Below, one piece after another: positions 1-64,000 of a stretch of DNA of 64,000 nucleotides (within the stretch, counting starts at the first letter, position 1; every line of letters starts with the position of its first letter). Origin of the DNA: Anaerolineae bacterium (GTDB taxonomy: Bacteria > Chloroflexota > Anaerolineae > SpSt-600). The stretch spans positions 50,922-114,921 of the forward strand of contig JANXAG010000001.1 of NCBI GenBank assembly GCA_025062375.1, read 5' to 3'. A program made the translations under genes and the position numbers. The notes beneath the pieces were generated by a model, which worked only from the letters and a program-made list of their open reading frames with translations, ran no database searches and was not told the DNA's origin.

Positions 1-5
1 AGATG

Positions 6-25
6 CAAACGGTTATGACCGTTTG
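6..25. repeat. Perfect 8-bp inverted repeat CAAACGGT-tatg-ACCGTTTG just past the plsY stop; possible terminator stem for a converging gene, but no U-tract
   Basis: Seen directly at the window edge. Stem 6-13 pairs with 18-25, with a 4-nt loop. Confidence 0.25.
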
Positions 26-51
26 GTAAAGGGTCAACATGGCTCAAACCT

Positions 52-663
52 TTAGCGCTGAATCACGCCTTTTGGCTCAAACCAGCCGCTTTTCTGGCGC
101 ACAGCGGTCTCGTGGGGGCGATCCAGGATTTTCTTAAAAGCCAGAATCATCATTAAACCCAGAATCTTAAGCCACTCCCCTAAAGGAACCCACAGCAAAG
201 CCAGCAGGACCATGGAGCCGAGACCGACACCAGCGCTGACGTTGAAGTTGCGGGTTACGGCCCAGGCAAGGCTCAGGAGTATCACCCCCAGCAATATAGC
301 CTGAGGTATAACATTGAGCAGAAAGCCCAGTGCTACCGAGATTCCCTTACCTCCTCGGCCTTTGAGAAAAAGGGGGAAACCGTGTCCGAGAACTGCAGCC
401 AGACCGGCCAGGTAGATAATTAGCTCATTACTGGTAAAGTGAGAGGCGAGCCTGTAAACAACAAACCCCTTGGAAACATCCAGAAATCCCGCCAGGAGGC
501 CGGGGAGGGGGCCAGCAAGATGCCAGACATTTCTTGCCCCCACGTTGCCTTCGCCTTCGTAACGGACATCCTTACCGGCAATTAGGCGAGCTACGATGTA
601 TGAAAAGGGTATTGAACCGATAAGATAAGATAAAGCTATAATTGCGAGAATTCCCCAAATCAT
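52..663 (-). CDS. plsY: Glycerol-3-phosphate acyltransferase PlsY (acyl-phosphate dependent)
   Basis: The multi-TM protein has the PlsY signature 'LIGSIPFSYIVARL' and 'GEGNVGARN'. I chose the internal start at M22 (663) because a GGAGG lies 7-8 nt upstream. The tracked ORF extends to 726. Confidence 0.8.
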   Translation of the reverse strand: MIWGILAIIALSYLIGSIPFSYIVARLIAGKDVRYEGEGNVGARNVWHLAGPLPGLLAGFLDVSKGFVVYRLASHFTSNELIIYLAGLAAVLGHGFPLFLKGRGGKGISVALGFLLNVIPQAILLGVILLSLAWAVTRNFNVSAGVGLGSMVLLALLWVPLGEWLKILGLMMILAFKKILDRPHETAVRQKSGWFEPKGVIQR

Positions 664-1042
664 AACCATCTCCTCCCGCCAAAAATCTTCCATCAAATGA
701 TAGCACAAGCGATTCCACTCTGTCAAAATTTATCCCAAAAGCCCCAAATTTACGGTGGCTAACTCTGACACTGGAGCAGTTATTTTTTACACAGAGCTAT
801 TTCCTGGTCATCCGTCCAGGTTTTCGGACAGCGGGAGCTGGAAAGTTCTGAAGATTTTCTCAGGGTAAGAGGGGCCATGCATATCTATCGCAAAATTTTC
901 CAGGGCAGGATGGGATTATATGGGAAAAATGCCAGTCTTATGATGGGCCGGAGAAAAGGGGAAGAAGTGATAGCGGTTTCAGTCAGCAATTGGCTTTTAC
1001 AGCCCTGGCGGTCATTGTGCCCTGCATCTTGCTGACGGAAGT

Positions 1043-1071
1043 GCTTAAAAACTCTTAGCCTTGGTTATAAT
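1043..1071 (+). promoter_or_regulatory. Candidate sigma70 promoter for the PEPC gene (weak -35 GCTTAA, -10 TATAAT at 1066-1071)
   Basis: Sequence motif only. The -35 is poor. Confidence 0.3.
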
Positions 1072-1187
1072 TTATTTAATACGAAGGGCTTCAATGTGGG
1101 TTTTATTTTATTAAAAATAGCCGAAGCGGGTCATCCAGGAGGGTTTTGTTTTCAAAATTAGCGCAAGGGGTAAAGAAAGGAGGACAG

Positions 1188-2672
1188 ATGATCAAAATAC
1201 CGCGGGCCATGTCCACCCAGCATCCCGATAATGTCTCTCTGCCCTTTTTTGCTGAAACTCCTGACATGTCAGGAGAGGATGAAATTCAGGAAGCCTATTA
1301 CGCTTTCTCCCACCTGGGATGTGATGAACAGATGTGGGACAGCGAGGGAAAAGAAGTAGACGACTTCGTGGTTAAGAAGCTGCTTACGAGATACCCCCAT
1401 TTCTTCAAAAAAAAGCGCCTTGGAGAAGAGGTCTTTTTGACTTTACGGGTGCCTAACCCTTCTGTGGAGAAAGAGGAGGCCAAAATTCTGGTTGAAGCCC
1501 TGGAGAGCATTCCACGTTCTATGGATGCAGCCAGGCTTTTTTACGGAGATACGTCTCCTTCTCCCATCTTTGAAGTAATACTTCCCATGACCACTTCTGC
1601 AGAGGAGTTAAATCAAGTGTATTTCTTTTATAAGAACTTCATCTCAGGCAAACAGAATCAGCCCATTTTTGAAGGATCTGTAACGGTTGCGGAGTGGGTC
1701 GGAGAATTTTTACCGGAAAAAATTAATGTGATTCCACTTTTTGAAGATGTGACTTATATACTGAAAGCGGATGAAATTCTCAGAGAATACCTCAGAGACA
1801 AACCAGAGAGCTACCTGCGAGTTTTCCTGGCGAGGTCCGATCCTGCCTTAAACTATGGCGTCGTGGCAGCGATTCTCGCTAACAAAATTGCTTTGAGGAA
1901 AATTCACAAACTCTCTCAGGAGCTGGAAAAAGAATTCTACCCCATTTTGGGAACAGGTTCTCCGCCTTTCCGGGGCAATCTCACACCCTATACGGTGGAT
2001 TATGTGCTTTCAGAATACCCCTACGTTGAGACCTTCACCGTGCAGTCCGCTTTCAAGTACGACTATCCCATCGAAGACGTAATATCCGCTATAAAAAAGA
2101 TTAAAAATTTCGTAAGGTATCCTCCGGAGGATTTTGAGGAAAAGTTCGCCCTAATGGTTATCGAAAAGACCTCCCGGGAATATAGGGCTATCATTGAACA
2201 AATAGCAGACCTGATCAACTTTCTTGCTCGCTATGTGCCAAGGAGGAGAATGAGGAAGCTTCACATAGGACTTTTCGGTTATTCGCGCCAGCTTGGAAGG
2301 GTTACTCTTCCGAGAGCCATAAGTTTCTGCGCGGCCTGTTATTCTCTGGGACTTCCCCCAGAAATTCTCGGGCTTTCAGCCCTGACGCAAGAAGAACTTC
2401 ACGAACTTAAATCTATTTATCGGAACCTGGAATTTGATCTCTCCATTGCGCTGAAATATTTCAATCCGAAGGTGTTGGAAATAATTCCCTCGGTTAAAAA
2501 ACCTCTGCTTGAGGCTTTAAACCTTATAAACTCTCTAAACATCAAGGTGGAACCCGATTTGGAGCACCGCGAAATCACGGGGAGGATAGTAAAGGATTTA
2601 AAAAGAGACTTTTATGCTCGTTTAACGGATCTTATTGTAGAAGCCGGGCTTCTCAGAAGGTTTCTGGGCTAA
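1188..2672 (+). CDS. ppcA: Archaeal-type phosphoenolpyruvate carboxylase (PEPcase_2 family)
   Basis: The N-terminus 'MIKIPRAMSTQHPDN' is the hallmark start of archaeal-type PEPC, and the ~495-aa length fits. A strong AGGAGG RBS precedes the ATG at 1188, so the 1146 start of the tracked ORF is less likely. Confidence 0.75.
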   Translation: MIKIPRAMSTQHPDNVSLPFFAETPDMSGEDEIQEAYYAFSHLGCDEQMWDSEGKEVDDFVVKKLLTRYPHFFKKKRLGEEVFLTLRVPNPSVEKEEAKILVEALESIPRSMDAARLFYGDTSPSPIFEVILPMTTSAEELNQVYFFYKNFISGKQNQPIFEGSVTVAEWVGEFLPEKINVIPLFEDVTYILKADEILREYLRDKPESYLRVFLARSDPALNYGVVAAILANKIALRKIHKLSQELEKEFYPILGTGSPPFRGNLTPYTVDYVLSEYPYVETFTVQSAFKYDYPIEDVISAIKKIKNFVRYPPEDFEEKFALMVIEKTSREYRAIIEQIADLINFLARYVPRRRMRKLHIGLFGYSRQLGRVTLPRAISFCAACYSLGLPPEILGLSALTQEELHELKSIYRNLEFDLSIALKYFNPKVLEIIPSVKKPLLEALNLINSLNIKVEPDLEHREITGRIVKDLKRDFYARLTDLIVEAGLLRRFLG

Positions 2673-2767
2673 AACCCTTCCACACAATACCTTCATTGCC
2701 GGCATAGTCAGAAGAAGCTCCCCCATATGGAGCCTCAAAGCTTTATCGCCTCTGCCATCCAATCAAG

Positions 2768-2796
2768 TTGCTAAAAAGCTTACTAAATGCTATAAT
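2768..2796 (+). promoter_or_regulatory. Sigma70 promoter upstream of nusA: TTGCTA (2768-2773), 17-nt spacer, TATAAT (2791-2796)
   Basis: Near-consensus hexamers at ideal spacing, about 85 nt upstream of the nusA ATG. Confidence 0.55.
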
Positions 2797-2825
2797 TTAA
2801 ACCAGGCAAAATAGCATCCAAGGAA

Positions 2826-2852
2826 AAGTGGGGTTTCCCCACTTTTCTCATT
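2826..2852 (+). terminator. Intrinsic-terminator-like hairpin (AAGTGGGG-ttt-CCCCACTT followed by TTCTCATT) inside the nusA 5' leader; candidate attenuator or 3' end of a ~50-nt sRNA
   Basis: An 8-bp GC-rich stem plus a U-rich tail lies between the predicted transcription start (~2803) and the nusA start (2880). Confidence 0.4.
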
Positions 2853-2879
2853 GTAAAGAACTTAAAGGAGTGGAAAGGG

Positions 2880-4226
2880 ATGAAAAATGAAGTGATATTA
2901 GCCATAAAGCAGCTGAGTGAGGAGAGAAAACTACCACCAGATATAATCCTCAAGGCGGCCGAAGATGCTGTAGCTTCCGCCTACAAAAAAGACTATGGCC
3001 CGGCCATGAACGTGAGGGCCAAAATAGATGTGAAAACCGGGCAGATAAAGATCTTTGTGGATAAAATGGTCGTGGAAACAGTAACTAACCCTAAAACCCA
3101 GATTTCTCTGGAGGAAGCTCTGAAAATAAACCCTGAAGCTCGCATAGGCCAGATGATATCGGTGGAAAACACCCCGCCTGGCTTCGGCCGTATTGCTGCT
3201 CAGAACGCAAGACAGGTTATCCTGCAACGCATAAGGGAAGCCGAAAAAGACTACGTCTACAGCACCCTGGCTGACAAAGAGGGTGAGCTTATACTTGGCG
3301 TTATTCAAAAAGTAGATCATGCCACAGGCAACGTTATCGTCAATATAGATAAGCTTGAAGCCATAATGCCTCCGAAGGAGAGAATCCCCGGGGAAAAGTA
3401 TCAGGTTAACCAGAAAATGCTCTTCTACATTGTAGAAGTTTACAAATCAGGGGCTGGGCCCAGGATTATCCTTTCCAGAGCTCATAAGAATTTCCTGAAG
3501 CGGCTCTTTGAAAGGGAGGTCCCAGAAATAGCCCAGGGCCTCGTGGAAATCAAGGCTATAGCCCGGGAGGCGGGCTCTCGCTCCAAAGTGGCCGTAAAGG
3601 CCATCCAGCCAGGCCTCGACCCCATAGGGACATGTGTAGGCCAAAAGGGAGTCAGAATCCAGAATATTCAAAAGGAGCTCAATGGGGAAAAGGTTGAAGT
3701 AATAGAATGGAGCCTGGATCCAGCTGCTTTTATAGCCAATGCCATGAGCCCTGCCAGGGTTATTAAAGTTATCCTGCAGAAAACTGAAGAAGGCAGAACT
3801 GCTACCGTAATAGTTCCCGATAACCAGCTTTCACTGGCAATAGGTAAAGAGGGTCAAAACGCCAGGCTTGTGGCTAAACTTACAGGCTGGCGGATTGATA
3901 TAAAGAGTGAAAGTGAGGCCAGGGCTGAAGGTCTGCTGGAAGGGGAGGAAGATAAGAGGGACCTCTTATCCATAGCTCAAGCTATCCTTACCGGGCAGAA
4001 ACCTGAGGTTATATTGGCTCAGAAGGCTCCGCCTGAACTTCCTGAACTGGAATCAGAACAGCTTCCTGTTCAGGGTGAAACCTCTCCAGAGCCCGCCGAA
4101 CCGGAAGAAGTCACCCCCCAAGAGGGAGAGGCTGAAGGGTTTTCTCTGGAATACCTTCAGGAAGAACTCCTCAAGATAAAATCCTTTGGCCTGGATGAGG
4201 AAAAGCCTAAGAAAAGGAGAAAGTAA
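2880..4226 (+). CDS. nusA: Transcription termination/antitermination factor NusA
   Basis: The N-terminal domain, S1 and two KH domains read like NusA (e.g. 'GTCVGQKGVRIQNIQKELNGEKVEVIEW'). An acidic C-terminal tail follows. The gene sits in the conserved position upstream of infB. Confidence 0.95.
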   Translation: MKNEVILAIKQLSEERKLPPDIILKAAEDAVASAYKKDYGPAMNVRAKIDVKTGQIKIFVDKMVVETVTNPKTQISLEEALKINPEARIGQMISVENTPPGFGRIAAQNARQVILQRIREAEKDYVYSTLADKEGELILGVIQKVDHATGNVIVNIDKLEAIMPPKERIPGEKYQVNQKMLFYIVEVYKSGAGPRIILSRAHKNFLKRLFEREVPEIAQGLVEIKAIAREAGSRSKVAVKAIQPGLDPIGTCVGQKGVRIQNIQKELNGEKVEVIEWSLDPAAFIANAMSPARVIKVILQKTEEGRTATVIVPDNQLSLAIGKEGQNARLVAKLTGWRIDIKSESEARAEGLLEGEEDKRDLLSIAQAILTGQKPEVILAQKAPPELPELESEQLPVQGETSPEPAEPEEVTPQEGEAEGFSLEYLQEELLKIKSFGLDEEKPKKRRK

Positions 4227-4232
4227 GGGGAA

Positions 4233-4583
4233 ATGTCACCCAAGCACATACCCATGCGCACCTGTGTGGGCTGCCGGGAGGTCAAGCCCAAACAGGCGAT
4301 GATGAGGATTGTCAGGACAACGGATGGACAGATTGAGGTAGACCCAAAAGGTAAGAAGCCTGGGCGAGGTGCTTACCTTTGCCTTAGGAAAAGCTGTTGG
4401 GAGACAGCCCTGAGGCGCAGAAGTCTTGATTACGCCCTTAAAATTGCAGTTCCGCCAGAGGTGGAAGAGAGGCTTAAAAAGCTGGCCCAGCTTATCCCTG
4501 AAGAGGAGCTTGTGGGAATAACCTGGCAGGAAAAAGAGAAGCTGGTGACCAGCCTCTATAATGGAGGAGAAAATGCCAGTTGA
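4233..4583 (+). CDS. ylxR: YlxR/RnpM-family (DUF448) RNA-binding protein of the nusA-infB operon
   Basis: The 'MRTCVGCR...PGRGAYLC' zinc-ribbon-like signature is present. The gene is in the canonical position between nusA and infB. Confidence 0.8.
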
Positions 4584-6471
4584 TGAGAAAATTCGCAAAA
4601 AAGGGAGAAAGTTTCCCAAAAAGGGGTTTGCAGGCAAAAAATTTAAGCCCAAGCCGCGCCCCAAGGTGATCCTTGAGGAGGAGCCAGCGCCTCCAGAACC
4701 CCCTCCCTCGAAGAAAATCGTCATTCCAGACAGTATTACGGTCAGGGAGCTGGCCCAGCTTATGAACATAAGCCCTATTGATGTGATCAAAGAGCTTATG
4801 AAAAACGGGGTTATGGCTAACATAAACCAGCGCCTTGACCGAGATACGGCTGTCATTGTAGCTGAGGAACTGGGCTTCACAGTGGAAGAGCCTGCTCCAC
4901 CTCCGGTAGAAGAACTTCCTCCGGCCCCCAAAACCATACGCCAACTTATCTACGAAGGCGAACCGCCTGAAAAGATGGTGCCAAGGCCTCCAGTTGTTAC
5001 TGTATTGGGCCATGTGGACCATGGTAAGACCACACTTCTGGATGCTATTCGCCATACCAATGTGGCGGCAGGGGAGGTGGGAGGGATAACTCAGAAGATA
5101 GGGGCTTACCAGGTGGATGTAAATGGCAAAAAGATAACCTTCATAGATACCCCTGGCCACGAAGCTTTTACTGCCATGAGGGCAAGAGGTGCTCAGGTAA
5201 CTGATATAGCCGTGCTGGTGGTAGCTGCTGACGATGGGGTAATGCCCCAAACGCTGGAAGCAATTGACCACGCCAGAGCCGCTCAGGTTCCGATAATTGT
5301 AGCTATCAACAAAATTGACAAACCTGAAGCTAATGTAGAGAGGGTCAAGCGCCAGCTGGCAGAAGTAGGCCTCATCCCGGAGGAATGGGGAGGTAATACC
5401 ATATGTGTTCCGATATCGGCTAAAAAGGGCATAGGGATTGATGAACTTCTGGAGAATATACTTCTGGTAGCGGAGCTGGAAGGGCTAAAGGCCAACCCCA
5501 ACCGCCCTGCTGTTGGGACGGTTATTGAAGGCAAGATGGACGAAAGGCGCGGCCCTGTAGCCACCGTGCTGGTCCAGAACGGAAGTCTGCGCCGCGGAGA
5601 GATCATCGTAGTAGATGATATTTACGGACGGGTCAGGGCTATGTTTAATGACCGGGGAGAGCCTATAAATGAGGCCCCTCCGTCCACACCTGCTCTCGTC
5701 CTGGGTCTGCCCGAGGTTCCCCCAGCTGGTGCGCTGTTTGAGGTGGTCAGGAATGAAAAAGAGGCCAAGGCTATAGTGGAAAAGCGCCGTGCTGAAAAGG
5801 CTGTACCTAAACCAGCACCACAGGTGATAACGCTGGAAGCTCTGCATCAGATGATGCAGGCAGGGGAGGTGAAAGAACTTAACGTTATCATTAAAGCCGA
5901 TGCTTACGGTTCTCTGGAGCCCATTGTAAGCTCATTAAGCAAAATGAGTACTGAAGACCTGCGCATCAAAATAATTCATAAGGGGACAGGGAACGTAAGC
6001 GAGTCCGATGTAATGCTGGCAGTGGCTTCAAAGGGCCTGGTTATAGGCTTTAACGTGGATGTAGATCCAGCAGCGCGGGCTCTGGCCGAAAACGAGAAGG
6101 TTGAAATTCGTTTGTATCAGGTAATTTACCATCTCCTGGAAGATGTGGAAAAGGCTCTCAAAGGCTTGTTGGAGCCCGAAGTTAAGGAAAAGATTCTGGG
6201 TCATGCTCAGGTTAGAGCTATATTCAGAGTAGCTAAAGGTCAGGTAGCGGGAGTTTACGTCCTGGATGGAGTTGTTGTAAGGGGAGCAAGAGCCAGGATA
6301 ATCCGCAACGGAGAGCTGGTATACGATGGCAAAGTAGCTTCCCTGCGCCGATTCACAGAGGACGTTAAAGAGGTCCGCCAGGGGTTTGAGTGCGGGGTTG
6401 GTCTTGAGAGCTTTGGGGATTTTGTGATAGGCGATATCATTGAAATTTACGAAAGGGTGAAGGTGGTTTAA
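4561..6471 (+). CDS. infB: Translation initiation factor IF-2
   Basis: The G domain shows '[12 protein letters not shown]', 'DTPGHEAF' and 'NKID'. The IF-2 C-terminal domains follow, and the N-terminal region is short and basic. Confidence 0.95.
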
Positions 6472-6472
6472 G

Positions 6473-6859
6473 ATGGTTAAATCCATGACCCGTCGTCAGA
6501 AAAGGGTTGGAGAACTAATTCGGCGGGAGATAAGCACTTTGCTGGAAAGAAAAGTCAAAGACCCCCGTCTGAGTTTCGTAACGGTGACAGATGTGGAGGT
6601 TACTTTTGATCTCAAAGACGCCTTCATTTACGTCAGCGCTCCGGAGGGTCAGGTGCGCAAGGAAGAAATCCTGGAAGGCTTTGAAAGGGCTTCGGGTTTC
6701 CTGCGCCATGAGCTGGCCCAGAATCTCCGCATCAAATTTATCCCCCGCCTTAATTTTGTTTGGGATGATTCTCTGGAACGGGGGCAGCGCATTAACCAGC
6801 TCCTCCGGGAGATAAAAGAAAGGGAAAATGTCCAAAGAAGCGATAGTCAAGAGCCTTAA
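6473..6859 (+). CDS. rbfA: Ribosome-binding factor A
   Basis: The ~128-aa protein begins 'RRQKRVGELIRREISTLL' (KH-like RbfA fold) and lies directly downstream of infB. Confidence 0.9.
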   Translation: MVKSMTRRQKRVGELIRREISTLLERKVKDPRLSFVTVTDVEVTFDLKDAFIYVSAPEGQVRKEEILEGFERASGFLRHELAQNLRIKFIPRLNFVWDDSLERGQRINQLLREIKERENVQRSDSQEP

Positions 6860-7775
6860 CGAAGCCAATAAAATCCTGATTCTAACCCACATTGACCCCG
6901 ATGGAGATGCTATTGGTTCTGTGCTTGGGCTGGGTTTAGCACTAGAGAAGATCGGGAAAAAGGTGATTATGGCCTGCCAGGACCCAGTCCCCAGACGGTT
7001 CCTCTATCTGCCGGGAAGCCAGAGGATAATCCCATACCCCTCCGGTTCCTTTGAAGTGGTGGTATCTCTTGACGTTAACGATATCAAGCGATTGGGGAAA
7101 GCTTACCATAAAGAGCTCCTGGGCCATTTGCCTCTTTTAAACATCGATCATCACATCACTAACCTCTACTTTGGAACTCTCAACTGGGTAGAGCCGCAGG
7201 CGGCGGCTACAGCCGAAATGGTGCTGGAACTCCTTGATGAGCTCCATGCACCCATTGAGTCGGATGTGGCCCTTTGTCTCCTCAACGGCATTGTTACGGA
7301 TACCCAGGGCTTTCGGACGGCCAGCACTACTGCCAAAACTCTGGAAGCGGCTTTACGGCTTCAGAAGGCTGGGGCAAACCTCCATCAGGTTATGACTTAC
7401 GCCTTTAACCACCATTCCCTGAAGATGCTTCAGCTCTGGAGCAAACTCCTGGGACGGGTACAGTTCAAGGATGGAATTATATGGGTAGACAAACCCCGCT
7501 CAATTCTGCAGGAACTGGAGCTGGTAGAAGACAATGACTCTGGACTGGTGAATTTCCTTTTGGGGGTAGAGGGGGTCAAAATAGCGGTTATCTTCACCGA
7601 AAAACCTGGCGGGGAAGTGGATGTAAGCCTGCGCTCCGCGCCCGGGATAGACCTCTCAACGGTCGCGGTCAAACTCGGAGGAGGTGGCCATCCCCAGGCT
7701 GCTGGCTGTCGCCTTAAGGGGAGTTTGGAGGAGGTTAAGAAAATAGTGCTGGAAGAACTTTTCAAGTTCACCTAA
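6828..7775 (+). CDS. nrnA: DHH/DHHA1 phosphoesterase, NrnA-type nanoRNase / pAp phosphatase
   Basis: The DHH motif context is 'THIDPDGDAIGS' and 'DHH', and the C-terminus has 'GGGH'. The gene follows rbfA in the conserved position. Confidence 0.8.
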   Translation: MSKEAIVKSLNEANKILILTHIDPDGDAIGSVLGLGLALEKIGKKVIMACQDPVPRRFLYLPGSQRIIPYPSGSFEVVVSLDVNDIKRLGKAYHKELLGHLPLLNIDHHITNLYFGTLNWVEPQAAATAEMVLELLDELHAPIESDVALCLLNGIVTDTQGFRTASTTAKTLEAALRLQKAGANLHQVMTYAFNHHSLKMLQLWSKLLGRVQFKDGIIWVDKPRSILQELELVEDNDSGLVNFLLGVEGVKIAVIFTEKPGGEVDVSLRSAPGIDLSTVAVKLGGGGHPQAAGCRLKGSLEEVKKIVLEELFKFT

Positions 7776-7833
7776 AGCTGACTTTTTACCTCTGGCGCTG
7801 GCTTCTTGCTTTCCCCGGGAGCACAAAAGGTGT

Positions 7834-8706
7834 ATGAAACCTGAACTTTCGGGAATTCTCAACATCAATAAACCCAGAGGCCTTACCTCCCACGATGTAG
7901 TGGACAGAGTACGGAAAATAAGTGGGGTCCGAAAAGTCGGGCATGCTGGGACTCTTGACCCCATAGCTACAGGTGTTTTAGTTATATGCCTGGGGAAAGC
8001 TACTAAGCTCGTCCGTTTTATAACCGAAAGCCCGAAGACTTACAGAACCACACTGCGTTTGGGCATAAGCACTAACACTCACGATGCCGAAGGCGAGGTG
8101 GTCCGGGAGGCACCCGTAAACACCTCTATGGAAGAGATCAAAGAAGCCCTTAAGGAGTTTACCGGCACTATAGAACAAATCCCGCCTTTGTTTTCAGCTA
8201 TAAAAGTAAAAGGGAAACGCCTTTACGAGCTGGCCCGAGAAGGCAAAGAAGTAAGCCCTCCTCCCCGGAGGGTAGAAATTTACCGCCTGGAACTATTGGA
8301 GTGGGATAACCCTTTCCTTACTCTGGAGATAGAATGTTCCCATGGAACTTACATAAGAGCCTTAGCCAGGGACCTAGGAGAAAGGCTTGGGTGTGGTGCC
8401 CATGTGGCAGCGCTGACCCGGCTTAAAAGTGGGCGGTTCACTCTGGAAGAAGCTGTAACCCTTGAGGAACTGGAAACAGCTGGACTTAAACGATATTTGA
8501 TCCCGGCAGAAATAGCCGTGGCCGATCTTCCCGCTGTTATTTTGGAAAAGGGTGAAGAGAAAAGGATCCGCTTTGGTCAAAAGGTGAAGGGCAACCCTCA
8601 GGGAGGTGAAGGACTTCACAAAGTTTACTCCTTTGATGGGCGGTTTTTAGGCCTGGTGGAATGGGATAAGACTGCTAAGATGTGGCAACCGAGACTTGTG
8701 CTGTAG
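7834..8706 (+). CDS. truB: tRNA pseudouridine(55) synthase TruB
   Basis: The protein carries 'GHAGTLDPIATGVL' with the catalytic Asp and a PUA-like C-terminus. Confidence 0.95.
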   Translation: MKPELSGILNINKPRGLTSHDVVDRVRKISGVRKVGHAGTLDPIATGVLVICLGKATKLVRFITESPKTYRTTLRLGISTNTHDAEGEVVREAPVNTSMEEIKEALKEFTGTIEQIPPLFSAIKVKGKRLYELAREGKEVSPPPRRVEIYRLELLEWDNPFLTLEIECSHGTYIRALARDLGERLGCGAHVAALTRLKSGRFTLEEAVTLEELETAGLKRYLIPAEIAVADLPAVILEKGEEKRIRFGQKVKGNPQGGEGLHKVYSFDGRFLGLVEWDKTAKMWQPRLVL

Positions 8707-8709
8707 GCC

Positions 8710-10086
8710 ATGCAGCTGATAGATAACTTCTCCCAGGCTTACATAAACATAGAAAGTTTCATAACCATTGGAGCCTTTGATGGGGTGCATCGGGGTCACC
8801 AGCACCTTATTCGCACTTTGGTCAGAGAGGCTCATGAGAAAGGCTTCCTGGCTGGGCTTGTAACCTTTCATCCTCACCCATCCGTAGTGCTTAACCCATC
8901 AAACCCCACTCGTTACCTGACAACTCCTGGGGAAAAGGTTTCAATTTTAGAGAAGATGGATTTGGACCTGGTTGCAATCTTGCCCTTTGATGAAAAGATG
9001 GCCAGAACACCAGCCCGTGAGTTTATAGGACTCCTCTGTAAACACCTGAACTTGAAAGAACTATGGGTGGGGGCTGATTTTGCCCTGGGCTTCCGGCGGG
9101 AAGGAAATGTAGAGGTTTTAAAAGAACTCGGCCGAGAGATGGGATTTATGGTGCGAGTGGTAGAGCCCCTCTATTTTAAGGGTGAAATCATATCCAGCAC
9201 CCGTATCCGTAAGCTCATAGCCCTGGGAGAAGTTCGGGAAGCTGCCCAGCTGCTTGGCCGGTATTACAGCCTTGCTGGAGAAGTAGTTAGAGGCGAAGGC
9301 CGCGGCCGAAGCCTCGGTTTCCCCACCGCCAACCTGGAGGTAAGGCCCGAAAGGGTCATCCCAGCTGATGGAGTCTATGTGACCTACGTCCGGGTGGGGC
9401 GGGATAGGCTCTGGGGGGTTACCAACGTGGGCATAAGACCTACCTTTGACGGAGGGAAGCGTCTGGTGGAAACTTATATCCTGAATTTTGAGGGCGACCT
9501 TTACGGCTACGACCTGGTGGTTGAGTTTGTGGAGAGGCTGAGGCCAGAGATGAAATTTCCCTCCGTAGAAGAACTTACGCGGCAAATCCGAGAGGATGTG
9601 GAAAAAGCTTTGAGAATTCTCGAAAGAGAGGAAGCCCTGGGAGGTATAGAGAACATGCTGGAGCCAGTATATACTCCTTCCATCAAACGGTTTGAAGAAC
9701 TCCCCCATACGGCCGATAAGGCGATAAAAGTTTACGGCAGCACCTTGGAAGATATTTTCGTCAATGCTGCTTTTGGTATGTTCAGCCTTATGGTTGACCC
9801 GCAAGAGATAAAAGTTGAAGTAACGCGGGAGCTGGAACTTTCCTCCTTTGATACAGAATCACTCCTGGTTAAATGGCTCAACGAGCTCCTTTACCTTCAC
9901 GAAATTGAGGGGGAGCTTTACCGGGACTTTGAAATTGTTTACCTGGACGAGAAATCCCTCAAAGCCAGGGTCTGGGGGGGGAAAGGCTATCCTACCAAAG
10001 CCAAAGTTAAAGCCGCCACCTACCATCACCTTGAAATAAGGGACGTAGGTAAAGGCTATGAAGCCACAGTGGTTTTTGACACTTAG
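8710..10086 (+). CDS. ribF: Bifunctional riboflavin kinase / FAD synthetase (RibF) fused in frame to a C-terminal archease domain
   Basis: Residues 1-315 form a full-length RibF ('GAFDGVHRGHQHL', flavokinase 'GFPTANL...TYILNFEGDLYG'). Residues 316-458 are archease-like. No stop codon separates the two parts. Confidence 0.85.
   Translation: MQLIDNFSQAYINIESFITIGAFDGVHRGHQHLIRTLVREAHEKGFLAGLVTFHPHPSVVLNPSNPTRYLTTPGEKVSILEKMDLDLVAILPFDEKMARTPAREFIGLLCKHLNLKELWVGADFALGFRREGNVEVLKELGREMGFMVRVVEPLYFKGEIISSTRIRKLIALGEVREAAQLLGRYYSLAGEVVRGEGRGRSLGFPTANLEVRPERVIPADGVYVTYVRVGRDRLWGVTNVGIRPTFDGGKRLVETYILNFEGDLYGYDLVVEFVERLRPEMKFPSVEELTRQIREDVEKALRILEREEALGGIENMLEPVYTPSIKRFEELPHTADKAIKVYGSTLEDIFVNAAFGMFSLMVDPQEIKVEVTRELELSSFDTESLLVKWLNELLYLHEIEGELYRDFEIVYLDEKSLKARVWGGKGYPTKAKVKAATYHHLEIRDVGKGYEATVVFDT
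9655..10086 (+). other. Archease domain (RtcB-ligase / tRNA-m5C-methyltransferase chaperone family) as the C-terminal 144 aa of the ribF ORF; possibly also translated independently
   Basis: Archease signatures are present: 'FEELPHTADKAIKVYGSTLEDIFVNAAFGMFSLM', 'ESLLVKWLNELLYL' and 'ATYHHLEIRD'. The in-frame ATG at 9655 is preceded by GGGAGG (9638-9643). Confidence 0.65.
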
Positions 10087-11693
10087 AGGCGCATCAGTAT
10101 AGGGGCGATTTGTTTTTTGCGCGATGCTATCCCCTTCAGGGTCATAGAGTGAGGGCCCGAAAGTTTCAACCCCAACGCTTCAGCAATTTCCCTTTCTTTG
10201 CCCACTACCAGAAGCTCCGTTTCTTCCTCAAAGACGTTTACCAGCATTAATATCACGCTTATGTATCCTTTCTCTTCCTTCAACTTCCTCATTTCCTCCA
10301 GGAACTCATCCCGGCGTTTTTCCACAACAGTTCGGCCGTAAGTTTCCAAATAGCCTATTCCGAAGAGATTGTCGTTAAACTGATATTCTTTGAAATCGGA
10401 CATGAGAACCTCATGGGCGGGTTTATTAAGCAATTCTGAAGCGGCGCTGAAGAGTTCTTCGGCCAGGGCTTCGGGAGAAATGCCTGCAGCGGAAGCCAGA
10501 AAAGCGGCTATAGCCTTATCCTTGGGGGTTGTGGTGGGGGAACGGAAGAAGACTGTATCGCTTATAATAGCCCCCAGAAGCAGCCCTGCCAGAGGAGGAG
10601 CTATATTGAAACCGTTTTCCTGGAAGAGGGAAGCTATAATAGTGGATGTGGCTCCCACAGGTTCGCTTCGGACCATTATGGGGTTAGGGGTTTGGATGTC
10701 GCCTACCCGGTGATGGTCAATGATGGCTATAATTTCCGCCTCGTCAAGCCCCACCACCGATTGACTCCGTTCGTTGTGGTCCACAAGAACCAGCCTGTAG
10801 CGCACTGGTTTGAGCAAATCAGACCTGGAAATCACTCCTTTTACTCTCCTTTCTTCGTCCAAGACGGGCAGGGTGCGCTGGCGAGCGAGGAGTCCTCTGG
10901 CTTCCTCTAAAAGGTCATTTTCTTCCACGAAAGCCACGTTTTCTTTCATGAAAAACTGGACAGGAGTGCTAAGAAGCATAAGTCTGGCTGTGGTGAAAGT
11001 ATGATAAGGTGAGGAAATAAGCGTTACATTGTGCTCCTTAGCCAGTTCAAGGATTTCATCGGAAACGGGAAGACCGCCGGTCACAATGATGGCTCCAACT
11101 CCTTTCTCTATAGCTGCCTTTTGAGCCTCTTCCCGATCACCGATTATCAAAATTGAGTCCGGTTCCAGATACTCAAGCATTTTGGGTAAGCTCATAGCAC
11201 CTATGTAAACTTTCTCCCTGACCGGGCGTGTGCCGCGATGGAGAAAATAACCTCCGAGGGTTTTCACTACTGATTCCAGGTCGGGGTATATCCTGTTGAG
11301 GAGGTGAGGGTCCATTTCTTCCAGAAGGATGGAAGAGAAATCTTCCACCGAAATCATGCCCAGAAGCCTGGATTCTTCATCCACTACTGGAATCGCCCTA
11401 ATGTTTTTTTCCTTGAAAATTTGACCGACTTTGTAGGCGGGGGTTAGAGGGGGTACAGTTATTGCCGGGGAGCTCATGGCGTCCCGCACTCGTGGTCTGG
11501 CGTCAGTGAAAAGGATAGGTTCGGGGAAACCGAACCGACGGAGCAGATAGGAGGTTTCGGGCCGTAACTCGCCCTGCCGGGCTGGGATGGCTTCTTCTCC
11601 TTTGAGGCGGAAGAGCTCAGCGCAAGCTATAGCTGCCACCACACAATCAGTATCGGGGTTTTTATGGCCTAAAACATAAATGGGGGTGCCCAT
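10083..11693 (-). CDS. ppaC: CBS-domain-containing family II (DHH-DHHA2, Mn-dependent) inorganic pyrophosphatase
   Basis: It has 'HKNPDTDCVVAAIA' (DHH), a DRTGG-like segment, two CBS motifs, and 'DHH...' then DHHA2 'GIGYLETYG'. I chose the start at M57 (11693) and find the upstream extension of the tracked ORF unlikely. Confidence 0.8.
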   Translation of the reverse strand: MGTPIYVLGHKNPDTDCVVAAIACAELFRLKGEEAIPARQGELRPETSYLLRRFGFPEPILFTDARPRVRDAMSSPAITVPPLTPAYKVGQIFKEKNIRAIPVVDEESRLLGMISVEDFSSILLEEMDPHLLNRIYPDLESVVKTLGGYFLHRGTRPVREKVYIGAMSLPKMLEYLEPDSILIIGDREEAQKAAIEKGVGAIIVTGGLPVSDEILELAKEHNVTLISSPYHTFTTARLMLLSTPVQFFMKENVAFVEENDLLEEARGLLARQRTLPVLDEERRVKGVISRSDLLKPVRYRLVLVDHNERSQSVVGLDEAEIIAIIDHHRVGDIQTPNPIMVRSEPVGATSTIIASLFQENGFNIAPPLAGLLLGAIISDTVFFRSPTTTPKDKAIAAFLASAAGISPEALAEELFSAASELLNKPAHEVLMSDFKEYQFNDNLFGIGYLETYGRTVVEKRRDEFLEEMRKLKEEKGYISVILMLVNVFEEETELLVVGKEREIAEALGLKLSGPHSMTLKGIASRKKQIAPILMRL

Positions 11694-11810
11694 TTTGTGT
11701 GCTCTTATTCTGGCTTTGGTTTTTATTATAAAAGCCACTGTTGGTCTGTCAAGTTGAGCCAAGAAGGCTTGCTCGGCGGCGACGTTTGCTATAAAATTTC
11801 TAAGGGGGAA

Positions 11811-12830
11811 ATGAAAACGGCGGAATTTGATTATTACCTTCCACCAGAACTTATAGCTCAAAGTCCTGTTGAACCACGAGACTCATCGCGCCTCATGGTT
11901 CTTCACAGGGCTACTGGCTTTATTGAACACAGGATTTTCAGGGAGATTGTGGACTACATAAACCCGGGTGACGTCCTCGTAGCTAACCAGAGCCGTGTGA
12001 TACCAGCGCGCCTTTACGGCTATAAATTACCGACCGGCGGCAAAATAGAGTTATTGCTCGTTTCTCGCAGGGGGGAAAGGCTCTGGGAGGCCCTGGTCAA
12101 GGGAAGAAAGATCAAGGAAGGGACTAAACTCTGGGTAGGGAAAGAGGGGAAAGGAGTTACAGGGATTGTGGTGGGGATAACTGAGGCCGGAAGCAGGCTT
12201 ATAGAATTTGAAACTCCTATTGAGCCCGTTATCCGGGAAATCGGTTCCATTCCTCTACCTCCTTACATCCATCAACCTATTTCAGACCCCGAACGCTATC
12301 AGACTATTTTTGCCCGAGTTGAAGGGTCGGTGGCTGCCCCTACCGCTGGCCTGCATTTTACTCCGGAGCTTATGCGCCGCATTGAGGAAAAGGGAGGTAG
12401 GTTTGTCTTTGTAACGCTTCACATAGGCCTTGACACTTTCAGACCCGTTAAAGAGGAAAACGTTGAAGAACACAAAATGCATTCTGAATATTGCGAGCTG
12501 AGCGAAGAAGTAGCAGAAGAAATAAACCAGGCCCGACGCGAAGGCCGAAGGATAATAGCTGTTGGAACTACTTCTGTGAGGGTTCTGGAGACAGCTGCCT
12601 CAGAGGAGGGAGTGCGGCCTTTTCGGGGTCAAACAGACCTATTTATATATCCGGGCTATCGCTTCAAGGTGGTAGATGCTCTTATTACAAACTTTCACCT
12701 TCCCCGTTCAACCCTCATAATGCTTGTTTCGGCTTTTGCGGGAAAGGACTTTATAATGCGGGCTTATCAGGAAGCCGTAAGACTTCGCTATAGGTTCTAC
12801 AGTTTCGGCGATGCAATGTTGATCCTTTAA
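11811..12830 (+). CDS. queA: S-adenosylmethionine:tRNA ribosyltransferase-isomerase QueA
   Basis: The protein begins 'FDYYLPPELIAQSPVEPRDSSRLMVL' and has 'VAAPTAGLHFT'. An AGGGGG RBS precedes the ATG at 11811. Confidence 0.9.
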   Translation: MKTAEFDYYLPPELIAQSPVEPRDSSRLMVLHRATGFIEHRIFREIVDYINPGDVLVANQSRVIPARLYGYKLPTGGKIELLLVSRRGERLWEALVKGRKIKEGTKLWVGKEGKGVTGIVVGITEAGSRLIEFETPIEPVIREIGSIPLPPYIHQPISDPERYQTIFARVEGSVAAPTAGLHFTPELMRRIEEKGGRFVFVTLHIGLDTFRPVKEENVEEHKMHSEYCELSEEVAEEINQARREGRRIIAVGTTSVRVLETAASEEGVRPFRGQTDLFIYPGYRFKVVDALITNFHLPRSTLIMLVSAFAGKDFIMRAYQEAVRLRYRFYSFGDAMLIL

Positions 12831-13633
12831 ACCTCTTCCGCTATTACAAATCTGTAGCGACGGAAAATGGCCAGCCCTATCGCAAAAATTAATAAAGAAG
12901 TAACCGCTGTGCGCGCCAAAAAATCTAACCCTACCATCCTCCCCCAGTAAAGGATATCTCGGTAAGCCGCAATAATTGAGGCCATAGGATTCAGGATTTG
13001 CATCCATCGCCAGAGGTCTATTGTAACCCCCAGGAAATTGTAATCTCGCGGGAGAATATCCAGAGGGTAAAATATCGGGGTAAGGAAGAACCAGCCCAGA
13101 AGGAGCACTTCCAGAAGGTGCTGTACATCTCTGTAGAAAACGTTGAGGACTGAAAGGGCCAGCCCGAGTCCCGCTACAAAAGCAGTTTGAATGAGGATTA
13201 TGAAGGGGAGAAACGTCGCCCAAACGGTGAAGCGTATGTGGAACAGGGGCATTAAGGCAAAAAGGACCACTAAAGCTATGAGGAAGTGAACGAGGTTTGA
13301 GAGGACGGCGCTCAATGGTAACACTTCTCGGGGAAAATAGACTTTTTTGATGAGATTGGCATGGGCCACCAGGCTACCTGTGCTGGCTATTAGCCCTCCG
13401 GTAAAGTAATTCCAGGGCAGAAGTCCGCAGAGGAAAAACACAGGAAAAGCTCTGATGGTACGGTTTGGCACCAGGGCGGTGAAAACCCAGGTGAAGATAA
13501 ACATCATAAGAAGGGGATTCAAGAGGGACCAGACAATTCCTATCATTGAGTTTTTATAGCGAGCTTTAAGGTCCCTTACCACCAGCATGTAGAGAAGGTA
13601 CCGGTAGCTCCAGAGCTCCCTAAATAGTTCCAT
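12827..13633 (-). CDS. ABC-2 type polysaccharide/teichoic-acid exporter permease (Wzm/TagG-like)
   Basis: Six TM segments give an ABC-2 permease profile, starting 'LVVRDLKARYKNSMIGIVWSLLNPLLMM'. Confidence 0.7.
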   Translation of the reverse strand: MELFRELWSYRYLLYMLVVRDLKARYKNSMIGIVWSLLNPLLMMFIFTWVFTALVPNRTIRAFPVFFLCGLLPWNYFTGGLIASTGSLVAHANLIKKVYFPREVLPLSAVLSNLVHFLIALVVLFALMPLFHIRFTVWATFLPFIILIQTAFVAGLGLALSVLNVFYRDVQHLLEVLLLGWFFLTPIFYPLDILPRDYNFLGVTIDLWRWMQILNPMASIIAAYRDILYWGRMVGLDFLARTAVTSLLIFAIGLAIFRRYRFVIAEEV

Positions 13634-13637
13634 ACTT

Positions 13638-14825
13638 CTAATTGAGACCCACCTTTCTGTAAACCTGCAATAACCTCTCTCCAGCTTTCTCCCAGCGGTA
13701 GTTTTCCATTGCCTTTAACCTTAGGTTTTCCCCCACCCTCTTAAGTTCGGGTAAGCTGTTCAGCGCTTTTTCGATGGCTTCAGCCAGGGAGTAAGGGTCA
13801 CCAGGAGCGGCATATATGCCTAAATCTCCCAGGTATTCCCTGTTAACAGGCCTATCAAAGGCTACTATAGGAAGGCCTGTGGCCATGTAAACCAGGAGTT
13901 TACCATTTCCCTCCGAGGCAGAAAGCTTGGGGGCAACAGCTATATCTCCAAGACGCAGATAGCGGGGAGCCTGAAAGTAAGGGATTTTGCCTGTAAAGGT
14001 AACATGTTGACCGATACCCATAGCTTCAGCCATAGCTTTATATTGAGCCTCGCCCGGGAAGCCCATTATTAAAAAGTGGGCCTTTATGCCATTCATGATG
14101 AGAATTGAAGCCGCCTGAAGGAGGTGGTTTATCCCCTGATAACCAGATAAAAGGCCCAAGTATACAACTATCGGAAGGTCGTGCGGGATACCCAACGAAG
14201 CTTTCAAGGCCCTGATTTCTTCCTCGTCAGCGAAAGTTCGGGGGCGAAAAGCCTCAACGTTAACGCAATCGGGGATGGTGAAAATCCTGTCAGGATTGCA
14301 ACCAAATTTCTCCACCAGGAGCCTGGCTCCGTGAAGAGAACTGGTAATAACAGCATCCGGAAGGCGGTCTATGAGTTTTTCCACATTCCACATTAGTCTG
14401 AAAAGCGCTCCTCCAGGCTTGAGAATTCCATGCTGAATCATCTCGTCGGTAAGGCTTCCTTGGAAATCAAAGACCAGGGGAATTCGGGGAATCCTGGAAA
14501 CCAGAAAGCCAACCAGGGCGCCTTCGTGAAGGTGAGCGTGCACCAGGTCAAATCTCTCCCTTAAGGAAGCCGTCAGAGTTTTAATGGCCAGGAAGAAATC
14601 GAAAGCCACCTTTATCCATGAAGCCCCCAGTTCATAGCGGTTGTCTCCGGGGATAGAAGGGATCCTCCTTATCTCAATCCCAGGGATATCTCCACCTTTT
14701 CTGTAGGCGTAGACTACCACCCTAAATCCATTCTTCTGAAGGAACTTTATTTCCTCATAAATCCTGACATGGCACCCGTAATCAGAGAAGAAGGAGGTAG
14801 GGGCCACCATCAAAATCTTTCTCAT
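13638..14825 (-). CDS. Glycosyltransferase family 4 (GT-B)
   Basis: GT4 architecture with a C-terminal 'E..E' motif region. Confidence 0.75.
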   Translation of the reverse strand: MRKILMVAPTSFFSDYGCHVRIYEEIKFLQKNGFRVVVYAYRKGGDIPGIEIRRIPSIPGDNRYELGASWIKVAFDFFLAIKTLTASLRERFDLVHAHLHEGALVGFLVSRIPRIPLVFDFQGSLTDEMIQHGILKPGGALFRLMWNVEKLIDRLPDAVITSSLHGARLLVEKFGCNPDRIFTIPDCVNVEAFRPRTFADEEEIRALKASLGIPHDLPIVVYLGLLSGYQGINHLLQAASILIMNGIKAHFLIMGFPGEAQYKAMAEAMGIGQHVTFTGKIPYFQAPRYLRLGDIAVAPKLSASEGNGKLLVYMATGLPIVAFDRPVNREYLGDLGIYAAPGDPYSLAEAIEKALNSLPELKRVGENLRLKAMENYRWEKAGERLLQVYRKVGLN

Positions 14826-14961
14826 TTTACCAGCTCATTGTGAAAGTTTGTTCTGAGCACAGAATTTATTATATCCTGAAGGCGCGGAAAAACCAAACCA
14901 CGCTCTGGTTCCCGGCGATGGCGCACGCAGAGTGGGAAACTCCAGCAAATTCTGGGCCTGC

Positions 14962-15003
14962 AATAACATAAGAAGATAGGGGTGCTGGCGATTTCTCAGC
15001 ACC
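14962..15003 (-). terminator. Candidate intrinsic terminator downstream of eno (minus strand): GGTGCTG-agaaatcgc-CAGCACC followed by CCUAUCUUCUUAUGUUAUU
   Basis: A 7-bp GC stem with a U-rich 3' tail on the minus strand lies 70 nt past the eno stop. Confidence 0.35.
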
Positions 15004-15072
15004 ACGACACCATGCCCGGCAACCCTGCTTAAATGAATCAGGTTTGGTGTCCCGGGATAGCTTGCTCCTCTT

Positions 15073-17176
<2,104 letters not shown>

Positions 17177-17186
<10 letters not shown>

Positions 17187-18043
17187 TTTTCCACCAGTTC
17201 AGCTACTTCTTCGGGATAAGAAGCCACAGGGATACCTGCCGCTTTGAAGGCTTCAATTTTTTCCTGGGCTGTGCCAATTCCCCCTTCAATGATAGCTCCA
17301 GCATGGCCCATCCTTTTTCCTGGAGGTGCTGTTCGCCCAGCTACAAAGGCCACCACTGGTTTGGTCATATTGGAGGAAATAAACTCTGCTGCCCTTTCCT
17401 CGTCCCTACCCCCAATTTCTCCGATGAGGACCACCGCTTTGGTTTGCGGATCTTCTTCAAACATGCTCAAAACCTCAATGAAATCAGTGCCCACCACGGG
17501 GTCACCGCCTATTCCGACAGCGGTGGATTGACCTATGCCCCGTCGGGTTAAGGCGTAGACTACTTCGTAGGTCAGAGTTCCGCTTCGGGAGACAATCCCA
17601 ACAGGGCCAGGAATATGAATGTGTCCTGGCATTATCCCTACTTTTGCCTCTCCGGGAGTTATTACTCCAGGGCAATTGGGGCCAATGAGCCGGCTCCCTT
17701 TGGCTTTGAGGTAGCTTTTTATTTTCACCGTTTCCTGCACTGGGATCCCTTCGGTTATGCATACTATAAGGGGTATCCCGGCATCGGCGGCCTCGTATAT
17801 GGCATCGGGAGCGAAGGGGGCAGGGACATATATTGCGGAGGTGTTGGCACCTGTAGCCTCAACAGCTTCTTTAACTGAGTCGAAGACGGGGATCCCCTCT
17901 ACTTCTTCACCCCCCTTACCCGGAGTAACTCCTGCCACCACTTTGGTCCCATACTCTATCATTTTGCGGGTGTGGAAACGGCCCTCTCTACCCGTTATGC
18001 CTTGGACTATAAGTCGGGTGTCTTTATTTACAAGGATTCCCAT
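17177..18043 (-). CDS. sucD: Succinyl-CoA synthetase (ADP/GDP-forming) alpha subunit, no adjacent beta subunit
   Basis: End-to-end similarity to SucD: the CoA-binding '[12 protein letters not shown]...GVTPGKGG' and the catalytic phospho-His context 'GHAGAII'. No sucC lies on either side. Confidence 0.85.
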
Positions 18044-19457
18044 TTTGTCTCCCCCGTTTGTAACCTGTTAAGGTTTTCCATGCCACTTTTACAGTTCTGG
18101 GCAAATCGAGCCAGGTGCGTTTACGGGTAAGGGCTTTGAGGATTCGCCGGGGCCGCAGATAAAAGCGCCGGTATGCTTCCCTCCATTTTCTTTCCACCAG
18201 TTCGGCAGGCATACCGGGCATTTCAAAATGGGCTTTGCCTTCAAAAAAGGCAAAATCATCCCAATCTTTAACGAGAAGCTTCCCTTCTCTTTTCACAATT
18301 TCGTACATTTCAGTTCCTGGGAACGGGGTAGCAATAGAGAAGTTAGCCACCAGCGGGTCAAGCTCTATAGCGAAACGTATGGTTTTCTCCATTGTTTCTT
18401 CAGTTTCACCGGGGAGCCCTATGATGAAAAAGCCTATAGTTTCTATCCCTGCTTCCCTGGCCCACTTGAAAGCTTTTCTTATTTGTTCCAGGGTGAGCTG
18501 TTTATGGATGACTTCATCCAGTATGCGCTGGTCGCCACTTTCCACCCCGAAAGCCACCCGGATGCAACCAGCCTCTCGCATTTTTCGGAGGAGTTCCTTA
18601 TCCACCAGATTGGCTCTTATCCCATTTATCATTATCCAGGGGACGTGGTTGAGTTTCTCTTTAATAAGTAGGTCGCAGATTCGGATGACCCTTTCCCTAT
18701 CCACATTGAAAGTATCATCCAGCACACCTATCTCCAGTGCTCCCATTTCCTTTACGAGCCAGCGCCATTCGGCCAGGACGTTTTCAGGAGAACGCATCCT
18801 CCAGCGACGTGGGCTTATTTGACTGCAGTAGGAACAGCGGTATGGGCATCCCCTGGAAGTCATTATGGGAAAACTTCTACCCCTGGGCAAATGGTCTATG
18901 GTGGGCTGAAGGTTGGTGTAAAGGTGCAGTTTGAAGGGACGATACGAGGGAAACGGGAGGGAGTCCAGATCCACAACTACGGGCCTATCGGGAGTAGAGA
19001 CGATTTCTCCAGAGGCAGTGCGAAAAGTTAGCCCTGAGATTTCTTTGAGGGCATGGGGGTCAAAGCCCTTTTCCAGAGAAGAAACGAGCTCTTCCCAGGT
19101 TAGTTCTCCTTCTCCCCTCACCACTATGTCTACGGCGGGATGGGAAATGGATTCTTCGGGCATGATAGTGGGGTGAACCCCTCCGAGCACTACCGGGACA
19201 TCCAGAACTTTTTTAACCCTCTCGGCGGTTTTCCAGGCCATTTTTATCTGCACAGTGGTGGCTGTTATCCCCACCACTTCCGGCCTGAATTCTTCCAGGA
19301 TCTGCTCTAAGGGTTCGGGATCCACTTCCCCATCCCAGACTTTTACCTGGTCTCCCCGGCGTTCGGAAACAGCGGTGAGGTAGGCAAGCCCCAGAGGAGG
19401 GGAAGCCCTCGTTTCAATTGGGATATTGTAAGGTGGGTTTATGAAAAGGACCCGCAT
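18024..19457 (-). CDS. Cobalamin-binding (class B) radical SAM protein, function unassigned
   Basis: An N-terminal B12-binding-like domain ('[10 protein letters not shown]...VVLGGVHPT') is followed by the radical SAM motif 'CPYRCSYC' (CxxxCxxC). Confidence 0.8.
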
Positions 19458-19471
19458 TTATCCCCTTATTT

Positions 19472-20164
19472 TCAGAGAATTTTGTAAGAAGCCCTTTCCC
19501 CCAGTTCCTCCAGACCCAGAAGAAGCTCCTGGCTTCCGCCTCTGGCAACTATGTCCCTCAAAATGCGATAAAATAGGAGAGCAAATTCATCCTCGAAACT
19601 TTCAAACCTGAAGTATTCCTGATTTTTCTTTTCTATATACATTCCTCCAAAAGCGCAAATCACATCGGGAAGAAGTTCCATTGGGTAATCGGATATGGGC
19701 GGGCTAAGTTTTTTGCGGAGCGTGGATTCTCTGACACTGGGTCTGAAGGCGAGCAAATAGGTACTGATCTGAGGAGCTGCGCTTTTTATCGCCGCGAGTG
19801 CTTTCAGAGAGTTCTCCATAATTCTTGGAGCGAGGACAGGGATTATGTCTCCCACCGCAACAACGCCTTCCAGCGGGAGGACCCAGTTATCATCAGCCCT
19901 GTATATGGGGGCATAAAGGTAAGAGTCATACAAGATGAGGTCAAAGTGGGGTACAAACTTTTGAGCCTCAGGACGAGCTTTTAGAGGGAGCACGAACCCG
20001 GAAGCCACAGCCCAGCGAGCGGGAAGGTAGGAAGCCACGAGCTCTCGGAAAGCTTTGGGGCTTTTAGCGGCCTGGAATTGCGTTAACTGGATATAGATTA
20101 AAGCATCTATCCGGGAGAAGAAGGCAGCGGGATCAATCCCAAGCTGTTCTTTTACGGTTAACAT
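19472..20164 (-). CDS. Hypothetical protein, first gene of the rSAM/sucD/yqeB-like/eno minus-strand cluster
   Basis: Clean 230-aa ORF with no recognisable motifs. Coding is supported only by ORF length, by its position 14 nt upstream of the rSAM gene, and by the fact that the only other ORFs across this stretch are short opposite-strand ones. Confidence 0.45.
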   Translation of the reverse strand: MLTVKEQLGIDPAAFFSRIDALIYIQLTQFQAAKSPKAFRELVASYLPARWAVASGFVLPLKARPEAQKFVPHFDLILYDSYLYAPIYRADDNWVLPLEGVVAVGDIIPVLAPRIMENSLKALAAIKSAAPQISTYLLAFRPSVRESTLRKKLSPPISDYPMELLPDVICAFGGMYIEKKNQEYFRFESFEDEFALLFYRILRDIVARGGSQELLLGLEELGERASYKIL

Positions 20165-20458
20165 CCGAACCTCCTTTACCGGAATTTTTCGGTATTATAT
20201 TCTTTTTCCCGGGAAAATGCAAATTGTCAGATTTTCTCTGAGAATTGTGGGACTCATTTCCGTTGCCTTTCCCTACCCTATGGACTGCCAGGTGTTTAAA
20301 GCTGGGAGGAGCCCGAGGTCTCAGTTCCTGCTGTGCGGAGGACGCTGGCCAGGAGTTAAAGTCACTGGCAGGTGGTAAAGAAGTTTGATTTTTAAAGCCC
20401 TATCTGTTAAACTTAGAAAACAAGAGTACTCCGGCATGCCATGGCTTGGAGGATAGCA

Positions 20459-21031
20459 ATGGAAATCCTTAAGGAGCGAATACTTAGAGAAGGCAAGAAC
20501 CTGGGAGGGGGCATCCTGAAAGTTGATAGTTTCATTAACCATCAGGTTGATCCCCGGCTTATGGTGGAAGTAGGCCAGGAACTGGCGCGCCGTTTTGCTC
20601 ACCTTGAAATAACCAAAGTTCTTACAGCCGAAATTTCTGGCATTGCCCCCGCATTAACCACTGCCCTGGCTCTTGGTGTCCCACTGGTATATGCTCGCAA
20701 AACCAGGCCGATAACGATGGTGAATGGGGCTTACCGGCAGCTGGCCCCCTCCCACACTAAAGGCAGGATGGTGGAACTTATGGTGTCTGTGGAGTTCCTG
20801 AAGCCGGGAGATAAGGTCCTCATTGTGGACGATTTCCTGGCTACGGGCCAGACTATAGAAGCTCTGGTTCGGATTGTGGAAATGAGTGGAGCTACCCTTG
20901 TGGGAATTGGGGCTGTTATTGAGAAAACCTTTGAGGGAGGAAGGGAACGCCTGAGATATCTCAATGTCCCGATAGAGTCCCTCGTCAAGATAACAGACAT
21001 GGCAGATGGGAGGATAGTTTTCGGAGAATGA
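20459..21031 (+). CDS. xpt: Xanthine phosphoribosyltransferase
   Basis: 'LKVDSFINHQVDP' and the PRPP-binding 'LIVDDFLATGQT' are present. GGAGG lies 8 nt upstream of the ATG at 20459. The tracked ORF begins 18 nt earlier. Confidence 0.85.
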   Translation: MEILKERILREGKNLGGGILKVDSFINHQVDPRLMVEVGQELARRFAHLEITKVLTAEISGIAPALTTALALGVPLVYARKTRPITMVNGAYRQLAPSHTKGRMVELMVSVEFLKPGDKVLIVDDFLATGQTIEALVRIVEMSGATLVGIGAVIEKTFEGGRERLRYLNVPIESLVKITDMADGRIVFGE

Positions 21032-21666
21032 AGTGGAAAATTGACCTTCACCTCCACACTTATTATTCAAAGGATGGACTTTGCTCTCCAGCCCGGGTAG
21101 TTGAATTAAGCCAAGCCAGGGGTCTCGCAAAAATAGCGATAACCGACCATAACTCTATAGTTGGGGCTCTGGAGGCCAAGAAGATAGCCCCGGAGTTTGT
21201 GATAGTGGGTGAAGAGGTAAAAACAAAAAAGGGCGAGCTTTTGGCTCTTTTCATAGAAGAGGAAATTCCCCCGGGCCTTGACCCGCTGGAAACCATCCGT
21301 CGCATTAGAGAGCAGGGAGGGATAGTGGGGATTCCCCATCCCTTTGACCGGCTCCGGCGGGAAGCAATGGGCCATTATGCTCTGGAGATCATAGGGGAAG
21401 TGGATTTTTTGGAAGGGTTTAATGCGCGAACTATTTTCACTGCTGATGATGCTAAAGCTTTCCAGGTCGCGCTGGAAAGGGGCATTCCCGTTTCAGGGGG
21501 GAGCGACGCTCATACTCCTTGGGAGATAGGGATGGCGTGGGTTGAAGTGGAGCCTTTCAGAGGGGAAAAGGAGCTCCTGGAAGTATTGAGGAAAGGGAGA
21601 ATAACTGGTCGGAGAAGCCCTTTGTGGGTGCATATTTTCTCCACCTTAGCTAAGTTCAGGCAGTAA
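21028..21666 (+). CDS. PHP-domain metal-dependent phosphoesterase
   Basis: A 'DLHLHTYYSKDG' His-cluster start and 'ITDHN' are present. The start overlaps the xpt stop (ATGA). Confidence 0.75.
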   Translation: MKWKIDLHLHTYYSKDGLCSPARVVELSQARGLAKIAITDHNSIVGALEAKKIAPEFVIVGEEVKTKKGELLALFIEEEIPPGLDPLETIRRIREQGGIVGIPHPFDRLRREAMGHYALEIIGEVDFLEGFNARTIFTADDAKAFQVALERGIPVSGGSDAHTPWEIGMAWVEVEPFRGEKELLEVLRKGRITGRRSPLWVHIFSTLAKFRQ

Positions 21667-22949
21667 TGGTTCCCAGGAAATATTACCTCTGGTCCATAGG
21701 TTGTCAGATGAATGACGCTGATTCAGCCAGGGCGGCGGAAGCCTTGGAGCGAATGGGCTTCGTGAGGGTGGAAACGCCCTCTGAAGCTGATGTCCTTTTG
21801 CTTAATACTTGCGTGGTCCGCCAGAGCGCCGAAGATAAAGTAAGGGGGCATCTGGCGTCCCTCAAGGCAGTAAAACGCCGCCGGCCTGATGCTTTCCTTG
21901 CGGTAATGGGTTGTTTCGTGGACGATGCTCAACCCCTTTACGAGCAGTTTCCCTACGTGGATCTTTTCCTGCGCCCTTCCGATGTGGATGGATTTATCAA
22001 GGCTGTAAAAGAGCGGCTGGCTCTAGGCGATGGGTGGGTTAGGCCCCCTCTTCCTGCTCCCGTTTCCGTTTACGTCCCTGTAGTTTATGGCTGTGACCAT
22101 TTTTGCACCTATTGCATTGTGAGGCTCAGGCGGGGCAGACAGAAGAGTCGTCCTCTGGAGGAAATAGCCACTGAAGTAGAAGAGCTGGTTAAACGCGGAG
22201 CAAGGGAAGTAATCCTCCTGGGGCAGAATGTGAACTCTTATGGACGAGACCTCCCCGGGAAGCCGGATCTGGCTCAGCTTCTGGAGGCTATCCATCCGAT
22301 AAAAGGGCTGTGGCGCATACGTTTTCTTACCTCTCATCCTGCTGATATGAGCCCAAGGATCATTGAGACGGTTGCTAAACTTCCGAAAGTTTGTGAACAT
22401 TTTGAAATTCCCGTTCAATCCGGAGATGACCTCATCCTCAAGCGTATGGTCAGGGGCTACACGGTTGCTCAGTTCAGGGAATTGGTGCGGAAAATAAGGG
22501 AAACTATTCCCGGGGTGAGCCTTGCCACCGATGTCATTGTAGGTTTCCCCGGTGAAACAGAAGAGCAGTTCATGAACACTTATCGTTTGCTGGAGGAGAT
22601 AAGGTTTGATGTGGTGCACGTGGCAGCTTATTCCCCACGCCCTGGTACCGCTGCCTCTCGCCTGAAGGACGATGTCCCACCTGAAGAGAAAAAGCGCAGG
22701 CTTAAGCTTGTGGAGGAACTCCAGGAGAGGATCTCTTCGGAGATAAACGCTGGACTTATCGGCAAAGAGGTGGAAATACTGGTAGAGGGAAGGCGAAAGG
22801 GGCGATGGTTCGGAAGAACCAGGACCAATAAGCTAGTCTTCTTTGAGGATCCTGGTAACAGGGATGGCCAGATGGTAATGGTGAAGGTAGAGGAGGCGGG
22901 TTCCTGGTCCTTACGGGGGCGGTTTCTCCGGGTGGTTTCCGTGGAGTAA
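21666..22949 (+). CDS. miaB: tRNA (N6-isopentenyl-adenosine-37) methylthiotransferase MiaB
   Basis: The UPF0004 N-domain begins 'YLWSIGCQMNDADS'. The radical SAM motif is 'CDHFCTYC', and a TRAM C-terminus follows. Confidence 0.8.
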   Translation: MVPRKYYLWSIGCQMNDADSARAAEALERMGFVRVETPSEADVLLLNTCVVRQSAEDKVRGHLASLKAVKRRRPDAFLAVMGCFVDDAQPLYEQFPYVDLFLRPSDVDGFIKAVKERLALGDGWVRPPLPAPVSVYVPVVYGCDHFCTYCIVRLRRGRQKSRPLEEIATEVEELVKRGAREVILLGQNVNSYGRDLPGKPDLAQLLEAIHPIKGLWRIRFLTSHPADMSPRIIETVAKLPKVCEHFEIPVQSGDDLILKRMVRGYTVAQFRELVRKIRETIPGVSLATDVIVGFPGETEEQFMNTYRLLEEIRFDVVHVAAYSPRPGTAASRLKDDVPPEEKKRRLKLVEELQERISSEINAGLIGKEVEILVEGRRKGRWFGRTRTNKLVFFEDPGNRDGQMVMVKVEEAGSWSLRGRFLRVVSVE

Positions 22950-22954
22950 GAGCC

Positions 22955-23815
22955 ATGAGGATCGCTATCACTGGGAGCACAGGTCAGCTTGGCCGAGCTC
23001 TTATGGAAGTGTTAAGGGAAGATGAAGTTATGCCATTGGCCAGGCCGGAATGCGATATTACCTGGCTGGATTCCCTGAGGGATTGCTTTAGAAATTTCAA
23101 GCCTGAAGTTGTGATCCACACCGCTGCTTTTACGAATGTGGATGGATGCGAGCTGGAACCGGAAAGAGCATATGCTGTAAATGCCCTGGGAACCCGCAAC
23201 GTTGCGGTGGCTGCTCTAGAGTGTGATGCAGCTATGGTTTACGTCAGCACCAATGAAGTCTTTGACGGCACGTCTTCTGAGCCCTACTGGGAGTTCGATC
23301 GCCCGAACCCCGTTGGAGTGTATGGCCGGTCAAAATTGGCTGGGGAACAGTTCGTCCGGGAGATCCTCTCCCGCTTCTTTATCGTCCGCACCGCTTGGTT
23401 GTATTACCATGGGGGGAATAACTTTGTCACCAAAATAATCCGGGCCGCCGATGAGCGAGGCAGTCTCCGGGTCGTAACGGATGAAGTAAGCAATCCGACC
23501 TACGCTCTGGATTTGGCTGAAGCCATTTCCAGGCTTATCCGCACGAAATTTTACGGAACTTACCACTTTACCAACTCCGGCTATTGCTCCCGTTATGATT
23601 TTGCTAAGCTTATCTTGAAGCTATCAGGAAGGGAAAATGTGCCGGTAGAACCCATTACCTCTAAAGAATGGGTGAGGGTTGCGAAGCCACCCCTCTTCAC
23701 TCCGCTGCGGAACTTTGCGGGAGCACAAGTCGGGATAACTTTGAGATCCTGGGAGGAAGCTCTCAAGGCTTTCTTTGATAGGGAGCCGGGCCTGGTGAAA
23801 GGCCATGGGGGTTAA
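22955..23815 (+). CDS. rfbD: dTDP-4-dehydrorhamnose reductase
   Basis: The protein begins 'MRIAITGSTGQLGRAL' and has 'YxxxK' in an SDR fold. The ~286-aa length fits RmlD. Confidence 0.85.
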   Translation: MRIAITGSTGQLGRALMEVLREDEVMPLARPECDITWLDSLRDCFRNFKPEVVIHTAAFTNVDGCELEPERAYAVNALGTRNVAVAALECDAAMVYVSTNEVFDGTSSEPYWEFDRPNPVGVYGRSKLAGEQFVREILSRFFIVRTAWLYYHGGNNFVTKIIRAADERGSLRVVTDEVSNPTYALDLAEAISRLIRTKFYGTYHFTNSGYCSRYDFAKLILKLSGRENVPVEPITSKEWVRVAKPPLFTPLRNFAGAQVGITLRSWEEALKAFFDREPGLVKGHGG

Positions 23816-24767
23816 AATTTCAGTGGTTATACCCAACTGGAACGGAGAAAAGTTCTTGAGGGGATGCCTCCAATCCCTGAGGGGGCAGACCTTTGATTCT
23901 TTTGAGGTTATCCTGGTGGACAATGCTTCCACCGATGGCTCCCTGGCGCTGGTGGAAAGGGAATTCCCAGAGGTTAAAGTGGTGAGGCTTCCCCGGAACG
24001 CAGGCCTCACCGGAGGGGCCAATGCCGGGATAAAAATGGCACGGGGTGAGGTGATAGCTCTTTTGAACAACGATGCTGAAGCTCACCCTCGCTGGCTGGA
24101 GGCCCTCTGGAGTGCTTTGGAGAGGCATCCAGATGCGGGCATGGCGGCCAGCAAGATTTTGCTTTATGACCGAAGGGATATAATAAATTCCGCAGGGGAT
24201 TTCTACCGGCTTGACGGGATACCAGGGAACAGGGGTGTCTGGGAAAAGGACACAGGTCAATACGACCGGGAAGAATATGTTTTCGCAGCATGTGGGGGGG
24301 CGGCAGCTTACAGGAAAATCATGCTGAAAGAGATAGGAAATTTTGATGAAGATATGTTCATGTATTGTGAGGATGTAGATCTGGCTTGGCGGGCTCAGAT
24401 AGCCGGCTACAGGTGCATTTACACACCTGAAGCCATCGCTTACCACAGGCTCAGCGCCACAGGTGGAGGGAAGCTGGCCAGTTTCTACAACGGCCGCAAT
24501 TTCATCTACGTTCTGGCCAAGGATTATCCTGAGAGCCTCTTCCGCAAATACTGGCCTCTCATCCTTAAGGCTCAGCTTAAAATAACAGCCGATGCTTTAA
24601 GGGCGTGGCGTGGTGAGGCAGCCAGAGCCCGAATAAGAGGGCAGCTCGCCGGGCTAATGGCCATACCCATAGCACTATCCAAACGCAAAGCCGTTTACGC
24701 CCTGCGTCGCGTCCCTGATGCTTATCTGGAGTCTTTGCTTTTACATCCCCAAGGAGGTAATTCGTGA
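23805..24767 (+). CDS. Glycosyltransferase family 2 (rhamnosyltransferase-like)
   Basis: 'VVIPNWNG', 'VDNASTD' and a DxD region are present. Confidence 0.8.
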   Translation: MGVKISVVIPNWNGEKFLRGCLQSLRGQTFDSFEVILVDNASTDGSLALVEREFPEVKVVRLPRNAGLTGGANAGIKMARGEVIALLNNDAEAHPRWLEALWSALERHPDAGMAASKILLYDRRDIINSAGDFYRLDGIPGNRGVWEKDTGQYDREEYVFAACGGAAAYRKIMLKEIGNFDEDMFMYCEDVDLAWRAQIAGYRCIYTPEAIAYHRLSATGGGKLASFYNGRNFIYVLAKDYPESLFRKYWPLILKAQLKITADALRAWRGEAARARIRGQLAGLMAIPIALSKRKAVYALRRVPDAYLESLLLHPQGGNS

Positions 24768-26779
24768 AAGAGGTGAGAGGCGCTTGCCCACACGATTGCC
24801 CTGATACTTGCGCTTTCATAACTACAGTGGAGGGTGGACGAGCTGTTTCTATACGTGGTGACCCATCTCACCCCATAACTCAGGGGTTCCTCTGCGTCAA
24901 GCTCAACCACTATCTTGAATGGGTTTATAATCCCCGCCGTGTCCTTTACCCGTACCGGAGGATGGGGCCGAAGGGTTCCGGTCAGTTTGAGCGGATAACC
25001 TGGGAGGAGGCCCTCGGGCTAATATCTTCCCGTTTTCAGGAAATAATAGCTCGCTACGGCCCAGAAGCGATAATGCCTTACAACTATTCAGGAACCTTAG
25101 GGATCCTCAATTTCGGAAGTATGGATAGGAGGTTCTTCCACCGCCTTGGGGCTACCCGTCTCCTCTACACGATCTGCTCTTCAGCGGGAAAGGAAGGCTT
25201 CATCGCCACAACAGGCGCGGCTTTAGGGCCCGATCCCGAAGACATACCTATGGCCAGGCTTATAATCCTATGGGGAACCAACACTTTGACCAGCAACCCC
25301 CACTACTGGCCTTTGATCCAGAAAGCTCGCCGTCAGGGAGCTAAGCTCATTGTAATAGACCCGCGACGAACCCGAACGGCTTCCTTAGCCGATGTCCATA
25401 TACCTGTAAAGCCGGGAACTGACAGTGCTCTGGCTCTGGGATTGATGCATGTAATTATCCGGGAAAACCTCTACAATGCTGACTATGTGAGGCAGTTCAC
25501 TTTTGGCTTTGAAGCCCTTAAGGAAAGAGTAGCTTCCTACACTCCGGAAGCTGTGGCGGATATCACCGGTGTTCCCGTAAGCGATATAGAAGCCCTGGCG
25601 AGGCTTTATGCTGGGGTTCCTCGATCCCTCATCCGCCTCAATTATGGCCTTCAACGGCACACCAACGGGGGAATGGCCGTTCGGACTATAGCCTGCCTTC
25701 CAGGGCTTACGGGCGCATGGCTCTATCCTGGCTGTGGTGCTTTGCTTACCACCAGCGGTGCCTTTGCCATAAATCAGGAAAAACTCCAGCGGCCAGATCT
25801 TCTTCCTCATAGCTCCCGCATCGTTAATATGATTCACCTGGGCAAAGCCCTCACGGAACTTGACGACCCTCCGGTAAAGGCCCTTTTTGTTTACAACTCA
25901 GATCCCGCCAACTCAGCCCCTAATCGGGAACTGGTCATTAAAGGGCTTATGCGGGAAGACCTCTTCCTGGTAGTGCATGATATATTTTTCACTGATACCA
26001 CCCGCTTTGCCGATGTGGTCCTTCCGGCTACAAGCCAGCTTGAGAGGTTAGACCTTCACACTTCTTACGGCCACTACTATTTGAGCCTCAATCAGCCAGC
26101 CATAGAACCTCTCGGGGAAAGCGTCAGCAATACGGAGCTTTTCCGCCGGCTGGCCAGAGCCATGGGCTTTGAAGAAGAATGCTTCAGAGATTCCGATGAG
26201 GACCTTGTGGGTCAAGCCCTTGAAGGAATTGGGATAACGTGGGAAAGCCTGAAAGAGGCCGGGTGGGTTCGCCTGAACATCCCCAGACCCTTCATCCCCT
26301 TCGCTGAAGGGTTCCCAACTCCTTCCGGAAAGCTGGAATTTTACTCCCACCGGCTGGAGAAAATGGGCCTTGATCCGCTTCCCTACTACGAACCCCTTCC
26401 CCCAAGCTCTTATCCATTGATTTTCCTAACCCCGAGCGCCCACCACTTTCTTAACTCAAGCTTCGGGGCTGTGGATTCCCTTAGGGCAAAAGAGGGGCGC
26501 CCTGAGATCATAATCCATCCCCATGATGCTGAAGAGCGGGGCATCTCCGAAGGAGATCTGGTAAGAGTGTGGAACGAAAGGGGCGAATGTTACCTCTGGG
26601 CACGGGTAAGCTATGAAACAATTCAGGGGGTAGTGGTGAGCCCGAGCATATGGTGGGAGAGTTTTTCCCCCAGGAAGACAGGGGTCAATTCCACCACGCC
26701 AGACCTGGAAGCCGACCTTGGCCGGGGAGCAACTTTTTACACAAATTATGTGGAAATAGAAAAAGCAGGCGAGGAATAA
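24764..26779 (+). CDS. Molybdopterin (bis-MGD) oxidoreductase family catalytic subunit, substrate unknown
   Basis: An N-terminal Fe-S motif 'CPHDCPDTCAF' is followed by molybdopterin oxidoreductase and C-terminal MopB-binding domains. A GTG start lies 6 nt after AAGGAGG and overlaps the GT2 stop. There is no in-frame TGA. Confidence 0.8.
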   Translation: MKEVRGACPHDCPDTCAFITTVEGGRAVSIRGDPSHPITQGFLCVKLNHYLEWVYNPRRVLYPYRRMGPKGSGQFERITWEEALGLISSRFQEIIARYGPEAIMPYNYSGTLGILNFGSMDRRFFHRLGATRLLYTICSSAGKEGFIATTGAALGPDPEDIPMARLIILWGTNTLTSNPHYWPLIQKARRQGAKLIVIDPRRTRTASLADVHIPVKPGTDSALALGLMHVIIRENLYNADYVRQFTFGFEALKERVASYTPEAVADITGVPVSDIEALARLYAGVPRSLIRLNYGLQRHTNGGMAVRTIACLPGLTGAWLYPGCGALLTTSGAFAINQEKLQRPDLLPHSSRIVNMIHLGKALTELDDPPVKALFVYNSDPANSAPNRELVIKGLMREDLFLVVHDIFFTDTTRFADVVLPATSQLERLDLHTSYGHYYLSLNQPAIEPLGESVSNTELFRRLARAMGFEEECFRDSDEDLVGQALEGIGITWESLKEAGWVRLNIPRPFIPFAEGFPTPSGKLEFYSHRLEKMGLDPLPYYEPLPPSSYPLIFLTPSAHHFLNSSFGAVDSLRAKEGRPEIIIHPHDAEERGISEGDLVRVWNERGECYLWARVSYETIQGVVVSPSIWWESFSPRKTGVNSTTPDLEADLGRGATFYTNYVEIEKAGEE

Positions 26780-26791
26780 GGAGGGGAGCCT

Positions 26792-29485
26792 ATGAACTGG
26801 GCATCTCTTGAAATAGACGAAGTACTGAAACGCCTGGAAACTAATCCTGACACGGGCCTTTCTTCCGAAGAAGCCAAAAAACGCTTTGCCCACTATGGTC
26901 CTAACAAGCTTGAGGAACGAGAGGGCCCCAACCCCATTGCCATTTTCTTTTCCCAGTTTACCGAAATAATGGTCGTAATACTCCTCATCGCCTCGGCCAT
27001 TTCTTTCCTCCTGGGCGATGTGAAAGAAACCATCGCCATTCTGGTGATAGTTATCCTCAATGCTGTCCTTGGCTTTGTTCAGGAATACCGAGCGGAAAGA
27101 GCCCTGCAGCTACTGAGGAAACTGGCTACCCCTGTGGTGAAAGTTAAACGGGACGGCAGGATAAAGGAGATTCGTGCTGAAGAGCTCGTCCCTGGGGACA
27201 TAGTTCTCCTGGAAGCTGGAACCCGAGTCCAGGCAGACCTTCGCCTCATAGAAGCTATAAACCTGCGGACAGATGAAGCTCCCCTTACAGGAGAATCAAC
27301 CCCTGTAGACAAGAACGCCAGGGTTGTTCTCCCTCCCGAAACTCCTGTTTCCGATAGAGTCAACATGGCCTTTATGGGCACCGGAGTGACTTACGGCCGT
27401 GGTATGGGGGTCGTGGTGGAAACAGGGATGAGGACGGAGCTAGGCCGTATAGCCAGGATGATCCAGACCGTGAGGCGAGAGACTTCGCCCCTTCAGGAAA
27501 AGATGGCCCAGGTGGGCAAAGGGTTGGCAGTGGCTGCTGGAGTTCTGGTGTTAATAGTTTTCATCCTTGGTCTGTGGCGCGGTGAAGACCTCCACACCAT
27601 GTTTCTCACGGCTGTGAGCCTGGCAGTTGCCGCCGTTCCCGAAGGTTTACCAGCGGTGGTCACCATAACCCTTGCCCTGGGCGCTCAGAGAATGGTCAAG
27701 CGGAACGCTCTGATCCGCAAGCTTCCGGCTGTAGAGACCCTTGGCTCTGTAACGGTCATCTGCTCCGATAAAACCGGCACCCTTACCGAAAACCGCATGA
27801 CCGTGACCATTCTGGACGTAGCCGGAGAGACTCTGGATCTTACCGAAAAGCTTTCCAAAGTAGGGCCTTTCCTGGAAGTAGGCGAAAACATCTTGGAAGA
27901 AAAAAGCCAGGCGATCCATCTCCTCCTTGTGGGTGGAGCTCTCTGCAATGATTCTTACCTGGAACCAGACTCCATCAAACCTTCGCGATTCTATGCCAGA
28001 GGTGACCCCACCGAGGGGGCGATGGTGATAGCAGCAGCCAGATTTGGCCTCTGGAAAGACGAACTGGAGAAGCAAGCTCCCAGAGTCAGCGAAGTGCCCT
28101 TTACCTCTGAACGCAAACGCATGACCACCGTTCACAGGATTAACGATGATAACCTTATCCCATTCAACACCCCTTATGTTGCCTTTTGTAAAGGGGCGGT
28201 TTCAAGCCTCCTGGAAATTTCTTCCAGGGTCTGGAATGCAGACCACCCTGAACCTCTGGACGACAGCTGGCGAGAGCGCATCGTTAGGGCCGATACTAAC
28301 TTTGCTTCTCAAGGGATGAGAGTGCTGGGGGTGGCTTTCAGGCCTCTTGAAGAAATCCCAGATGAACCCGAAAAGGACATGATATTTGTGGGGATGATGG
28401 CGATGATAGACCCGCCCAGGCCTGAAGTAAAAGAGGCGGTAGCTAAGTGCAAGAGCGCTGGAATCCGCCCAGTAATGATAACAGGTGACCACCCTCAGAC
28501 TGCACTTTACATAGCCCGGCAGCTGGGAATGGATGAAGGAGGGGAAGTTATCACTGGAGCTGAGCTGGAGAAGATGACGGTGGAGGAATTAGAGGAAAAA
28601 GCGGAAAAAGTAACCGTTTATGCGCGTGTTTCTCCAGAGCACAAGCTGAAAATAGTGCAAGCCCTCCAGCGGCGGGGCCATATAGTGGCCATGACGGGCG
28701 ATGGAGTGAACGATGCGCCCGCCCTCAAGAAAGCGGACATCGGCGTAGCCATGGGCATAATGGGAACCGATGTCAGCAAAGAGGCCTCGGAGATGGTCCT
28801 TCTTGACGATAACTTTGCCACCATTGTGGCAGCGGTGGAAGAGGGTAGAGTCATTTACGATAATATCCGTAAATTCATAAAATACACCCTCTCCAGCAAC
28901 ACAGGGGAAATTTTCCTGATGCTGGTAGCTCCTCTTCTGGGAAGGCCCATGCCCCTTACTCCCCTTCAGATCCTCTGGATAAACCTGGTAACTGACGGTC
29001 TTCCCGGTTTGGCTTTCGGTTTTGACCCGGCCGAGCCCGACACAATGAAGCGTCCTCCAAGGCCGCCTGGGGAAAACGTCTTTGCGAAATTGTGGAAATA
29101 CATCCTGCTAGTGGGGTCTCTTATGGGCTTCACAGCTCTCCTCCCCGCGCTCCTCTCCATTGGGTCTGAGGCAAGCTGGCGAACCATGGTGTTCACCACC
29201 TTAGCCTTAGCCCAGATGGGCAACGCTCTGGTAATCCGATCTGAAAAAGAATCCATTTTCCGGATAGGATTCACCTCCAACCCAATCCTTCTGGTCGCGG
29301 TATTCCTGACCTTTATCCTCCAGCTCATGGTAATATACATCCCACCCTTGCAGAAAGTTTTCAAGACGGTAGCCCTCAGCTGGTGGGAGCTCCTGATAAG
29401 CCTTGCCCTCGCTTCAATAGTCTTCTGGACCATTGAACTGGCGAAGTGGCTGAGGCGGGAGATTGATAAATCCCGTGTGACCTGA
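26792..29485 (+). CDS. P-type cation-transporting ATPase, P2 (Ca2+-type)
   Basis: 'DKTGTLT' (phospho-Asp), '[17 protein letters not shown]' and 'PEGLP' are present. Ten TM segments are predicted over ~897 aa. Confidence 0.9.
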
Positions 29486-29640
29486 AGCAATCTACAGCCT
29501 GCAGGTAGGCAGAGTCTCGTTATCCGTCAAAATTGAGGGCAGGAGGGCTTGAGGGCTTTGACCAGGCCTGTGAAACTGCCAGTTAGAGGACATCTCGCTT
29601 GCCCTCTGGTGATTGGTTCTTCTTCACCAGCCTGATTTGA

Positions 29641-29670
29641 TTGACAAACCTGACAAGCATGCGATATAAT
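29641..29670 (+). promoter_or_regulatory. Sigma70 promoter with perfect consensus hexamers TTGACA (29641-29646) and TATAAT (29665-29670), 18-nt spacer, driving def
   Basis: Exact consensus hexamers 20 nt upstream of the def ATG. The leader is very short. Confidence 0.6.
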
Positions 29671-29690
29671 CCTGACAAAAGGTGCAAGAT

Positions 29691-30200
29691 ATGGTGCGGA
29701 GAATTCTTACAGGAGACGACCCGCGTCTGCGGGTTAAATCGAGAGAGGTCACTCAATTTAATCAGGAGCTCAAAGCCCTCATTCAGGACATGATAGATAC
29801 CATGAGGGCAGCGAAGGGTATTGGCCTTGCGGCTATTCAGATAGGAGTTCCCTTTAGGGTAATCGTGGTAGAACTTCCGCCAGAAGAAGGAAACGGTAAA
29901 AGCCGCGTTCTTGCTCTTGTAAACCCTGAGATAGTTAAAATGGAAGGCGAGGAGGAAACAGAAGAGGGCTGCCTTTCCCTTCCCGGCATCGTAGGAGATG
30001 TTAAAAGAGCAGCCTATGTAGAAGTTAGGGCCCGGACTCCTAACGGCAAAAAGGTTCGGATAAAAGCCTCTGGCCTTCTATCAAGAGTTCTCCAGCATGA
30101 GATTGACCACACTAACGGAATACTGTTCACGGATCGCATAAGCGATCCAGCCAAGATTCGTTATGTGGAAGCTGAGGAAGTAGGTGCTGGAGAAATTTGA
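29691..30200 (+). CDS. def: Peptide deformylase
   Basis: The three PDF motifs 'GIGLAAIQIG', 'EGCLSLPG' and 'HEIDH' are present. I preferred the ATG at 29691 over the GTG at 29682. Confidence 0.9.
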   Translation: MVRRILTGDDPRLRVKSREVTQFNQELKALIQDMIDTMRAAKGIGLAAIQIGVPFRVIVVELPPEEGNGKSRVLALVNPEIVKMEGEEETEEGCLSLPGIVGDVKRAAYVEVRARTPNGKKVRIKASGLLSRVLQHEIDHTNGILFTDRISDPAKIRYVEAEEVGAGEI

Positions 30201-31131
30201 GGGCTGCCTCATTGGCCTTGCCATAGGCGATGCCCTGGGGATGCCTGTAGAAGGTTTGCCCCCTGAAATAATTCGGAAGCGATACGGAAAAGTAGAAGAT
30301 TTCCTCCCTGCTCCAGACCGAAAACTCGGCCCCGGCCAGTTTACCGATGATACTCAGATGATGGTAATCCACGCTGAAAGCATTGTAGAAAAGGGGGAAA
30401 TTGATCCCGAAGACCTGGCTTTGCGGTTCGTGCGCTGGGTGAAAAGCGGAAGCCCCAGAGGTATCGGGCTCACAACCCTTAGAGCTATTAAGCGACTCGC
30501 GAAAGGGGCAAGCTGGAAAGAAAGCGGTGAGGAAGGGGAATTTGCTGCTGGCAACGGAGTGGCCATGCGCATCGCCCCCGTGGGTCTGTTGAACGCCTGG
30601 ACCCTCGAAAGGCTTGAGGAGGATGTTGAAAAAGCAGGGGCAATAACCCACCGCAACCCTGAAGCTTTGAAGGGAGGGTTAGCTGTAGCTTACGCCGTGG
30701 CAAAGCTGGTCTCGGGAGTAAGCCTTGGAAGTTTCCTGGAAGATGTGTGTGAATTTTTAGGACCCTCTAAGGTTACAGAAAACCTCCGGAAAGCTGGAGA
30801 ACTCCTCAGCAGAGATGTTGAACCAGAACAAGCTCTGGAAATCCTGGGGACCAGTGGCTATGTGGTGGAGACGGTGGCTTCTGCCTTTTACTGTTTCCTT
30901 AAAACCCCCGAGGACTTTAAAGCCTCCGTCACGGCAGCCGTAATGGGTGGGAACGATGCCGATACCACCGCTGCCATTGCTGGAGCTCTGAGCGGCGCTT
31001 TCAACGGCATTTTGGCCATTCCCGCGCACTGGGTGGAAAAGGTAGAGGAAGGGCCTTACATAAGAAAGCTGGCCCGAGCAATCTATGAGCTCGCTCTGAA
31101 GAGAAAGGAGCAGGGTCTATGGAACCCTTAG
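30184..31131 (+). CDS. ADP-ribosylglycohydrolase family protein (DraG/ARH-like)
   Basis: 'IGLAIGDALG', 'DDTQM', 'GNGVAMR' and 'GGNDADTTAAIAGALSGA' are present. The start overlaps the def 3' end by 17 nt. Confidence 0.85.
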   Translation: MLEKFEGCLIGLAIGDALGMPVEGLPPEIIRKRYGKVEDFLPAPDRKLGPGQFTDDTQMMVIHAESIVEKGEIDPEDLALRFVRWVKSGSPRGIGLTTLRAIKRLAKGASWKESGEEGEFAAGNGVAMRIAPVGLLNAWTLERLEEDVEKAGAITHRNPEALKGGLAVAYAVAKLVSGVSLGSFLEDVCEFLGPSKVTENLRKAGELLSRDVEPEQALEILGTSGYVVETVASAFYCFLKTPEDFKASVTAAVMGGNDADTTAAIAGALSGAFNGILAIPAHWVEKVEEGPYIRKLARAIYELALKRKEQGLWNP

Positions 31132-31463
31132 TGCTCAAGGCCGAGTCTATCCCGTGGCAGCCACATTCCAGATTCCAGGGAGTGTGGACCAAAATTATGG
31201 TTTCAAGCCGGGCGAATCCGGCTATGAGCCTTCATCTAGTGAAAATAGAGCCAGGTAGTGCCATCGCACCTCACATTCATCCCGATTCTACGGAGACTTT
31301 TACGGTTATTTCCGGCAGGGGCCTTTGCGTTGTGGGAGGCCAGGAATTCAATTTTGGCCCTGGAGATTGCGCTGTCGCCCCTGCCGGGGTTGAGCATGGA
31401 TTGCGTAATACAGGGGATGACCCCATAATCCTTCTGGCTATATTTACCCCACCACTGGTTTAG
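31119..31463 (+). CDS. Cupin-2 domain protein
   Basis: 'HIHPDSTETFTVISG' and 'APAGVEHG' give a two-His cupin motif. Confidence 0.7.
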   Translation: MEPLVLKAESIPWQPHSRFQGVWTKIMVSSRANPAMSLHLVKIEPGSAIAPHIHPDSTETFTVISGRGLCVVGGQEFNFGPGDCAVAPAGVEHGLRNTGDDPIILLAIFTPPLV

Positions 31464-31473
31464 AGGGGAAGCT

Positions 31474-31812
31474 ATGGAGAAAGTGATAAACGTAAAAGAC
31501 GCTGCGGGCCACATAAGAGAACCTTTTACCCGCTACGTCCTGGCCGATGTGGACGACTACAGGGCTTACCTCAGCCGCTTTGAAGGGGATTATGTCTTCC
31601 ACCGCCACCCCCAGGATGAGCTCTACCTGGTCCTGGAAGGGGAAATTACCATTGACTTGCCCGATGGCAATTCCCTCACCCTTAAAGAGGGCGATCTCTG
31701 GGTAGCAAAAGCCCATCAGATCCACCGCACCCGTTCTGAGAAAGGTGCTTTAGTTCTCATGTTTAAAGCCAAAGGTTTGCCCTCAGAAATTCTTAATCAG
31801 GAGAAGCACTGA
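31474..31812 (+). CDS. Cupin-domain protein
   Basis: 'HRHPQDELYLVLEGE' and 'AHQIHR' are present. Confidence 0.6.
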   Translation: MEKVINVKDAAGHIREPFTRYVLADVDDYRAYLSRFEGDYVFHRHPQDELYLVLEGEITIDLPDGNSLTLKEGDLWVAKAHQIHRTRSEKGALVLMFKAKGLPSEILNQEKH

Positions 31813-32588
31813 TGGAAATCACAGTGGCTATAATCCAGATGGATGTGGTAGCAGGCAAGCCCGAGAAGAACATAGCACGTGCTTCTTTTTTCCTGGAAGA
31901 GGCGCGCAAAAACGGTGCCCATATAGCCCTATTACCAGAACTCTGGCTTTCGGGTTATGTTCTGGATAGGGCGAAAGAGCTTGCTTCTCCTCTTGGGGAG
32001 GGTTTCTTTTTGGAGATAGCGGCTCTGGCACGTGCCTATTCCATTTATCTTATAGGTTCCACCTTGGAAGAAAGGGGCGGACGTTTCTACAACACTGCCA
32101 CCATATTTTCCCCTCAGGGTGAACTCTTGGGAGTCTACCGCAAGATCCACCTCTTTGCCCCTATGAACGAAACCAGGTTCCTTTCTCCTGGAAATGAAGC
32201 CCCTGTTTTTCCTCTCCCCTGGGGCAGCACGGCCCTGGCCATCTGCTATGACCTGCGCTTCCCTGAACTCTTTCGCCTCTACACCCTCAAAGGGGCTGAG
32301 ATAATATTCGTTCCCGCTCACTGGCCTGAAAGCAGGATAGAGTACTGGCGCCTGTTCCTGAGGGCGAGAGCTACAGAGAACCAGGTTTTCGTGGTAGGAT
32401 GCAACAGGACCAAGAACGAATTTGGTGGTTGGTCCGGAGCTTATAGCCCCCGAGGTAAAGCTATAGTGGAAGGAGACAAAGAGGAAGCTCTCCTTCTGGC
32501 CCCGATAGATATGGATGAAGTTTCCAGAGTGCGAGAGGAATTCCCTGCCCTGAAAGACCGCCGCCCCGAAATCTACTCGTTAACCTGA
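31812..32588 (+). CDS. Carbon-nitrogen hydrolase (nitrilase superfamily) protein
   Basis: The Glu-Lys-Cys triad context is 'LLPEL', 'YRKIHLF' and 'ICYDLRFPE'. Confidence 0.85.
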   Translation: MEITVAIIQMDVVAGKPEKNIARASFFLEEARKNGAHIALLPELWLSGYVLDRAKELASPLGEGFFLEIAALARAYSIYLIGSTLEERGGRFYNTATIFSPQGELLGVYRKIHLFAPMNETRFLSPGNEAPVFPLPWGSTALAICYDLRFPELFRLYTLKGAEIIFVPAHWPESRIEYWRLFLRARATENQVFVVGCNRTKNEFGGWSGAYSPRGKAIVEGDKEEALLLAPIDMDEVSRVREEFPALKDRRPEIYSLT

Positions 32589-32611
32589 AGCGAAAAGCAC
32601 TGGAGGGGCAA

Positions 32612-33172
32612 ATGGAAAACCTCAAGCAATATGCAATTTATACCCTCATCAACCTTCTGCTGGTGGGGGTAGTAGTTTTACTCCTCCGGAGGCCCGAACC
32701 AAGTGCGATGGAGATTGTAACCCCGCCTCCAACGCCAACCCCATCCCCCCTAAGGGTTTACGTTTCAGGGGCAGTGCTCCACCCCGATGTTTACTCTCTC
32801 CCTCCTGGGAGCATACTGAAAGATGCCCTTATGGCCGCTGGGGGGCCCAGCCCTGAAGCAGACCTAGATAGCATTAACCTCGCCATGCCTCTAAGGGACG
32901 GAATGCACGTGTTCGTCCCCCGCAAAGGGGAAGCCACGCCGGCCGCCGCCCCGGTTGCACCTTCTCCCTCTTCCCCATCTCTCATTAACATAAACACCGC
33001 CTCTCAGGCTGAGCTGGAATCCCTCCCCGGGATAGGCCCCACCCTTGCCCGTAGGATAATAGAGTTCAGGGAAACCCATGGCCCCTTCAAATCCATTGAA
33101 GACCTTAAGAAAGTTCCGGGTATAGGTGAAGCCATCTTTTCCCGCATAAAAGATCTTATCACAGTGCAATGA
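32612..33172 (+). CDS. comEA: Competence protein ComEA (SLBB domain plus HhH DNA-binding)
   Basis: An N-terminal TM helix is followed by the C-terminal 'NINTASQAELESLPGIGPTLARRIIEFR' HhH pair. Confidence 0.8.
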   Translation: MENLKQYAIYTLINLLLVGVVVLLLRRPEPSAMEIVTPPPTPTPSPLRVYVSGAVLHPDVYSLPPGSILKDALMAAGGPSPEADLDSINLAMPLRDGMHVFVPRKGEATPAAAPVAPSPSSPSLININTASQAELESLPGIGPTLARRIIEFRETHGPFKSIEDLKKVPGIGEAIFSRIKDLITVQ

Positions 33173-35484
33173 CCCTCGTTCCTCCGGCCTTGGCTTGGCT
33201 CTCGGGGATAGTGCTGGCTTCAAGGGTGGAGCTTCCTTTTCCTTTTATCCTTGCCTTAAGCTTGCTGGCGTTGATTTCAGCCTTCGCCTTAAGGGAAAGG
33301 CGCCTGGTTCTGCTTTTTCTTTTCTTCCTTGGTATGGCGCGCCTTTCAGCAGCCCGGGCCCCTGTGGACTCTCACCACTTGGCCTATTACAATGACCGCC
33401 CGGAACCTCTAACTATTAAGGGCCTAATTTCGGCTCCACCCCTGAAAAAGGAAAAAAATCTACAGGTAAGAGTTTCGGCCTTTTCCATAAGCCTGGGAGG
33501 GGAAGAAGTTCGAGTGAAGGGCGATTTCATCACCTTAGTCCCTCTTCTATCCGATTACCAGTATGGTGATGTGGTAGAGGCCTCAGGGAAGCTGGTGACA
33601 CCTCCCGTTTGGGAGGATTTCTCCTACAAGGATTATCTGGCTAGGAAAGGGGTGTTCTCCATCCTTAAAGAACCCCGGATTCGCCTGGTGGAGCGAGGTA
33701 GAGGAAACCCTCTGAAGCACTGGCTTTTTTCTATCCGGGAGAAAGCCTATAATACGCTCCTTTCCGTTTATCCTGAGCCGGAGGCTTCCTTTTTGGCCGG
33801 TGTGTTGCTGGGGCTGGATAGAGGAATACCCGAGGAAATCATGGATAGCTTCCGGCGAACAGGCACAAGCCACATAATTGCTATTTCCGGCTTCAACATC
33901 GCAATTCTGGCCGGCTTTCTGGGAAAACTGCTTTCGGGGCTCGGTAAACGCAAAGCCTGGCCGATAATTGTGGCTGCTCTTTTCTTCTATGCCTTCTTGG
34001 TGGGAGCAGAACCTCCAGTCATCAGAGCAGCGGTGATGGGGTCCCTTTACGTCCTGGCAGAAGCAGTAGGCCGGGAGGCTTTTTCCCTTAATTCCTTATC
34101 TTTTGCAGCTATTGTGATGAGTGCAGCCAATCCCGAAGTTCTATGGGATCCGGGCTTCCAGCTCTCTTTCGCCGCCACCCTGGGCTTAATCCTCCTGGCC
34201 CCACCTGCTGAGGAGTGGATTAAAAAGAAGTTTCACCTGCCCAAAAGGTGGGAAAACATCCTTAAGGAAACCCTCATAGTTACCGGGGCTGCCCAAATAG
34301 CCACTTTACCATTGACCGTTAGCCATTTTAACCTTTTATCCATTGTGAGCCCCATAGCCAATTTCCTGGTGATTCCGGCACAACCGGGAGTTATGATAGG
34401 AGGAGGTGCAGGACTTCTGGCAGGCCTTCTGTATGCTCCTCTGGGGAAAGTCGCAGGGATTGTAGGCTGGGCCCATGCGGCTTATACCATCAAAGTAGTG
34501 GAACTGCTGGCAAGCCCTTCCTGGGCTGCCGTGCGTTTAGAAGGCCAGTGGGAAGAAATTTCCATAGTATGTTTTCTGGGCCTATCCATCCTCTTCATCC
34601 TGGCGAAAACGGGTCAGAGGATTGGGAAAATCCTGATCAGGTTCTGGAGGTTCGGTGCTACTTCCACCCTTCTGATATCCCTGACGATTCTGGTCTGGTC
34701 GGGTGCTCTCCTGAGTCCCGATGGCTACCTCCACGTGGTTTTCTGTGATGTAGGCCAGGGCGATGGCATTTTCATCCTCACGCCCAGAGGCCATAAAATT
34801 CTTATAGATGGAGGGCCTTTCCCATCCCGTTTCCTGGAGTGCATGGGCAGGAGGCTTCCCTTCTGGGATCGCTCCATAGACCTTGTAATTCTTACTCATC
34901 CTGATAGCGACCACCTCACCGGGCTGGTTCCGGTGTTAGAAAGATACCAGGTAAAAGCTGTGCTGGAAAGCGGAGTAAAAGGAGATTCTCCGGCCTGGGA
35001 AAATTGGCACAAAACAATAGAAAACCGGGGTATAGCTCGCTACGAGGCTCGCAGAGGCACTATTGTTCGCTTCCAGGACGGCTTCCTTATGCAGGTAATC
35101 CATCCAGAAAGCATTTCTACCTGCCCTGACGATAATGCCTGCTCGGTGGTAGTGAGGGCGAGCTACGGGAAAGCTTCTTTCCTGTTTACAGGAGACATTG
35201 ATGCGGAAGTAGAATCAAGGTTGGTTGAAAGTGGATTGGAGCTTTCCAGCGCTGTCCTCAAAGTTTCACATCATGGGGCAGGAAACACCACCTCTCGGGC
35301 TTTCCTGGAAGCAGTGAAGCCCATGGTAGCGGTAATCTCTGTGGGTAAAGATAACCCCTTTGGACACCCTGCAAAAGCGGTTTTGGAAAGACTTAGAGGC
35401 GTAAAAATACTGAGGACCGACCTGGACGGCACTGTGGAAATAATAACTGATGGCAGATACCTCTGGGTGAAAACCGATAAGTGA
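33169..35484 (+). CDS. comEC: DNA internalisation competence protein ComEC/Rec2 with C-terminal metallo-beta-lactamase domain
   Basis: A polytopic competence domain is followed by 'HVVFCDVGQGD' and 'HPDSDHLTG' (MBL). Confidence 0.9.
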   Translation: MTLVPPALAWLSGIVLASRVELPFPFILALSLLALISAFALRERRLVLLFLFFLGMARLSAARAPVDSHHLAYYNDRPEPLTIKGLISAPPLKKEKNLQVRVSAFSISLGGEEVRVKGDFITLVPLLSDYQYGDVVEASGKLVTPPVWEDFSYKDYLARKGVFSILKEPRIRLVERGRGNPLKHWLFSIREKAYNTLLSVYPEPEASFLAGVLLGLDRGIPEEIMDSFRRTGTSHIIAISGFNIAILAGFLGKLLSGLGKRKAWPIIVAALFFYAFLVGAEPPVIRAAVMGSLYVLAEAVGREAFSLNSLSFAAIVMSAANPEVLWDPGFQLSFAATLGLILLAPPAEEWIKKKFHLPKRWENILKETLIVTGAAQIATLPLTVSHFNLLSIVSPIANFLVIPAQPGVMIGGGAGLLAGLLYAPLGKVAGIVGWAHAAYTIKVVELLASPSWAAVRLEGQWEEISIVCFLGLSILFILAKTGQRIGKILIRFWRFGATSTLLISLTILVWSGALLSPDGYLHVVFCDVGQGDGIFILTPRGHKILIDGGPFPSRFLECMGRRLPFWDRSIDLVILTHPDSDHLTGLVPVLERYQVKAVLESGVKGDSPAWENWHKTIENRGIARYEARRGTIVRFQDGFLMQVIHPESISTCPDDNACSVVVRASYGKASFLFTGDIDAEVESRLVESGLELSSAVLKVSHHGAGNTTSRAFLEAVKPMVAVISVGKDNPFGHPAKAVLERLRGVKILRTDLDGTVEIITDGRYLWVKTDK

Positions 35485-35550
35485 ACGAGGGAACCGGGCT
35501 GGGGCTGCGGGGCGTCTTACTCTATGAGAATATAAAGCTGGAGGGAGGCG

Positions 35551-36285
35551 ATGGTGAGGAAAGTTTTTAGCTTTTTCCTGATAGCCCTCATGCTGACAGG
35601 GTGTGCGGCTCCGAAACTTACCCCAACCCCACCATCAGGGGTGGAGGTAAAGATAGCGCCCTATTCGCCCCCATCCATCCCGACCCCTTCTCCGGAAAGA
35701 GAAGTCAGACCACTGCCCACCCCAGAGATGGAGGTTAAACCCTTGCCCACCATCCCGCGGGAAGAAGCTCTTTCCCGGGCGATAAAGAGAGCCATTGCTG
35801 ATCTCTCCAGGCGCCTTGGTATTCCCGAAAGCGAGATAGAAGTGGTGAGTGCTTCCTGGAGAGAAATGCCTATTCAAGAGGTTGAATGCCATCAGCCGGA
35901 AGGGAAAATCACGTTACCGGCCTTCGTGATGGGCGTAGAAGTAGTGCTTATGGCTCAGGGCAAAACCTACGTTTACAGAGGACGGGGCGAGATGGTAACC
36001 CTTTGCATTCCGGGAGAAGAAAAACCTACAGCTTATAATCCCATTTTAGAGAGGGTGCTGGCGCTTTTTGAATCCAAAGGTATTTCGCGGGAGGAAATAA
36101 AGGTTATTATGGTGGAATGCGTTACCTGGCCTGATACGAGTCTGGGATGTCCGGAGCCAGGGAAGTTTTACGCCCAGGTTCTTGTCCCCGGTTACAGGAT
36201 AGTGTTAGAGGTAAAAGGCCTGAGAGTGGAAGTGCACACTGACCTTAAGGGGCGTGTGGTGATATGTAGCCCCATAAAGCTATAA
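35551..36285 (+). CDS. Hypothetical lipoprotein
   Basis: A signal peptide with the lipobox 'LTGCAAP' and a Pro-rich linker with tandem 'REVRPLPTPE/MEVKPLPTIP' units precede a Cys-containing C-domain. Confidence 0.55.
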   Translation: MVRKVFSFFLIALMLTGCAAPKLTPTPPSGVEVKIAPYSPPSIPTPSPEREVRPLPTPEMEVKPLPTIPREEALSRAIKRAIADLSRRLGIPESEIEVVSASWREMPIQEVECHQPEGKITLPAFVMGVEVVLMAQGKTYVYRGRGEMVTLCIPGEEKPTAYNPILERVLALFESKGISREEIKVIMVECVTWPDTSLGCPEPGKFYAQVLVPGYRIVLEVKGLRVEVHTDLKGRVVICSPIKL

Positions 36286-37084
36286 TGCCTTCAATGGCCA
36301 GTTTTGCTGCACAAACTGCTGAAACAAAAGATGGGTCATAGGGTGGGGCAAGCTCTACTATATCCATAGCCACGACGTTAAATTTCTTTCTTAGCTTCCT
36401 GAAAATTTCAATCACATCCCCGTAACTCAACCCTCCAGGCTCTGGGTTAGTCACTCCCGGGCACTGGGATGGGTCAAGGGCATCCAGGTCTAAGCTCAGG
36501 TAAAGGGGCAGAGATGGCTCCAGAAAGGAGGCAAAGTTTTCAGGGGAAGCCAGAAAAACCTGAGCCTTGTTTATGAAATCAAATTCTCCCCCGTAAAAGG
36601 AGCGAGCGCCCACCAGGACCACCTTGGAGGCCACTTCCGAACACCTTCGGGTAACAGTGGCATGGCTTACTTTTAGCCCAAGGTATTCATCCCTCAGGTC
36701 GGAGTGAGCATCCAGCACCAGGAGTTGAACTTTCCCGAAAACGGAGAGAGCAGCTTTTACTGCGGGAAGGGTTACGGTGTGCTCTCCCCCGAAAATCAAC
36801 ACTTTCTTGCCCTTGCGGAAATATTGGGTTAAAGATTTTTCCACCGAAAGCAGTGCCTCTTCCAGGCCACCAGGATGATCCAGGTTCCCGGCATCTCCGA
36901 GCTTGAGCTGTGTCAGATCCAGGCCGAATATTGCGGAGAAGGATTCCAGTGATTCAGAAGCATAACGGATAAAATCTGGAGCCAGAGCTGGTCCTTTCCG
37001 CCACGTCTCAGTAGCCTCCAGAGTCACCCCTACTATCACTATATCAGCTTCTTCGGGAGGAAAATTAGCTGCCAGGAAACGCAT
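36245..37084 (-). CDS. Arginase/agmatinase-family ureohydrolase
   Basis: The binuclear Mn ligand blocks 'GGEHTV', 'DAHSD' and 'SLDLDALDP' are intact. Confidence 0.8.
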   Translation of the reverse strand: MRFLAANFPPEEADIVIVGVTLEATETWRKGPALAPDFIRYASESLESFSAIFGLDLTQLKLGDAGNLDHPGGLEEALLSVEKSLTQYFRKGKKVLIFGGEHTVTLPAVKAALSVFGKVQLLVLDAHSDLRDEYLGLKVSHATVTRRCSEVASKVVLVGARSFYGGEFDFINKAQVFLASPENFASFLEPSLPLYLSLDLDALDPSQCPGVTNPEPGGLSYGDVIEIFRKLRKKFNVVAMDIVELAPPYDPSFVSAVCAAKLAIEGIIALWGYISPHAP

Positions 37085-37093
37085 GCCACCTGC

Positions 37094-38335
37094 TCAAACC
37101 GAACGTATGGCAGGGACCCACAGCAGGATTGCCAGGGAGAAAAGCAGGTTTACCCCTGCTCCGAATGCTACCCCCGCTACGGGGCCGAAGGACTGAGCGA
37201 TGCTTCCCGCCAGGAGGGAGCCAAAGGGAACCATACCGAAAAACATGAAGGAAAAGACCGCCATAACCCTACCTCTCAAATTGTCAGGCACCACCGATTG
37301 AAGAAGAGTGTTGCCTGTGGAGTTCTGGATTACAAAACCAGCCCCCACCAGGACCAGAAAAACGAGGGATAAGAGGTAATTGGAAGAAAAGGCGAAAACT
37401 AAAAGAGCACTGGGGAAAAGGAGGCTTCCCGTTAGAAGAAGCCAGCCTTTACGGGGCAAACGACCCAGGGAGGCAACTATCAAAGAACCACAAAGAGCCC
37501 CGATACCAACAGCTGCGTTCAGAAAGCCAAGGCCCCTTTCACCCACTTTCAGGACATCTGCTGCATATGCAGGCATAAGGGTTGAGTAAGAGAAGCCGAA
37601 AAGGGTGGAAACCCCCACGATGAGCACTATTATCTGGGTTACACGATTCCCTGAAATATAGCGAAAACCCTCGGCCAATTGACGGAAGATGGGCTCTGAG
37701 GAGGGAGCGTAGGAAATATCTTTAAAATTCATGAGCACAAGGGCAGAGATCACAGCCAGAAAGCTTAAGCCATTTATCCCAAAGCACCAGGCTGGGCCCA
37801 GGTTTGCCAGCACGATTCCTCCAATAGCCGGCCCTATGACTCTGGCCAGGTTGAACATTGTGGAATTAAGGGCAATAGCGTTCATGAGATCTTCCCGGTT
37901 TTCAATCAACTCCACGGCCAGGGCCTGTCGGGCGGGTGCATCAAAGGAGTTAACGATTCCAGAGAGGAAAGCCACGAGGGCTATGTGCCAGATCTGGAGG
38001 GCTCCGGCAGCCGCCAGCCCGGTAAGGGTAAAAGCAAACAACATAAGGGCTACCTGGGTCGCCAGAAGGAGATGGCGCTTGGGGGTTCTGTCAGCTATCA
38101 CGCCTGCCGGAAGCGTTAAAAAAATGGTGGGGATCGTTCCCATAAACGAGACTAAACCCAGGGCGAAACGGGAGCCCGTAAGCTCGTATACCACCCAGCC
38201 CTGAGCTACCGATTGCATCCACATCCCCATGAGGGAAAAGCCCTGCCCGATAAACCAGAGGCGGTAATTGTGATAGCGAAGGGAAACAAAGGTGGGGGGA
38301 AGCCGTAGCTCTGCTGTCTTGAGGCATGGACTCAT
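37094..38335 (-). CDS. Major facilitator superfamily transporter
   Basis: Twelve predicted TM segments and MFS motif A 'GVIADRTPKR'. The start overlaps the rSAM stop by 4 nt. Confidence 0.85.
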   Translation of the reverse strand: MSPCLKTAELRLPPTFVSLRYHNYRLWFIGQGFSLMGMWMQSVAQGWVVYELTGSRFALGLVSFMGTIPTIFLTLPAGVIADRTPKRHLLLATQVALMLFAFTLTGLAAAGALQIWHIALVAFLSGIVNSFDAPARQALAVELIENREDLMNAIALNSTMFNLARVIGPAIGGIVLANLGPAWCFGINGLSFLAVISALVLMNFKDISYAPSSEPIFRQLAEGFRYISGNRVTQIIVLIVGVSTLFGFSYSTLMPAYAADVLKVGERGLGFLNAAVGIGALCGSLIVASLGRLPRKGWLLLTGSLLFPSALLVFAFSSNYLLSLVFLVLVGAGFVIQNSTGNTLLQSVVPDNLRGRVMAVFSFMFFGMVPFGSLLAGSIAQSFGPVAGVAFGAGVNLLFSLAILLWVPAIRSV

Positions 38336-40062
38336 GACTCAGCTCCCCGGAAAAGTATTGTAGCACTTCTGAGGAGGCGTAAGTTGAAGAACCCAAGCCG
38401 CACGTTTAACTCTTCCTTATCGCAGACGGTGGAAGTGTTTGCATTATCCACGTGGGGTTTCAGAGCCCTGAGGAATTTATCCCTGAGGGCACTATTGGAC
38501 ATGGTAAGGACGTCGTCGATAAGGCGGAGGAGGAGGCGAGCTTTGTGGATGCGGGAGCTCACGTCTTCTGCCCTGCGCGGAGAAATCAGACCATATGCTT
38601 TCTTGAGCTCATTGAGGCGGAGCCCCGCTTCATAGGTGCTTTCCACTATCTCTTCCCTGCTCATCCATATGGTTTCATAACTAAGGATATACTTCCAGCT
38701 GGGCTGCTCCAGGGCAAAGCGGTGCTCTTCAAGAGAGCGATAGAAAACCCTATAGCCGTATTGTTCTGGAGCCTCAAAGGCCGCACTCCCGGGATCGAGG
38801 AAGGGGGCCATGGGTGAGATAAAGGGGAAAAGGCGTGGGCTCCGGTTCCGATTGAATTCCCGGATAAGCTTGCCAGCGTAATCCACTGTCTCCATAACTG
38901 AAGAAAAGTCCTGTCCGGGAAGGCCAATCATGAAGAAGACATCCAGCCTTTTACATCCTGCTTCCAGGGCGTATTCCATAGTGGCTTCGGCTTGAGCTGT
39001 GGTATAGGGTCGTCCGAAGGCCTGCCGAACAGCATCGCTATGGCTTTCCAGGGAAATTTCCAGAACGAAATTGGGCAGGGCACGAGCTAACTTCCTGAAG
39101 AAATCCCGATCGGCAGCATCGAATAGCTCCACTATGACAGGCCCCTCGTATCCCTGAATGGCTTTGAAGAACCTGTCGGCGTAATCCATCCCTGCCTGGC
39201 GCAGATCTCCGAGGATAAACACAGGGCCTTTGGAGAAGCGGGCAATATTACGGATGTCTCTGGCCAGAAGTTCGGGATCCCTGTAGGCGGGCTCAGAGCG
39301 CCCATGCAGCTTCCTGAAAGTGTAGGCAGATCCCCCACAGGTCCGGCAGGAATGCGTGCAGCCGCGGCAGGTCAGAACAGCTGTGATGGGATAGCCGAGC
39401 CATCCTTTGAAAGGTATAAAGCTGATTAAATCTCGGTAGCGGGCTACCGCTCTTACGACGTAGCTGTAATCTAAAAGCACGTAGTTCAAATCGGGAGGAA
39501 TCCAGCTTAGAGGGTTTATGTGGATCTCTCCCTTTTCATCTTTCCAGGTCAGGTTGGGGATGGCTTCAAGGGGAGGCGCATCCTTATCCCCTCTTATTCG
39601 CTTCATAAGCAACCGGAGAGGCTCCTCCGCAGAATCTCCCCGGACCACGAAGTCTACTTCGGGTCGTTCTATAAGTTCGCGGTGATAGTAAGTGGAGGAA
39701 AATCCTCCGAGTATAACGGGGGTTTGAGGGTGATATCTTTTGACCAGGCGGGCCACTTCTATAGCTCCGTGGCAGTGGGGCATCCAGTGCAGATCTATCC
39801 CAAAGGCCAAGGGATTGAGGGATGAAATCAAATTTTCGGGGTTAAAGCGTTCAGAAGCCAACATCCTGACGGCTAAGTTTATTATCCTGACTTTGAATCC
39901 GTGGCGTTCCAGGTATTCGGCTATCGTGGTAAAACCTATAGGATACATCTCAAAAATCGGGGTTGACGGGATTAGGTCGCTTATAGGGCCGTAAAGGATG
40001 GTTTTGGTGCGGAAATCGTAAACACTTGGAGGATGGAGGAGGATCAGATCTGGATTAGCCAT
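38332..40062 (-). CDS. Cobalamin-binding (class B) radical SAM protein with ~200-aa C-terminal extension, function unassigned
   Basis: A B12-binding-like N-domain ('VILGGFSSTYY'), the radical SAM motif 'CTHSCRTC' and a long helical C-terminal region are present. Confidence 0.8.
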   Translation of the reverse strand: MANPDLILLHPPSVYDFRTKTILYGPISDLIPSTPIFEMYPIGFTTIAEYLERHGFKVRIINLAVRMLASERFNPENLISSLNPLAFGIDLHWMPHCHGAIEVARLVKRYHPQTPVILGGFSSTYYHRELIERPEVDFVVRGDSAEEPLRLLMKRIRGDKDAPPLEAIPNLTWKDEKGEIHINPLSWIPPDLNYVLLDYSYVVRAVARYRDLISFIPFKGWLGYPITAVLTCRGCTHSCRTCGGSAYTFRKLHGRSEPAYRDPELLARDIRNIARFSKGPVFILGDLRQAGMDYADRFFKAIQGYEGPVIVELFDAADRDFFRKLARALPNFVLEISLESHSDAVRQAFGRPYTTAQAEATMEYALEAGCKRLDVFFMIGLPGQDFSSVMETVDYAGKLIREFNRNRSPRLFPFISPMAPFLDPGSAAFEAPEQYGYRVFYRSLEEHRFALEQPSWKYILSYETIWMSREEIVESTYEAGLRLNELKKAYGLISPRRAEDVSSRIHKARLLLRLIDDVLTMSNSALRDKFLRALKPHVDNANTSTVCDKEELNVRLGFFNLRLLRSATILFRGAES

Positions 40063-40108
40063 CTTTCACCTCAATTTTCACTCAAAGTTACGGAAAAGCC
40101 GGGTTAAG

Positions 40109-40137
40109 ATTGTATCACTACTAGGGAAAATTGGCAA
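40109..40137 (-). promoter_or_regulatory. Sigma70 promoter for the rSAM-MFS-ureohydrolase operon (minus strand: TTGCCA, 17-nt spacer, TACAAT)
   Basis: Read on the minus strand, the hexamers are at ideal spacing. A ~45-nt leader carrying a GAGGTGA RBS reaches the ATG at 40062. Confidence 0.45.
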
Positions 40138-40209
40138 CCCTTTAGCTGGAGTTCGGGCATGGGTTTTGTGGGCGGAATACCCTCACTCGCGCCCTGATCC
40201 CTGAGAGGG

Positions 40210-40238
40210 TTGCTTGCCCTGTTAATCTATGTTAAAAT
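40210..40238 (+). promoter_or_regulatory. Candidate divergent sigma70 promoter for tatD (TTGCTT, 17-nt spacer, TAAAAT)
   Basis: Motif only. Confidence 0.3.
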
Positions 40239-40268
40239 TAAATTGACTTTGCTGGAAAAGCTGATGAA

Positions 40269-41063
40269 ATGGAACTTGTAGATTCTCACACGCATCTGGA
40301 TTTCCCGGAATTCAACCCCGATAGGGATGAGGTTATAGAGAGGGCGTGGGAAGCAGGCGTTCGCCTCATAATCAACATTGGCACTGATGTCAATTCAAGT
40401 CTGGATTCCATTTCTCTGGCGGAAAGATACCCCTTCGTCTATGCCTCTGTGGGCCTGCATCCCCACGATGCCAGCTCGCTGGATGAAAAGATGGGCGAGG
40501 CTTTCAGGAAGCTGGCCTCCCACTCAAAAGTGGTAGCCATTGGCGAGACAGGCCTTGATTACTACCGGAATCTATCGCCTAAGGAAGCTCAGAGGAGAGC
40601 TTTTGCCTTTCACATAGAGCTGGCCCGGGAATTGGGGAAACCCTTAATCATCCACAGCCGGGAGGCTCACCAGGAAACCTTGAATTTTTTGAAAGAAATC
40701 GCCCGCAACCCCGGTAGACTATCCCCGCCCTATGGGGTAATGCATTGTTTTTCCGGAAGTCTGGAGATGGCTCGGGAAGCCCTTGAGCTGGGTTTCTTTA
40801 TATCAGTAGCGGGCCCCCTTACTTTTCAGAATGCCCGGAAGCTGCCAGTTATAGTTAAAGAAACACCGATAGACTGGCTCCTTATTGAAACCGATTGCCC
40901 TTACCTGGCTCCACATCCTTACAGGGGCAGACGCAATGAGCCTGCTTATGTGCGCTTTGTGGCTGAGGCTGTGGCCGGCATAAAGGGCCTGAGCCTGGAG
41001 GAAGTGGGGCAGAAAATGTTAGAAAATGCCCGCCAAATTTTCCGTCTGGATAAAGGGAGGTAA
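40269..41063 (+). CDS. tatD: TatD-family metal-dependent hydrolase/DNase
   Basis: The protein begins 'LVDSHTHLDF' and has 'GETGLDY' and 'IHSREA'. Confidence 0.9.
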   Translation: MELVDSHTHLDFPEFNPDRDEVIERAWEAGVRLIINIGTDVNSSLDSISLAERYPFVYASVGLHPHDASSLDEKMGEAFRKLASHSKVVAIGETGLDYYRNLSPKEAQRRAFAFHIELARELGKPLIIHSREAHQETLNFLKEIARNPGRLSPPYGVMHCFSGSLEMAREALELGFFISVAGPLTFQNARKLPVIVKETPIDWLLIETDCPYLAPHPYRGRRNEPAYVRFVAEAVAGIKGLSLEEVGQKMLENARQIFRLDKGR

Positions 41064-41066
41064 GGT

Positions 41067-42038
41067 TTGAAGGTTCTACCCTTTCTGGGAATAGTCAAAG
41101 AAGAGCTCAAAAAAGTGGAAGAACTCATCCTTTCGGAGGGGGGGTTAAGCTACAAGCCTCTGGCTAATTCCGTGGAGACCATCCTAAAAAGCGGAGGCAA
41201 ACGTCTTCGGCCCGCTCTTACAATCCTGGCTTCAAAGCTTTACCCTGCTGACGGAGAAAGGCCCATAATAGCCGCTGCGGCTATGGAACTCCTTCACGCT
41301 GCCACCCTTATTCACGATGATTTTATAGACCAGTCGCCTACCAGGCGCGGTGTTCCTACCCTCAATAGTCTATGGCCCCCCGCTGCTGTGGTTCTGGCCG
41401 GCGACCATCTCTTCGCCAGAGCTGCTTCTCTGGCAGCTATGACCGGAAGCCCAAGGGTGGTTAAGATCTTCGCCCAGGCCCTCAAAACTATATGCGATGG
41501 CGAAATCCGTCAGCTTTTTGGAGCTTTCGGCTGGCCTCAAGAACACAAAGATTACTATTACCGAATTTATGCTAAAACCTCTTCCCTCTTTGAGGCCTCC
41601 GCTGAGATTGGAGGGGTGCTGAGCAATGCTCCCGAGGAAGCCATCCAGGCCCTGAAAGAATACGGGAAAAATCTCGGAAACGCCTTCCAGATTGTAGATG
41701 ATGTCCTGGACTTTACCGGAAATGAGGAAATTCTGGGGAAACCCGCCGGGAGTGACCTCCGCCAGGGAATTGTGACTTTGCCCGTCTTTTACTTTGTGGA
41801 AAACGGAGGCGATGAAAGTTTAGTGGTGAAAGCCTTAAAGGCCGGGCCTGAGGAAAGGGAAAGGGCTCTGAAAGAACTTATAGAGAGAATTCGGAGTTCT
41901 CCAGCTATAGAGCTTTCCATAAAAGAGGCCATGAATTTCGTGGGAAGGGCCAAAGAGGCTATCGCCTTCCTCCCTGAGAGCCCATATCGTTCAGCCCTTA
42001 TAGCCCTGGCCGATTTCGCTGTGGAGCGAAACCGTTGA
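41067..42038 (+). CDS. Polyprenyl diphosphate synthase (trans-isoprenyl diphosphate synthase family)
   Basis: The first Asp-rich motif is 'LIHDDFIDQS' and the second is 'VDDVLD'. Confidence 0.85.
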   Translation: MKVLPFLGIVKEELKKVEELILSEGGLSYKPLANSVETILKSGGKRLRPALTILASKLYPADGERPIIAAAAMELLHAATLIHDDFIDQSPTRRGVPTLNSLWPPAAVVLAGDHLFARAASLAAMTGSPRVVKIFAQALKTICDGEIRQLFGAFGWPQEHKDYYYRIYAKTSSLFEASAEIGGVLSNAPEEAIQALKEYGKNLGNAFQIVDDVLDFTGNEEILGKPAGSDLRQGIVTLPVFYFVENGGDESLVVKALKAGPEERERALKELIERIRSSPAIELSIKEAMNFVGRAKEAIAFLPESPYRSALIALADFAVERNR

Positions 42039-42042
42039 GGAG

Positions 42043-43020
42043 ATGAGTTCTGATTTAGCTGTTATAATCGTAAACTGGAATGTATCAGCCCTTTTAAGAC
42101 GTTGTCTGGAAAGCCTGGAAAAATCTACCGATATCTCTTTCACCTCTTCTCCTGCCCGCTACCAGGGGGATGTCACTGTGGTAGACAATGCTTCCACCGA
42201 CGACAGTGTGGAAATGGTGTGCTCTCTTTTCCCCTGGGTTCGCCTCCTAACCAGCAAAGTTAACCTGGGGTTTGCCAGGGCCAATAACCTTATCCTTAAA
42301 AGCCGGATGATGGAAGACCCACCAGCTTTTTTCCTCCTTTTAAACCCTGATACGGAGGTTGCACCGGATGCCATCTCCCGCATGCTTGATTTCATGGTGG
42401 CCAACCCGGAGGTGGGGGTAATTGGTCCTAAACTCCTTAATCCCGACGGAACTGTTCAACCCTCAAGGCGCCGTTTCCCTTCCCTCCTCACTGCTTTTCT
42501 GGAAAGCACCATTATCCAGTGGCGTCTCTGGAAGAACAATCCCGTGCTTCGCCACTATTACATAGCAGACAAATCCGATGACGAGATTCAGGAAGTGGAT
42601 TGGCTCACCGGGGCCTGCCTAATGGTCAGGCAGGAGGCAGTGGAAGCTGCCGGCTTCCTGGACGAGGATTTTTTCATGTATTCCGAGGAGCTGGATTGGT
42701 GCCGCAGGATTAAATCCTTGGGCTTCAAGATCGTCTACTTTCCCTATGCCCAGGTAGTCCATCACTCGGCCCAGTCCAGCGAGCAGGTGAAACCCCTTCA
42801 GCACATTCGCTTTCAGAGGAGCAAAATTCTCTACTTCCGCAAATATTTCGGCCCCTTCTGGGGGCTTTTCCTCCACATTTTTCTGGTGTTCAACTATTTT
42901 ATCCTCTTCACAGAAGAAGCGATTAAATGGCTCCTCACCAGGCGGCCGGAGCATAAAAGAGGCATGGAAAGCTACCGGGAAATTTTGATTTCAGGGCTTT
43001 TAAGGGGGTGGGAAGAATGA
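42043..43020 (+). CDS. Glycosyltransferase family 2
   Basis: 'VIIVNWN', 'VDNASTDDS' and 'LLNPDTE' are present. It is a paralog of the GT2 at 52973. Confidence 0.8.
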   Translation: MSSDLAVIIVNWNVSALLRRCLESLEKSTDISFTSSPARYQGDVTVVDNASTDDSVEMVCSLFPWVRLLTSKVNLGFARANNLILKSRMMEDPPAFFLLLNPDTEVAPDAISRMLDFMVANPEVGVIGPKLLNPDGTVQPSRRRFPSLLTAFLESTIIQWRLWKNNPVLRHYYIADKSDDEIQEVDWLTGACLMVRQEAVEAAGFLDEDFFMYSEELDWCRRIKSLGFKIVYFPYAQVVHHSAQSSEQVKPLQHIRFQRSKILYFRKYFGPFWGLFLHIFLVFNYFILFTEEAIKWLLTRRPEHKRGMESYREILISGLLRGWEE

Positions 43021-44240
43021 AAGTTTGCTTTGTAACAGGTGAATTTCCCCCCATGGAGGGGGGAGTAGGGGATTACACAAAAGAGTTAGCAATGGCAATG
43101 GCTGCTCAGGGGGTTGAAGTATGCGTTATCACTTCTGTTAAAGCAAGGGAAGCCAATTTTCCTCCCCTGAAAGTCTATCCAGCAATGGAAAAGTGGGATT
43201 GGGGACACTGGAGTAAAATTGCAAAGTATATTCGCTATGAAGAACCCCAGGTGCTTCACATTCAATATCAGGCGGCTGCCTATAACATGCACCCGGCTGT
43301 TAACCTCTTGCCGTGGCGTCTTAAGCTTCTCCGGAACCGCCCCCTGATTGTAACCACTTTTCACGATTTAAGGGTCCCCTACCTTTTCCCCAAGGCTGGA
43401 GTTTTGAGAGAGTGGGCCATTACCCTCATGGGGTTAGGGAGTGATGGAGTTATTGTCACCAACGTGGAAGATCTCCTGAACCTGCGACGGAGGTTTGAAG
43501 GGCTTCGCCGTTTTCCCCTTTCACCAATCCGTCACATCCCCATTGGCTCCAATATAAGGCCAGAGCTGCCACCCAATTACCACCGCGACCACTGGCGGGC
43601 ACGCTGGGGGGTAGCCAAGGAGGACATACTCCTTTCCCACTTCGGTTTTTTGAACGAAACCAAAGGAGTGGAAGCCCTGGTAAAGGCTCTCCACCGGTTA
43701 GTGAAAGAAGGTTATCCGGTAAAGCTATTGATGGTGGGTGGGGAAACTGGCTCCAGTGATCCCACCAACCTGGAGTACGCTCGCAAGGTGAAAGCATTGA
43801 TAGAAGAACTGGGCCTTGAAGAGAGGGTTAAATGGACCGGGTACACTTCTCCTGAAGAGGTATCGGCTAACCTGATCGCCTCTGATATCTGCGTTTTGCC
43901 CTATAGAGATGGGGTATCTCTCAGAAGGGGGAGCCTTCATGCAGCTCTAATCCATGGTTTGCCGATCATAAGCACGCATCCCCGGGTGGCTATTAAAGAG
44001 CTCAGGGATGGGGAGAACATCAAGCTTGTGGCCCCTGATGACCCGGAGGCCATAGCGCGAGCGGTCATAGAGCTAAGTCAGGACCTCAACTTACGTAATA
44101 AGCTTGGAGAAGGAGCCAAGAAGCTTTCGGCTAAATTTGGGTGGGAGGGAATAGCCAGCGAAACCCTTAAATTTTACGGGGAGCTGAAAGCAAGCTTTTC
44201 TCAGGCCCAGACTCAATGGAGCTACGGGAAAGGGTGTTAA
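43008..44240 (+). CDS. Glycosyltransferase family 4
   Basis: The GT-B protein begins 'KVCFVTGEFPPMEGGVGDY' and has a C-terminal EX7E-type region. Confidence 0.8.
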   Translation: MGRMKVCFVTGEFPPMEGGVGDYTKELAMAMAAQGVEVCVITSVKAREANFPPLKVYPAMEKWDWGHWSKIAKYIRYEEPQVLHIQYQAAAYNMHPAVNLLPWRLKLLRNRPLIVTTFHDLRVPYLFPKAGVLREWAITLMGLGSDGVIVTNVEDLLNLRRRFEGLRRFPLSPIRHIPIGSNIRPELPPNYHRDHWRARWGVAKEDILLSHFGFLNETKGVEALVKALHRLVKEGYPVKLLMVGGETGSSDPTNLEYARKVKALIEELGLEERVKWTGYTSPEEVSANLIASDICVLPYRDGVSLRRGSLHAALIHGLPIISTHPRVAIKELRDGENIKLVAPDDPEAIARAVIELSQDLNLRNKLGEGAKKLSAKFGWEGIASETLKFYGELKASFSQAQTQWSYGKGC

Positions 44241-44243
44241 ATT

Positions 44244-45785
44244 ATGCGGATGAGCAAGCTCTTCGGCCGTACTTTGAGGCAGGTGGAGGAGAGAGGAAGC
44301 ACGGGCCTTAAGCTCCTGGCAAGGGCAGGTTTCCTCCGAAGGGAGCCCTTTTCCATCCTGCCCCTCGGTTCCCTGGCCTTGGAGAAGCTCAAATCTCTTT
44401 GGGAGAAAGTTCTTGCCCCGGAGTTTCAAAGAATTGAATTAACCTTCTGTGAGCCCCTATCGCCTGAAGAAAAGCTCCTGCTCCTTGTTTCCAAAGAGCT
44501 CGCATCGTACCGGGAACTCCCTCTCTACTTGGAATCAGAAGTGTACCTCAGTAAAACTTCTCCCTTTTACCTGCCGGAAGGGAAGGCTTACCTTTTATTG
44601 GGACTTTTACCGGATGAGGGTTCAGCCCGGGAACAGTGGCAAGCTTTGAGCGAAAAGGCCGAGAGGTTGATCAAGTCGTGCAAGCTTCACAGCCCTTTTC
44701 CCGGCTTCGGAAAGGGATGGGACTGGATTGTGCCAGACCCTGAGGGGGAAGAGAGGGTGGTGGTATGTCCAGGCTGCGGGTATTCAGCGCCTCCTGCCTG
44801 GGCCAGGGTTCATATAGAACCCCTCCCTCCCGAGGAGTTAGAGCCCCCGAGAGAGGTGGCAACCCCCAATTGCACTACTATTGAGTCCCTGGCTTCCTTC
44901 CTGGGGGTTCCCAGAAGTAAAACGGCTAAAGCTGTATTTTATACCGGAGAGGATGAGAGAATAGTTTTCGCTGTAATCCGAGGGGATATGGAGGTAAGCG
45001 AGGCTAAGCTTTCATCAGAACTGGGCTGGGTAACGCTCAGACCTTCTACCGAAGGGGAACTGCTCTTTGCGGGTATAGTGCCTGGTTATGCTTCGCCCAT
45101 AGGGGTCAAAGGGGTAACTGTTGCGGTGGATAGCTCCCTCAGAAGCGGAGCTAACTTTGTAGCCGGAGCTAACCGGGAAGGTTACCATTTAATCGGGGTA
45201 AATTATCCCAGAGATTTCCAGGCAAATCTGGAAGGGGATCTGGCCCTGGCCAGGGCCGGGGACCGATGTCCTTTCTGCCAGGCTGTTTTTGAAGAAGCCA
45301 GGGGGTTTCTGGTGGCATCACTGCGGATGGCTGGCCCCGAGGGCACATCTCGCCGCGGCCTTTCTTTCAATACTCCCGAGAGGAGAAAGGATCACCCATG
45401 GGCCATCCTTATGGTTCTTTACCCATACCGGTTTCTGGAAGCAGTAGCTCAATTAAATCATGATGAAAAGGGGTTGCTTTGGCCCGAGCCTTTAGCCCCC
45501 TTCCACGTTCACCTCATAGGCCTTGGAGAAGAAGGCCTCACCGAAGGAGAAAGCTTTTACCTTCGGCTCAAGACCGAGGGAATAGCGGTGCTGTTTGACG
45601 ATCGGGATGAAAGCGCCGGAGTAAAGTTTACCGATGCCGACCTAATAGGCCTGCCCTGGAGGGTGGTGGTAAGCAAGCGTTCCTTATCTCAGGGAGGGGT
45701 TGAAGTCAGAAGAAGAACCGAATCTCTTTCAAGGGTTGTGCCCTTTGACGTTTTCCTCAGAGAAGTTCAATCCGGTAATCAATGA
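44244..45785 (+). CDS. Prolyl-tRNA synthetase-like protein with degenerate class II catalytic motifs but retained INS (editing)-domain and anticodon-binding-domain signatures
   Basis: It aligns with bacterial ProRS at the N-terminus, at INS-like blocks ('VATPNCTTIESLASFLGV', 'RGDMEVSEAK', 'GANREGYHLIGVNYPRD') and at the anticodon-binding domain ('HVHLIGLGEE...DDRDESAGVKFTDADLIGLPWRVVV'). Motif 2 (FRDExRPR becomes YLSKTSP) and motif 3 (GCYGIGVSR becomes VLYPYRFLE) are degenerate. Confidence 0.55.
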   Translation: MRMSKLFGRTLRQVEERGSTGLKLLARAGFLRREPFSILPLGSLALEKLKSLWEKVLAPEFQRIELTFCEPLSPEEKLLLLVSKELASYRELPLYLESEVYLSKTSPFYLPEGKAYLLLGLLPDEGSAREQWQALSEKAERLIKSCKLHSPFPGFGKGWDWIVPDPEGEERVVVCPGCGYSAPPAWARVHIEPLPPEELEPPREVATPNCTTIESLASFLGVPRSKTAKAVFYTGEDERIVFAVIRGDMEVSEAKLSSELGWVTLRPSTEGELLFAGIVPGYASPIGVKGVTVAVDSSLRSGANFVAGANREGYHLIGVNYPRDFQANLEGDLALARAGDRCPFCQAVFEEARGFLVASLRMAGPEGTSRRGLSFNTPERRKDHPWAILMVLYPYRFLEAVAQLNHDEKGLLWPEPLAPFHVHLIGLGEEGLTEGESFYLRLKTEGIAVLFDDRDESAGVKFTDADLIGLPWRVVVSKRSLSQGGVEVRRRTESLSRVVPFDVFLREVQSGNQ

Positions 45786-46041
45786 GCTCTACCTGAGGGT
45801 AGTGCTGTAAAATCCATTCCACTACGTTGCTCAGAAGGCGATGCGCTTCCTCTGAGCTGGTAGAGACGCAGGCGATTCCCAGCTCGGCCCTCTGCCAGAG
45901 ATCCTGAGCGCCTATTTCGGCTATGGAGACGTTGAAGTTGCTCTGGACCCGCCGAATTATGGATTGAAGTATTCTCCTTTTATCTTTCAGAGAACCGTTC
46001 CCTGGGAGGTGCAGTTCGAGAGTGCAGGTTCCGATTACCAA
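45757..46041 (-). CDS. DUF503-family protein (YlxP-like)
   Basis: 'LELHLPGNGSLKDKRRILQSIIRRVQSNFNVSIAEIGAQDLWQRAELGIACVS' matches DUF503. Confidence 0.7.
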   Translation of the reverse strand: MVIGTCTLELHLPGNGSLKDKRRILQSIIRRVQSNFNVSIAEIGAQDLWQRAELGIACVSTSSEEAHRLLSNVVEWILQHYPQVELIDYRIELL

Positions 46042-47117
46042 GTCCAGCTTATCCTCTCTTCAAGCCAGCCTCTGGAGTTTTCCCGGTCAATTCCCACGAT
46101 GCCGTCAGGGCTTCCACCGAGGTTGAAGAGGCGCCTTAGGCCTGAACCATCAGGCCTTATGACCCACACAGCCCACTCTCCACCCCGATTGGACAGGAAG
46201 GCGATGTAATTTCCGTCGGGCGACCAGGTGGGTAAACCGTCGATAGCGGGGTCTTTAGTCAGGCGTCTGAGGCCTGTTCCATCGGAGTTGACGATGTAGA
46301 TTTCCCAGTTGCCATCGCGCATAGACATGAAGACGACTTTGCGGCCATCCGGGGAAGCCTCTGGTGCAGCGTCGGTGGGATCAGTGGTGAGGCGTTTTAC
46401 AACAGCCCCGCCGGTTGTTATCACAAAAAGTCCGCACTCACGGCATTGCCTGGCGGTGTAAACGATTGTGCCATCGGGCATCCAGGATGGGTATTCTCCG
46501 AAAACAGGGCCATAAAGTCCACTCATATCGCTCATGATAACCCCGTAGCCGCTGGGGGTGGTGATGTAAATGCGGGGGAAGCGGTCAGGATCCTCACGGG
46601 AGTGGAAAGCGAAAGCTTTATCGTCGAAAGACCAGCTGGGGCGAGCAGCTTCTGCCCGCCACTGAGTGCCCTGGATGTTCCACCAGTCGCCTCCTATAAC
46701 CTGGCCAAAAATACCACGCCTTGCGTTATCCCAGGAGCGATAGGCTATGCGGGTGCCATCGGAGTTAAAGTCGGGCTGGCTGGCTTGCTCCAGGAGCTTC
46801 CTTCTGCCTGAACCGTCAACGTTGGCCACAAAGATATCGTAAGTCTGGCGGGCGGGATCGTAGAGGGGGAAAGCTATTTTCCCTTTAAGGACAAGAGGCC
46901 GAGCAGAAGGTGTCGGAGTAGCTTCCGGCGATGGAGTTGGGGTTGGGATTTCAGGCGAAGGAGACGGAATTGGGGTAGAAGTGAAGGTCGGCGTTGGCGA
47001 TGGGGTAAAGGTAAAAGTTGGGAGGACCACTGTTACCCTGGGGGTGGGTGAAGGGGTTGCGCATCCTGCTGCTAATAAGCATAAAACGATGGTTAAAGCT
47101 AAAATTTTTCCCCTCAT
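46035..47117 (-). CDS. TolB-like beta-propeller (PD40-repeat) lipoprotein
   Basis: The lipobox 'LLAAGCA' and a Pro/Thr-rich linker are followed by repeated 'DG..IAF/VVF...S..DG' PD40 units. Confidence 0.7.
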   Translation of the reverse strand: MRGKILALTIVLCLLAAGCATPSPTPRVTVVLPTFTFTPSPTPTFTSTPIPSPSPEIPTPTPSPEATPTPSARPLVLKGKIAFPLYDPARQTYDIFVANVDGSGRRKLLEQASQPDFNSDGTRIAYRSWDNARRGIFGQVIGGDWWNIQGTQWRAEAARPSWSFDDKAFAFHSREDPDRFPRIYITTPSGYGVIMSDMSGLYGPVFGEYPSWMPDGTIVYTARQCRECGLFVITTGGAVVKRLTTDPTDAAPEASPDGRKVVFMSMRDGNWEIYIVNSDGTGLRRLTKDPAIDGLPTWSPDGNYIAFLSNRGGEWAVWVIRPDGSGLRRLFNLGGSPDGIVGIDRENSRGWLEERISWTW

Positions 47118-47935
47118 TTTAAACCTCCAAGTCTAAAAGTCCATTCTTCGCTTGAATACTTTTTCCGCAAACTGCGGGCTTGTTCTTCTTCAAAAGGGGT
47201 GAGGGAAGAAGGAACCAACAGCAGGTTGAAGGCCTCCCGGAAGCCTCGGATGAAGGCAACAGTTGCTTCTTCAAAGGTTATTTCCCGGCCCAGCAGGTCC
47301 GAAAGGGTTGAGGCCCTCTGGCGGAGCTTTTCCCTGAGGGCTTCTTTCTCCTTCTCTCCGAGGCGAAGGAAACGGACTATAGCCGCGATATCACCTCTGA
47401 GAGGTATAGAGCCATGCTGAAGGAGGGCATTCTTGCGACGGAGCTGGGCGCTACCTATGACCTTTTTGCCTTCACACTCTATCTCATAATCGGAAGGAGC
47501 TTCAAAGCACACGGGGCTTGGGAGATTACCCTGGCGGGGTGGTATTGCCTGATAGGGCTTCAAACCCAGAACTTCAAGACCTCTGAGAAGTCCATAACTT
47601 ATCCTTCGGAAGGAATCCAGAACCCCCGTTCCGGCCAGAGGATGGGAGGCAGGCAGAACGACGGTGTAGGTGAGTTCGTGGTGATGGAGGATGGCTTTGC
47701 CTCCGGTAGGCCTGCGGACTATCTCAACGCCAGCTCTGTGGCATTCTTCAAGGTCTAACTCTTCCAGGATTGCTTGATTGAGGCCTACTGAAAGACATGG
47801 AGGTTCCCACCCATAGAAGCGCAGAGTAGGAGGAACAAGGCCTTCCGAAACAGCCTGAAGGATAGCCTCATCTATGGCCATATTGGTTGCTCCATCGGCA
47901 AAGCCGCTTACTACAAGCCGCCAGCTTTCGGCCAT
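47114..47935 (-). CDS. Lipoate-protein ligase A / octanoyltransferase family (BPL_LplA_LipB catalytic domain only)
   Basis: 'RRPTGGKAILHHHELTY' and the Lys block 'GKKVIGSAQ' are present. Confidence 0.8.
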   Translation of the reverse strand: MAESWRLVVSGFADGATNMAIDEAILQAVSEGLVPPTLRFYGWEPPCLSVGLNQAILEELDLEECHRAGVEIVRRPTGGKAILHHHELTYTVVLPASHPLAGTGVLDSFRRISYGLLRGLEVLGLKPYQAIPPRQGNLPSPVCFEAPSDYEIECEGKKVIGSAQLRRKNALLQHGSIPLRGDIAAIVRFLRLGEKEKEALREKLRQRASTLSDLLGREITFEEATVAFIRGFREAFNLLLVPSSLTPFEEEQARSLRKKYSSEEWTFRLGGLK

Positions 47936-48873
47936 ATGCCTGCCTCCATTATAGCGCGGCGAGTTTCAGCCGGGGACGGGGGGTAAGGAAAGTTGTATAG
48001 GGGGCCTGATGGGCGTTCGTTGTAGTAGGGACGGTTGCAATCGGGGCAGCCTGAAGTTCGGAAGGCTTCACCGCTGGAAAGAACTTCCAGGTCAAATGGA
48101 GGGAAAGCCATTAATTTGCCATCCCTGGAGAAGGAAAGCTCCTCAGCCCGGACCAGATTTTGGACTATGAGATAACGGGCTATCTGGATGCGTCTGTAGG
48201 AAGCGAGGGGAGGGGGTGGTGAGTTTTCCATCCTTGTTCCAGCCAGAGGGGTAAAGGCGAAAAGTCCTGTAATTACGCCCAGGTCATGCATCTTCTGAAT
48301 CATCCGGATCATTTCTTCTTCTGTCTCGCCCAGGCCCACGATAAGGTGAACAGCTGCCCGACCGGGGTATTTGTAAGCTGTTTCTTCTATAAGGCTAAGG
48401 GCTTTTCCCCAGCCAGGCCCTTTGACCCGGGCGAAGACTCTTTCGGAGGCAGCATCCAGGCCAAAGCCTAGATGGTCAAGGCCGGCCTCGAACAGGATCT
48501 GAACTTCCCTGAAGTTCTGCGGGAGGAAAGCAGCATCTACAGGCAGAGGAGTCCTTTCCCTCAGTTTACGGACCAGCCTCACGGTTTTCTGGAAAGCTCC
48601 GGGGGAGTGGGTGACCTGAAGGCATATCCTCTTAAAGGGGCCGAGAGAACCCAGGGCTTCAAGTCTGGAAATTACTGTTTCTTCTGGGAAAGGGGGCCAG
48701 GAAATTCGTGAAAGGGAATAGGGCTTAGCGTTGCTGCTTCGGGCTTGCGAGCAAAAAGCGCAATCTCTCAGGCATTTGCCCCCCAGCATCAGGTAAGCGG
48801 TAGTAGGGGGGTGAGCCACTTTACCCAGTTTCAATCCCAGAGCTATGGCCGTTCCCAAGGAGATATTAACCAT
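47911..48873 (-). CDS. Radical SAM protein, lipoyl-synthase-like but non-canonical (possible LipS-type)
   Basis: The N-proximal motif 'CLRDCAFC' (CxxxCxxC) and a C-terminal 'GCPDCNRPYY' Cys pair are present. It lacks the LipA N-terminal auxiliary-cluster motif. The gene overlaps and is co-oriented with the LplA-family gene. Confidence 0.55.
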   Translation of the reverse strand: MVNISLGTAIALGLKLGKVAHPPTTAYLMLGGKCLRDCAFCSQARSSNAKPYSLSRISWPPFPEETVISRLEALGSLGPFKRICLQVTHSPGAFQKTVRLVRKLRERTPLPVDAAFLPQNFREVQILFEAGLDHLGFGLDAASERVFARVKGPGWGKALSLIEETAYKYPGRAAVHLIVGLGETEEEMIRMIQKMHDLGVITGLFAFTPLAGTRMENSPPPPLASYRRIQIARYLIVQNLVRAEELSFSRDGKLMAFPPFDLEVLSSGEAFRTSGCPDCNRPYYNERPSGPLYNFPYPPSPAETRRAIMEAGIWPKAGGL

Positions 48874-48980
48874 GGCGTTTATTTTATACCTCTTCCTGGC
48901 CCCTCTTGCAAACTCGTATTAGGCTGTTTAAAACTTCCCGACAGAACAGGATGGCTGAGATGCGACGGAGCTGAAAGTAG

Positions 48981-50948
<1,968 letters not shown>

Positions 50949-50962
50949 AGGAGGGAAAAAAG

Positions 50963-51778
50963 ATGGATACCCGGAGGCGCAAAATCCTCAAGGGAGCAGC
51001 TGCTGGCGGAGCTCTTCTGACCCTGGGAGTCATAGGAGGGGTAGGCAGCTTCAAAGCGGGTCAGAACCTCGCTAAAGTTGAATACGAGCTGGAAATAGCC
51101 AAACTCCGCACCCTCATTAAACTCTATCAGGAACTGGATAAAATCGGGATAGACGCACTTCTTAAGACTGCCCTTAAGACCATAACGTTGCCTCTGGAAA
51201 CAGTAAAAAAGGGGATTAGCGTGTTAAAGGAGGCAGTGGAGAAAGCCGAAGAGGCCCTGAGCAGACTCCTTTCGGCCTTGGCCCGGTGGCAGGAGCTCCT
51301 CAAAGAAGGAAAAGAGATTGTCCTGGAAATTGTTTCCTCTATGGAAGAAGCAGGCAAACTGATGGCCAGAGCCCTTGGCAAAATCCTTCCCTTCGCCGAA
51401 GCCGTTATAGAGTTCTTTGCCAGGCTGCTCCAGAAGTTGCCATTCGGGGCGGGCAAGGAACTTGGCGAAGCCCTTGAATCCGTAAAGACCCTCCTGAGGA
51501 ACCTTCCACAGATCGTTGAAAGGATAAACCTGAAAATCTTCGGGGGCCTTGGAGAAGATATTAACCCCGGGGACAGTGGCAAAGCAAAGGTTGAGGAAGA
51601 GGTCTCAGAACCTATAAAACTTGGGCTCCTTGAACCCCTTAAGGTTTTCCTTGAGGATGTGATGGTCCTTGTGGATAGCATTGAAAGGGACTTTGCTACC
51701 CCCATAGAAACGGCTTTAGCCGAAAGGGCTAAAATCCGCCAGCAAATAGAGGAATTCCGTCGTCAGCACGGCCTGTAA
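50963..51778 (+). CDS. Hypothetical all-alpha protein with an N-terminal twin-arginine (Tat)-like signal
   Basis: 'TRRRKILKGAAAGGALLTLGVIGG' is followed by ~240 aa of Glu/Lys/Leu-rich helical sequence without Cys. A strong AAAGGAGGG RBS precedes it. Confidence 0.55.
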   Translation: MDTRRRKILKGAAAGGALLTLGVIGGVGSFKAGQNLAKVEYELEIAKLRTLIKLYQELDKIGIDALLKTALKTITLPLETVKKGISVLKEAVEKAEEALSRLLSALARWQELLKEGKEIVLEIVSSMEEAGKLMARALGKILPFAEAVIEFFARLLQKLPFGAGKELGEALESVKTLLRNLPQIVERINLKIFGGLGEDINPGDSGKAKVEEEVSEPIKLGLLEPLKVFLEDVMVLVDSIERDFATPIETALAERAKIRQQIEEFRRQHGL

Positions 51779-51791
51779 CGAGGGTGGAATT

Positions 51792-52904
51792 TTGCCTGTT
51801 AATTACGTGCTGGACCTGCGCATCGCTAATGAACACTTTCCTGGAATAGGACGGTATGGCATCAATCTGGCCTGGAAGATCCCAAAGTTCCTGGAAAAAG
51901 ACGAGCGCCTGGTGCTCATCCGCGATCCTGGTCACTGCTCTTTCCCATTCCCTTCCGGGGATAAGGTGGAAACCTTTGACATTCCGAGCACTCCCTTTTC
52001 CCTCGCCCAGCAGTGGCTCATACCTCTGGCCCTGAAAAACCTGAAACCCTGCCTTTACCATAGTCTTTACTACGTAATGCCCTATAGGCCAGCTACCGTC
52101 ACCCTCCTGACCGTTTACGATTTAATTCCCCTGCTTTATCCCCAGAGCGTCTCTCTTAGGGCGAGGCTCCTTTTCCGCTACCTCTTCCTTCTGGCTCTTT
52201 CTTCTTCCTCCGGAATTATCGTTGTATCCAATACCACCCTCAATGACCTTAAAGCTCGCTTCAAGATTGGCGGCAAGGGATTGGCAATGATCCCCCTTGC
52301 TGCTGACCCCGCCTTTCAGCCATGCCTCCCGCATGAAAGGGAGGCAGTTCGCCTCAAATACAAATTGCCGGAGCGTTTCATCCTTTTCGTAGGGAGCCAC
52401 AAGCCTCACAAGAACCTTGAAAACCTCCTGAAAGCTTTTGCCCGAACGAGGGCGCGCACAAACGCAATTTTAGCGATAGCCGGTCCCGGGAGCCGTAACT
52501 CCTGGAGGTTAAGAGCCTTAGCCCAGAAATTGGGGCTGGAAAACTCCGTTCGCTGGCTCGGTCGCGTGCCCGATGACGACCTTCCAGCCCTCTACTCGGC
52601 TTCCGCTGCTTTTGTTTTTCCATCCCTCTATGAAGGCTTTGGCCTTCCGGTCCTGGAGGCCATGAGCTGTAGTGCTCCCGTAATTTGTTCGGACATCCCG
52701 GCTCTCAGAGAAGTGGCAGGGGAAGCTGCTTTCTACTTCAACCCACTTTCGCCCGATTCCATCGCCCAGGCCATTGATACGGTTATGGAAAATCAGGAGC
52801 TCCGAAAGGATTTAACAGAAAGGGGGCTTGCCAGGGCTGCCATGTTCTCGTGGGATAAATCAGCTCACCAGACCATTGCTTTTTACAGAAAAATCCTCGG
52901 ATAA
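51792..52904 (+). CDS. Glycosyltransferase family 4
   Basis: The GT4 C-domain has 'FVFPSLYEGFGLPVLEAMSCSAPVICSD'. A TTG or GTG start is likely. Confidence 0.75.
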   Translation: MPVNYVLDLRIANEHFPGIGRYGINLAWKIPKFLEKDERLVLIRDPGHCSFPFPSGDKVETFDIPSTPFSLAQQWLIPLALKNLKPCLYHSLYYVMPYRPATVTLLTVYDLIPLLYPQSVSLRARLLFRYLFLLALSSSSGIIVVSNTTLNDLKARFKIGGKGLAMIPLAADPAFQPCLPHEREAVRLKYKLPERFILFVGSHKPHKNLENLLKAFARTRARTNAILAIAGPGSRNSWRLRALAQKLGLENSVRWLGRVPDDDLPALYSASAAFVFPSLYEGFGLPVLEAMSCSAPVICSDIPALREVAGEAAFYFNPLSPDSIAQAIDTVMENQELRKDLTERGLARAAMFSWDKSAHQTIAFYRKILG

Positions 52905-52931
52905 AGTTAATCTGGTCTTTGCTTCCATTGG

Positions 52932-52960
52932 TTGACACCTTAAATACCGGAAGGTATAAT
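52932..52960 (+). promoter_or_regulatory. Perfect-consensus sigma70 promoter TTGACA (52932-52937), 17-nt spacer, TATAAT (52955-52960), implying a near-leaderless GT2 transcript
   Basis: Exact hexamers at ideal spacing lie inside the N-terminal extension of the tracked ORF 52919. The ATG at 52973 is ~6 nt past the predicted transcription start and has no SD. Confidence 0.55.
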
Positions 52961-52972
52961 CCGTTAAAAACC

Positions 52973-53914
52973 ATGCTTGCCGTCATAATTGTAAGCTATA
53001 ACGTTCGTCAATACCTCGAGCGTTGTCTTGAATCGGTGCTGGCGGATTTCATGGCTTCCGGAGTGAAAGGAGCCATCTGGGTTTTTGACAATGCTTCGTC
53101 TGACGGAAGCCAGAGCATGATAAAGGAAAGATACCCCCAGGTCAAACTCCATGCCCATGAAACTAATGTGGGATTCGCCGCGGCCAATAACTTTGTAATG
53201 CGAGAACTCTTAGCTTCCCCATCCCCTCCCGATTATTTTTTCCTCCTTAATCCCGATACAGAGGTTCTCCCGGGAACAATCGGAGTGCTTCGGGAATTCA
53301 TGGAGGAGAACCCAGGGGTGGCAGTAGCAAGTCCGAAGCTCCTGAACCCTGATGGCTCTCTGCAACCCTCAGCTTTCAGATTTCCGGGGCTTATCCAGAC
53401 CTTTTTTGACTTTTTCCCCCTTCACCCTCGTCTTTACTCTTCTCTTCTGAATGGCCGTTACCCGGGCTTCCTCTACCGCAGGGGTAAACCTTTTTCCATA
53501 GACCACCCTTTGGGAGCTGCCATGCTGGTCCGCCGAAAAGCCGTAGAAGAAGTGGGCCTCATGGATGAAAGCTTCTTTATCTATTGCGAGGAGATTGACT
53601 GGTGTTTGCGGTTCAAAAAAGCTGGCTGGCTTATCTACTGTGTTCCCCAGGCCAGTGTAATTCACTACATTGCCAGAAGCACATCCCATTTTCCCCAGAG
53701 AGCGATGATAGAGCTCTGGAAAAGCCGCTACCGGTTTTACTCCAAGCACAAAGGGCCGTGGTTTCTCAGAGCTTTCCGCAAACTGGTGAAAATAGGGTTA
53801 GAGTTCAGGGCTATGACAGATTCAAGGCTGGCGAGGAAAGGTTTTATATCCCGGGAAGAACTCAGCACACGCCTGGATACATATAGAGCAATAAAGGAAA
53901 CCTTGGGCTTATGA
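52973..53914 (+). CDS. Glycosyltransferase family 2
   Basis: 'VIIVSYN', 'FDNASSDGS' and 'LLNPDTE' are present. It is paralogous to 42043..43020. Confidence 0.8.
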   Translation: MLAVIIVSYNVRQYLERCLESVLADFMASGVKGAIWVFDNASSDGSQSMIKERYPQVKLHAHETNVGFAAANNFVMRELLASPSPPDYFFLLNPDTEVLPGTIGVLREFMEENPGVAVASPKLLNPDGSLQPSAFRFPGLIQTFFDFFPLHPRLYSSLLNGRYPGFLYRRGKPFSIDHPLGAAMLVRRKAVEEVGLMDESFFIYCEEIDWCLRFKKAGWLIYCVPQASVIHYIARSTSHFPQRAMIELWKSRYRFYSKHKGPWFLRAFRKLVKIGLEFRAMTDSRLARKGFISREELSTRLDTYRAIKETLGL

Positions 53915-54675
53915 AGGGGATAACGGCTTTGGTGCTAACCTTAAACGAGGAGAAAAACATAGAGGAATGCCTCCAAACCCTCCTGTGGGCCGATAAACTC
54001 ATCGTGCTGGATTCTGGAAGCTCTGATCGCACGGTGGAAATTGCCTGGAGGATGGGGGCAGAGGTTTTCTTTCACCCTTTCCAGAACTATGCAGACCAAC
54101 GTAATTTTGCCCTCCAGCTGGTTCAAACAGATTGGGTTCTTTTTATAGATGCCGATGAAAGGGTGACGCCGGAGTTAGCTCAGGAGATAAGGGAAGCGGT
54201 GGAAAAGGAAAGCATTTGCGGATGGTGGATACCCCGAAAAAATTACATCTGCGGCCGGTGGGTCCGGCACGGGGGCTGGTATCCTGATTACCAGCTTCGT
54301 CTCCTGCGCCCTGAAAAAGCTCACTACGATTCCGCTTGGGAGGTCCATGAAATTGTAGTGGTTGAAGGGGGAACCGGCTACCTCCGCCACCACATTATCC
54401 ACTATAACTACAGGACATGGCCGGAATTCATCGCTCGTCAGAAAGTTTACCTCCCCCTTGAGGTAAGGACATTGCGGAAACGAGGTATAAAGGCAAAACC
54501 CTGGAGCCCTTTTTCAATGCCTCTCAGGGAATTCTGGAGGCGATATTTCAAACTTGAGGGATATAAAGACGGCCTTTATGGCTTAATTTTGGCCTTGGCT
54601 ATGGCCTTCTATACAATGCTGGCTTACACTCAACTCTTTCTTTCATCCTTCAGGTTAAAAGAGCCACGGGCCTGA
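53911..54675 (+). CDS. Glycosyltransferase family 2 (small, LPS-core-type)
   Basis: The protein begins 'ITALVLTLNEEKNIEECL' and has 'LDSGSSD' and 'FIDADE'. Confidence 0.8.
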   Translation: MKGITALVLTLNEEKNIEECLQTLLWADKLIVLDSGSSDRTVEIAWRMGAEVFFHPFQNYADQRNFALQLVQTDWVLFIDADERVTPELAQEIREAVEKESICGWWIPRKNYICGRWVRHGGWYPDYQLRLLRPEKAHYDSAWEVHEIVVVEGGTGYLRHHIIHYNYRTWPEFIARQKVYLPLEVRTLRKRGIKAKPWSPFSMPLREFWRRYFKLEGYKDGLYGLILALAMAFYTMLAYTQLFLSSFRLKEPRA

Positions 54676-56086
54676 AGGTTATCACACCTCTTTCAAATTT
54701 TACCCTGGGCAAGCCCCACCTATCGGTGGTAGGGTCTTCTACGGGATAACCCAGGGGGCCTTCTGCTCCGCCTTTTTCGTAAATGTAGTAGTCCCTTATG
54801 GGGCCCCACAGGATATAAGCTTTTGAGGTTCCATCCCTAAGCATTATTATAGACTTGAAAGAGCCATCGGGCGTTTTGAAATCCTGAACCCAACCATTTC
54901 CCCAGCGGTGAACGGGGACTCCTCCACCATTATCGAAGGGAAGACCGAGGACTTTTTCCCCACCATGCCTAAGGTAACATTCTACAATGGGCCAGTAAAT
55001 GCGCCCGGAAGCATCCCTTCCCACTGACGGCGGAACATCCAGAAGCTCAGGGGTCCGGGATATGCTGGCCCATTCTTGGAACCGGTAGTATATGGGTTTG
55101 CGGGCAAGAGTTCCAAAGCCAGCCTGAGTGTAGAGGCCTTTTGTAGTGCCGGGGAAATCCCGCAGGCAGAACCAGATGGCTGCTCCTATTCTCTCATCTT
55201 TCAGTAAAGTGTAAAAAGCTGTCGCCATGGCGGCGGCTTGAAAATCATCGCCCTGCTCTGAATCCCAACCAATTTCGGAAATGTATATGCGCGTTGAGGT
55301 GTTCTTACCCTCATAAATCGTTATGCTTTCCCAAATGGCGTTGATGTAAGTCTGAAGAGTGTTCCGAATATAATCAACCCCTCTGTCTCTGGTCTGGCCT
55401 ATGTAGGGGTGATAGCCAACCCCGTCAAGAGGATATGAGCCGAAAGCACTTTTTACTTCACCCCAGTTTAATTCCCTTATTCCGTAATAGTACATTTGAC
55501 GCAGATAAGAGGCTCCGGTGTCGGCGCCGGTTGGAAGGTCATGGGCAAGAATAGGCCCAGAGATTATGCGGACGTTGAAAGAGGGCTTAACAGCCAGGTA
55601 CACCTCCTTCTGGATGCGAGCCATCCAGTAGGGGTGGAAAAGGCTTGTAGTTCCTCCAAACCAGTTGTTGGGCTCGTTTATAAGCTCAAAAACCCAAACG
55701 CGGTCGCGGAAACGCTCAACAATTGTGTAAAAGTTATCCACATACCTCTTGATCCAATCTTCTGCCCCAGGGCCCGGGGCTTTGCGGCGGAAATTATCTC
55801 CAGGCCCAGGCTTCACCGATTCTAAACCGATCAAACCATATATCGCCACATTTCTGGCCAGAAGTCCGTCCACTATGGCGTCAAAGGTCTCAAACCATGT
55901 TCTTCTGCAGTATAGGGAGCGATCGGTGGGGGAATTCCAGGGCCCCAGGATGAAATTGAGGCGAACCATACTGGTTCTGGTATCGGCTATTATCCGGGGG
56001 TCAGCCATTTGGGGTGCTGGGCACCCATTGGGCTCAAGAGGGCTGTTGGCGTCAAGGCCTATTTTGGAAGAAGGTATAAGGGCCAT
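54650..56086 (-). CDS. Clan GH-A (GH5-like) glycoside hydrolase with C-terminal LGFP-like repeats
   Basis: The acid/base motif 'ELINEPNNW' and the nucleophile 'ISEIGW' are present, with 'GPLGYPVEDP' at the C-terminus. No obvious signal peptide is visible. Confidence 0.65.
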   Translation of the reverse strand: MALIPSSKIGLDANSPLEPNGCPAPQMADPRIIADTRTSMVRLNFILGPWNSPTDRSLYCRRTWFETFDAIVDGLLARNVAIYGLIGLESVKPGPGDNFRRKAPGPGAEDWIKRYVDNFYTIVERFRDRVWVFELINEPNNWFGGTTSLFHPYWMARIQKEVYLAVKPSFNVRIISGPILAHDLPTGADTGASYLRQMYYYGIRELNWGEVKSAFGSYPLDGVGYHPYIGQTRDRGVDYIRNTLQTYINAIWESITIYEGKNTSTRIYISEIGWDSEQGDDFQAAAMATAFYTLLKDERIGAAIWFCLRDFPGTTKGLYTQAGFGTLARKPIYYRFQEWASISRTPELLDVPPSVGRDASGRIYWPIVECYLRHGGEKVLGLPFDNGGGVPVHRWGNGWVQDFKTPDGSFKSIIMLRDGTSKAYILWGPIRDYYIYEKGGAEGPLGYPVEDPTTDRWGLPRVKFERGVITFRPVALLT

Positions 56087-56089
56087 GTT

Positions 56090-57190
56090 CTAAACTCCTC
56101 CAAGGATTTTATTGTAAACCTCAAAAGTTTGACGGGCTACAGCTTTCTGAGTAAACCTTTCCAGAACCCTTTCTCGTCCTTTCCGAGCCAGGTAAAGGCG
56201 CAGCCCCTCATCGTTCATAAGCTTTAGGATGGATTCCCGGAGAGCTTCCTCATCCCCTTCGGGAAACACGAGGCCAGCATCCCCTATGACGTTGGGTATT
56301 TCTCCGCAGGTGGAACCTATGACCGGAACTCCGCAGGCCATCGCCTCTATCAAAACCCGCCCGAACTGTTCCTTCCAGTTGGGTTTCGTTATGGATGGCA
56401 ATACAAGGAGATCAAGCTGGCGGTAGAAGCCGGGTAGCTGAGAAGAAGGGAGGAAGCTTAAGAAATGGGTGCGCTGGGATAGTCCGAGGCTAAGAGCGAG
56501 CTCTTCTAACTCCCGGCGTTTTGGCCCTGTGCCCAGGATAAAAAGTTCCCACTCTCCGCCGATTCTGGCCATGGCTCTAAGGAGCAGGTGAACCCCCTTT
56601 TCTTCTACAAGCCTTCCTGCATAACCCACGATAAAGGGTTGGCCTCTTTCCCGGGCAGGATCAGGCTTAAAAATATCCTCATCCACTCCAAATTGTGGGA
56701 TCAAGCTTATGCTCTTCTGGTATCCCTTGCGCCTCAGCACTTCCATAGCCTCCTGGTTTCCGGCGATGGCCCAGGAGGATTGGTGGTAATTGTATCGTTC
56801 AAACCAGGAGAAGGGCGGAGGGTAGCGGCGGTAGAGGTTCTGCCAGGTGAAAAATAGAGCTCTGGCTCCCAATTTTCTGGCCAGCACCATGGCTTGGAAA
56901 GTGGCCAGATTGTATGGCTCCTCGTCAATGTGGACCAGTTTTGGTTGGATTTTCCGCAGGTGGAAGGGCAGGCGCAGGTAAAAGTGGAGATGGTAATTCC
57001 CGTTAAAAATCAAGTCATCCACGAGCATTTTGTAATTTTCTTCCCCCTCTTCAAGGGGCAGAATCCCTCTCTCATCGCGCCAGTAGCGAGGAACTACCAG
57101 GAACATTTCAACTCCTAATTTCGCCAGTTCCTCCAGTTTTTTCCGGTAAACTTTGAAGACACAGGCTTTGGAAACCATCAGGACACGCAT
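56090..57190 (-). CDS. Glycosyltransferase family 4
   Basis: The GT-B C-domain has 'LVLPSITKPNWKEQFGRVLIEAMACGVPVIGS'. Confidence 0.8.
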   Translation of the reverse strand: MRVLMVSKACVFKVYRKKLEELAKLGVEMFLVVPRYWRDERGILPLEEGEENYKMLVDDLIFNGNYHLHFYLRLPFHLRKIQPKLVHIDEEPYNLATFQAMVLARKLGARALFFTWQNLYRRYPPPFSWFERYNYHQSSWAIAGNQEAMEVLRRKGYQKSISLIPQFGVDEDIFKPDPARERGQPFIVGYAGRLVEEKGVHLLLRAMARIGGEWELFILGTGPKRRELEELALSLGLSQRTHFLSFLPSSQLPGFYRQLDLLVLPSITKPNWKEQFGRVLIEAMACGVPVIGSTCGEIPNVIGDAGLVFPEGDEEALRESILKLMNDEGLRLYLARKGRERVLERFTQKAVARQTFEVYNKILGGV

Positions 57191-58488
57191 GCCATCTCCT
57201 TGAGCGCCGGCACTCCCTCAAGAACCCCCCACACCCCTCTTTCCGGTCCTTCAGAGTCTGGTCCCTTTTCCTCCCCGAGAGCTACTAAGCGCACAGGCGT
57301 GATAACGTTAGATAGAGGACATGGGCTGAAGGCGAAAACCCGAATGTAATTATCAGTGAGGCCGGAACACAGGAATTTTCCCTCCCGGTGTTCCGGTGTT
57401 TCCCACAGGACTTCCATTGTGCGGCCCAGGAAGCGCGATTGAAAAGCTCTTTCGCTTTCCTTGCCCACTTCGGCCACGAGCTTTTCTCTTTCCCTCTTAA
57501 TTTTTCCGGAAACTTGGCCTTTCATAGCTGCGGCTGGGGTTCCAGGGCGTGGGGAATAGGGAAAAACATGGATGCGGGCAAACTCCATTTTCTTTATGAA
57601 CTCAAGGCTCTGACGGAATTCCTCCCACGTTTCCCCTGGGAAACCCACCATTACATCGGTGGTTACAGCCAGGTCCGGAATCCACGATCGAGCTTCTTCC
57701 ACAAGGTGGGCGTATTGGGCTGCAGTGTAACGTCGCCCCATTCTCTTTAAGGTTTCATCGCACCCGCTCTGGAGAGGAAGATGCAGGTGCCGACATAACC
57801 GGCGATCCTGCCATAGGGAGAAAAAGCCCGGAGGTATATCCCAGGGTTCTATGGAAGAAAGCCTCAACCGTTGAATTGGGGTTTCTTCCAGAACGGCCTT
57901 TATAAGGCTTGCCAGATCAACCCCCAGGTCACAGCCGTATCCCCCAAGGTGGATTCCAGTCAGTACCACTTCCTTATAGCCGGCCTCGGCTAACCTTTTC
58001 ACCTCTTCTACCACTTCTGAAAGGGGGCGGCTTCTCTCCCGTCCTCTAGCCACCCGAATAATACAGTAAGTGCAGTAATTGTTGCATCCATCTTGAACTT
58101 TCACAAAGGCCCTGGTAGCTCCTGGGGAAGGGGATAGCGGAGGAGCCCACGGAGCCCTCGCTCCGACCAGAATCTGGGGCAGGAACTCCTTTTCCGAATT
58201 TTTAACCACAAGGCTGACCCCTTCAATGGAGTTTATCTCTTCCCGAGCAATTTCGGCGTAGCAACCTGTGACCACTATCTTAGCGGCCGGATTCAGGCGA
58301 TGCATTCTCCTTATGAGCTGGCGGGATTTATGGGATGCAGCGCTGGTTACAGTGCAGGTGTTGATTACGATAAAGTCGGCCTCTTCAGGAGAAGAAATCT
58401 CATGCCCCAGAGCTACAAATTCCCGCTCCCAGGCCTCCTGCTCGCTCCTGTTGGTTTTGCACCCTAAGAAAGTAAGGAAAACTTTCAT
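57178..58488 (-). CDS. MiaB-family radical SAM methylthiotransferase (MtaB/RimO-like paralog)
   Basis: The N-terminus is 'MKVFLTFLGCKTNRSEQEAW'. The radical SAM motif is 'CNNYCTYC', and a TRAM-like C-terminus follows. Confidence 0.8.
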   Translation of the reverse strand: MKVFLTFLGCKTNRSEQEAWEREFVALGHEISSPEEADFIVINTCTVTSAASHKSRQLIRRMHRLNPAAKIVVTGCYAEIAREEINSIEGVSLVVKNSEKEFLPQILVGARAPWAPPLSPSPGATRAFVKVQDGCNNYCTYCIIRVARGRERSRPLSEVVEEVKRLAEAGYKEVVLTGIHLGGYGCDLGVDLASLIKAVLEETPIQRLRLSSIEPWDIPPGFFSLWQDRRLCRHLHLPLQSGCDETLKRMGRRYTAAQYAHLVEEARSWIPDLAVTTDVMVGFPGETWEEFRQSLEFIKKMEFARIHVFPYSPRPGTPAAAMKGQVSGKIKREREKLVAEVGKESERAFQSRFLGRTMEVLWETPEHREGKFLCSGLTDNYIRVFAFSPCPLSNVITPVRLVALGEEKGPDSEGPERGVWGVLEGVPALKEMACVS

Positions 58489-59651
58489 TTCTTTACAACC
58501 TTCTTTACGAACCGCTCAATCCTTCCCAGAGCCTCCTCAATCTTTTCATAGGCGGTAGCATAAGAGCAGCGGATAAACCCCTCCCCACACGCTCCGAAGG
58601 CATTGCCCGGCACTACGGCTACTTTTTCTTCGTAAAGGAGCCTTTCGGAGAACTCTTCTGAGCTGAGCCCAGTGGATTTTATGGAGGGGAAGGCGTAGAA
58701 GGCTCCTTTGGGCTCAAAACACTCCAGCCCGATTTCGTTCAGTCCGCTGACTATAAGGCGACGGCGGCGATCGTATTCAGCCACCATCTGGCGCACGTAT
58801 TCTTCCCCGTTTCGGAGGGCCTCAAGAGCTGCCACCTGCGCAGTGGTAGGAGCACACATTATAGCATATTGATGGATTTTCCGAATCTGAGCCATTATGC
58901 TGGCAGGAGCACAGGCGTACCCTATCCGCCACCCTGTCATGGCGTAGGATTTGGAAAAACCTCCCAGAAGGATGGTCCTTTCCCTCATCCCCGGAAGGGA
59001 AGGGAAGCATGTATGCTCAACCCCATAAACCAAGCGGTCGTAAATTTCGTCAGATATTACCAGAAGGTCGTACTTCTCCGCAAGGGAAGCGATTTCCAGC
59101 AGCTTTTCCCGGCTCATAACGGCGCCCGTTGGGTTATTGGGATAGCCCAATAATATGGCCTTAGTGCGAGGTGTCACCTTCTCTTCGATCTGGCTGGCTG
59201 AGACCTCAAAGTTATCCTGGAGTCTGGTCTCTACTACTACGGGAACGCCTCCAGCGAAAATTACTGCCGGCTTATAGGCTACAAAGCATGGCTCTACTAC
59301 GATCACTTCTTCTCCCGGCTCCACCGTAGCCAGAAGGGAAATGTGGAGAGCTTCTGATACCCCAACGGTTATCAGTATTTCCGTTTCAGGATCGTATTTT
59401 ACTCCGTAAAGCTTTTCCAGATGTTGAGAGAGGGCTTCCCTCAGCTCCAGAATGCCTGAGTTTGAAGTATAGTGGGTCTCACCGCGGCGGAGGGAGGCGA
59501 TCCCCGCTTCAATGATAGGCTCCGGCGTTACAAAGTCCGGCTCCCCTATCCCCAGCGAGATAACGTCTTTCATGGTAGCGGCTATATCAAAAAAGCGCCT
59601 TATTCCCGAAGGTGGTATTTCCCTGATTCGCCTGGCCGTAAAGTCCCTCAT
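58485..59651 (-). CDS. Class I/II pyridoxal-phosphate-dependent aminotransferase (aspartate aminotransferase-like)
   Basis: 'GIGEPDF' and 'GGFSKSYAMTGWRIGY' (PLP Lys context) are present. I chose the start at 59651 because an AAGGAGG lies upstream. The tracked ORF extends to 59687. Confidence 0.85.
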   Translation of the reverse strand: MRDFTARRIREIPPSGIRRFFDIAATMKDVISLGIGEPDFVTPEPIIEAGIASLRRGETHYTSNSGILELREALSQHLEKLYGVKYDPETEILITVGVSEALHISLLATVEPGEEVIVVEPCFVAYKPAVIFAGGVPVVVETRLQDNFEVSASQIEEKVTPRTKAILLGYPNNPTGAVMSREKLLEIASLAEKYDLLVISDEIYDRLVYGVEHTCFPSLPGMRERTILLGGFSKSYAMTGWRIGYACAPASIMAQIRKIHQYAIMCAPTTAQVAALEALRNGEEYVRQMVAEYDRRRRLIVSGLNEIGLECFEPKGAFYAFPSIKSTGLSSEEFSERLLYEEKVAVVPGNAFGACGEGFIRCSYATAYEKIEEALGRIERFVKKVVKK

Positions 59652-59990
59652 TTTCCTTCCTCCTTGGAGTAATTTTAAGATCGGCAATACAGGCTTCAGC
59701 TTTTCGGGGGCAGTTTCCGGTTAAATATAGAGGGTGTAAGTAAAACCATTTGGCACTGGGGGTCCCACTCCTGGCCCGAGAAATTTCCGCCTTAAATTTC
59801 CCGAACAAACCATTCATCGCAGTGCTCCCAGTAAAGAAGCCAGTAAAATTTGCCACAAGCCTTGACCTTGAAAAGAGGCCCTTCCGGGGTGAGAAACCGG
59901 CTTTCCACGCTTTCCACCTCATACCTTTGAGCTCCCACGGAAAAGGCCTTCGGGTCCTGAGGGTATTTGTAACTGGAGAAACACTCCACT

Positions 59991-60992
59991 TTACAGGCTT
60001 TCCAGCTCAAAGGTTCCCACATTGACCTGGGAAGAATCGCCTACATTGAGTTGCTGGTAAGCTCCCTGATAAGTAACTTCAGAGCCTATAAGGGAAAAGG
60101 CCAGGACAGCTCTCTCTATGTAGGCTCCTTCGTTAATTATGGAATCCCGGATTATGGACTCTTCAATCACGACCCTCTCGGCTATAGAAACGTATGGGCC
60201 GATGATGGAGCGGGATATTTTAGCTGAAGGAGCGATATAAACCGGGGGTATTATTATGGAATCTTCAAAATGGGGGTAACTGCTTCCCATTTTCTCCAAC
60301 AGATAGCGGTTAGTATCCAGCAGGGTTTCAGGCTTACCGCAGTCTTTCCAGACCTTCACCGGACGAGTGATGAAACGAGCTCCCTGGTCTATCATGATCT
60401 GAAGAGCGTCAGCCAGGTAAAACTCCCCTTTAAGGTGGATGTTACGGGTCATTTGCTCCTCAATGCACCTTACAAGCCACTCAGCATCTTTTATGTAATA
60501 GAGCCCTATCACTGCCAGTTTATTTTCTTTACTGGCGGGCTTTTCGATAATCCTTGATACATAACCGTCCTTTACCTCTGCCACTCCGAAACGCCTTGGG
60601 TCTTCCACTTCTTTTACGAAGAAAATCCCGTCGGCTTTCAGCTCTTCAAAGCCTGACAAATCCGCCTCAGCGATGGTGTCAGAGTAAGTGATGAGGATGG
60701 GCCCATGGAGGCGTTCTCTGGCCAGCCAAAGAGCGTGAGATTGACCTTTAAGCTCTTTTTGCTCGAAGTAGCTGGTTCTGGGAAGCCGATAGTGGGATTC
60801 AATGTAATCCCGGATTTTATCCCCTAAGTGGCCTACAATAAACACAAACTCTTCCACATTGAGGTCCACAAATTGATCCAGGATATGCCCAATGATAGGC
60901 TTACCAGCCACCACTACAAGAGGTTTTGGTCGGGTATGAGTGTGAGGCCTCAAGCGTGTCCCAAGCCCTGCCAGAGGGATAACCACTTTCAT
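59991..60992 (-). CDS. Sugar-1-phosphate nucleotidyltransferase with C-terminal left-handed beta-helix
   Basis: The NTP-transferase start 'MKVVIPLAGLGTRLRP' and C-terminal hexapeptide repeats are present. Confidence 0.8.
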   Translation of the reverse strand: MKVVIPLAGLGTRLRPHTHTRPKPLVVVAGKPIIGHILDQFVDLNVEEFVFIVGHLGDKIRDYIESHYRLPRTSYFEQKELKGQSHALWLARERLHGPILITYSDTIAEADLSGFEELKADGIFFVKEVEDPRRFGVAEVKDGYVSRIIEKPASKENKLAVIGLYYIKDAEWLVRCIEEQMTRNIHLKGEFYLADALQIMIDQGARFITRPVKVWKDCGKPETLLDTNRYLLEKMGSSYPHFEDSIIIPPVYIAPSAKISRSIIGPYVSIAERVVIEESIIRDSIINEGAYIERAVLAFSLIGSEVTYQGAYQQLNVGDSSQVNVGTFELESL

Positions 60993-61133
60993 GAGAATTA
61001 TCCTCCGGAGTGCGGATTAAAACCTCAAAAAGTATACAGTAAGTTTCCGGCCGTGTCAAAGCGGTAAGAAAGTCTGGGGATTTTTCTCCGATTGGGCCAG
61101 GAACCCCCTAAGATTTGTTGGGGTGCGCGGTGA

Positions 61134-61430
61134 GTGAAACTGTACAAGACAATTACATATGTAGCCACGTTTGCTTTTTCTCCGCTTTTGACTATAATTA
61201 ATTTGGTCAATAATCCGCGGAGCCGGCCAGTGAAGAAATGGCAAGTTTTGGCCTTTGTTGTTGAGTTAGGTTTTACGGTCGGGTTCAGCATCCTCATAGG
61301 GATTGGCGTGGGGTGGTGGCTGGATGGGAAACTTGGCACGAGGCCAATTTTTACTTTAATCGGCCTTTTCCTGGGTCTGGCTTCGGCGGGGTATAACCTT
61401 TATCGCCTTTCTTCTGTGGTAAGAAAATGA
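61134..61430 (+). CDS. Small membrane protein of the atp operon (AtpZ/ATPase_gene1-like)
   Basis: Two to three TM segments and a 'GIGVGWWLDGKLGTRP' pattern are present. It sits at the head of the atp operon. Confidence 0.5.
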   Translation: MKLYKTITYVATFAFSPLLTIINLVNNPRSRPVKKWQVLAFVVELGFTVGFSILIGIGVGWWLDGKLGTRPIFTLIGLFLGLASAGYNLYRLSSVVRK

Positions 61431-61735
61431 AAGATTTTGCTTTGATTGCAGCTGGATTCCTGGCAGGGGTGGCTGGTTCCTGGTTCAATAGTTTCCTTAC
61501 GGAGTTCTCCGTGAAGAAAATCGTTTTTTCCCCCGATGCACCCAAGTGGCTGGGGGGGTTATTTGGGTTTTTATTTATCACAAAGCTTTTCCTCTTCTTC
61601 GCCTTCTGTTACGCTGTAATCCGTTATCTCAACTTCAACCTTTGGGGGGTTATCGCTGGAATCCTGACTCACCAGGTATTTCGCATCCTTTACAAGGTCT
61701 ACCTTTGGTATGCTAAAAGCAAACAGGCGTCCTGA
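61427..61735 (+). CDS. atpI: ATP synthase protein I
   Basis: A ~100-aa hydrophobic protein immediately upstream of atpB. Confidence 0.6.
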   Translation: MKDFALIAAGFLAGVAGSWFNSFLTEFSVKKIVFSPDAPKWLGGLFGFLFITKLFLFFAFCYAVIRYLNFNLWGVIAGILTHQVFRILYKVYLWYAKSKQAS

Positions 61736-61745
61736 GGTGTAAGCT

Positions 61746-62492
61746 ATGCTGGGGAAACTGCTGGGGATTGAGTTTCACGAAATCTCAATGGGAGCCGAAA
61801 AGCTCTTCTACTTGGGCCCTTTCCCTGTTACTAACACAATCCTTACTACGTGGATGGTGATGGCATTCCTCATAGCTTTGACTCTGGCGGTGAGAAGGCG
61901 CTTCAGCCTTGTCCCAGGAGCCTTGCAAAGCGTGATGGAAATAGTAATTGAAACCGTCTACAATCTTGTGAGAAGCATAACTGGGGAAAAGGTGGGGCGC
62001 ATTATCTTCCCCCTCATTATGACCCTGTTCCTTTTTATTCTTACAGCTAACTGGTTTGCTCTTCTGCCCGGCTTCGGCACCATAACCTATCACCATGTCC
62101 CCATTTTCCGGCCCCCTAACAGTGACCTCAATACCACTTTAGCTATGGCTCTCATCACCGTCCTGCTGGTTCAGGTGGCTGGAATTGTTTACAGAGGCAT
62201 AAAAGGTTACCTCAAAGAATTCATAACTCCTCCGATCCTCGCTCCTCTCATGGCACCGATTCACATCATCAGCGAGCTTTCTCACATCCTTTCCCTTTCA
62301 GCACGACTTTTCGGAAACATATTCGGTGGCGATGTGGTCCTCACGGTGATTTTCGTGATGTTCCCAGTCCTCATCCCCGCAGCTTTTATGATTTTAGAGT
62401 CCCTTTTCGGCCTGATTCAGGCGGTGATTTTTGCTGTGCTGAGCACAATTTACTTCTCCATGTCTACAGCGGCTCATGAAACAGAGCATTAA
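61746..62492 (+). CDS. atpB: F0F1 ATP synthase subunit a
   Basis: The 'LSLSARLFGNIFGG' region carries the conserved Arg. Confidence 0.95.
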   Translation: MLGKLLGIEFHEISMGAEKLFYLGPFPVTNTILTTWMVMAFLIALTLAVRRRFSLVPGALQSVMEIVIETVYNLVRSITGEKVGRIIFPLIMTLFLFILTANWFALLPGFGTITYHHVPIFRPPNSDLNTTLAMALITVLLVQVAGIVYRGIKGYLKEFITPPILAPLMAPIHIISELSHILSLSARLFGNIFGGDVVLTVIFVMFPVLIPAAFMILESLFGLIQAVIFAVLSTIYFSMSTAAHETEH

Positions 62493-62513
62493 ACTTGAAA
62501 GGAGGAGGTAAAA

Positions 62514-62750
62514 ATGGACCCTAAAGTTGCAGCTAATCTTGGAGCTGCCTTCGCTATGGGGATAGGCTCTATAGGCCCTGGCTTTGGCATAGGAATGGGG
62601 GTAAGTAAAGCTATGGAAGCGATAGGGCGTAACCCCGAAGCCGCCGATAAACTCTTCACCCCTATGATTGTAGGGCTTGGCCTTGCCGAAGCCGTTGCCA
62701 TATACTGCCTTGTAATAGCCCTTACTTTGATTTTCGTCGGCGGAGGATAA
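62514..62750 (+). CDS. atpE: F0F1 ATP synthase subunit c
   Basis: A 78-aa hairpin with 'GIGSIGPGFGIG' and the 'LGLAEAVAIY' carboxylate Glu. Confidence 0.95.
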   Translation: MDPKVAANLGAAFAMGIGSIGPGFGIGMGVSKAMEAIGRNPEAADKLFTPMIVGLGLAEAVAIYCLVIALTLIFVGGG

Positions 62751-62753
62751 AGG

Positions 62754-63248
62754 ATGGAAAAGCTTGGGGTAAACCTTCCTGGCCTCGTCCTGCAGGCGAT
62801 AAATTTCTTGCTGTTGCTCTTTATTCTCCAGAGGTTTCTCTACAGGCCAATTTTAAATGCAATAAAAACCCGGCAGGAGAGAATCCAGAGGGGGCTTGAA
62901 GAGGCAGAGAAGGCCTCGCGACGTTTAGCTGAGGCGGAAGCCGAAGCTGAGCGTATCCTGGCGGAGGCAAGGGCTAAAGCTCAGGAAATTCTTGCCCAGG
63001 CTTCTTACGAGGGAAACAGGCTAAAGGAAGAGATAGTGGCCCAGGCCAGAGCAGAGGCCAGTCGTATACTGGAAAGGGCCAGACTGGAAGCAGAAAGAGA
63101 AAAGGCCATTGCTATGGCTGAAATTCGCCACCAGGCTATAGATCTGGCTATTCTCACCGCTCGCAAGATTGTGGGTCAGGCTCTGGATGAAAAGGCCCAG
63201 CATCGGATCATAAGCGATTTCCTTTCCACCCTTGAGCAGGCTGATTAG
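62754..63248 (+). CDS. atpF: F0F1 ATP synthase subunit b
   Basis: An N-terminal TM helix is followed by a long charged helix. Confidence 0.9.
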   Translation: MEKLGVNLPGLVLQAINFLLLLFILQRFLYRPILNAIKTRQERIQRGLEEAEKASRRLAEAEAEAERILAEARAKAQEILAQASYEGNRLKEEIVAQARAEASRILERARLEAEREKAIAMAEIRHQAIDLAILTARKIVGQALDEKAQHRIISDFLSTLEQAD

Positions 63249-63265
63249 CTTCGGGAGGAGGAAAG

Positions 63266-63802
63266 TTGGAGAAAATCTTTCAGAGAAGGGAGAAAGCCGA
63301 CCTCTACGCTAAGGCTTTCTACGAGGCAGCTCTGGAAGGATGGATTAAGAAGCTGGCCCGAGTGTGGGGAGATATTGCCCAGAACGGCCTTTTGGAAAAG
63401 CTGGATGCCCCCCACATTCCCTTTCAGGAGAAGCAGGAGCTTATAAACAAGCTGGTGGGGGATGAAACACCGCCCGAAATCCGCAACTTTATCTCACTCC
63501 TAGCCTCTAAAGGCCATCTCCATTACCTTCCGGATATTCTGGACGAACTGGGTAGATTGTCCAGAGGAGGCGCCGCCCGCCGGGTGGTTAATATCACTAC
63601 GGCAGTGCCCCTTACTGAGGATGAAAAAATGGCTCTCCAGGCTCGCTTGATGGCTCGCTTCGGTTCCGACCTGGATTTCCGCTATAATGTTGACCCTGAA
63701 ATTCTGGGGGGAGTTATCGTAAAAATTGGGGATACGGTTATAGATGGAAGCATTGCCGGAAGGCTTGAAAGTTTGAGGGAAAGGTTGAAGCGGGAAATAT
63801 AA
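63266..63802 (+). CDS. atpH: F0F1 ATP synthase subunit delta (OSCP)
   Basis: OSCP-family pattern 'LYAKAFYEAA ... GGVIVKIGDTVIDGSIAGRL'. Confidence 0.9.
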   Translation: MEKIFQRREKADLYAKAFYEAALEGWIKKLARVWGDIAQNGLLEKLDAPHIPFQEKQELINKLVGDETPPEIRNFISLLASKGHLHYLPDILDELGRLSRGGAARRVVNITTAVPLTEDEKMALQARLMARFGSDLDFRYNVDPEILGGVIVKIGDTVIDGSIAGRLESLRERLKREI

Positions 63803-63815
63803 GGGGAGGAGGGAC

Positions 63816-64000
63816 ATGGCCCTAAGGGTTGTGGATGTAGCTCAGGAGATTAAGAAGCAGATAGAGGCCTTTGAAGCCCCTATAGAAGCCGTTGAAGTCG
63901 GAACAGTCATAGAAGTAGGGGACGGTGTGGCGCGGGTCAGGGGATTGAGCGGAGTGATGGCCTCGGAACTGGTGGAGTTCCCCCGAGGATTGTATGGTAT
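63816..64000 (+). CDS. atpA: F0F1 ATP synthase subunit alpha, 5' fragment (runs off window)
   Basis: The N-terminal beta-barrel has 'EVGTVIEVGDGVARVRGL', and a GGGGAGGAGGG RBS precedes it. Confidence 0.85.
   Translation, partial: MALRVVDVAQEIKKQIEAFEAPIEAVEVGTVIEVGDGVARVRGLSGVMASELVEFPRGLYG

Follow-up and report, generated by a model that had tools for sequence, protein, structure and literature searches.

A riboflavin kinase/FAD synthetase fused to archease in Anaerolineae and the gene order from which the fusion may have arisen

The window, i.e. the whole 64-kb stretch of Anaerolineae DNA that was analysed, carries an operon with the order nusA-ylxR-infB-rbfA-DHH/DHHA1-truB-ribF::archease. 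Its last gene starts with an ATG located 4 nt past the truB stop and joins a riboflavin kinase/FAD synthetase (RibF) to archease in one reading frame. Domain annotation bears out the context proposed in the first-pass annotation, which had the fusion close a nusA-infB-rbfA-nrnA-truB-ribF operon. A convergent gene, given here for context only, overlaps the fusion stop by its own stop. The features of the locus are as follows:

7834-8706, + strand: truB, the upstream operon neighbour (ORF list and domain search)
8710-10086, + strand: complete ribF::archease fusion ORF, 458 codons plus a TAG stop
8752-9204, + strand: FMN adenylyltransferase (FMNAT) module (FAD_syn, PF06574), residues 15-165, Pfam 3e-45
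9253-9621, + strand: riboflavin kinase (RFK) module (Flavokinase, PF01687), residues 182-304, Pfam 1e-44
9625-9690, + strand: linker, residues 306-327, delimited from the alignment of fusions
9639-9644, + strand: Shine-Dalgarno (SD)-like GGGAGG inside the linker, conserved in five clade members
9655-9657, + strand: in-frame ATG (Met316), 10 nt past GGGAGG, candidate start of a free 143-residue archease
9691-10083, + strand: archease domain (Pfam PF01951), residues 328-458, reaching the protein C-terminus
9706-9717, + strand: HTAD motif, H333-D336, aligned with H9 and D12 of Pyrococcus horikoshii archease and with human D51 (the metal-binding Asp); invariant in 26 fusions
10009-10011, + strand: K434 (KAAT), matching P. 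horikoshii K117 and human K156
10078-10083, + strand: D457-T458 with the free C-terminal carboxylate, matching P. horikoshii D141-I142 and human D178-I179
10083-11861, - strand: convergent DHH-CBS-DRTGG-DHHA2 gene, whose stop overlaps the fusion stop by 4 nt

The gene encodes a three-module protein, composed of an FMN adenylyltransferase, a riboflavin kinase and a C-terminal archease. A full RibF fused in frame to a complete archease had been read from the sequence, and FAD_syn, Flavokinase and Archease are indeed all matched in Pfam (E ≤1e-36, in order of magnitude). The fusion protein scores 317.8 with the NCBIfam RibF equivalog NF004160 (cut-off 295) and 250.6 with TIGR00083 (cut-off 184), and its score of 110.5 bits with NF001617 is under the equivalog cut-off of 126 for that model. 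With both modules present and a curated equivalog cut-off passed, the RibF part is classified by sequence as a type I FAD synthetase. Residues of the FMNAT motifs GAFDGVHRGHQ and ISSTRIR are invariant in 26 aligned fusion proteins, and the GFPTANL motif and E254 of the RFK module form invariant columns of the same alignment. The positions concerned, H27-R-G-H30, S162-S163-T164...R167, P205-T206-A207-N208 and E254, are invariant or nearly so. On the model of the Corynebacterium ammoniagenes FAD synthetase (FADS), we take H-x-G-H, S-S-T-x-x-R, P-T-A-N and a catalytic Glu to be the catalytic motifs of these enzymes.

A search of the C-terminal half with the archease profile, suggested as a check on the first reading, gave a significant and nearly full-length match to PF01951 (residues 328-457, E 1.9e-36; 125.8 bits, cut-off 25), which spans positions 1-135 of the 136-position profile. 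The HTAD and ATYHHLEI signatures noticed earlier lie at residues 333-336 and within KAATYHHLEI at residues 434-443. PDB entries matched in sequence by the archease part (4n2p, 1jw3 and 8btx) form the basis of the residue alignment, in which the metal-binding tip (H-x-x-D, Lys, and an Asp as the penultimate residue) is present in full. All 26 aligned fusions terminate exactly one residue past the Asp equivalent to D457. The linker, conserved in the window's own clade, varies widely among the fused groups in length (about 10-60 residues) and in sequence.

The importance of these residues is known from two systems. In the human RTCB-Archease complex, the activating Mn2+(C) is coordinated by Archease residues D51 and D178 and by the I179 terminal carboxylate, and K156 and D178 touch the phosphate (PMC10944509). 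In P. horikoshii, archease variants D12A and D141A, deletion of I142, and variants at H9 and K117 lose RtcB activation (PMC3973293). As judged from the alignment, the archease module of the fusion retains every residue known to be required for RtcB activation, namely H333, D336, K434, D457 and the free C-terminus.

An AlphaFold2 (AF2) model of the fusion has a mean pLDDT of 87.8 and a pTM of 0.69, with pLDDT values of about 90-97 across most of the archease domain and 60-70 in the linker. Foldseek aligns the RibF part with the FAD synthetases 2x0k and 3op1 (TM 0.83-0.88), the C. ammoniagenes enzyme 2x0k matching the FMNAT fold with a TM of 0.83, and the Flavokinase part with the RFK modules 5a88 and 5a89. 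The archease part superposes on 8odo_D (human Archease bound to RTCB) and on 8btx with an rmsd of 2.2 Å and a TM of 0.74-0.78. The model thus predicts an archease fold of two interleaved SHS2 modules in its compact monomeric form, and not the strand-swapped dimer, which superposes at about 12 Å.

The fusion is far from unique. A protein identical to that of the window is found in NCBI (P0001, from the Anaerolineae MAG GCA_033580795.1), where it is annotated as 'bifunctional riboflavin kinase/FAD synthetase'. The best 120 matches considered from a search of a 5.8-billion-protein database all measure 438-494 residues and carry the same three Pfam domains, with identities from 100% down to 48%. 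Assemblies of NCBI, JGI, ENA and Logan are all represented among these homologues. In the window's clade, three further species (L002-L004) each possess a gap-free fusion ORF of 458 codons, and the fusion proteins of the four species are 85-91% identical, with saturated synonymous sites; more distant proteins at 59-74% identity (P0005, P0007 and P0008) are fused as well. Since the record is a MAG and near relatives have separate overlapping genes, a single-base sequencing or assembly error that erased a stop or shifted the frame could mimic a fusion. The same ORF kept through saturated synonymous divergence and at least 120 fused clusters from independent sources effectively refute this artefact, and settle the early concern over a missed stop or frameshift.

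Selection can be read within the window's clade, for which pN and pS are given instead of dN/dS, because saturated synonymous sites make the ratios unreliable. Values of pN are 0.04-0.08 for archease, 0.035-0.054 for FMNAT, 0.05-0.10 for RFK and 0-0.05 for the linker, against a saturated pS of 0.6-0.75. Purifying selection acts on the archease module as strongly as on the RibF modules. The lack of an adjacent rtcB in this clade could make it a functionless remnant, merely carried along after loss of rtcB, but such a reading is very improbable and already contradicted by constraint equal to that on the essential RibF modules, by the full-length Pfam match and by the preservation of all catalytic residues and of the exact C-terminal end. 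Collectively, selection, retained residues and the structural model indicate that the archease module is functional in the window protein.

Insight into the origin of the architecture comes from related loci. A profile scan with the junction plus archease, restricted to one genome per GTDB species, yielded at least 583 loci. The best 80 were kept, and the two parts of the fusion and RtcB served as queries against their six-frame ORFs. In 38 of these best 80 loci, ribF lies directly upstream of archease, in about 20 cases fused and in 18 separate; all 38 are from Anaerolineae, Caldilineales or unclassified Chloroflexota. Downstream of archease, rtcB is found in 18/18 separate loci (at 3.7 kb in one of them) and in 12 fused ones, mostly starting some tens to hundreds of bases further on. 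The identity of the downstream gene as RtcB was verified with PF01139 (8e-176 and 2e-173). Directly upstream of ribF, truB is present in nearly all Anaerolineae loci examined, usually together with the DHH/DHHA1 gene. In other phyla covered by the scan, the archease-rtcB pair stands alone, without ribF. Taxa with the stand-alone pair include Dehalococcoidia, Desulfobaccales, Planctomycetia, Cyanobacteria, Omnitrophota and Terriglobia. A variant in which FMNAT is joined to archease without a kinase module also exists (L048, P0140), and no relatives of the fusion were found among the viral contigs scanned. The adjacency of ribF and archease, with rtcB downstream and truB upstream in relatives, suggests truB-ribF-archease-rtcB as the ground plan of the class. 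Simple gene capture into the operon, one of two possibilities raised at first, is supported and can be made more precise: what lies directly behind ribF in Anaerolineae is an archease-rtcB pair. Separate, out-of-frame genes in relatives had been named as evidence that would speak against the fusion. They exist quite literally in 18 species, but about 20 others are fused, so the fusion, though real, is labile in evolution and not a settled innovation.

Junctions of the unfused loci show how little separates the two states. The ribF stop and archease start overlap as ATGA in five loci (L024, L026, L029, L042 and L065), as TGATG in two (L035 and L041) and by 8 nt in two more (L028 and L040). Elsewhere a gap follows the ribF stop, of 2 nt in L027, 8 nt in L020, 9 nt in L005, 17 nt in L058 and 60 nt in L015; in L005 and L015, archease stays in the ribF frame with a TAG stop between the two. 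Given that stop and start typically overlap, a one-base change would suffice to fuse the frames. Neighbour-joining (NJ) trees for each of the two parts, RibF and archease, recover the same groups, with fused and unfused states intermingled. At least five fused groups are distinguished (L001-L004; L006; L007-L013 with L017 and L025; L018-L022; and L010, L014 and L016), L006 being nested within an unfused clade. This interspersion points to at least five independent fusions, an approximate count given that short alignments and a simple NJ method were used, and makes a single origin unlikely.

Why such fusions are tolerated may be understood from the position of archease in its fusion proteins. 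Among 1.84 billion cluster representatives, searched exhaustively with phmmer, 6841 archease proteins were identified, and in all but 3 of the best 150 inspected the domain is at the extreme C-terminus. N-terminal partners among these 150 are RibF, FMNAT alone, MobB and an AAA_33/KTI12-like P-loop kinase. Archease being C-terminal whatever precedes it, it would seem appendable to any upstream protein, with nothing appendable after it. N-terminal additions are evidently compatible with archease, since His-tagged Archease crystallised with RTCB (PMC10944509).

The window's clade departs from the ground plan in two respects. The first concerns rtcB. The archease-rtcB adjacency seen in 30 of the 38 loci with ribF next to archease is not found in the window, where the convergent DHH-CBS-DRTGG-DHHA2 gene occupies the place of rtcB in relatives; L002-L004 are arranged alike. 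Searches of the 64-kb window by phmmer and tblastn with Pfam-verified Anaerolineae RtcB found no match, nor did an E. coli RtcB probe, which detected RtcB in 60+ other loci. No second archease copy occurs in the 64-kb window or in the L002-L004 flanks, and rtcB was not found in the 3.5-10 kb downstream in L002-L004, L010, L014, L082 and L084. On the same branch, P0005 (74% identity) and P0008 (59%; the same as L082), from Guaymas/hydrothermal metagenomes, are fused with no downstream rtcB and have downstream genes that differ from one another. L010 and L014 constitute a second case of fusion without downstream rtcB.

The second peculiarity is a putative internal start. The GGGAGG located 10 nt before the in-frame ATG at 9655, already pointed out in the first-pass annotation, is verified in the sequence, and GGGAGG with ATG (Met316) is kept in L001-L004 and L084. 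Conservation is seen at the nucleotide level. The base preceding the Gly-Gly codons is G in 5/5 genes, though the amino acid varies (Leu, Met or Ala), and GGA encodes the first Gly in 5/5 genes; as background, 8/114 conserved four-fold sites and 2/34 conserved Gly codons are identical across the five genes. Predicted anti-SD duplex energies of the GGGAGG sites range from -10.2 to -11.6 kcal/mol, among the best 0.3-2% of candidate internal starts. A GAGGAGG-N5-ATG occurs at a different linker position in L082 (P0008). Set against 658 further start-like codons in frame, the duplex energies of all these sites rank in the top 0-2%. Because the SD-ATG is conserved beyond the needs of the protein sequence, a free archease of ~143 residues is probably translated as well in the window's clade. 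The remaining fused clades show no comparable SD-ATG site or no in-frame start whatever, so that archease there must act as a fusion. Over positions 6500-12200, promoter and terminator counts do not exceed those of shuffled sequence, and the promoter scan found no internal promoter ahead of the archease part.

Altogether, these data are best explained by a permissive and recurrent fusion of coupled neighbour genes, after which archease would still serve RtcB in trans, a reading to which we assign a probability of about 0.6. An Anaerolineae nusA-infB-rbfA-nrnA-truB-ribF operon would have been extended by an archease-rtcB pair, i.e. a known RNA-ligase activator with its ligase. A single-base change at the overlapping ribF stop and archease start would merge the frames, repeatedly so. 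As the archease C-terminus has to be free, its carboxylate and the preceding Asp binding the activating Mn2+ and the GTP γ-phosphate, and as an N-terminal extension on a flexible linker is accepted, the fusion would be tolerated. The RibF part presumably makes FMN and FAD as usual, and archease most likely continues to act in trans as an activator of RtcB guanylylation. In the window's clade, rtcB would have moved out of the locus, with RtcB encoded elsewhere in the genome, and the conserved internal SD-ATG would probably supply free 143-residue archease in addition. A link between flavins and RNA repair or modification, the other possibility raised at first, found no positive support. Such a link does not seem needed, since the gene order in relatives accounts for the fusion as a merger of overlapping neighbours in a ribF-archease-rtcB cluster.

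A functional coupling nevertheless deserves consideration, in which archease acts in cis or within an oligomer on RibF, or ties FAD supply to RNA repair. In one form of it, archease would hold metal and ATP in position for the FMN adenylyltransferase reaction; like RtcB guanylylation, this reaction transfers a nucleotidyl group and releases PPi. At least five independent fusions are in its favour, as are the strong purifying selection on the fusion where rtcB is not adjacent, the FMNAT-archease architecture devoid of a kinase module, the fusion of archease to MobB (another nucleotide-binding cofactor protein) and the pTM of the three-domain model. We regard this coupling as unlikely, because the genes are separate in 18 species, the linker is highly variable, archease fuses to whatever is upstream, and its conserved residues are exactly those serving RtcB activation, with rtcB next in line in most relatives. 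In addition, the literature searched ties archease to no flavin metabolism.

An explanation of similarly low probability is that rtcB was lost in the window's clade and that archease now serves another RNA enzyme, for example a tRNA m5C methyltransferase or one of the modification enzymes of the operon, such as TruB. Purifying selection on archease in a locus and a 64-kb window without rtcB would fit, and many genes of the operon concern tRNA and translation. Moreover, archease is reported to assist a tRNA m5C methyltransferase of Pyrococcus abyssi, in work cited by PMC3973293. But none of the metal- and NTP-binding residues peculiar to the mechanism of RtcB has been lost, 64 kb is a small part of a genome so that rtcB may be elsewhere, and no other candidate partner is a constant neighbour, as L001, L082 and L084 differ in the gene that follows. 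Slightly more doubtful still is an RtcB-independent job of archease tied to cofactor synthesis. It could take the form of a metal/NTP-positioning cofactor for FMN adenylyltransferase, or for nucleotidyl transferases generally, in keeping with the existence of FMNAT-archease and MobB-archease fusions in other proteins. Its starting point is that the fusion has persisted in the window's clade after rtcB left the locus, with archease as constrained as the essential RibF modules. Compared with these alternatives, permissive fusion with action on RtcB in trans is the reading retained here.

In the literature searched, archease was not found together with RibF, FAD synthetase or riboflavin kinase, nor rtcB or archease together with Anaerolineae. 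The RibF-archease architecture and the truB-ribF-archease-rtcB cluster are therefore undescribed in that literature, in line with the initial remark that no such fusion was known. The architecture is nonetheless visible in databases, where precomputed Pfam matches list all three domains. Hundreds of 'bifunctional riboflavin kinase/FAD synthetase' annotations hide an unannotated archease domain, and a class-wide truB-ribF-archease-rtcB arrangement is documented here for Anaerolineae. The case also calls for caution, in that a 'Rosetta-stone' reading would wrongly tie flavin metabolism to RNA repair where gene order offers a simpler account. Seen as an evolutionary experiment, the natural fusions with their C-terminal archease fit the role of the terminal carboxylate as a metal ligand, and in the clades without an internal start an N-terminal load of 35 kDa is apparently compatible with function. 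The window's clade, which combines fusion and putative internal start with no adjacent rtcB, constitutes a test case for an RtcB-independent role of archease.

Among known systems, the Archease-RtcB operon of tRNA splicing and RNA repair (Desai et al. 2014, PMC3973293; human RTCB-Archease complex in Gerber et al. 2024, PMC10944509) is one of the closest to the fusion. The fusion shares with it the archease fold, the metal/NTP-binding residues and, in most Anaerolineae relatives, the rtcB immediately downstream. It differs in that the Anaerolineae pair is appended to a nusA-truB-ribF operon, that archease is covalently joined to RibF and that rtcB is neither adjacent in the window's clade nor present in the 64 kb. 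With the type I FAD synthetases RibF of C. ammoniagenes (FADS 2x0k) and Thermotoga maritima (TM379 1mrz) it has in common the FMNAT and RFK modules, the signature motifs and the structure, but it adds a C-terminal extension of ~150 residues, linker plus archease, found in no characterised FADS. Precedents for FAD-forming enzymes with an additional domain are the plant FADS fused to an inactivated FAD pyrophosphatase (PMC9678776) and the human FADS, which carries a molybdopterin-binding-like domain (PMC3546728). The domains added in plants and humans relate to flavin/nucleotide metabolism, whereas archease is without a known flavin role.

Gene fusion through stop-codon loss between translationally coupled overlapping genes is a general phenomenon. 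The present case conforms to it through the ATGA and TGATG overlaps at the exact junction in unfused relatives and through the alternation of states among close relatives. It stands apart from it in the window's clade, where the internal SD-ATG that is kept suggests that the second product may still be made on its own.

In two relatives, ribF and archease share one reading frame and are separated by a TAG stop codon that is followed by an ATG:

L005, 2118-2132: TAG between ribF and archease, then ATG 9 nt on
L015, 9038-9103: TAG between ribF and archease, then ATG 60 nt on

These junctions could represent either an intermediate state or candidates for stop-codon read-through. A gene of Anaerolineae bin.56 lacks the riboflavin kinase module and joins an FMN adenylyltransferase (FAD_syn) domain straight to archease, an architecture shared by the database homologue P0140 (323 aa). 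Upstream lie truB and nrnA, with a 597-aa ORF, possibly inserted, in between; rtcB follows on the 3' side:

L048, 9413-10399: FAD_syn-archease gene
L048, 10569-12116: rtcB

Among the best 150 archease representatives, all but three carry the archease domain at the extreme C-terminus. Two further fusions with C-terminal archease occur in this set, P0180 (323 aa) and P0242 (351 aa); one is of the MobB (molybdopterin-guanine dinucleotide biosynthesis GTPase)-archease type and the other joins archease to an AAA_33/KTI12-like P-loop kinase.

Behind the window fusion, the slot held by rtcB in relatives is taken by a convergent gene, the two stop codons overlapping by 4 nt:

Window 10083-11861 (-): gene of a DHH-CBS-DRTGG-DHHA2 protein (CBS-regulated family II pyrophosphatase-like)
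Window 11752-11725 (-): perfect TTGACA-16-TATAAT

This promoter-like element falls inside the ORF as listed, which has 592 aa, so the gene's real start probably lies further downstream; the publicly called gene has 536 aa. In an independently fused species, a gap of ∼660 nt separates the fusion gene from rtcB, compared with tight spacing in other loci:

L006, 2394-3056: gap between fusion gene and rtcB

In many fusions outside the window clade, the linker ends in a conserved Cys-x-Tyr-Arg-Tyr/Phe motif, directly before E-x-E-HTAD (columns about 390-404 of alignment A1 of 26 fusion proteins; e.g. P0012, P0015, P0088 and P0107). The window clade lacks this motif and has GGIENMLEPVYTPS in its place. 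In Caldilineales MAG_24, YTAD replaces the otherwise invariant HTAD of the archease module:

L014, 4304-5662: fusion gene with YTAD

No rtcB is found downstream of this gene at the locus. In Pyrococcus horikoshii archease, His9, the counterpart of the HTAD histidine, is important for RtcB activation (PMC3973293).

Follow-up and report, generated by a model that had tools for sequence, protein, structure and literature searches.

A prolyl-tRNA synthetase derivative with a degenerate aminoacylation core and a conserved editing domain in Anaerolineae, probably acting as an editing-only protein

Introduction

The division of a synthetase into a charging and a proofreading protein has a precedent in the crenarchaeal ThrRS-cat/ThrRS-ed split (PMC3592468, PMC7373986), where ThrRS-ed proofreads in trans for a separate editing-less ThrRS (PMC3592468, PMC7373986, PMC11295145). 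Members of the INS superfamily other than the INS domain of ProRS have been described as single-domain proteins, and fused forms of ProXp-ala have also been noted (PMC11295145). As regards duplicates of ProRS itself, Streptomyces ProRSx is the only characterised one listed in a 2022 review; it is derived from bacterial ProRS and coexists with the housekeeping ProRS (PMC9437257). In the literature readable without a subscription, no earlier account of a full-length but catalytically dead ProRS was found.

Here, we describe a ProRS-derived protein of 513 aa encoded in a 64-kb stretch of DNA from an Anaerolineae bacterium (the whole stretch analysed, hereafter the window). Like ThrRS-ed, it is synthetase-derived and combines editing and anticodon-binding domains without aminoacylation motifs; however, ThrRS-ed comes from another synthetase family, has a DTD-like and not an INS editing fold and is archaeal, not bacterial, whereas the 513-aa protein keeps the whole split class II core as a remodelled scaffold and has a partner enzyme that is putative in this genome. 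All sequence and fold matches of the protein were to ProRS, and the likeness to ThrRS-ed is by analogy only. With ProXp-ala it shares the proposed role of clearing Ala-tRNAPro where ProRS lacks INS, as well as a homologous catalytic fold (PMC3973320, PMC11295145). ProXp-ala is nevertheless a single domain reading the acceptor stem of tRNAPro (N72/N73), while the protein described here is multidomain and is predicted to read the anticodon via its own anticodon-binding domain; with its scaffold and anticodon-binding domain it is also unlike the single-domain INS-like forms of ~150-170 aa. Canonical INS-bearing ProRS (E. coli, E. faecalis 2J3L) has the same domain order, fold, INS site and anticodon-binding domain, but it keeps the aminoacylation residues and ~42 aa of core loops, and the 513-aa protein scores below the equivalog cut-offs. 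Canonical bacterial-type ProRS, which occupies the same genomic slot in some relatives, is likely the direct evolutionary origin. ProRSx keeps aminoacylation with changed tRNA specificity, whereas the 513-aa protein kept tRNA recognition and editing and lost aminoacylation. We argue below that the gene probably encodes an editing-only type-1 ProRS derivative ('ProRS-ed'), which would remove the Ala-tRNAPro that a different ProRS produces.

Results

Gene and domain organisation

The CDS, taken from the open reading frame listing, lies on the + strand at 44244..45785 (513 codons and a stop codon), and its ATG stands 3 nt past the stop codon of a GT4 glycosyltransferase gene. The protein is identical to NCBI MCS7285605.1 and MDW8101316.1, which are named 'YbaK/EbsC family protein' or 'His/Gly/Thr/Pro-type tRNA ligase C-terminal domain-containing protein'. 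The genes of its family that we saw carry uninformative names as well or, in JGI, are simply called 'prolyl-tRNA synthetase'.

Profile searches and alignment gave the domain order core-INS-core-anticodon-binding domain, as in bacterial-type ProRS, and the nearest solved structures were bacterial ProRS (5znj, 4.9e-53; 2j3l), in line with the bacterial-type architecture that an earlier note on this DNA had read from the letters. On the + strand, a degenerate N-terminal half of the class II core, recognised from alignments, spans aa 1-170 (44244..44753) and is followed by a first CxxC pair, C175 and C178 (44766..44777), and by the INS editing domain with an intact active site, aa 207-330 (44862..45233; Pfam PF04073 and residue map). 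The degenerate C-terminal half of the core, aa 331-420 (45234..45503), was likewise placed by alignment and contains a second CxxC pair, C342/C345 (45267-45278); the class IIa anticodon-binding domain, aa 421-513 (45504..45782; Pfam PF03129), completes the protein.

Across 119 homologs obtained by protein search, whose named entries are Chloroflexota and which include canonical ProRS, C175 showed no variation and C178 was conserved in at least 90%; in a 19-sequence alignment both residues were invariant. In the canonical ProRS of the homolog set, the two CxxC pairs are invariant too. The CxxC segment pointed out earlier is thus present, and as two pairs, but it was rejected as a paralog-specific feature since the canonical relatives share it. 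The four cysteines would form a putative zinc site at the base of INS.

Aminoacylation core

No Pfam match to the class II core (tRNA-synt_2b) was obtained in the 513-aa protein, and the proS equivalogs NF006625 and TIGR00409 reached only 234 bits (cut-off 558) and 155.9 bits (cut-off 306.7), with matches confined to residues ~161-507. Residues were then compared by alignment with canonical Chloroflexota ProRS and with E. coli ProRS. It was found that ~35 aa are missing from the end of motif 1 through the THEE loop, which agrees with the earlier claim of a partial deletion of the motif 1 region; the GGxxSHEF segment is shortened by a 7-aa deletion, and the core loops have lost ~42 aa altogether. 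In motif 2, E. coli R140, R151 and R153 are replaced by E99, L110 and E112, and F155, the adenine-stacking Phe, is deleted. The stretch LVASLR (LVASLRMAG) stands where canonical ProRS has EVGHxF (EVGHxFxLG), H413 and F415 of E. coli being S359 and R361 here, and VLYPYR takes the place of motif 3 (GxYGIGxxR), with G445/G447 changed to V391/Y393 and the arginine position alone kept; in orthologs this position is Lys or His. The motif 2 arginine is indispensable in class II synthetases. As judged from these alignments the aminoacylation site is destroyed, and the earlier description of a motif 2 without its conserved Arg residues and a scrambled motif 3 was borne out. What is kept in the N-terminal half of the core comprises the N-terminal helix region, SYRxLP and E75, the equivalent of E. 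coli E111; S73-P-E75-E76 may be the surviving part of the proline-binding loop.

The retention of E75 and of the motif 3 arginine position in this ortholog could be taken to mean that the protein is the cell's working ProRS with a non-canonical active site, as could the negative search for a further ProRS of this MAG in the window, along ~80 kb of contig and among NCBI-named candidates. We regard this as highly improbable: the ATP-binding residues of motif 2 and the glycines of motif 3 are all gone, close orthologs have Lys or His in place of the motif 3 Arg, and an essential catalytic site would not tolerate the hypervariability that the core shows throughout the family.

Editing and anticodon-binding domains

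The tRNA_edit profile (PF04073) matched residues 207-319 with an E-value of 1.8e-21 and 76.9 bits (cut-off 25.5), and HGTP_anticodon (PF03129) matched residues 422-509 with an E-value of 4.7e-14 and 52.7 bits (cut-off 21); the YbaK equivalog TIGR00011 gave 17.5 bits for a cut-off of 153.25. The known editing residues of E. coli INS are all kept (K279 as K229, codon at 44928-44930 on the + strand; T257 as T207; I263 as I213; L266 as L216; D350 as D296; H369 as H315), and so is the G-x-x-x-P loop, as G277..P280. These six active-site residues were invariant across the 119 homologs. The K279A substitution is the standard editing-dead ProRS mutant (PMC3973320). In the anticodon-binding domain the signature DDR..GVKF.DADL.G is conserved. 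The earlier proposal of a retained INS/YbaK-like editing site and anticodon-binding domain beside an inactivated aminoacylation site is therefore upheld by the Pfam matches, the equivalog scores and the residue map.

INS has no intrinsic recognition of tRNAPro and needs the anticodon-binding domain (G35/G36), changes in the acceptor stem being immaterial (PMC3973320, PMC11295145), so loss of the motif 2 loop need not harm editing. An editing-competent protein might also act on something other than Ala-tRNAPro, keeping its docking through the anticodon domain: a deacylase with another or broader target (Cys-, Ser- or Abu-tRNAPro), or one for regulated deacylation of Pro-tRNAPro. Within the INS superfamily a single fold serves several aminoacyl specificities (PMC11295145), and the group-specific invariants of the core could change how the CCA end is presented. 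However, the Ala-pocket residues of E. coli INS (I263, L266, H369, K279) are identical here and 61 of the 75 group-invariant INS positions match the canonical consensus, and we consider a shifted target unlikely.

Selection and fold

Seven orthologous CDSs were intact, with no frameshifts or stops and with synonymous divergence up to saturation, and overall dN/dS among them was 0.10-0.14. The lowest values of all regions belonged to INS (0.02-0.04); the anticodon-binding domain gave 0.06-0.11, the N-terminal half of the core 0.11-0.16 in unsaturated pairs, and the C-terminal half 0.10-0.32. Length stayed within 505-516 aa throughout the query's own group. The AlphaFold model was folded with confidence, the N-terminal core region included (pLDDT 94.5, pTM 0.91, values possibly inflated by the canonical ProRS present in the input alignment), and Foldseek aligned it with E. 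faecalis ProRS 2j3l_A at an E-value of 7e-48 and a TM of 0.74.

The gene is thus real and under purifying selection. Recent pseudogenisation, which the earlier note had put forward as its null hypothesis, has the lost catalytic motifs on its side and the faster evolution of the gene relative to its neighbours, but the seven CDSs are intact, every region of them has a dN/dS of about 0.1, the length is conserved and the fold is confident; this leaves pseudogenisation next to no probability, and it was rejected. The rate itself (71-73% ortholog identity, against 77-93% for neighbouring genes) also counts against ProRS-ed.

The same constraint could also be read as that of a pseudo-synthetase of the HisZ or SLIMP type, which would bind tRNAPro or act as a regulator without catalysis; its remodelled active site would have become a new pocket for a ligand or a partner, and its INS domain would be conserved for structural reasons. 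Many of the invariant positions of the dead core are indeed group-specific substitutions (20/49 in the N-terminal half, 17/32 in the C-terminal half, W159-D160-W161 among them), which could hint at a function beyond scaffolding and is to be set against ProRS-ed; purifying selection acts on the core (dN/dS 0.11-0.16), and roles outside translation are frequent among aaRS paralogs (PMC9437257). On the other hand, the strongest constraint falls on INS, and a core that is hypervariable family-wide beside a conserved INS and anticodon domain points to selection on editing, which makes a purely regulatory protein distinctly unlikely.

Genomic neighbourhood

The GT4 gene upstream (43008..44240, + strand; Pfam) closes a string of polyprenyl synthase, GT2 and GT4 genes, and downstream a convergent DUF503 gene (45757..46041, - strand; Pfam PF04456) overlaps the 3' end of the CDS by 29 nt. 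By synteny, the DUF503 gene is the sole neighbour kept in all close orthologs, and the linkage to GT4 is not conserved. A purine-rich stretch precedes the ATG, the scan for promoters and terminators around the gene gave no signal above shuffled background, and no tRNA genes were found in the 64-kb window.

The earlier note had suggested a tie to envelope glycan synthesis, for example through an aminoacyl-tRNA-dependent step. The position at the end of the string, the 3-nt gap, the purine-rich stretch and the lack of a terminator or promoter above background make co-transcription plausible here, and the polyprenyl synthase-GT2-GT4 block also lies upstream in the P0005/L087/L092 lineage. Of three closely related lineages, however, only two have this block upstream: the L002/L089/L090 lineage, which is just as close, carries an amidohydrolase and a metallophosphoesterase in its place, and the block was absent from the P0021, P0019, P0064 and P0104 loci. 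Furthermore, GT genes are scattered along the query contig generally, and distant family members adjoin nusA-infB, yqeY/ybeY or secDF. A glycan-linked function was rejected on this synteny and is very unlikely.

Distribution in Chloroflexota

The gene belongs to a large Chloroflexota family without a database name. Of the 150 cluster representatives (50% identity) nearest to the query, 143 lacked all four core signatures; among the full-length representatives (n=129), all four editing signatures were found in 92 and the anticodon-domain signature in 120. Family-wide, conservation lies in the anticodon domain and in the catalytic residues of INS, whereas the core is hypervariable. Degenerate forms were never monophyletic (0/200 NJ bootstraps; 4-13 separate clades), which indicates that decay of the core occurred repeatedly. 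The degenerate P0021 and L007 genes sit in the proS-nusA-infB slot that a canonical-length proS holds in other Chloroflexota. The term paralog, used at first for this gene, accordingly stands as far as homology to ProRS is concerned, but the gene may not be a stray duplicate, some members being in the ancestral proS slot.

Search for a partner ProRS

Genomes with both type-1 and type-3 ProRS exist. The type-3 enzyme (479 aa, PF09180), which lacks INS, abounds in Anaerolineae and is highly conserved there, and its gene is the immediate neighbour of an intact type-1 proS in L054, L119 and L064, the last being the complete genome of Ktedonosporobacter rubrisoli; in other lineages the type-1 slot beside the type-3 gene is empty. 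Two observations at these loci speak against ProRS-ed: the type-1 copies adjoining type-3 genes are catalytically intact, and no degenerate member was found beside a type-3 proS at any locus examined, those of P0064 and P0104 included.

In the 64-kb window, neither a canonical proS (tblastn with Chloroflexota type-1 ProRS) nor a type-3 proS (validated T. thermophilus type-3 ProRS as the query) was detected, nor were the genes of the type-3 neighbourhood (MazG-like, LOG, DNA-alkylation repair). To be counted against ProRS-ed as well, no second ProRS was found along ~80 kb of the contig, which reaches ~16 kb past the window, and no NCBI-named type-1 or type-3 ProRS in the accession blocks of MDW8101316.1 and MCS7285605.1 was assignable to this MAG. 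A further type-3 search seeded with P0235 gave no match from this MAG. The scan of reference genomes returned no close ortholog and no two-locus genome among the matches listed (at least 600, to canonical ProRS).

Discussion

With a dead core beside an intact INS and anticodon-binding domain, free-standing trans-editing, one of the roles considered in the earlier note, is the best-supported function, and we infer deacylase activity with Ala-tRNAPro as the probable substrate. In ProRS-ed, the synthetase scaffold would be kept as a frame that preserves the normal geometry of INS and the anticodon-binding domain; the anticodon-binding domain would dock tRNAPro via G35/G36 and the INS site would hydrolyse Ala-tRNAPro, while the old synthetic site would be unable to bind ATP or activate proline. 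Charging of tRNAPro would fall to another ProRS in the cell, most probably the INS-less type-3 enzyme (archaeal/eukaryote-like) that is common in Anaerolineae and is the presumed partner in this genome, and ProRS-ed would give in trans the proofreading that the type-3 enzyme is missing. A second ProRS would have made the resident type-1 proS redundant for charging, after which it would have been kept for editing alone, and this switch would have taken place repeatedly in Chloroflexota.

A bolder version, which we put forward tentatively and hold to be doubtful, is that the gain of a type-3 enzyme repeatedly made the resident ProRS a dedicated proofreader and that the dead pocket has perhaps become a new conserved site. 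In the query lineage such a refashioned pocket may comprise W159-D160-W161, A358-S359-x-R361 and L392-Y393-P394, and what it binds might be the acceptor end or a ligand by which editing is gated. If this version is true, the protein would be the first multi-domain, anticodon-reading INS trans-editing factor and a bacterial counterpart of ThrRS-ed.

For Chloroflexota MAGs, the uninformative names of the family, or its plain synthetase name in JGI, can mislead inventories of aaRS as well as metabolic and completeness calls. If ProRS-ed is what we take it to be, the split between synthetase and proofreader, hitherto known from archaeal ThrRS alone, would extend to bacteria and to ProRS, and a multi-domain, anticodon-dependent member would be added to a superfamily whose trans-acting members have been described as single-domain. 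The family would also supply natural separation-of-function variants of ProRS, in which access of the CCA end to INS could be studied without a synthetic site, and it would amount to a natural experiment in which an analogue gained by horizontal transfer displaced an essential enzyme that was later subfunctionalised, replicated independently many times and at various stages of decay.

Domain content and loss of the synthetic core

The ORF at 44244-45785 (+), confirmed by the ORF listing where the earlier note had placed it, encodes a ProRS-like protein of 513 aa, and its ATG start follows the stop codon of the preceding glycosyltransferase gene (GT4) by 3 nt. Pfam detected two domains in the protein, one for aminoacyl-tRNA editing (PF04073, E 1.8e-21, residues 207-319) and one for class IIa anticodon binding (PF03129, E 4.7e-14, residues 422-509), and gave no match to the class II core domain. 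Against the NCBIfam proS equivalogs it scored less than half of the cut-offs, with the match beginning only at residue ~161; the nearest solved structures were the bacterial ProRS of S. aureus, E. faecalis and P. aeruginosa.

The protein was aligned to canonical Chloroflexota ProRS and to E. coli ProRS, whose sequence was checked by published residue numbers landing on the right amino acids. About 35 aa were deleted from the end of motif 1 to the THEE loop, and the motif 2 arginines were gone (R140 to E99, R151 to L110, R153 to E112, E. coli numbering first), with F155 deleted. The GGxxSHEF segment had lost 7 aa, LVASLR replaced EVGHxF, and VLYPYR replaced the motif 3 GSYGIGxGR; S73-P-E75-E76 may be a remnant of the proline-binding loop. 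Alignment and Pfam agree with the proposal of the earlier note that the aminoacylation core is inactivated and the editing and anticodon domains are kept, and residual synthetase activity is largely excluded. The dead core in the query's group carries invariant residues of its own and is remodelled more than merely eroded; a non-catalytic tRNA-binding or regulatory protein using the remodelled pocket is a rival reading.

The CxxC segment that had been singled out is present, as two pairs flanking the editing domain INS (C175/C178, 44766-44777; C342/C345, 45267-45278), but it is not specific to this paralog. Both pairs were conserved in all 119 homologs, canonical Chloroflexota ProRS among them, and E. 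coli ProRS has neither; a zinc site particular to the lineage and stapling the INS base is their probable role.

Conservation of the editing module and of the gene

All INS residues whose role is known from E. coli were kept (K279 to K229, T257 to T207, I263 to I213, L266 to L216, D350 to D296 and H369 to H315), and these six positions were invariant across the 119 homologs. K279A is the standard editing-dead ProRS mutant (PMC3973320). INS has no intrinsic recognition of tRNAPro and relies on G35/G36 being read by the anticodon-binding domain of ProRS, acceptor-stem mutations being inconsequential for its editing (PMC11295145, PMC3973320); a ProRS shell that is without the motif 2 loop and retains INS and the anticodon-binding domain therefore meets the known requirements of INS editing. 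The best-supported reading, which we hold with moderate confidence, is that the protein is an editing-only ProRS derivative clearing Ala-tRNAPro from a separate INS-less ProRS, its deacylase activity and the partner ProRS being putative. The anticodon-binding domain would dock tRNAPro, INS would hydrolyse the Ala-tRNAPro released by the separate enzyme, and the former synthetic core would act as a scaffold. A deacylase with a different aminoacyl specificity is the rival on this point. In P0021, a degenerate member of the family (L110, 8001-9599), INS carries an extra insertion of ~22 residues, GDTPAHPPSGGEQAYARRAGAS, directly past the catalytic-lysine strand.

Orthologs from the protein search were intact (505-516 aa, identity 78% down to ~43%), and the Pfam core domain was found in none of them. 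Ortholog DNA was recovered for seven, all with uninterrupted coding sequences, and dN/dS (Nei-Gojobori) was 0.10-0.14 overall. Regional values, taken from three unsaturated pairs (dS 0.47-0.66), were 0.02-0.04 for INS, 0.06-0.11 for the anticodon-binding domain, 0.10-0.32 for the C-terminal core and 0.11-0.16 for the degenerate N-terminal core. Recent pseudogenisation, the null hypothesis of the earlier note, was dropped on the seven uninterrupted orthologs and the low dN/dS, and is largely excluded. An AlphaFold model, whose input alignment included canonical ProRS, was confident along its whole length (pLDDT 94.5, pTM 0.91) and superposed best on E. faecalis ProRS (TM 0.74).

Family size and repeated decay

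Among the best 119 matches, 64 had all four core signatures and 49 had none, with intermediates between. When 1.84 billion cluster representatives were searched exhaustively, 826 matched at E<=1e-30, and 143 of the best 150 of these were without any of the four core signatures; among the 129 full-length sequences in that best 150, all four editing signatures were present in 92 and the anticodon-domain signature in 120. Family members with organism names were Chloroflexota throughout. A neighbour-joining tree was built with simple distances from the INS and anticodon-domain columns (200 bootstraps). Degenerate forms were monophyletic in 0/200 bootstraps and fell into 4-13 separate clades, a count that is tentative because of the tree method and its simple distances, and the degenerate/near-canonical sister pair P0073/P0108 was recovered in 200/200. 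Decay of the core thus appears to have happened repeatedly.

Search for a partner ProRS

A T. thermophilus type-3 ProRS query, checked against 1h4q, was run on all recovered DNA. The INS-less type-3 proS was found directly 5' of a bacterial type-1 proS at three loci: in an Anaerolineales MAG (L054, 4389-7668), in the Ktedonosporobacter rubrisoli complete genome (L064, 3758-7716) and in an 880-kb metagenome-assembled contig (L119, 5001-8262), with the type-1 copy catalytically intact at all three. At L113-L118, from related lineages, the type-1 slot between type-3 proS and a DNA-alkylation-repair gene was empty. Type-3 ProRS is also abundant and highly conserved in Anaerolineae, so type 1/type 3 redundancy exists in the phylum. 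No type-3 or any second ProRS was found in the query MAG (window, ~16 kb more of the contig and NCBI-named candidates), nor a second ProRS in genomes that carry a degenerate member (loci including P0064 and P0104). This partner gap is the main weakness of the editing-only argument.

Gene neighbourhood

A polyprenyl synthase-GT2-GT4 string lies 5' of the query gene, also in one sister lineage, and had suggested a role in envelope glycan synthesis. A lineage just as close has genes for an amidohydrolase and a metallophosphoesterase in its place, with flanking proteins 77-88% identical (77-93% over all ortholog loci). Because the upstream genes vary, distant members have other neighbours and glycosyltransferase genes are spread all along the contig, the glycan-linked role is unsupported and largely excluded. 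The 478-aa ORF at 54650-56086 (-), without a Pfam family and with only a faint DUF5722 match, sits among GT2/GT4, aminotransferase and nucleotidyl-transferase genes in a second glycan-type cluster of the window. Radical-SAM genes are unusually many in the 64 kb (38332-40062 (-), 18024-19457 (-), 21666-22949 (+), 57178-58488 (-) and 47911-48873 (-)); two are B12-binding, two MiaB/RimO-like UPF0004 and one lies beside LplA.

The sole constant neighbour was a convergent DUF503 gene (45757-46041 (-)), overlapping the 3' end of the query gene by 29 nt and kept in every close ortholog despite differing upstream genes. DUF503 is the YlxP family of the Bacillus nusA-infB operon, so the two genes may represent a piece of an ancestral proS-nusA neighbourhood that was displaced. 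Degenerate P0021 and L007 adjoin nusA-ylxR-infB-rbfA-truB; P0019 adjoins yqeY/ybeY, P0064 adjoins secDF, and other distant members adjoin unrelated genes. Since canonical-length proS occupies the same slot beside nusA in other Chloroflexota (L024, L046, L079, L107), some degenerate genes descend, judged by their position, from the resident proS. The window has an archaeal-type PEP carboxylase gene (1146-2672 (+), PEPcase_2, E 2.9e-189) in the slot directly upstream of nusA, which proS holds in several other Chloroflexota. The nusA-infB-rbfA-truB operon there is closed by ribF (FAD synthetase and flavokinase; 8710-10086 (+), L122 15831-17207) with a C-terminal Archease domain fused on, an unusual fusion because Archease is an RNA-ligase cofactor.

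Relation to known systems and annotation

The nearest functional analogue is the crenarchaeal ThrRS-ed (PMC7373986, PMC3592468), and for proline the nearest equivalent is ProXp-ala, which differs in being a single domain that reads the acceptor stem (PMC11295145, PMC3973320). In the literature searchable without subscription, no earlier account of a full-length ProRS that is catalytically dead was found. The sole ProRS entry in a 2022 review of aaRS duplications, whose scope is duplicates retaining catalysis, is ProRSx (PMC9437257), and INS-superfamily members besides the ProRS INS domain are single-domain proteins in a 2024 review, fused ProXp-ala forms excepted (PMC11295145). We thus rate the protein as a putative new form within a kind already known, either trans-editing factors or split synthetase/proofreader systems.

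Family members are labelled 'hypothetical', 'YbaK/EbsC family', 'tRNA ligase C-terminal domain-containing' or 'prolyl-tRNA synthetase'. P0029, P0030 and P0259 (JGI) and P0064 (NCBI) are without the motif 2/3 residues, yet are named 'prolyl-tRNA synthetase' or 'proline--tRNA ligase'. Names of this sort are likely to introduce errors when aaRS are inventoried in Chloroflexota MAGs.

Follow-up and report, generated by a model that had tools for sequence, protein, structure and literature searches.

The T. kodakarensis LipS2 protein (TK2248) was reportedly characterised by Jin et al. in 2020. LipS1/LipS2 systems accompanied by LipM have been described, including in Chloroflexota and Firmicutes (Tanabe et al. 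2023, PLoS Biol; PMC10332631), and the S4 Table of that paper contains 62 Chloroflexota genomes with LipS1 and LipS2, 36 of which also carry LipM. Characterisation of T. kodakarensis LipS2 by Neti et al. (2022; PMC9585515) established that the enzyme, once annotated as BioB, acts biochemically on an octanoyl-lysyl peptide. Its ligands were mapped by mutagenesis to C39/C43/C46 for the radical SAM cluster and to C85, C276, C279 and H178 for the auxiliary cluster, and the lipS1 and lipS2 genes of this archaeon are already known to be unlinked (PMC9585515).

Here we consider a four-gene string in a 64-kb stretch of Anaerolineae DNA (the whole stretch that was analysed is called the window). Sequence comparisons make it very probable that this locus supplies the LipS2 and LipM-type part of LipS1/LipS2 lipoate assembly, with LipS1 on a different contig and with PD40 and DUF503 as bystander genes. 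The features of the locus are as follows:

47911..48873, minus strand: predicted lipS2, radical SAM lipoyl synthase subunit (NCBIfam LipS2 equivalog; six Cys and His176)
47114..47935, minus strand: predicted lipM-type single-domain octanoyltransferase, no accessory domain (Pfam, similarity to B. subtilis LipM, conserved Cys)
46035..47117, minus strand: predicted secreted PD40 beta-propeller lipoprotein, co-oriented neighbour (Pfam PD40, 83.6 bits; N-terminal signal and lipobox)
45757..46041, minus strand: DUF503 protein of 94 aa with a TTG start, co-oriented neighbour (Pfam DUF503, 110.2 bits)
48874..49001, no strand assigned: presumed promoter region for the four genes (128-nt divergent intergenic spacer, lipS2–gyrB)

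Layout of the locus

The ORF listing places the four genes exactly at the positions tabulated, with products of 320, 273, 360 and 94 aa and overlaps of 25 nt (lipS2/lipM), 4 nt (lipM/PD40) and 7 nt (PD40/DUF503). Pfam finds Radical_SAM, LplA-B_cat/BPL_LplA_LipB, PD40 repeats and DUF503 in the respective products. Both the co-oriented, overlapping minus-strand arrangement and the family calls of the preliminary description (radical SAM, LplA/LipM-family domain, PD40 and DUF503) are thus confirmed. GGAGG-like ribosome-binding sites precede the start codons of the lipM-type and PD40 genes, each within the preceding gene.

A promoter scan of the region reported no sigma-70-like site in the 128-nt lipS2–gyrB spacer. 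The scan gave a single promoter-like match, at 47143–47116 on the minus strand (chance expectation, 1.9), and within the operon it found no terminator-like sites on that strand. The window has 47 pairs of adjacent ORFs on the same strand; 20 of these pairs overlap and a further 19 are separated by 0–20 nt. The overlaps in the four-gene string are not above this background and, because 39/47 pairs overlap or sit within 20 nt, overlap is poorly informative on function. Since the genome packs its genes so tightly, the PD40 and DUF503 genes are probably co-transcribed with the pair upstream.

The predicted LipS2 protein

The 320-aa protein matches NCBIfam LipS2 equivalog NF053743 at 348.7 bits (cut-off 270), with residues 3–296 aligned to positions 2–292 of the 292-position profile. 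BioB (TIGR00433; 43.7 bits, cut-off 225) and LipA (TIGR00510; 33.1 bits, cut-off 310) were rejected as identities, and no Cx4Cx5C motif occurs among its cysteines. The HmdB profile scores far under its own cut-off, and the LipS1 profile has no match to the protein at E ≤ 0.01.

The protein has six cysteines in all, three arranged as C34-x3-C38-x2-C41 and the others at positions 84, 276 and 279. These residues, together with His176, are invariant in 59/59 distinct homologues, and they match T. kodakarensis C39/43/46, C85/276/279 and H178, the correspondence being one of position. We assign the protein to the LipS2 family of lipoyl synthases, with a predicted role in placing sulfur at C8 of a protein-bound octanoyl group, and identify the C-terminal pair C276xxC279 as the putative auxiliary-cluster CxxC of LipS2, equivalent to T. 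kodakarensis C276/C279. The preliminary description had reported an N-proximal CxxxCxxC and a C-terminal Cys pair without the LipA auxiliary motif, and had likened the radical SAM–ligase pairing to LipS1/LipS2-type systems; the cysteine positions bear out the former, and the LipS2, BioB and LipA profiles favor the latter. Its term ‘non-canonical’ does not fit, as the protein is canonical for the LipS2 family. We also note that LipS2 homologues in JGI are often labeled ‘biotin synthase’ or ‘biotin synthase-related radical SAM’; the GenBank label here is only ‘radical SAM protein’.

The predicted LipM-type octanoyltransferase

In the 273-aa protein, Pfam detects only LplA-B_cat (130.7 bits) and BPL_LplA_LipB, spanning residues 14–232, and neither a C-terminal nor an LplB accessory domain. 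BLASTP against B. subtilis LipM (P0243) gives 41.6% identity over 274 aa (E 2e-72). Among solved structures, the best phmmer match is T. acidophilum LplA (E 5e-23); E. coli LplA is matched at 2.5e-6. B. subtilis LipM Cys150 is said to be the catalytic residue and acyl-thioester site (Christensen and Cronan 2010). In an alignment of 41 sequences (40 LipS2-linked homologues and B. subtilis LipM), the equivalent cysteine, in the segment VCFEAPS, is kept in 39, and the lysine of GKKVIGSAQ, corresponding to B. subtilis K165, is kept in 40; T. acidophilum LplA lacks the CFxAPS segment.

No NCBIfam model is specific to LipM, and the 273-aa protein falls under the cut-off of every LplA model; the genuine B. 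subtilis LipM likewise matches only LplA models, under cut-off. For this reason the assignment is based on similarity and on the conserved cysteine, by which we class the protein as a putative LipM-type octanoyltransferase, closer to the characterised LipM than to characterised LplA ligases.

LipS1 on another contig

The preliminary description had counted only one radical SAM protein. For the window this stands as to LipS-type enzymes: the other CxxxCxxC proteins in its 64 kb are only MiaB, MtaB and two B12-binding radical SAM proteins, with no second LipS-type or LipA-type enzyme among them, and a LipS1 tblastn search of the window finds nothing. For the organism it does not. A 281-aa protein (P0363; MCS7286936.1 / MDW8102789.1) matches the LipS1 equivalog at 284.5 bits (cut-off 230), and its accessions fall in the same blocks as the organism's LipS2 records (MCS7285609.1 / MDW8101312.1), with gaps of 1,327 for the MCS pair and 1,477 for the MDW pair. 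By this accession-number proximity, and by the identity of the proteins in two assemblies, we place LipS1 in the same genome on another contig, and the organism would therefore have a complete LipS1/LipS2 route. In the sister MAGs H70_729 and H87_871, too, LipS1 is found on a separate contig (DAOUBN010000164.1 and DAOUCW010000028.1).

Proposed pathway

In the model suggested by these assignments, the first two steps of de novo lipoate assembly by the LipS1/LipS2 route would be encoded at this locus. The LipM-type enzyme would transfer an octanoyl group, most likely from octanoyl-ACP, via a Cys thioester to the lipoyl-lysine of an acceptor such as GcvH. The [4Fe-4S]/SAM site of LipS2, formed by CX3CX2C, would then support hydrogen abstraction at C8, with the auxiliary [4Fe-4S] cluster (C84, C276, C279 and H176) as the sulfur donor, giving an 8-mercaptooctanoyl intermediate. 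LipS1, from the other contig of the same organism, would make the second insertion, at C6. The family assignments, the ligand residues, a LipS1 gene elsewhere and the pattern of conservation are observed; which molecule donates the acyl group, which protein accepts it, that the genes share a transcript and that PD40 and DUF503 play no part are inferred.

The PD40 and DUF503 neighbors

The N-terminus of the PD40 protein, MRGKILALTIVLCLLAAGC, is a predicted signal peptide that contains a lipobox-like LAAGC; behind it comes a Pro/Thr/Ser-rich linker of ∼55 residues. Like TolB of the Tol–Pal system, it combines a PD40-repeat beta-propeller with an export signal. TolB was nevertheless rejected as an identity: TIGR02800 gives 120.6 bits where the cut-off is 343, and its best-matching stretch covers only positions 238–322 of the 418-position profile, and in place of the N-terminal TolB domain the protein has the signal peptide, lipobox and Pro/Thr/Ser-rich linker. 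No tol or pal genes lie beside it, the neighbors being lipM, the DUF503 gene and a ProRS-like gene. We class it as only a generic, predicted PD40 lipoprotein.

The DUF503 protein matches PF04456 at 110.2 bits (gathering score 22.4), with residues 3–90 aligned to positions 1–87 of the 88-position profile, and has a weak match to PDB 1J27, T. thermophilus TT1725. At its 3′ end, the gene shares 29 nt with a ProRS-like gene that converges on it.

The lipS2–lipM pair stays together over a range that runs from Anaerolineae to Bacillota and takes in many metagenomic lineages. PD40 comes after LipM in a single shallow clade only, that of relatives whose LipS2 is at least 75% identical (LipS2, 75–78% identity; PD40, ∼78% overall and 85% over the propeller; DUF503, ∼85%). 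The sequence continues past LipM in five relatives, and each of them keeps the order of the four genes together with the 7-nt overlap between PD40 and DUF503; an 11-nt spacer replaces the LipM/PD40 overlap in the relatives, and in L026–28 a 4-kb two-gene insertion separates LipS2 from LipM–PD40–DUF503. Because all PD40 cases fall within this one shallow clade, synteny by descent is expected. In the next lineage (L031/32; LipS2 59% identical), a PIN gene replaces PD40 and DUF503 lies two genes downstream of LipS2–LipM. PD40 and DUF503 are both absent from four other Chloroflexota lineages, where LipS2 stands alone in three and the order is Lpd–LipS2–LipM–TatA in one, and neither is present in ∼45 LipS1–LipS2–LipM clusters of other lineages and phyla. 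The next gene in those clusters is usually dihydrolipoyl dehydrogenase, which follows LipM in 17 other loci. The LipS1/LipS2 gene arrangement is thus fluid in Chloroflexota, with LipS2 alone, LipS2–LipM or Lpd–LipS2–LipM, and LipS1 elsewhere.

The coupling of a PD40 lipoprotein to lipoylation genes, described earlier as odd, is not supported by this pattern of conservation. PD40 and DUF503 are most likely lineage-specific, tightly packed bystanders, and the PD40 gene is probably unrelated in function to lipoylation. Among the loci compared, DUF503 is confined, as a neighbor of LipS2–LipM, to the window clade and to L031/L032, which represents another Anaerolineae lineage. The intervening genes differ between the two, and a functional link rather than inherited synteny is possible for this gene.

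Alternative readings

An association of this kind could extend to the whole string: the four genes may form a functional unit in which DUF503, and less plausibly the exported PD40 lipoprotein, was recruited in this Anaerolineae subgroup as an accessory factor of LipM/LipS2-dependent lipoylation, for example a carrier, chaperone or regulator. The conserved order and 7-nt overlap in 5/5 relatives, the recurrence of DUF503 in L031/32 and the ribosome-binding sites inside upstream genes are all in keeping with such a unit, and recruitment of DUF503, if true, would provide the first functional context for this family. We consider it very improbable, however, given that the PD40 cases all fall within a single shallow clade, that four other Chloroflexota lineages and the ∼45 clusters of other phyla do without both genes, and that the string is interrupted in L026–28 and its LipM/PD40 overlap is a spacer in relatives. 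Tight packing is moreover the rule in this genome, and lipoylation is cytoplasmic whereas the PD40 protein has a predicted export signal.

The identities of the two upstream proteins can also be questioned. The 273-aa protein could be the large (LplA) subunit of a bipartite LplA–LplB ligase, as in archaeal lipS clusters, with ATP-dependent scavenging of free octanoate or lipoate preceding sulfur insertion by LipS2/LipS1. Its top NCBIfam match is indeed LplA_large (100.7 bits) and its best structural match an LplA; LipM and LplAB share one clade with repeated conversions between them (PMC10332631), and in sulfur oxidizers LplA-like proteins with a single domain have turned out to be genuine ligases (PMC6067878). 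The LplA_large match, however, falls far short of its cut-off of 480, a pattern shared with genuine LipM; the match to B. subtilis LipM is much the stronger (2e-72 versus 5e-23), and the Cys150 equivalent is nearly universal in the alignment and missing from T. acidophilum LplA. No lplB-sized gene adjoins in any bacterial locus examined, the downstream gene being usually lpd, and we regard the ligase reading as unlikely. For the radical SAM protein, a reading as a biotin-synthase-like enzyme, or as another sulfur-inserting enzyme with no link to lipoate, is suggested by the ‘biotin synthase’ annotation of many database copies (JGI) and by its closest solved structures by sequence, BioB 8VDW (E 7e-4) and LipA 5EXI (E 3e-3). 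This is effectively refuted by the BioB score of 43.7 bits versus 348.7 for LipS2, by the pairing of the gene in operon order with a lipoyl-transferase gene across phyla, adjoining gcvTHP and lpd in many lineages, and by the activity of T. kodakarensis LipS2, itself once annotated BioB, on an octanoyl-lysyl peptide (PMC9585515).

Comparison with known systems

The main gain of assigning the pair to LipS2 and a LipM-type octanoyltransferase is one of annotation, replacing the labels ‘radical SAM protein’ and ‘biotin synthase’. The locus would be one further Anaerolineae example of the LipS1/LipS2 pathway described in 2020–2023, and the ordinary half of a known two-enzyme route; the sole loose thread is the recurrence of DUF503 beside LipS2–LipM in two lineages, and no new question is otherwise raised.

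Relative to B. subtilis LipM (YqhM, octanoyl-ACP:GcvH octanoyltransferase), the window protein is similar over its full length and shares the single catalytic domain and the Cys150/Lys165 equivalents. The partners differ, being LipA and LipL in B. subtilis and LipS2 and LipS1 here, with no LipL evident in the window. The sLpl(AB)-/LipM–LipS1/LipS2 systems of Tanabe et al. follow the same pathway logic, and the lipS2–lipM adjacency is as in their ‘LipS1/S2-coupled octanoyltransferases’ clusters; in the Anaerolineae genome, by contrast, lipS1 is on another contig, lipT, gcv and lpd are not adjacent, and a PD40 lipoprotein and DUF503 lie downstream.

Carboxydothermus islandicus and other Bacillota have gcvT–gcvH–gcvPA–gcvPB–lipS1–lipS2–lipM(–lpd) clusters (L004–L007 and many of L035–L114). 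The C. islandicus lipS2–lipM pair is orthologous to that in the window (46% and 44% identity), with the same order and tight spacing, but lipS1 is directly upstream and glycine-cleavage and lpd genes surround it, context that the Anaerolineae locus has lost entirely. T. kodakarensis LipS2 is archaeal and is paired with an LplA–LplB ligase, whereas the predicted LipS2 of the window is from Anaerolineae and is paired with a putative LipM-type transferase of one domain. The two nevertheless share the same NCBIfam equivalog, the length class (320 aa), the six-Cys pattern and conserved His, and a lipS1 gene unlinked from lipS2.

LipS2 and its LipM-type partner

The four minus-strand genes that the preliminary description had grouped as a lipoylation-type operon are indeed co-oriented, with successive overlaps of 25, 4 and 7 nt, and its domain calls match those of Pfam:

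47911-48873, minus: radical SAM protein (LipS2), 320 aa; Pfam Radical_SAM
47114-47935, minus: LipM-type protein, 273 aa; Pfam LplA-B_cat/BPL_LplA_LipB
46035-47117, minus: PD40 lipoprotein, 360 aa; Pfam PD40 repeats
45757-46041, minus: DUF503 protein, 94 aa, TTG start; Pfam DUF503

Profile comparison assigns the radical SAM protein to LipS2, since the NCBIfam LipS2 equivalog matches it over its whole length with 348.7 bits (cut-off 270). The BioB and LipA models of NCBIfam are far from satisfied (43.7 bits versus a cut-off of 225, and 33.1 versus 310, respectively). The protein has exactly six cysteines, C34/C38/C41 (CX3CX2C) and C84/C276/C279, all of which are invariant, together with H176, across the 59 distinct LipS2 homologues collected. 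Mutagenesis of Thermococcus kodakarensis LipS2 has shown that the radical-SAM cluster is bound via C39/C43/C46 and the auxiliary [4Fe-4S] cluster by C85/C276/C279, probably with H178 as well (Neti et al. 2022, PMC9585515). Thus, the C-terminal Cys pair without a LipA motif that had been singled out as non-canonical is real, but it is the LipS2 auxiliary-cluster signature rather than an oddity. A sequence search of the PDB returned no LipS2 structure, the nearest entries being BioB and LipA (E about 1e-3). The same LipS2 sequence is recorded as MCS7285609.1 on a 178-kb contig of the organism's second assembly. One residue differs in MDW8101312.1 of contig JAVQUD010000001.1 (GCA_033580795.1, Anaerolineae MAG), a contig 99.99% identical to the window (2 mismatches in 20,822 nt).

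The 273-aa protein, where Pfam finds the catalytic domain only, matches the NCBIfam LplA models well below their cut-offs. Genuine Bacillus subtilis LipM does likewise, so these models cannot separate LipM from LplA. As reference we used P0243, the database record 'octanoyltransferase LipM [Bacillus subtilis]'; over 274 residues it shares 41.6% identity with the window protein (E 2e-72). By phmmer, the matches to the LplA proteins of T. acidophilum and E. coli have E-values of 5e-23 and 2.5e-6. In an alignment of 41 sequences (40 LipS2-linked homologues and B. subtilis LipM), the cysteine at B. subtilis position 150, which lies within VCFEAPS in the window protein, is conserved in 39 and the Lys165 equivalent in 40. 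T. acidophilum LplA is without the VCFEAPS segment. Cys150 of LipM is said to have been identified as the acyl-thioester site by Christensen and Cronan in 2010; of the sources consulted, bioRxiv 419234 documents C150 for LipL only and PMC3904984 contains nothing on LipM Cys150. Taken together, the sequence comparisons point to a LipM-type protein, and the earlier identification of a lipoylation pathway was correct, with LipS2 as the radical SAM protein and LipM as its partner.

From family membership and published enzymology, LipM would octanoylate the acceptor lipoyl domain, LipS2 would then insert sulfur at C8 and LipS1 would insert the second sulfur at C6 (PMC9585515; PMC10332631). The window would thus encode the first two of these three steps.

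LipS1 is encoded elsewhere in the organism

A single radical SAM gene had been considered unusual. No LipS1 was found in the window, either by tblastn with four Bacillota LipS1 sequences or by searching every ORF of 150 aa or more for CxxxCxxC. Besides LipS2, this motif occurs only in MiaB, MtaB and two B12-binding radical SAM proteins (38332-40062 and 18024-19457, both minus). Of the B12-binding pair, one belongs in full to family TIGR04190 (Ta0216, uncharacterised; 647.9 bits against a cut-off of 500) and the second is HpnJ/BchE-like and below all cut-offs.

Chloroflexota relatives likewise have no LipS1 within 10 kb of LipS2. The layout in Carboxydothermus islandicus and other Bacillota is gcvT-gcvH-gcvPA-gcvPB-lipS1-lipS2-lipM, and Bacillota LipS1 scores 293 bits on the NCBIfam LipS1 equivalog (cut-off 230). 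Scanning metagenomes with an alignment of LipS1 gave 80 loci, mostly lipS1-lipS2-lipM; some of the LipS1 genes, with a G+C content near 53%, occur singly. With one of these (L076) as query, the closest NCBI relatives lie on two contigs: (i) DAOUBN010000164.1, from the same MAG as DAOUBN010000176.1, which bears LipS2-LipM (sister-MAG locus L002) and (ii) DAOUCW010000028.1, from the MAG of sister locus L003. Both encode proteins scoring 285-289 bits for LipS1 in a conserved context, ATPase-HIT-AMMECR1-(121 aa)-LipS1-DksA/TraR-PFOR. These context genes, HIT, AMMECR1 and PFOR among them, are all missing from the window, which therefore bears no sign of a local deletion.

The 121-aa protein that precedes LipS1 in the window's clade, with a 7-nt overlap (L116 7642-8861; also L076, L115 and L118), has Pfam HMG-CoA_red_N as its sole match, and its gene belongs to a conserved block, HIT-AMMECR1-x-LipS1-DksA/TraR-PFOR (gamma, delta, alpha, beta).

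A cluster look-up identified the organism's own LipS1, P0363 (281 aa), deposited as MCS7286936.1 and MDW8102789.1. It scores 284.5 bits on the LipS1 equivalog, against the cut-off of 230. Its records come from contigs of at most 26.9 kb, and their accession numbers differ from those of the two LipS2 records by 1,327 and 1,477. Judged from this proximity, LipS1 belongs to the same genome and is present but unlinked from lipS2. The single radical SAM gene is therefore no oddity. The arrangement is like that of T. kodakarensis, where lipS1 and lipS2 are >130 genes apart (PMC9585515).

The PD40 lipoprotein and DUF503 genes

The PD40 protein comprises a signal peptide (lipobox LAAGC), a Pro/Thr/Ser-rich linker of ~55 residues and a PD40 propeller. 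The description of this protein as TolB-like holds for the propeller, which is the only likeness; on the TolB model it reaches 120.6 bits against a cut-off of 343, and the TolB N-terminal domain is absent. The DUF503 protein, of an uncharacterised family, weakly matches the structural-genomics entry 1J27, and the literature on DUF503 yielded only two mentions, both incidental.

The coupling of a lipoprotein gene to lipoylation genes had also been regarded as odd. GGAGG-type ribosome-binding sites precede the LipM-type (Lpl) and PD40 starts, each inside the preceding gene. A 128-nt divergent spacer separates the four genes from gyrB upstream; on the downstream side, the last 29 nt of the DUF503 gene are shared with a convergent ProRS-like gene. 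When the operon was scanned for promoters and terminators, the counts were no higher than in shuffled sequence. Close spacing of genes is common in the window: of the 47 same-strand neighbour pairs, 20 overlap and another 19 are separated by at most 20 nt, clearly unrelated genes included, although the overlap count is somewhat inflated by longest-ORF start calls. Very tight packing is general (39/47 pairs overlapping or <=20 nt apart) and extends to convergent genes, several pairs of which share nucleotides at the 3' ends; examples are 44244-45785/45757-46041 and 53911-54675/54650-56086.

Gene order around lipS2 in Chloroflexota lineages, listed by decreasing identity of LipS2 to that of the window (Lpd, dihydrolipoyl dehydrogenase)
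Lineage; LipS2 identity; gene order
Window clade L024-L028; 75-78%; LipS2-LipM-PD40-DUF503, then convergent ProRS-like gene
L031/32; 59%; (apparently truncated Lpd)-x-x-LipS2-LipM-PIN-DUF503
L120; 58%; LipS2 alone
L029/30; 57%; LipS2 alone
L121/122; 56%; LipS2 alone
L033/34; 54%; Lpd-LipS2-LipM-TatA

The four-gene order is kept in the closest clade (L024-L028), but neither the LipM/PD40 overlap, which is replaced by an 11-nt spacer within this clade, nor the order in wider lineages is conserved. LipS2 and LipM are parted in L026-28 by two unannotatable genes, inserted as a 4-kb block. Among the lineages compared, PD40 after LipM is confined to the window clade, and about 45 LipS1-LipS2-LipM clusters of other lineages contain no same-strand PD40 gene or DUF503; in 17 of them LipM is followed by dihydrolipoyl dehydrogenase. 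Given this shallow conservation and the tight packing of the window, the PD40 link to the lipoylation genes is best read as lineage-specific packing. Neither of the two supposed oddities, the single radical SAM gene and the coupled lipoprotein, withstands comparison. Inherited synteny could account for the recurrence of DUF503 in two lineages; of all the features, only this recurrence leaves slight room for something new.

Several features of these loci are worth recording. The ~4-kb block (L026 11282-14452, L027 5659-8829, L028 1551-4721) encodes proteins of 457 and 493-593 aa without Pfam or PADLOC matches, and interrupts a gene overlap present in the window. In L031 (8303-12084) and L032 the LipM homologue has 379 aa, with a C-terminal extension of ~100 residues without a family match, and the upstream dihydrolipoyl-dehydrogenase-like gene appears truncated, since its 332-aa product matches profile positions 1-297 of 461. 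Sister-MAG contigs L001 (ending at 11805) and L002 (ending at 8930) stop within about 100 nt after lipM, where the PD40 Pro/Thr/Ser-rich linker would start; this low-complexity, variable stretch probably breaks assemblies. Three high-GC metagenomic loci (L072 3024-3995, L082 8631-9653, L091 7476-8447) have a distant PD40 protein (27-30% identity) after lipS2, convergent on the opposite strand, which is probably a coincidence because PD40 proteins are common.

Two nearby genes may also be mentioned. The ProRS-like protein (44244-45785, plus; 513 aa) has only the Pfam domains tRNA_edit (INS) and HGTP_anticodon and matches NCBIfam proS over residues 161-507 only (234 bits, cut-off 558). Its N-terminal 160 residues, the expected place of class II motifs 1 and 2, look degenerate. 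It is 73% identical in relatives and always convergent to the DUF503 gene. It may be an editing factor, or a ProRS paralogue whose catalysis is altered. Directly after gyrB, 50963-51778 (plus) encodes a helical, Glu/Lys/Leu-rich 271-aa protein whose N-terminus is Tat/Sec-like and for which Pfam, NCBIfam and PADLOC give no match.

Comparison with known lipoate assembly systems

The co-occurrence of LipS1/S2 with LipM in place of a ligase was already described by Tanabe et al. 2023 (PMC10332631), who list 62 Chloroflexota genomes with LipS1 and LipS2, 28 of them also with LipM and Lpl and 8 with LipM only. The locus is, as far as its sequences indicate, a member of this known LipS1/LipS2-LipM lipoate assembly system. 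Only its arrangement sets it apart from typical clusters: lipS1 lies elsewhere, the gcv/lpd/lipT context is absent and the downstream neighbours of lipM are probably unrelated.
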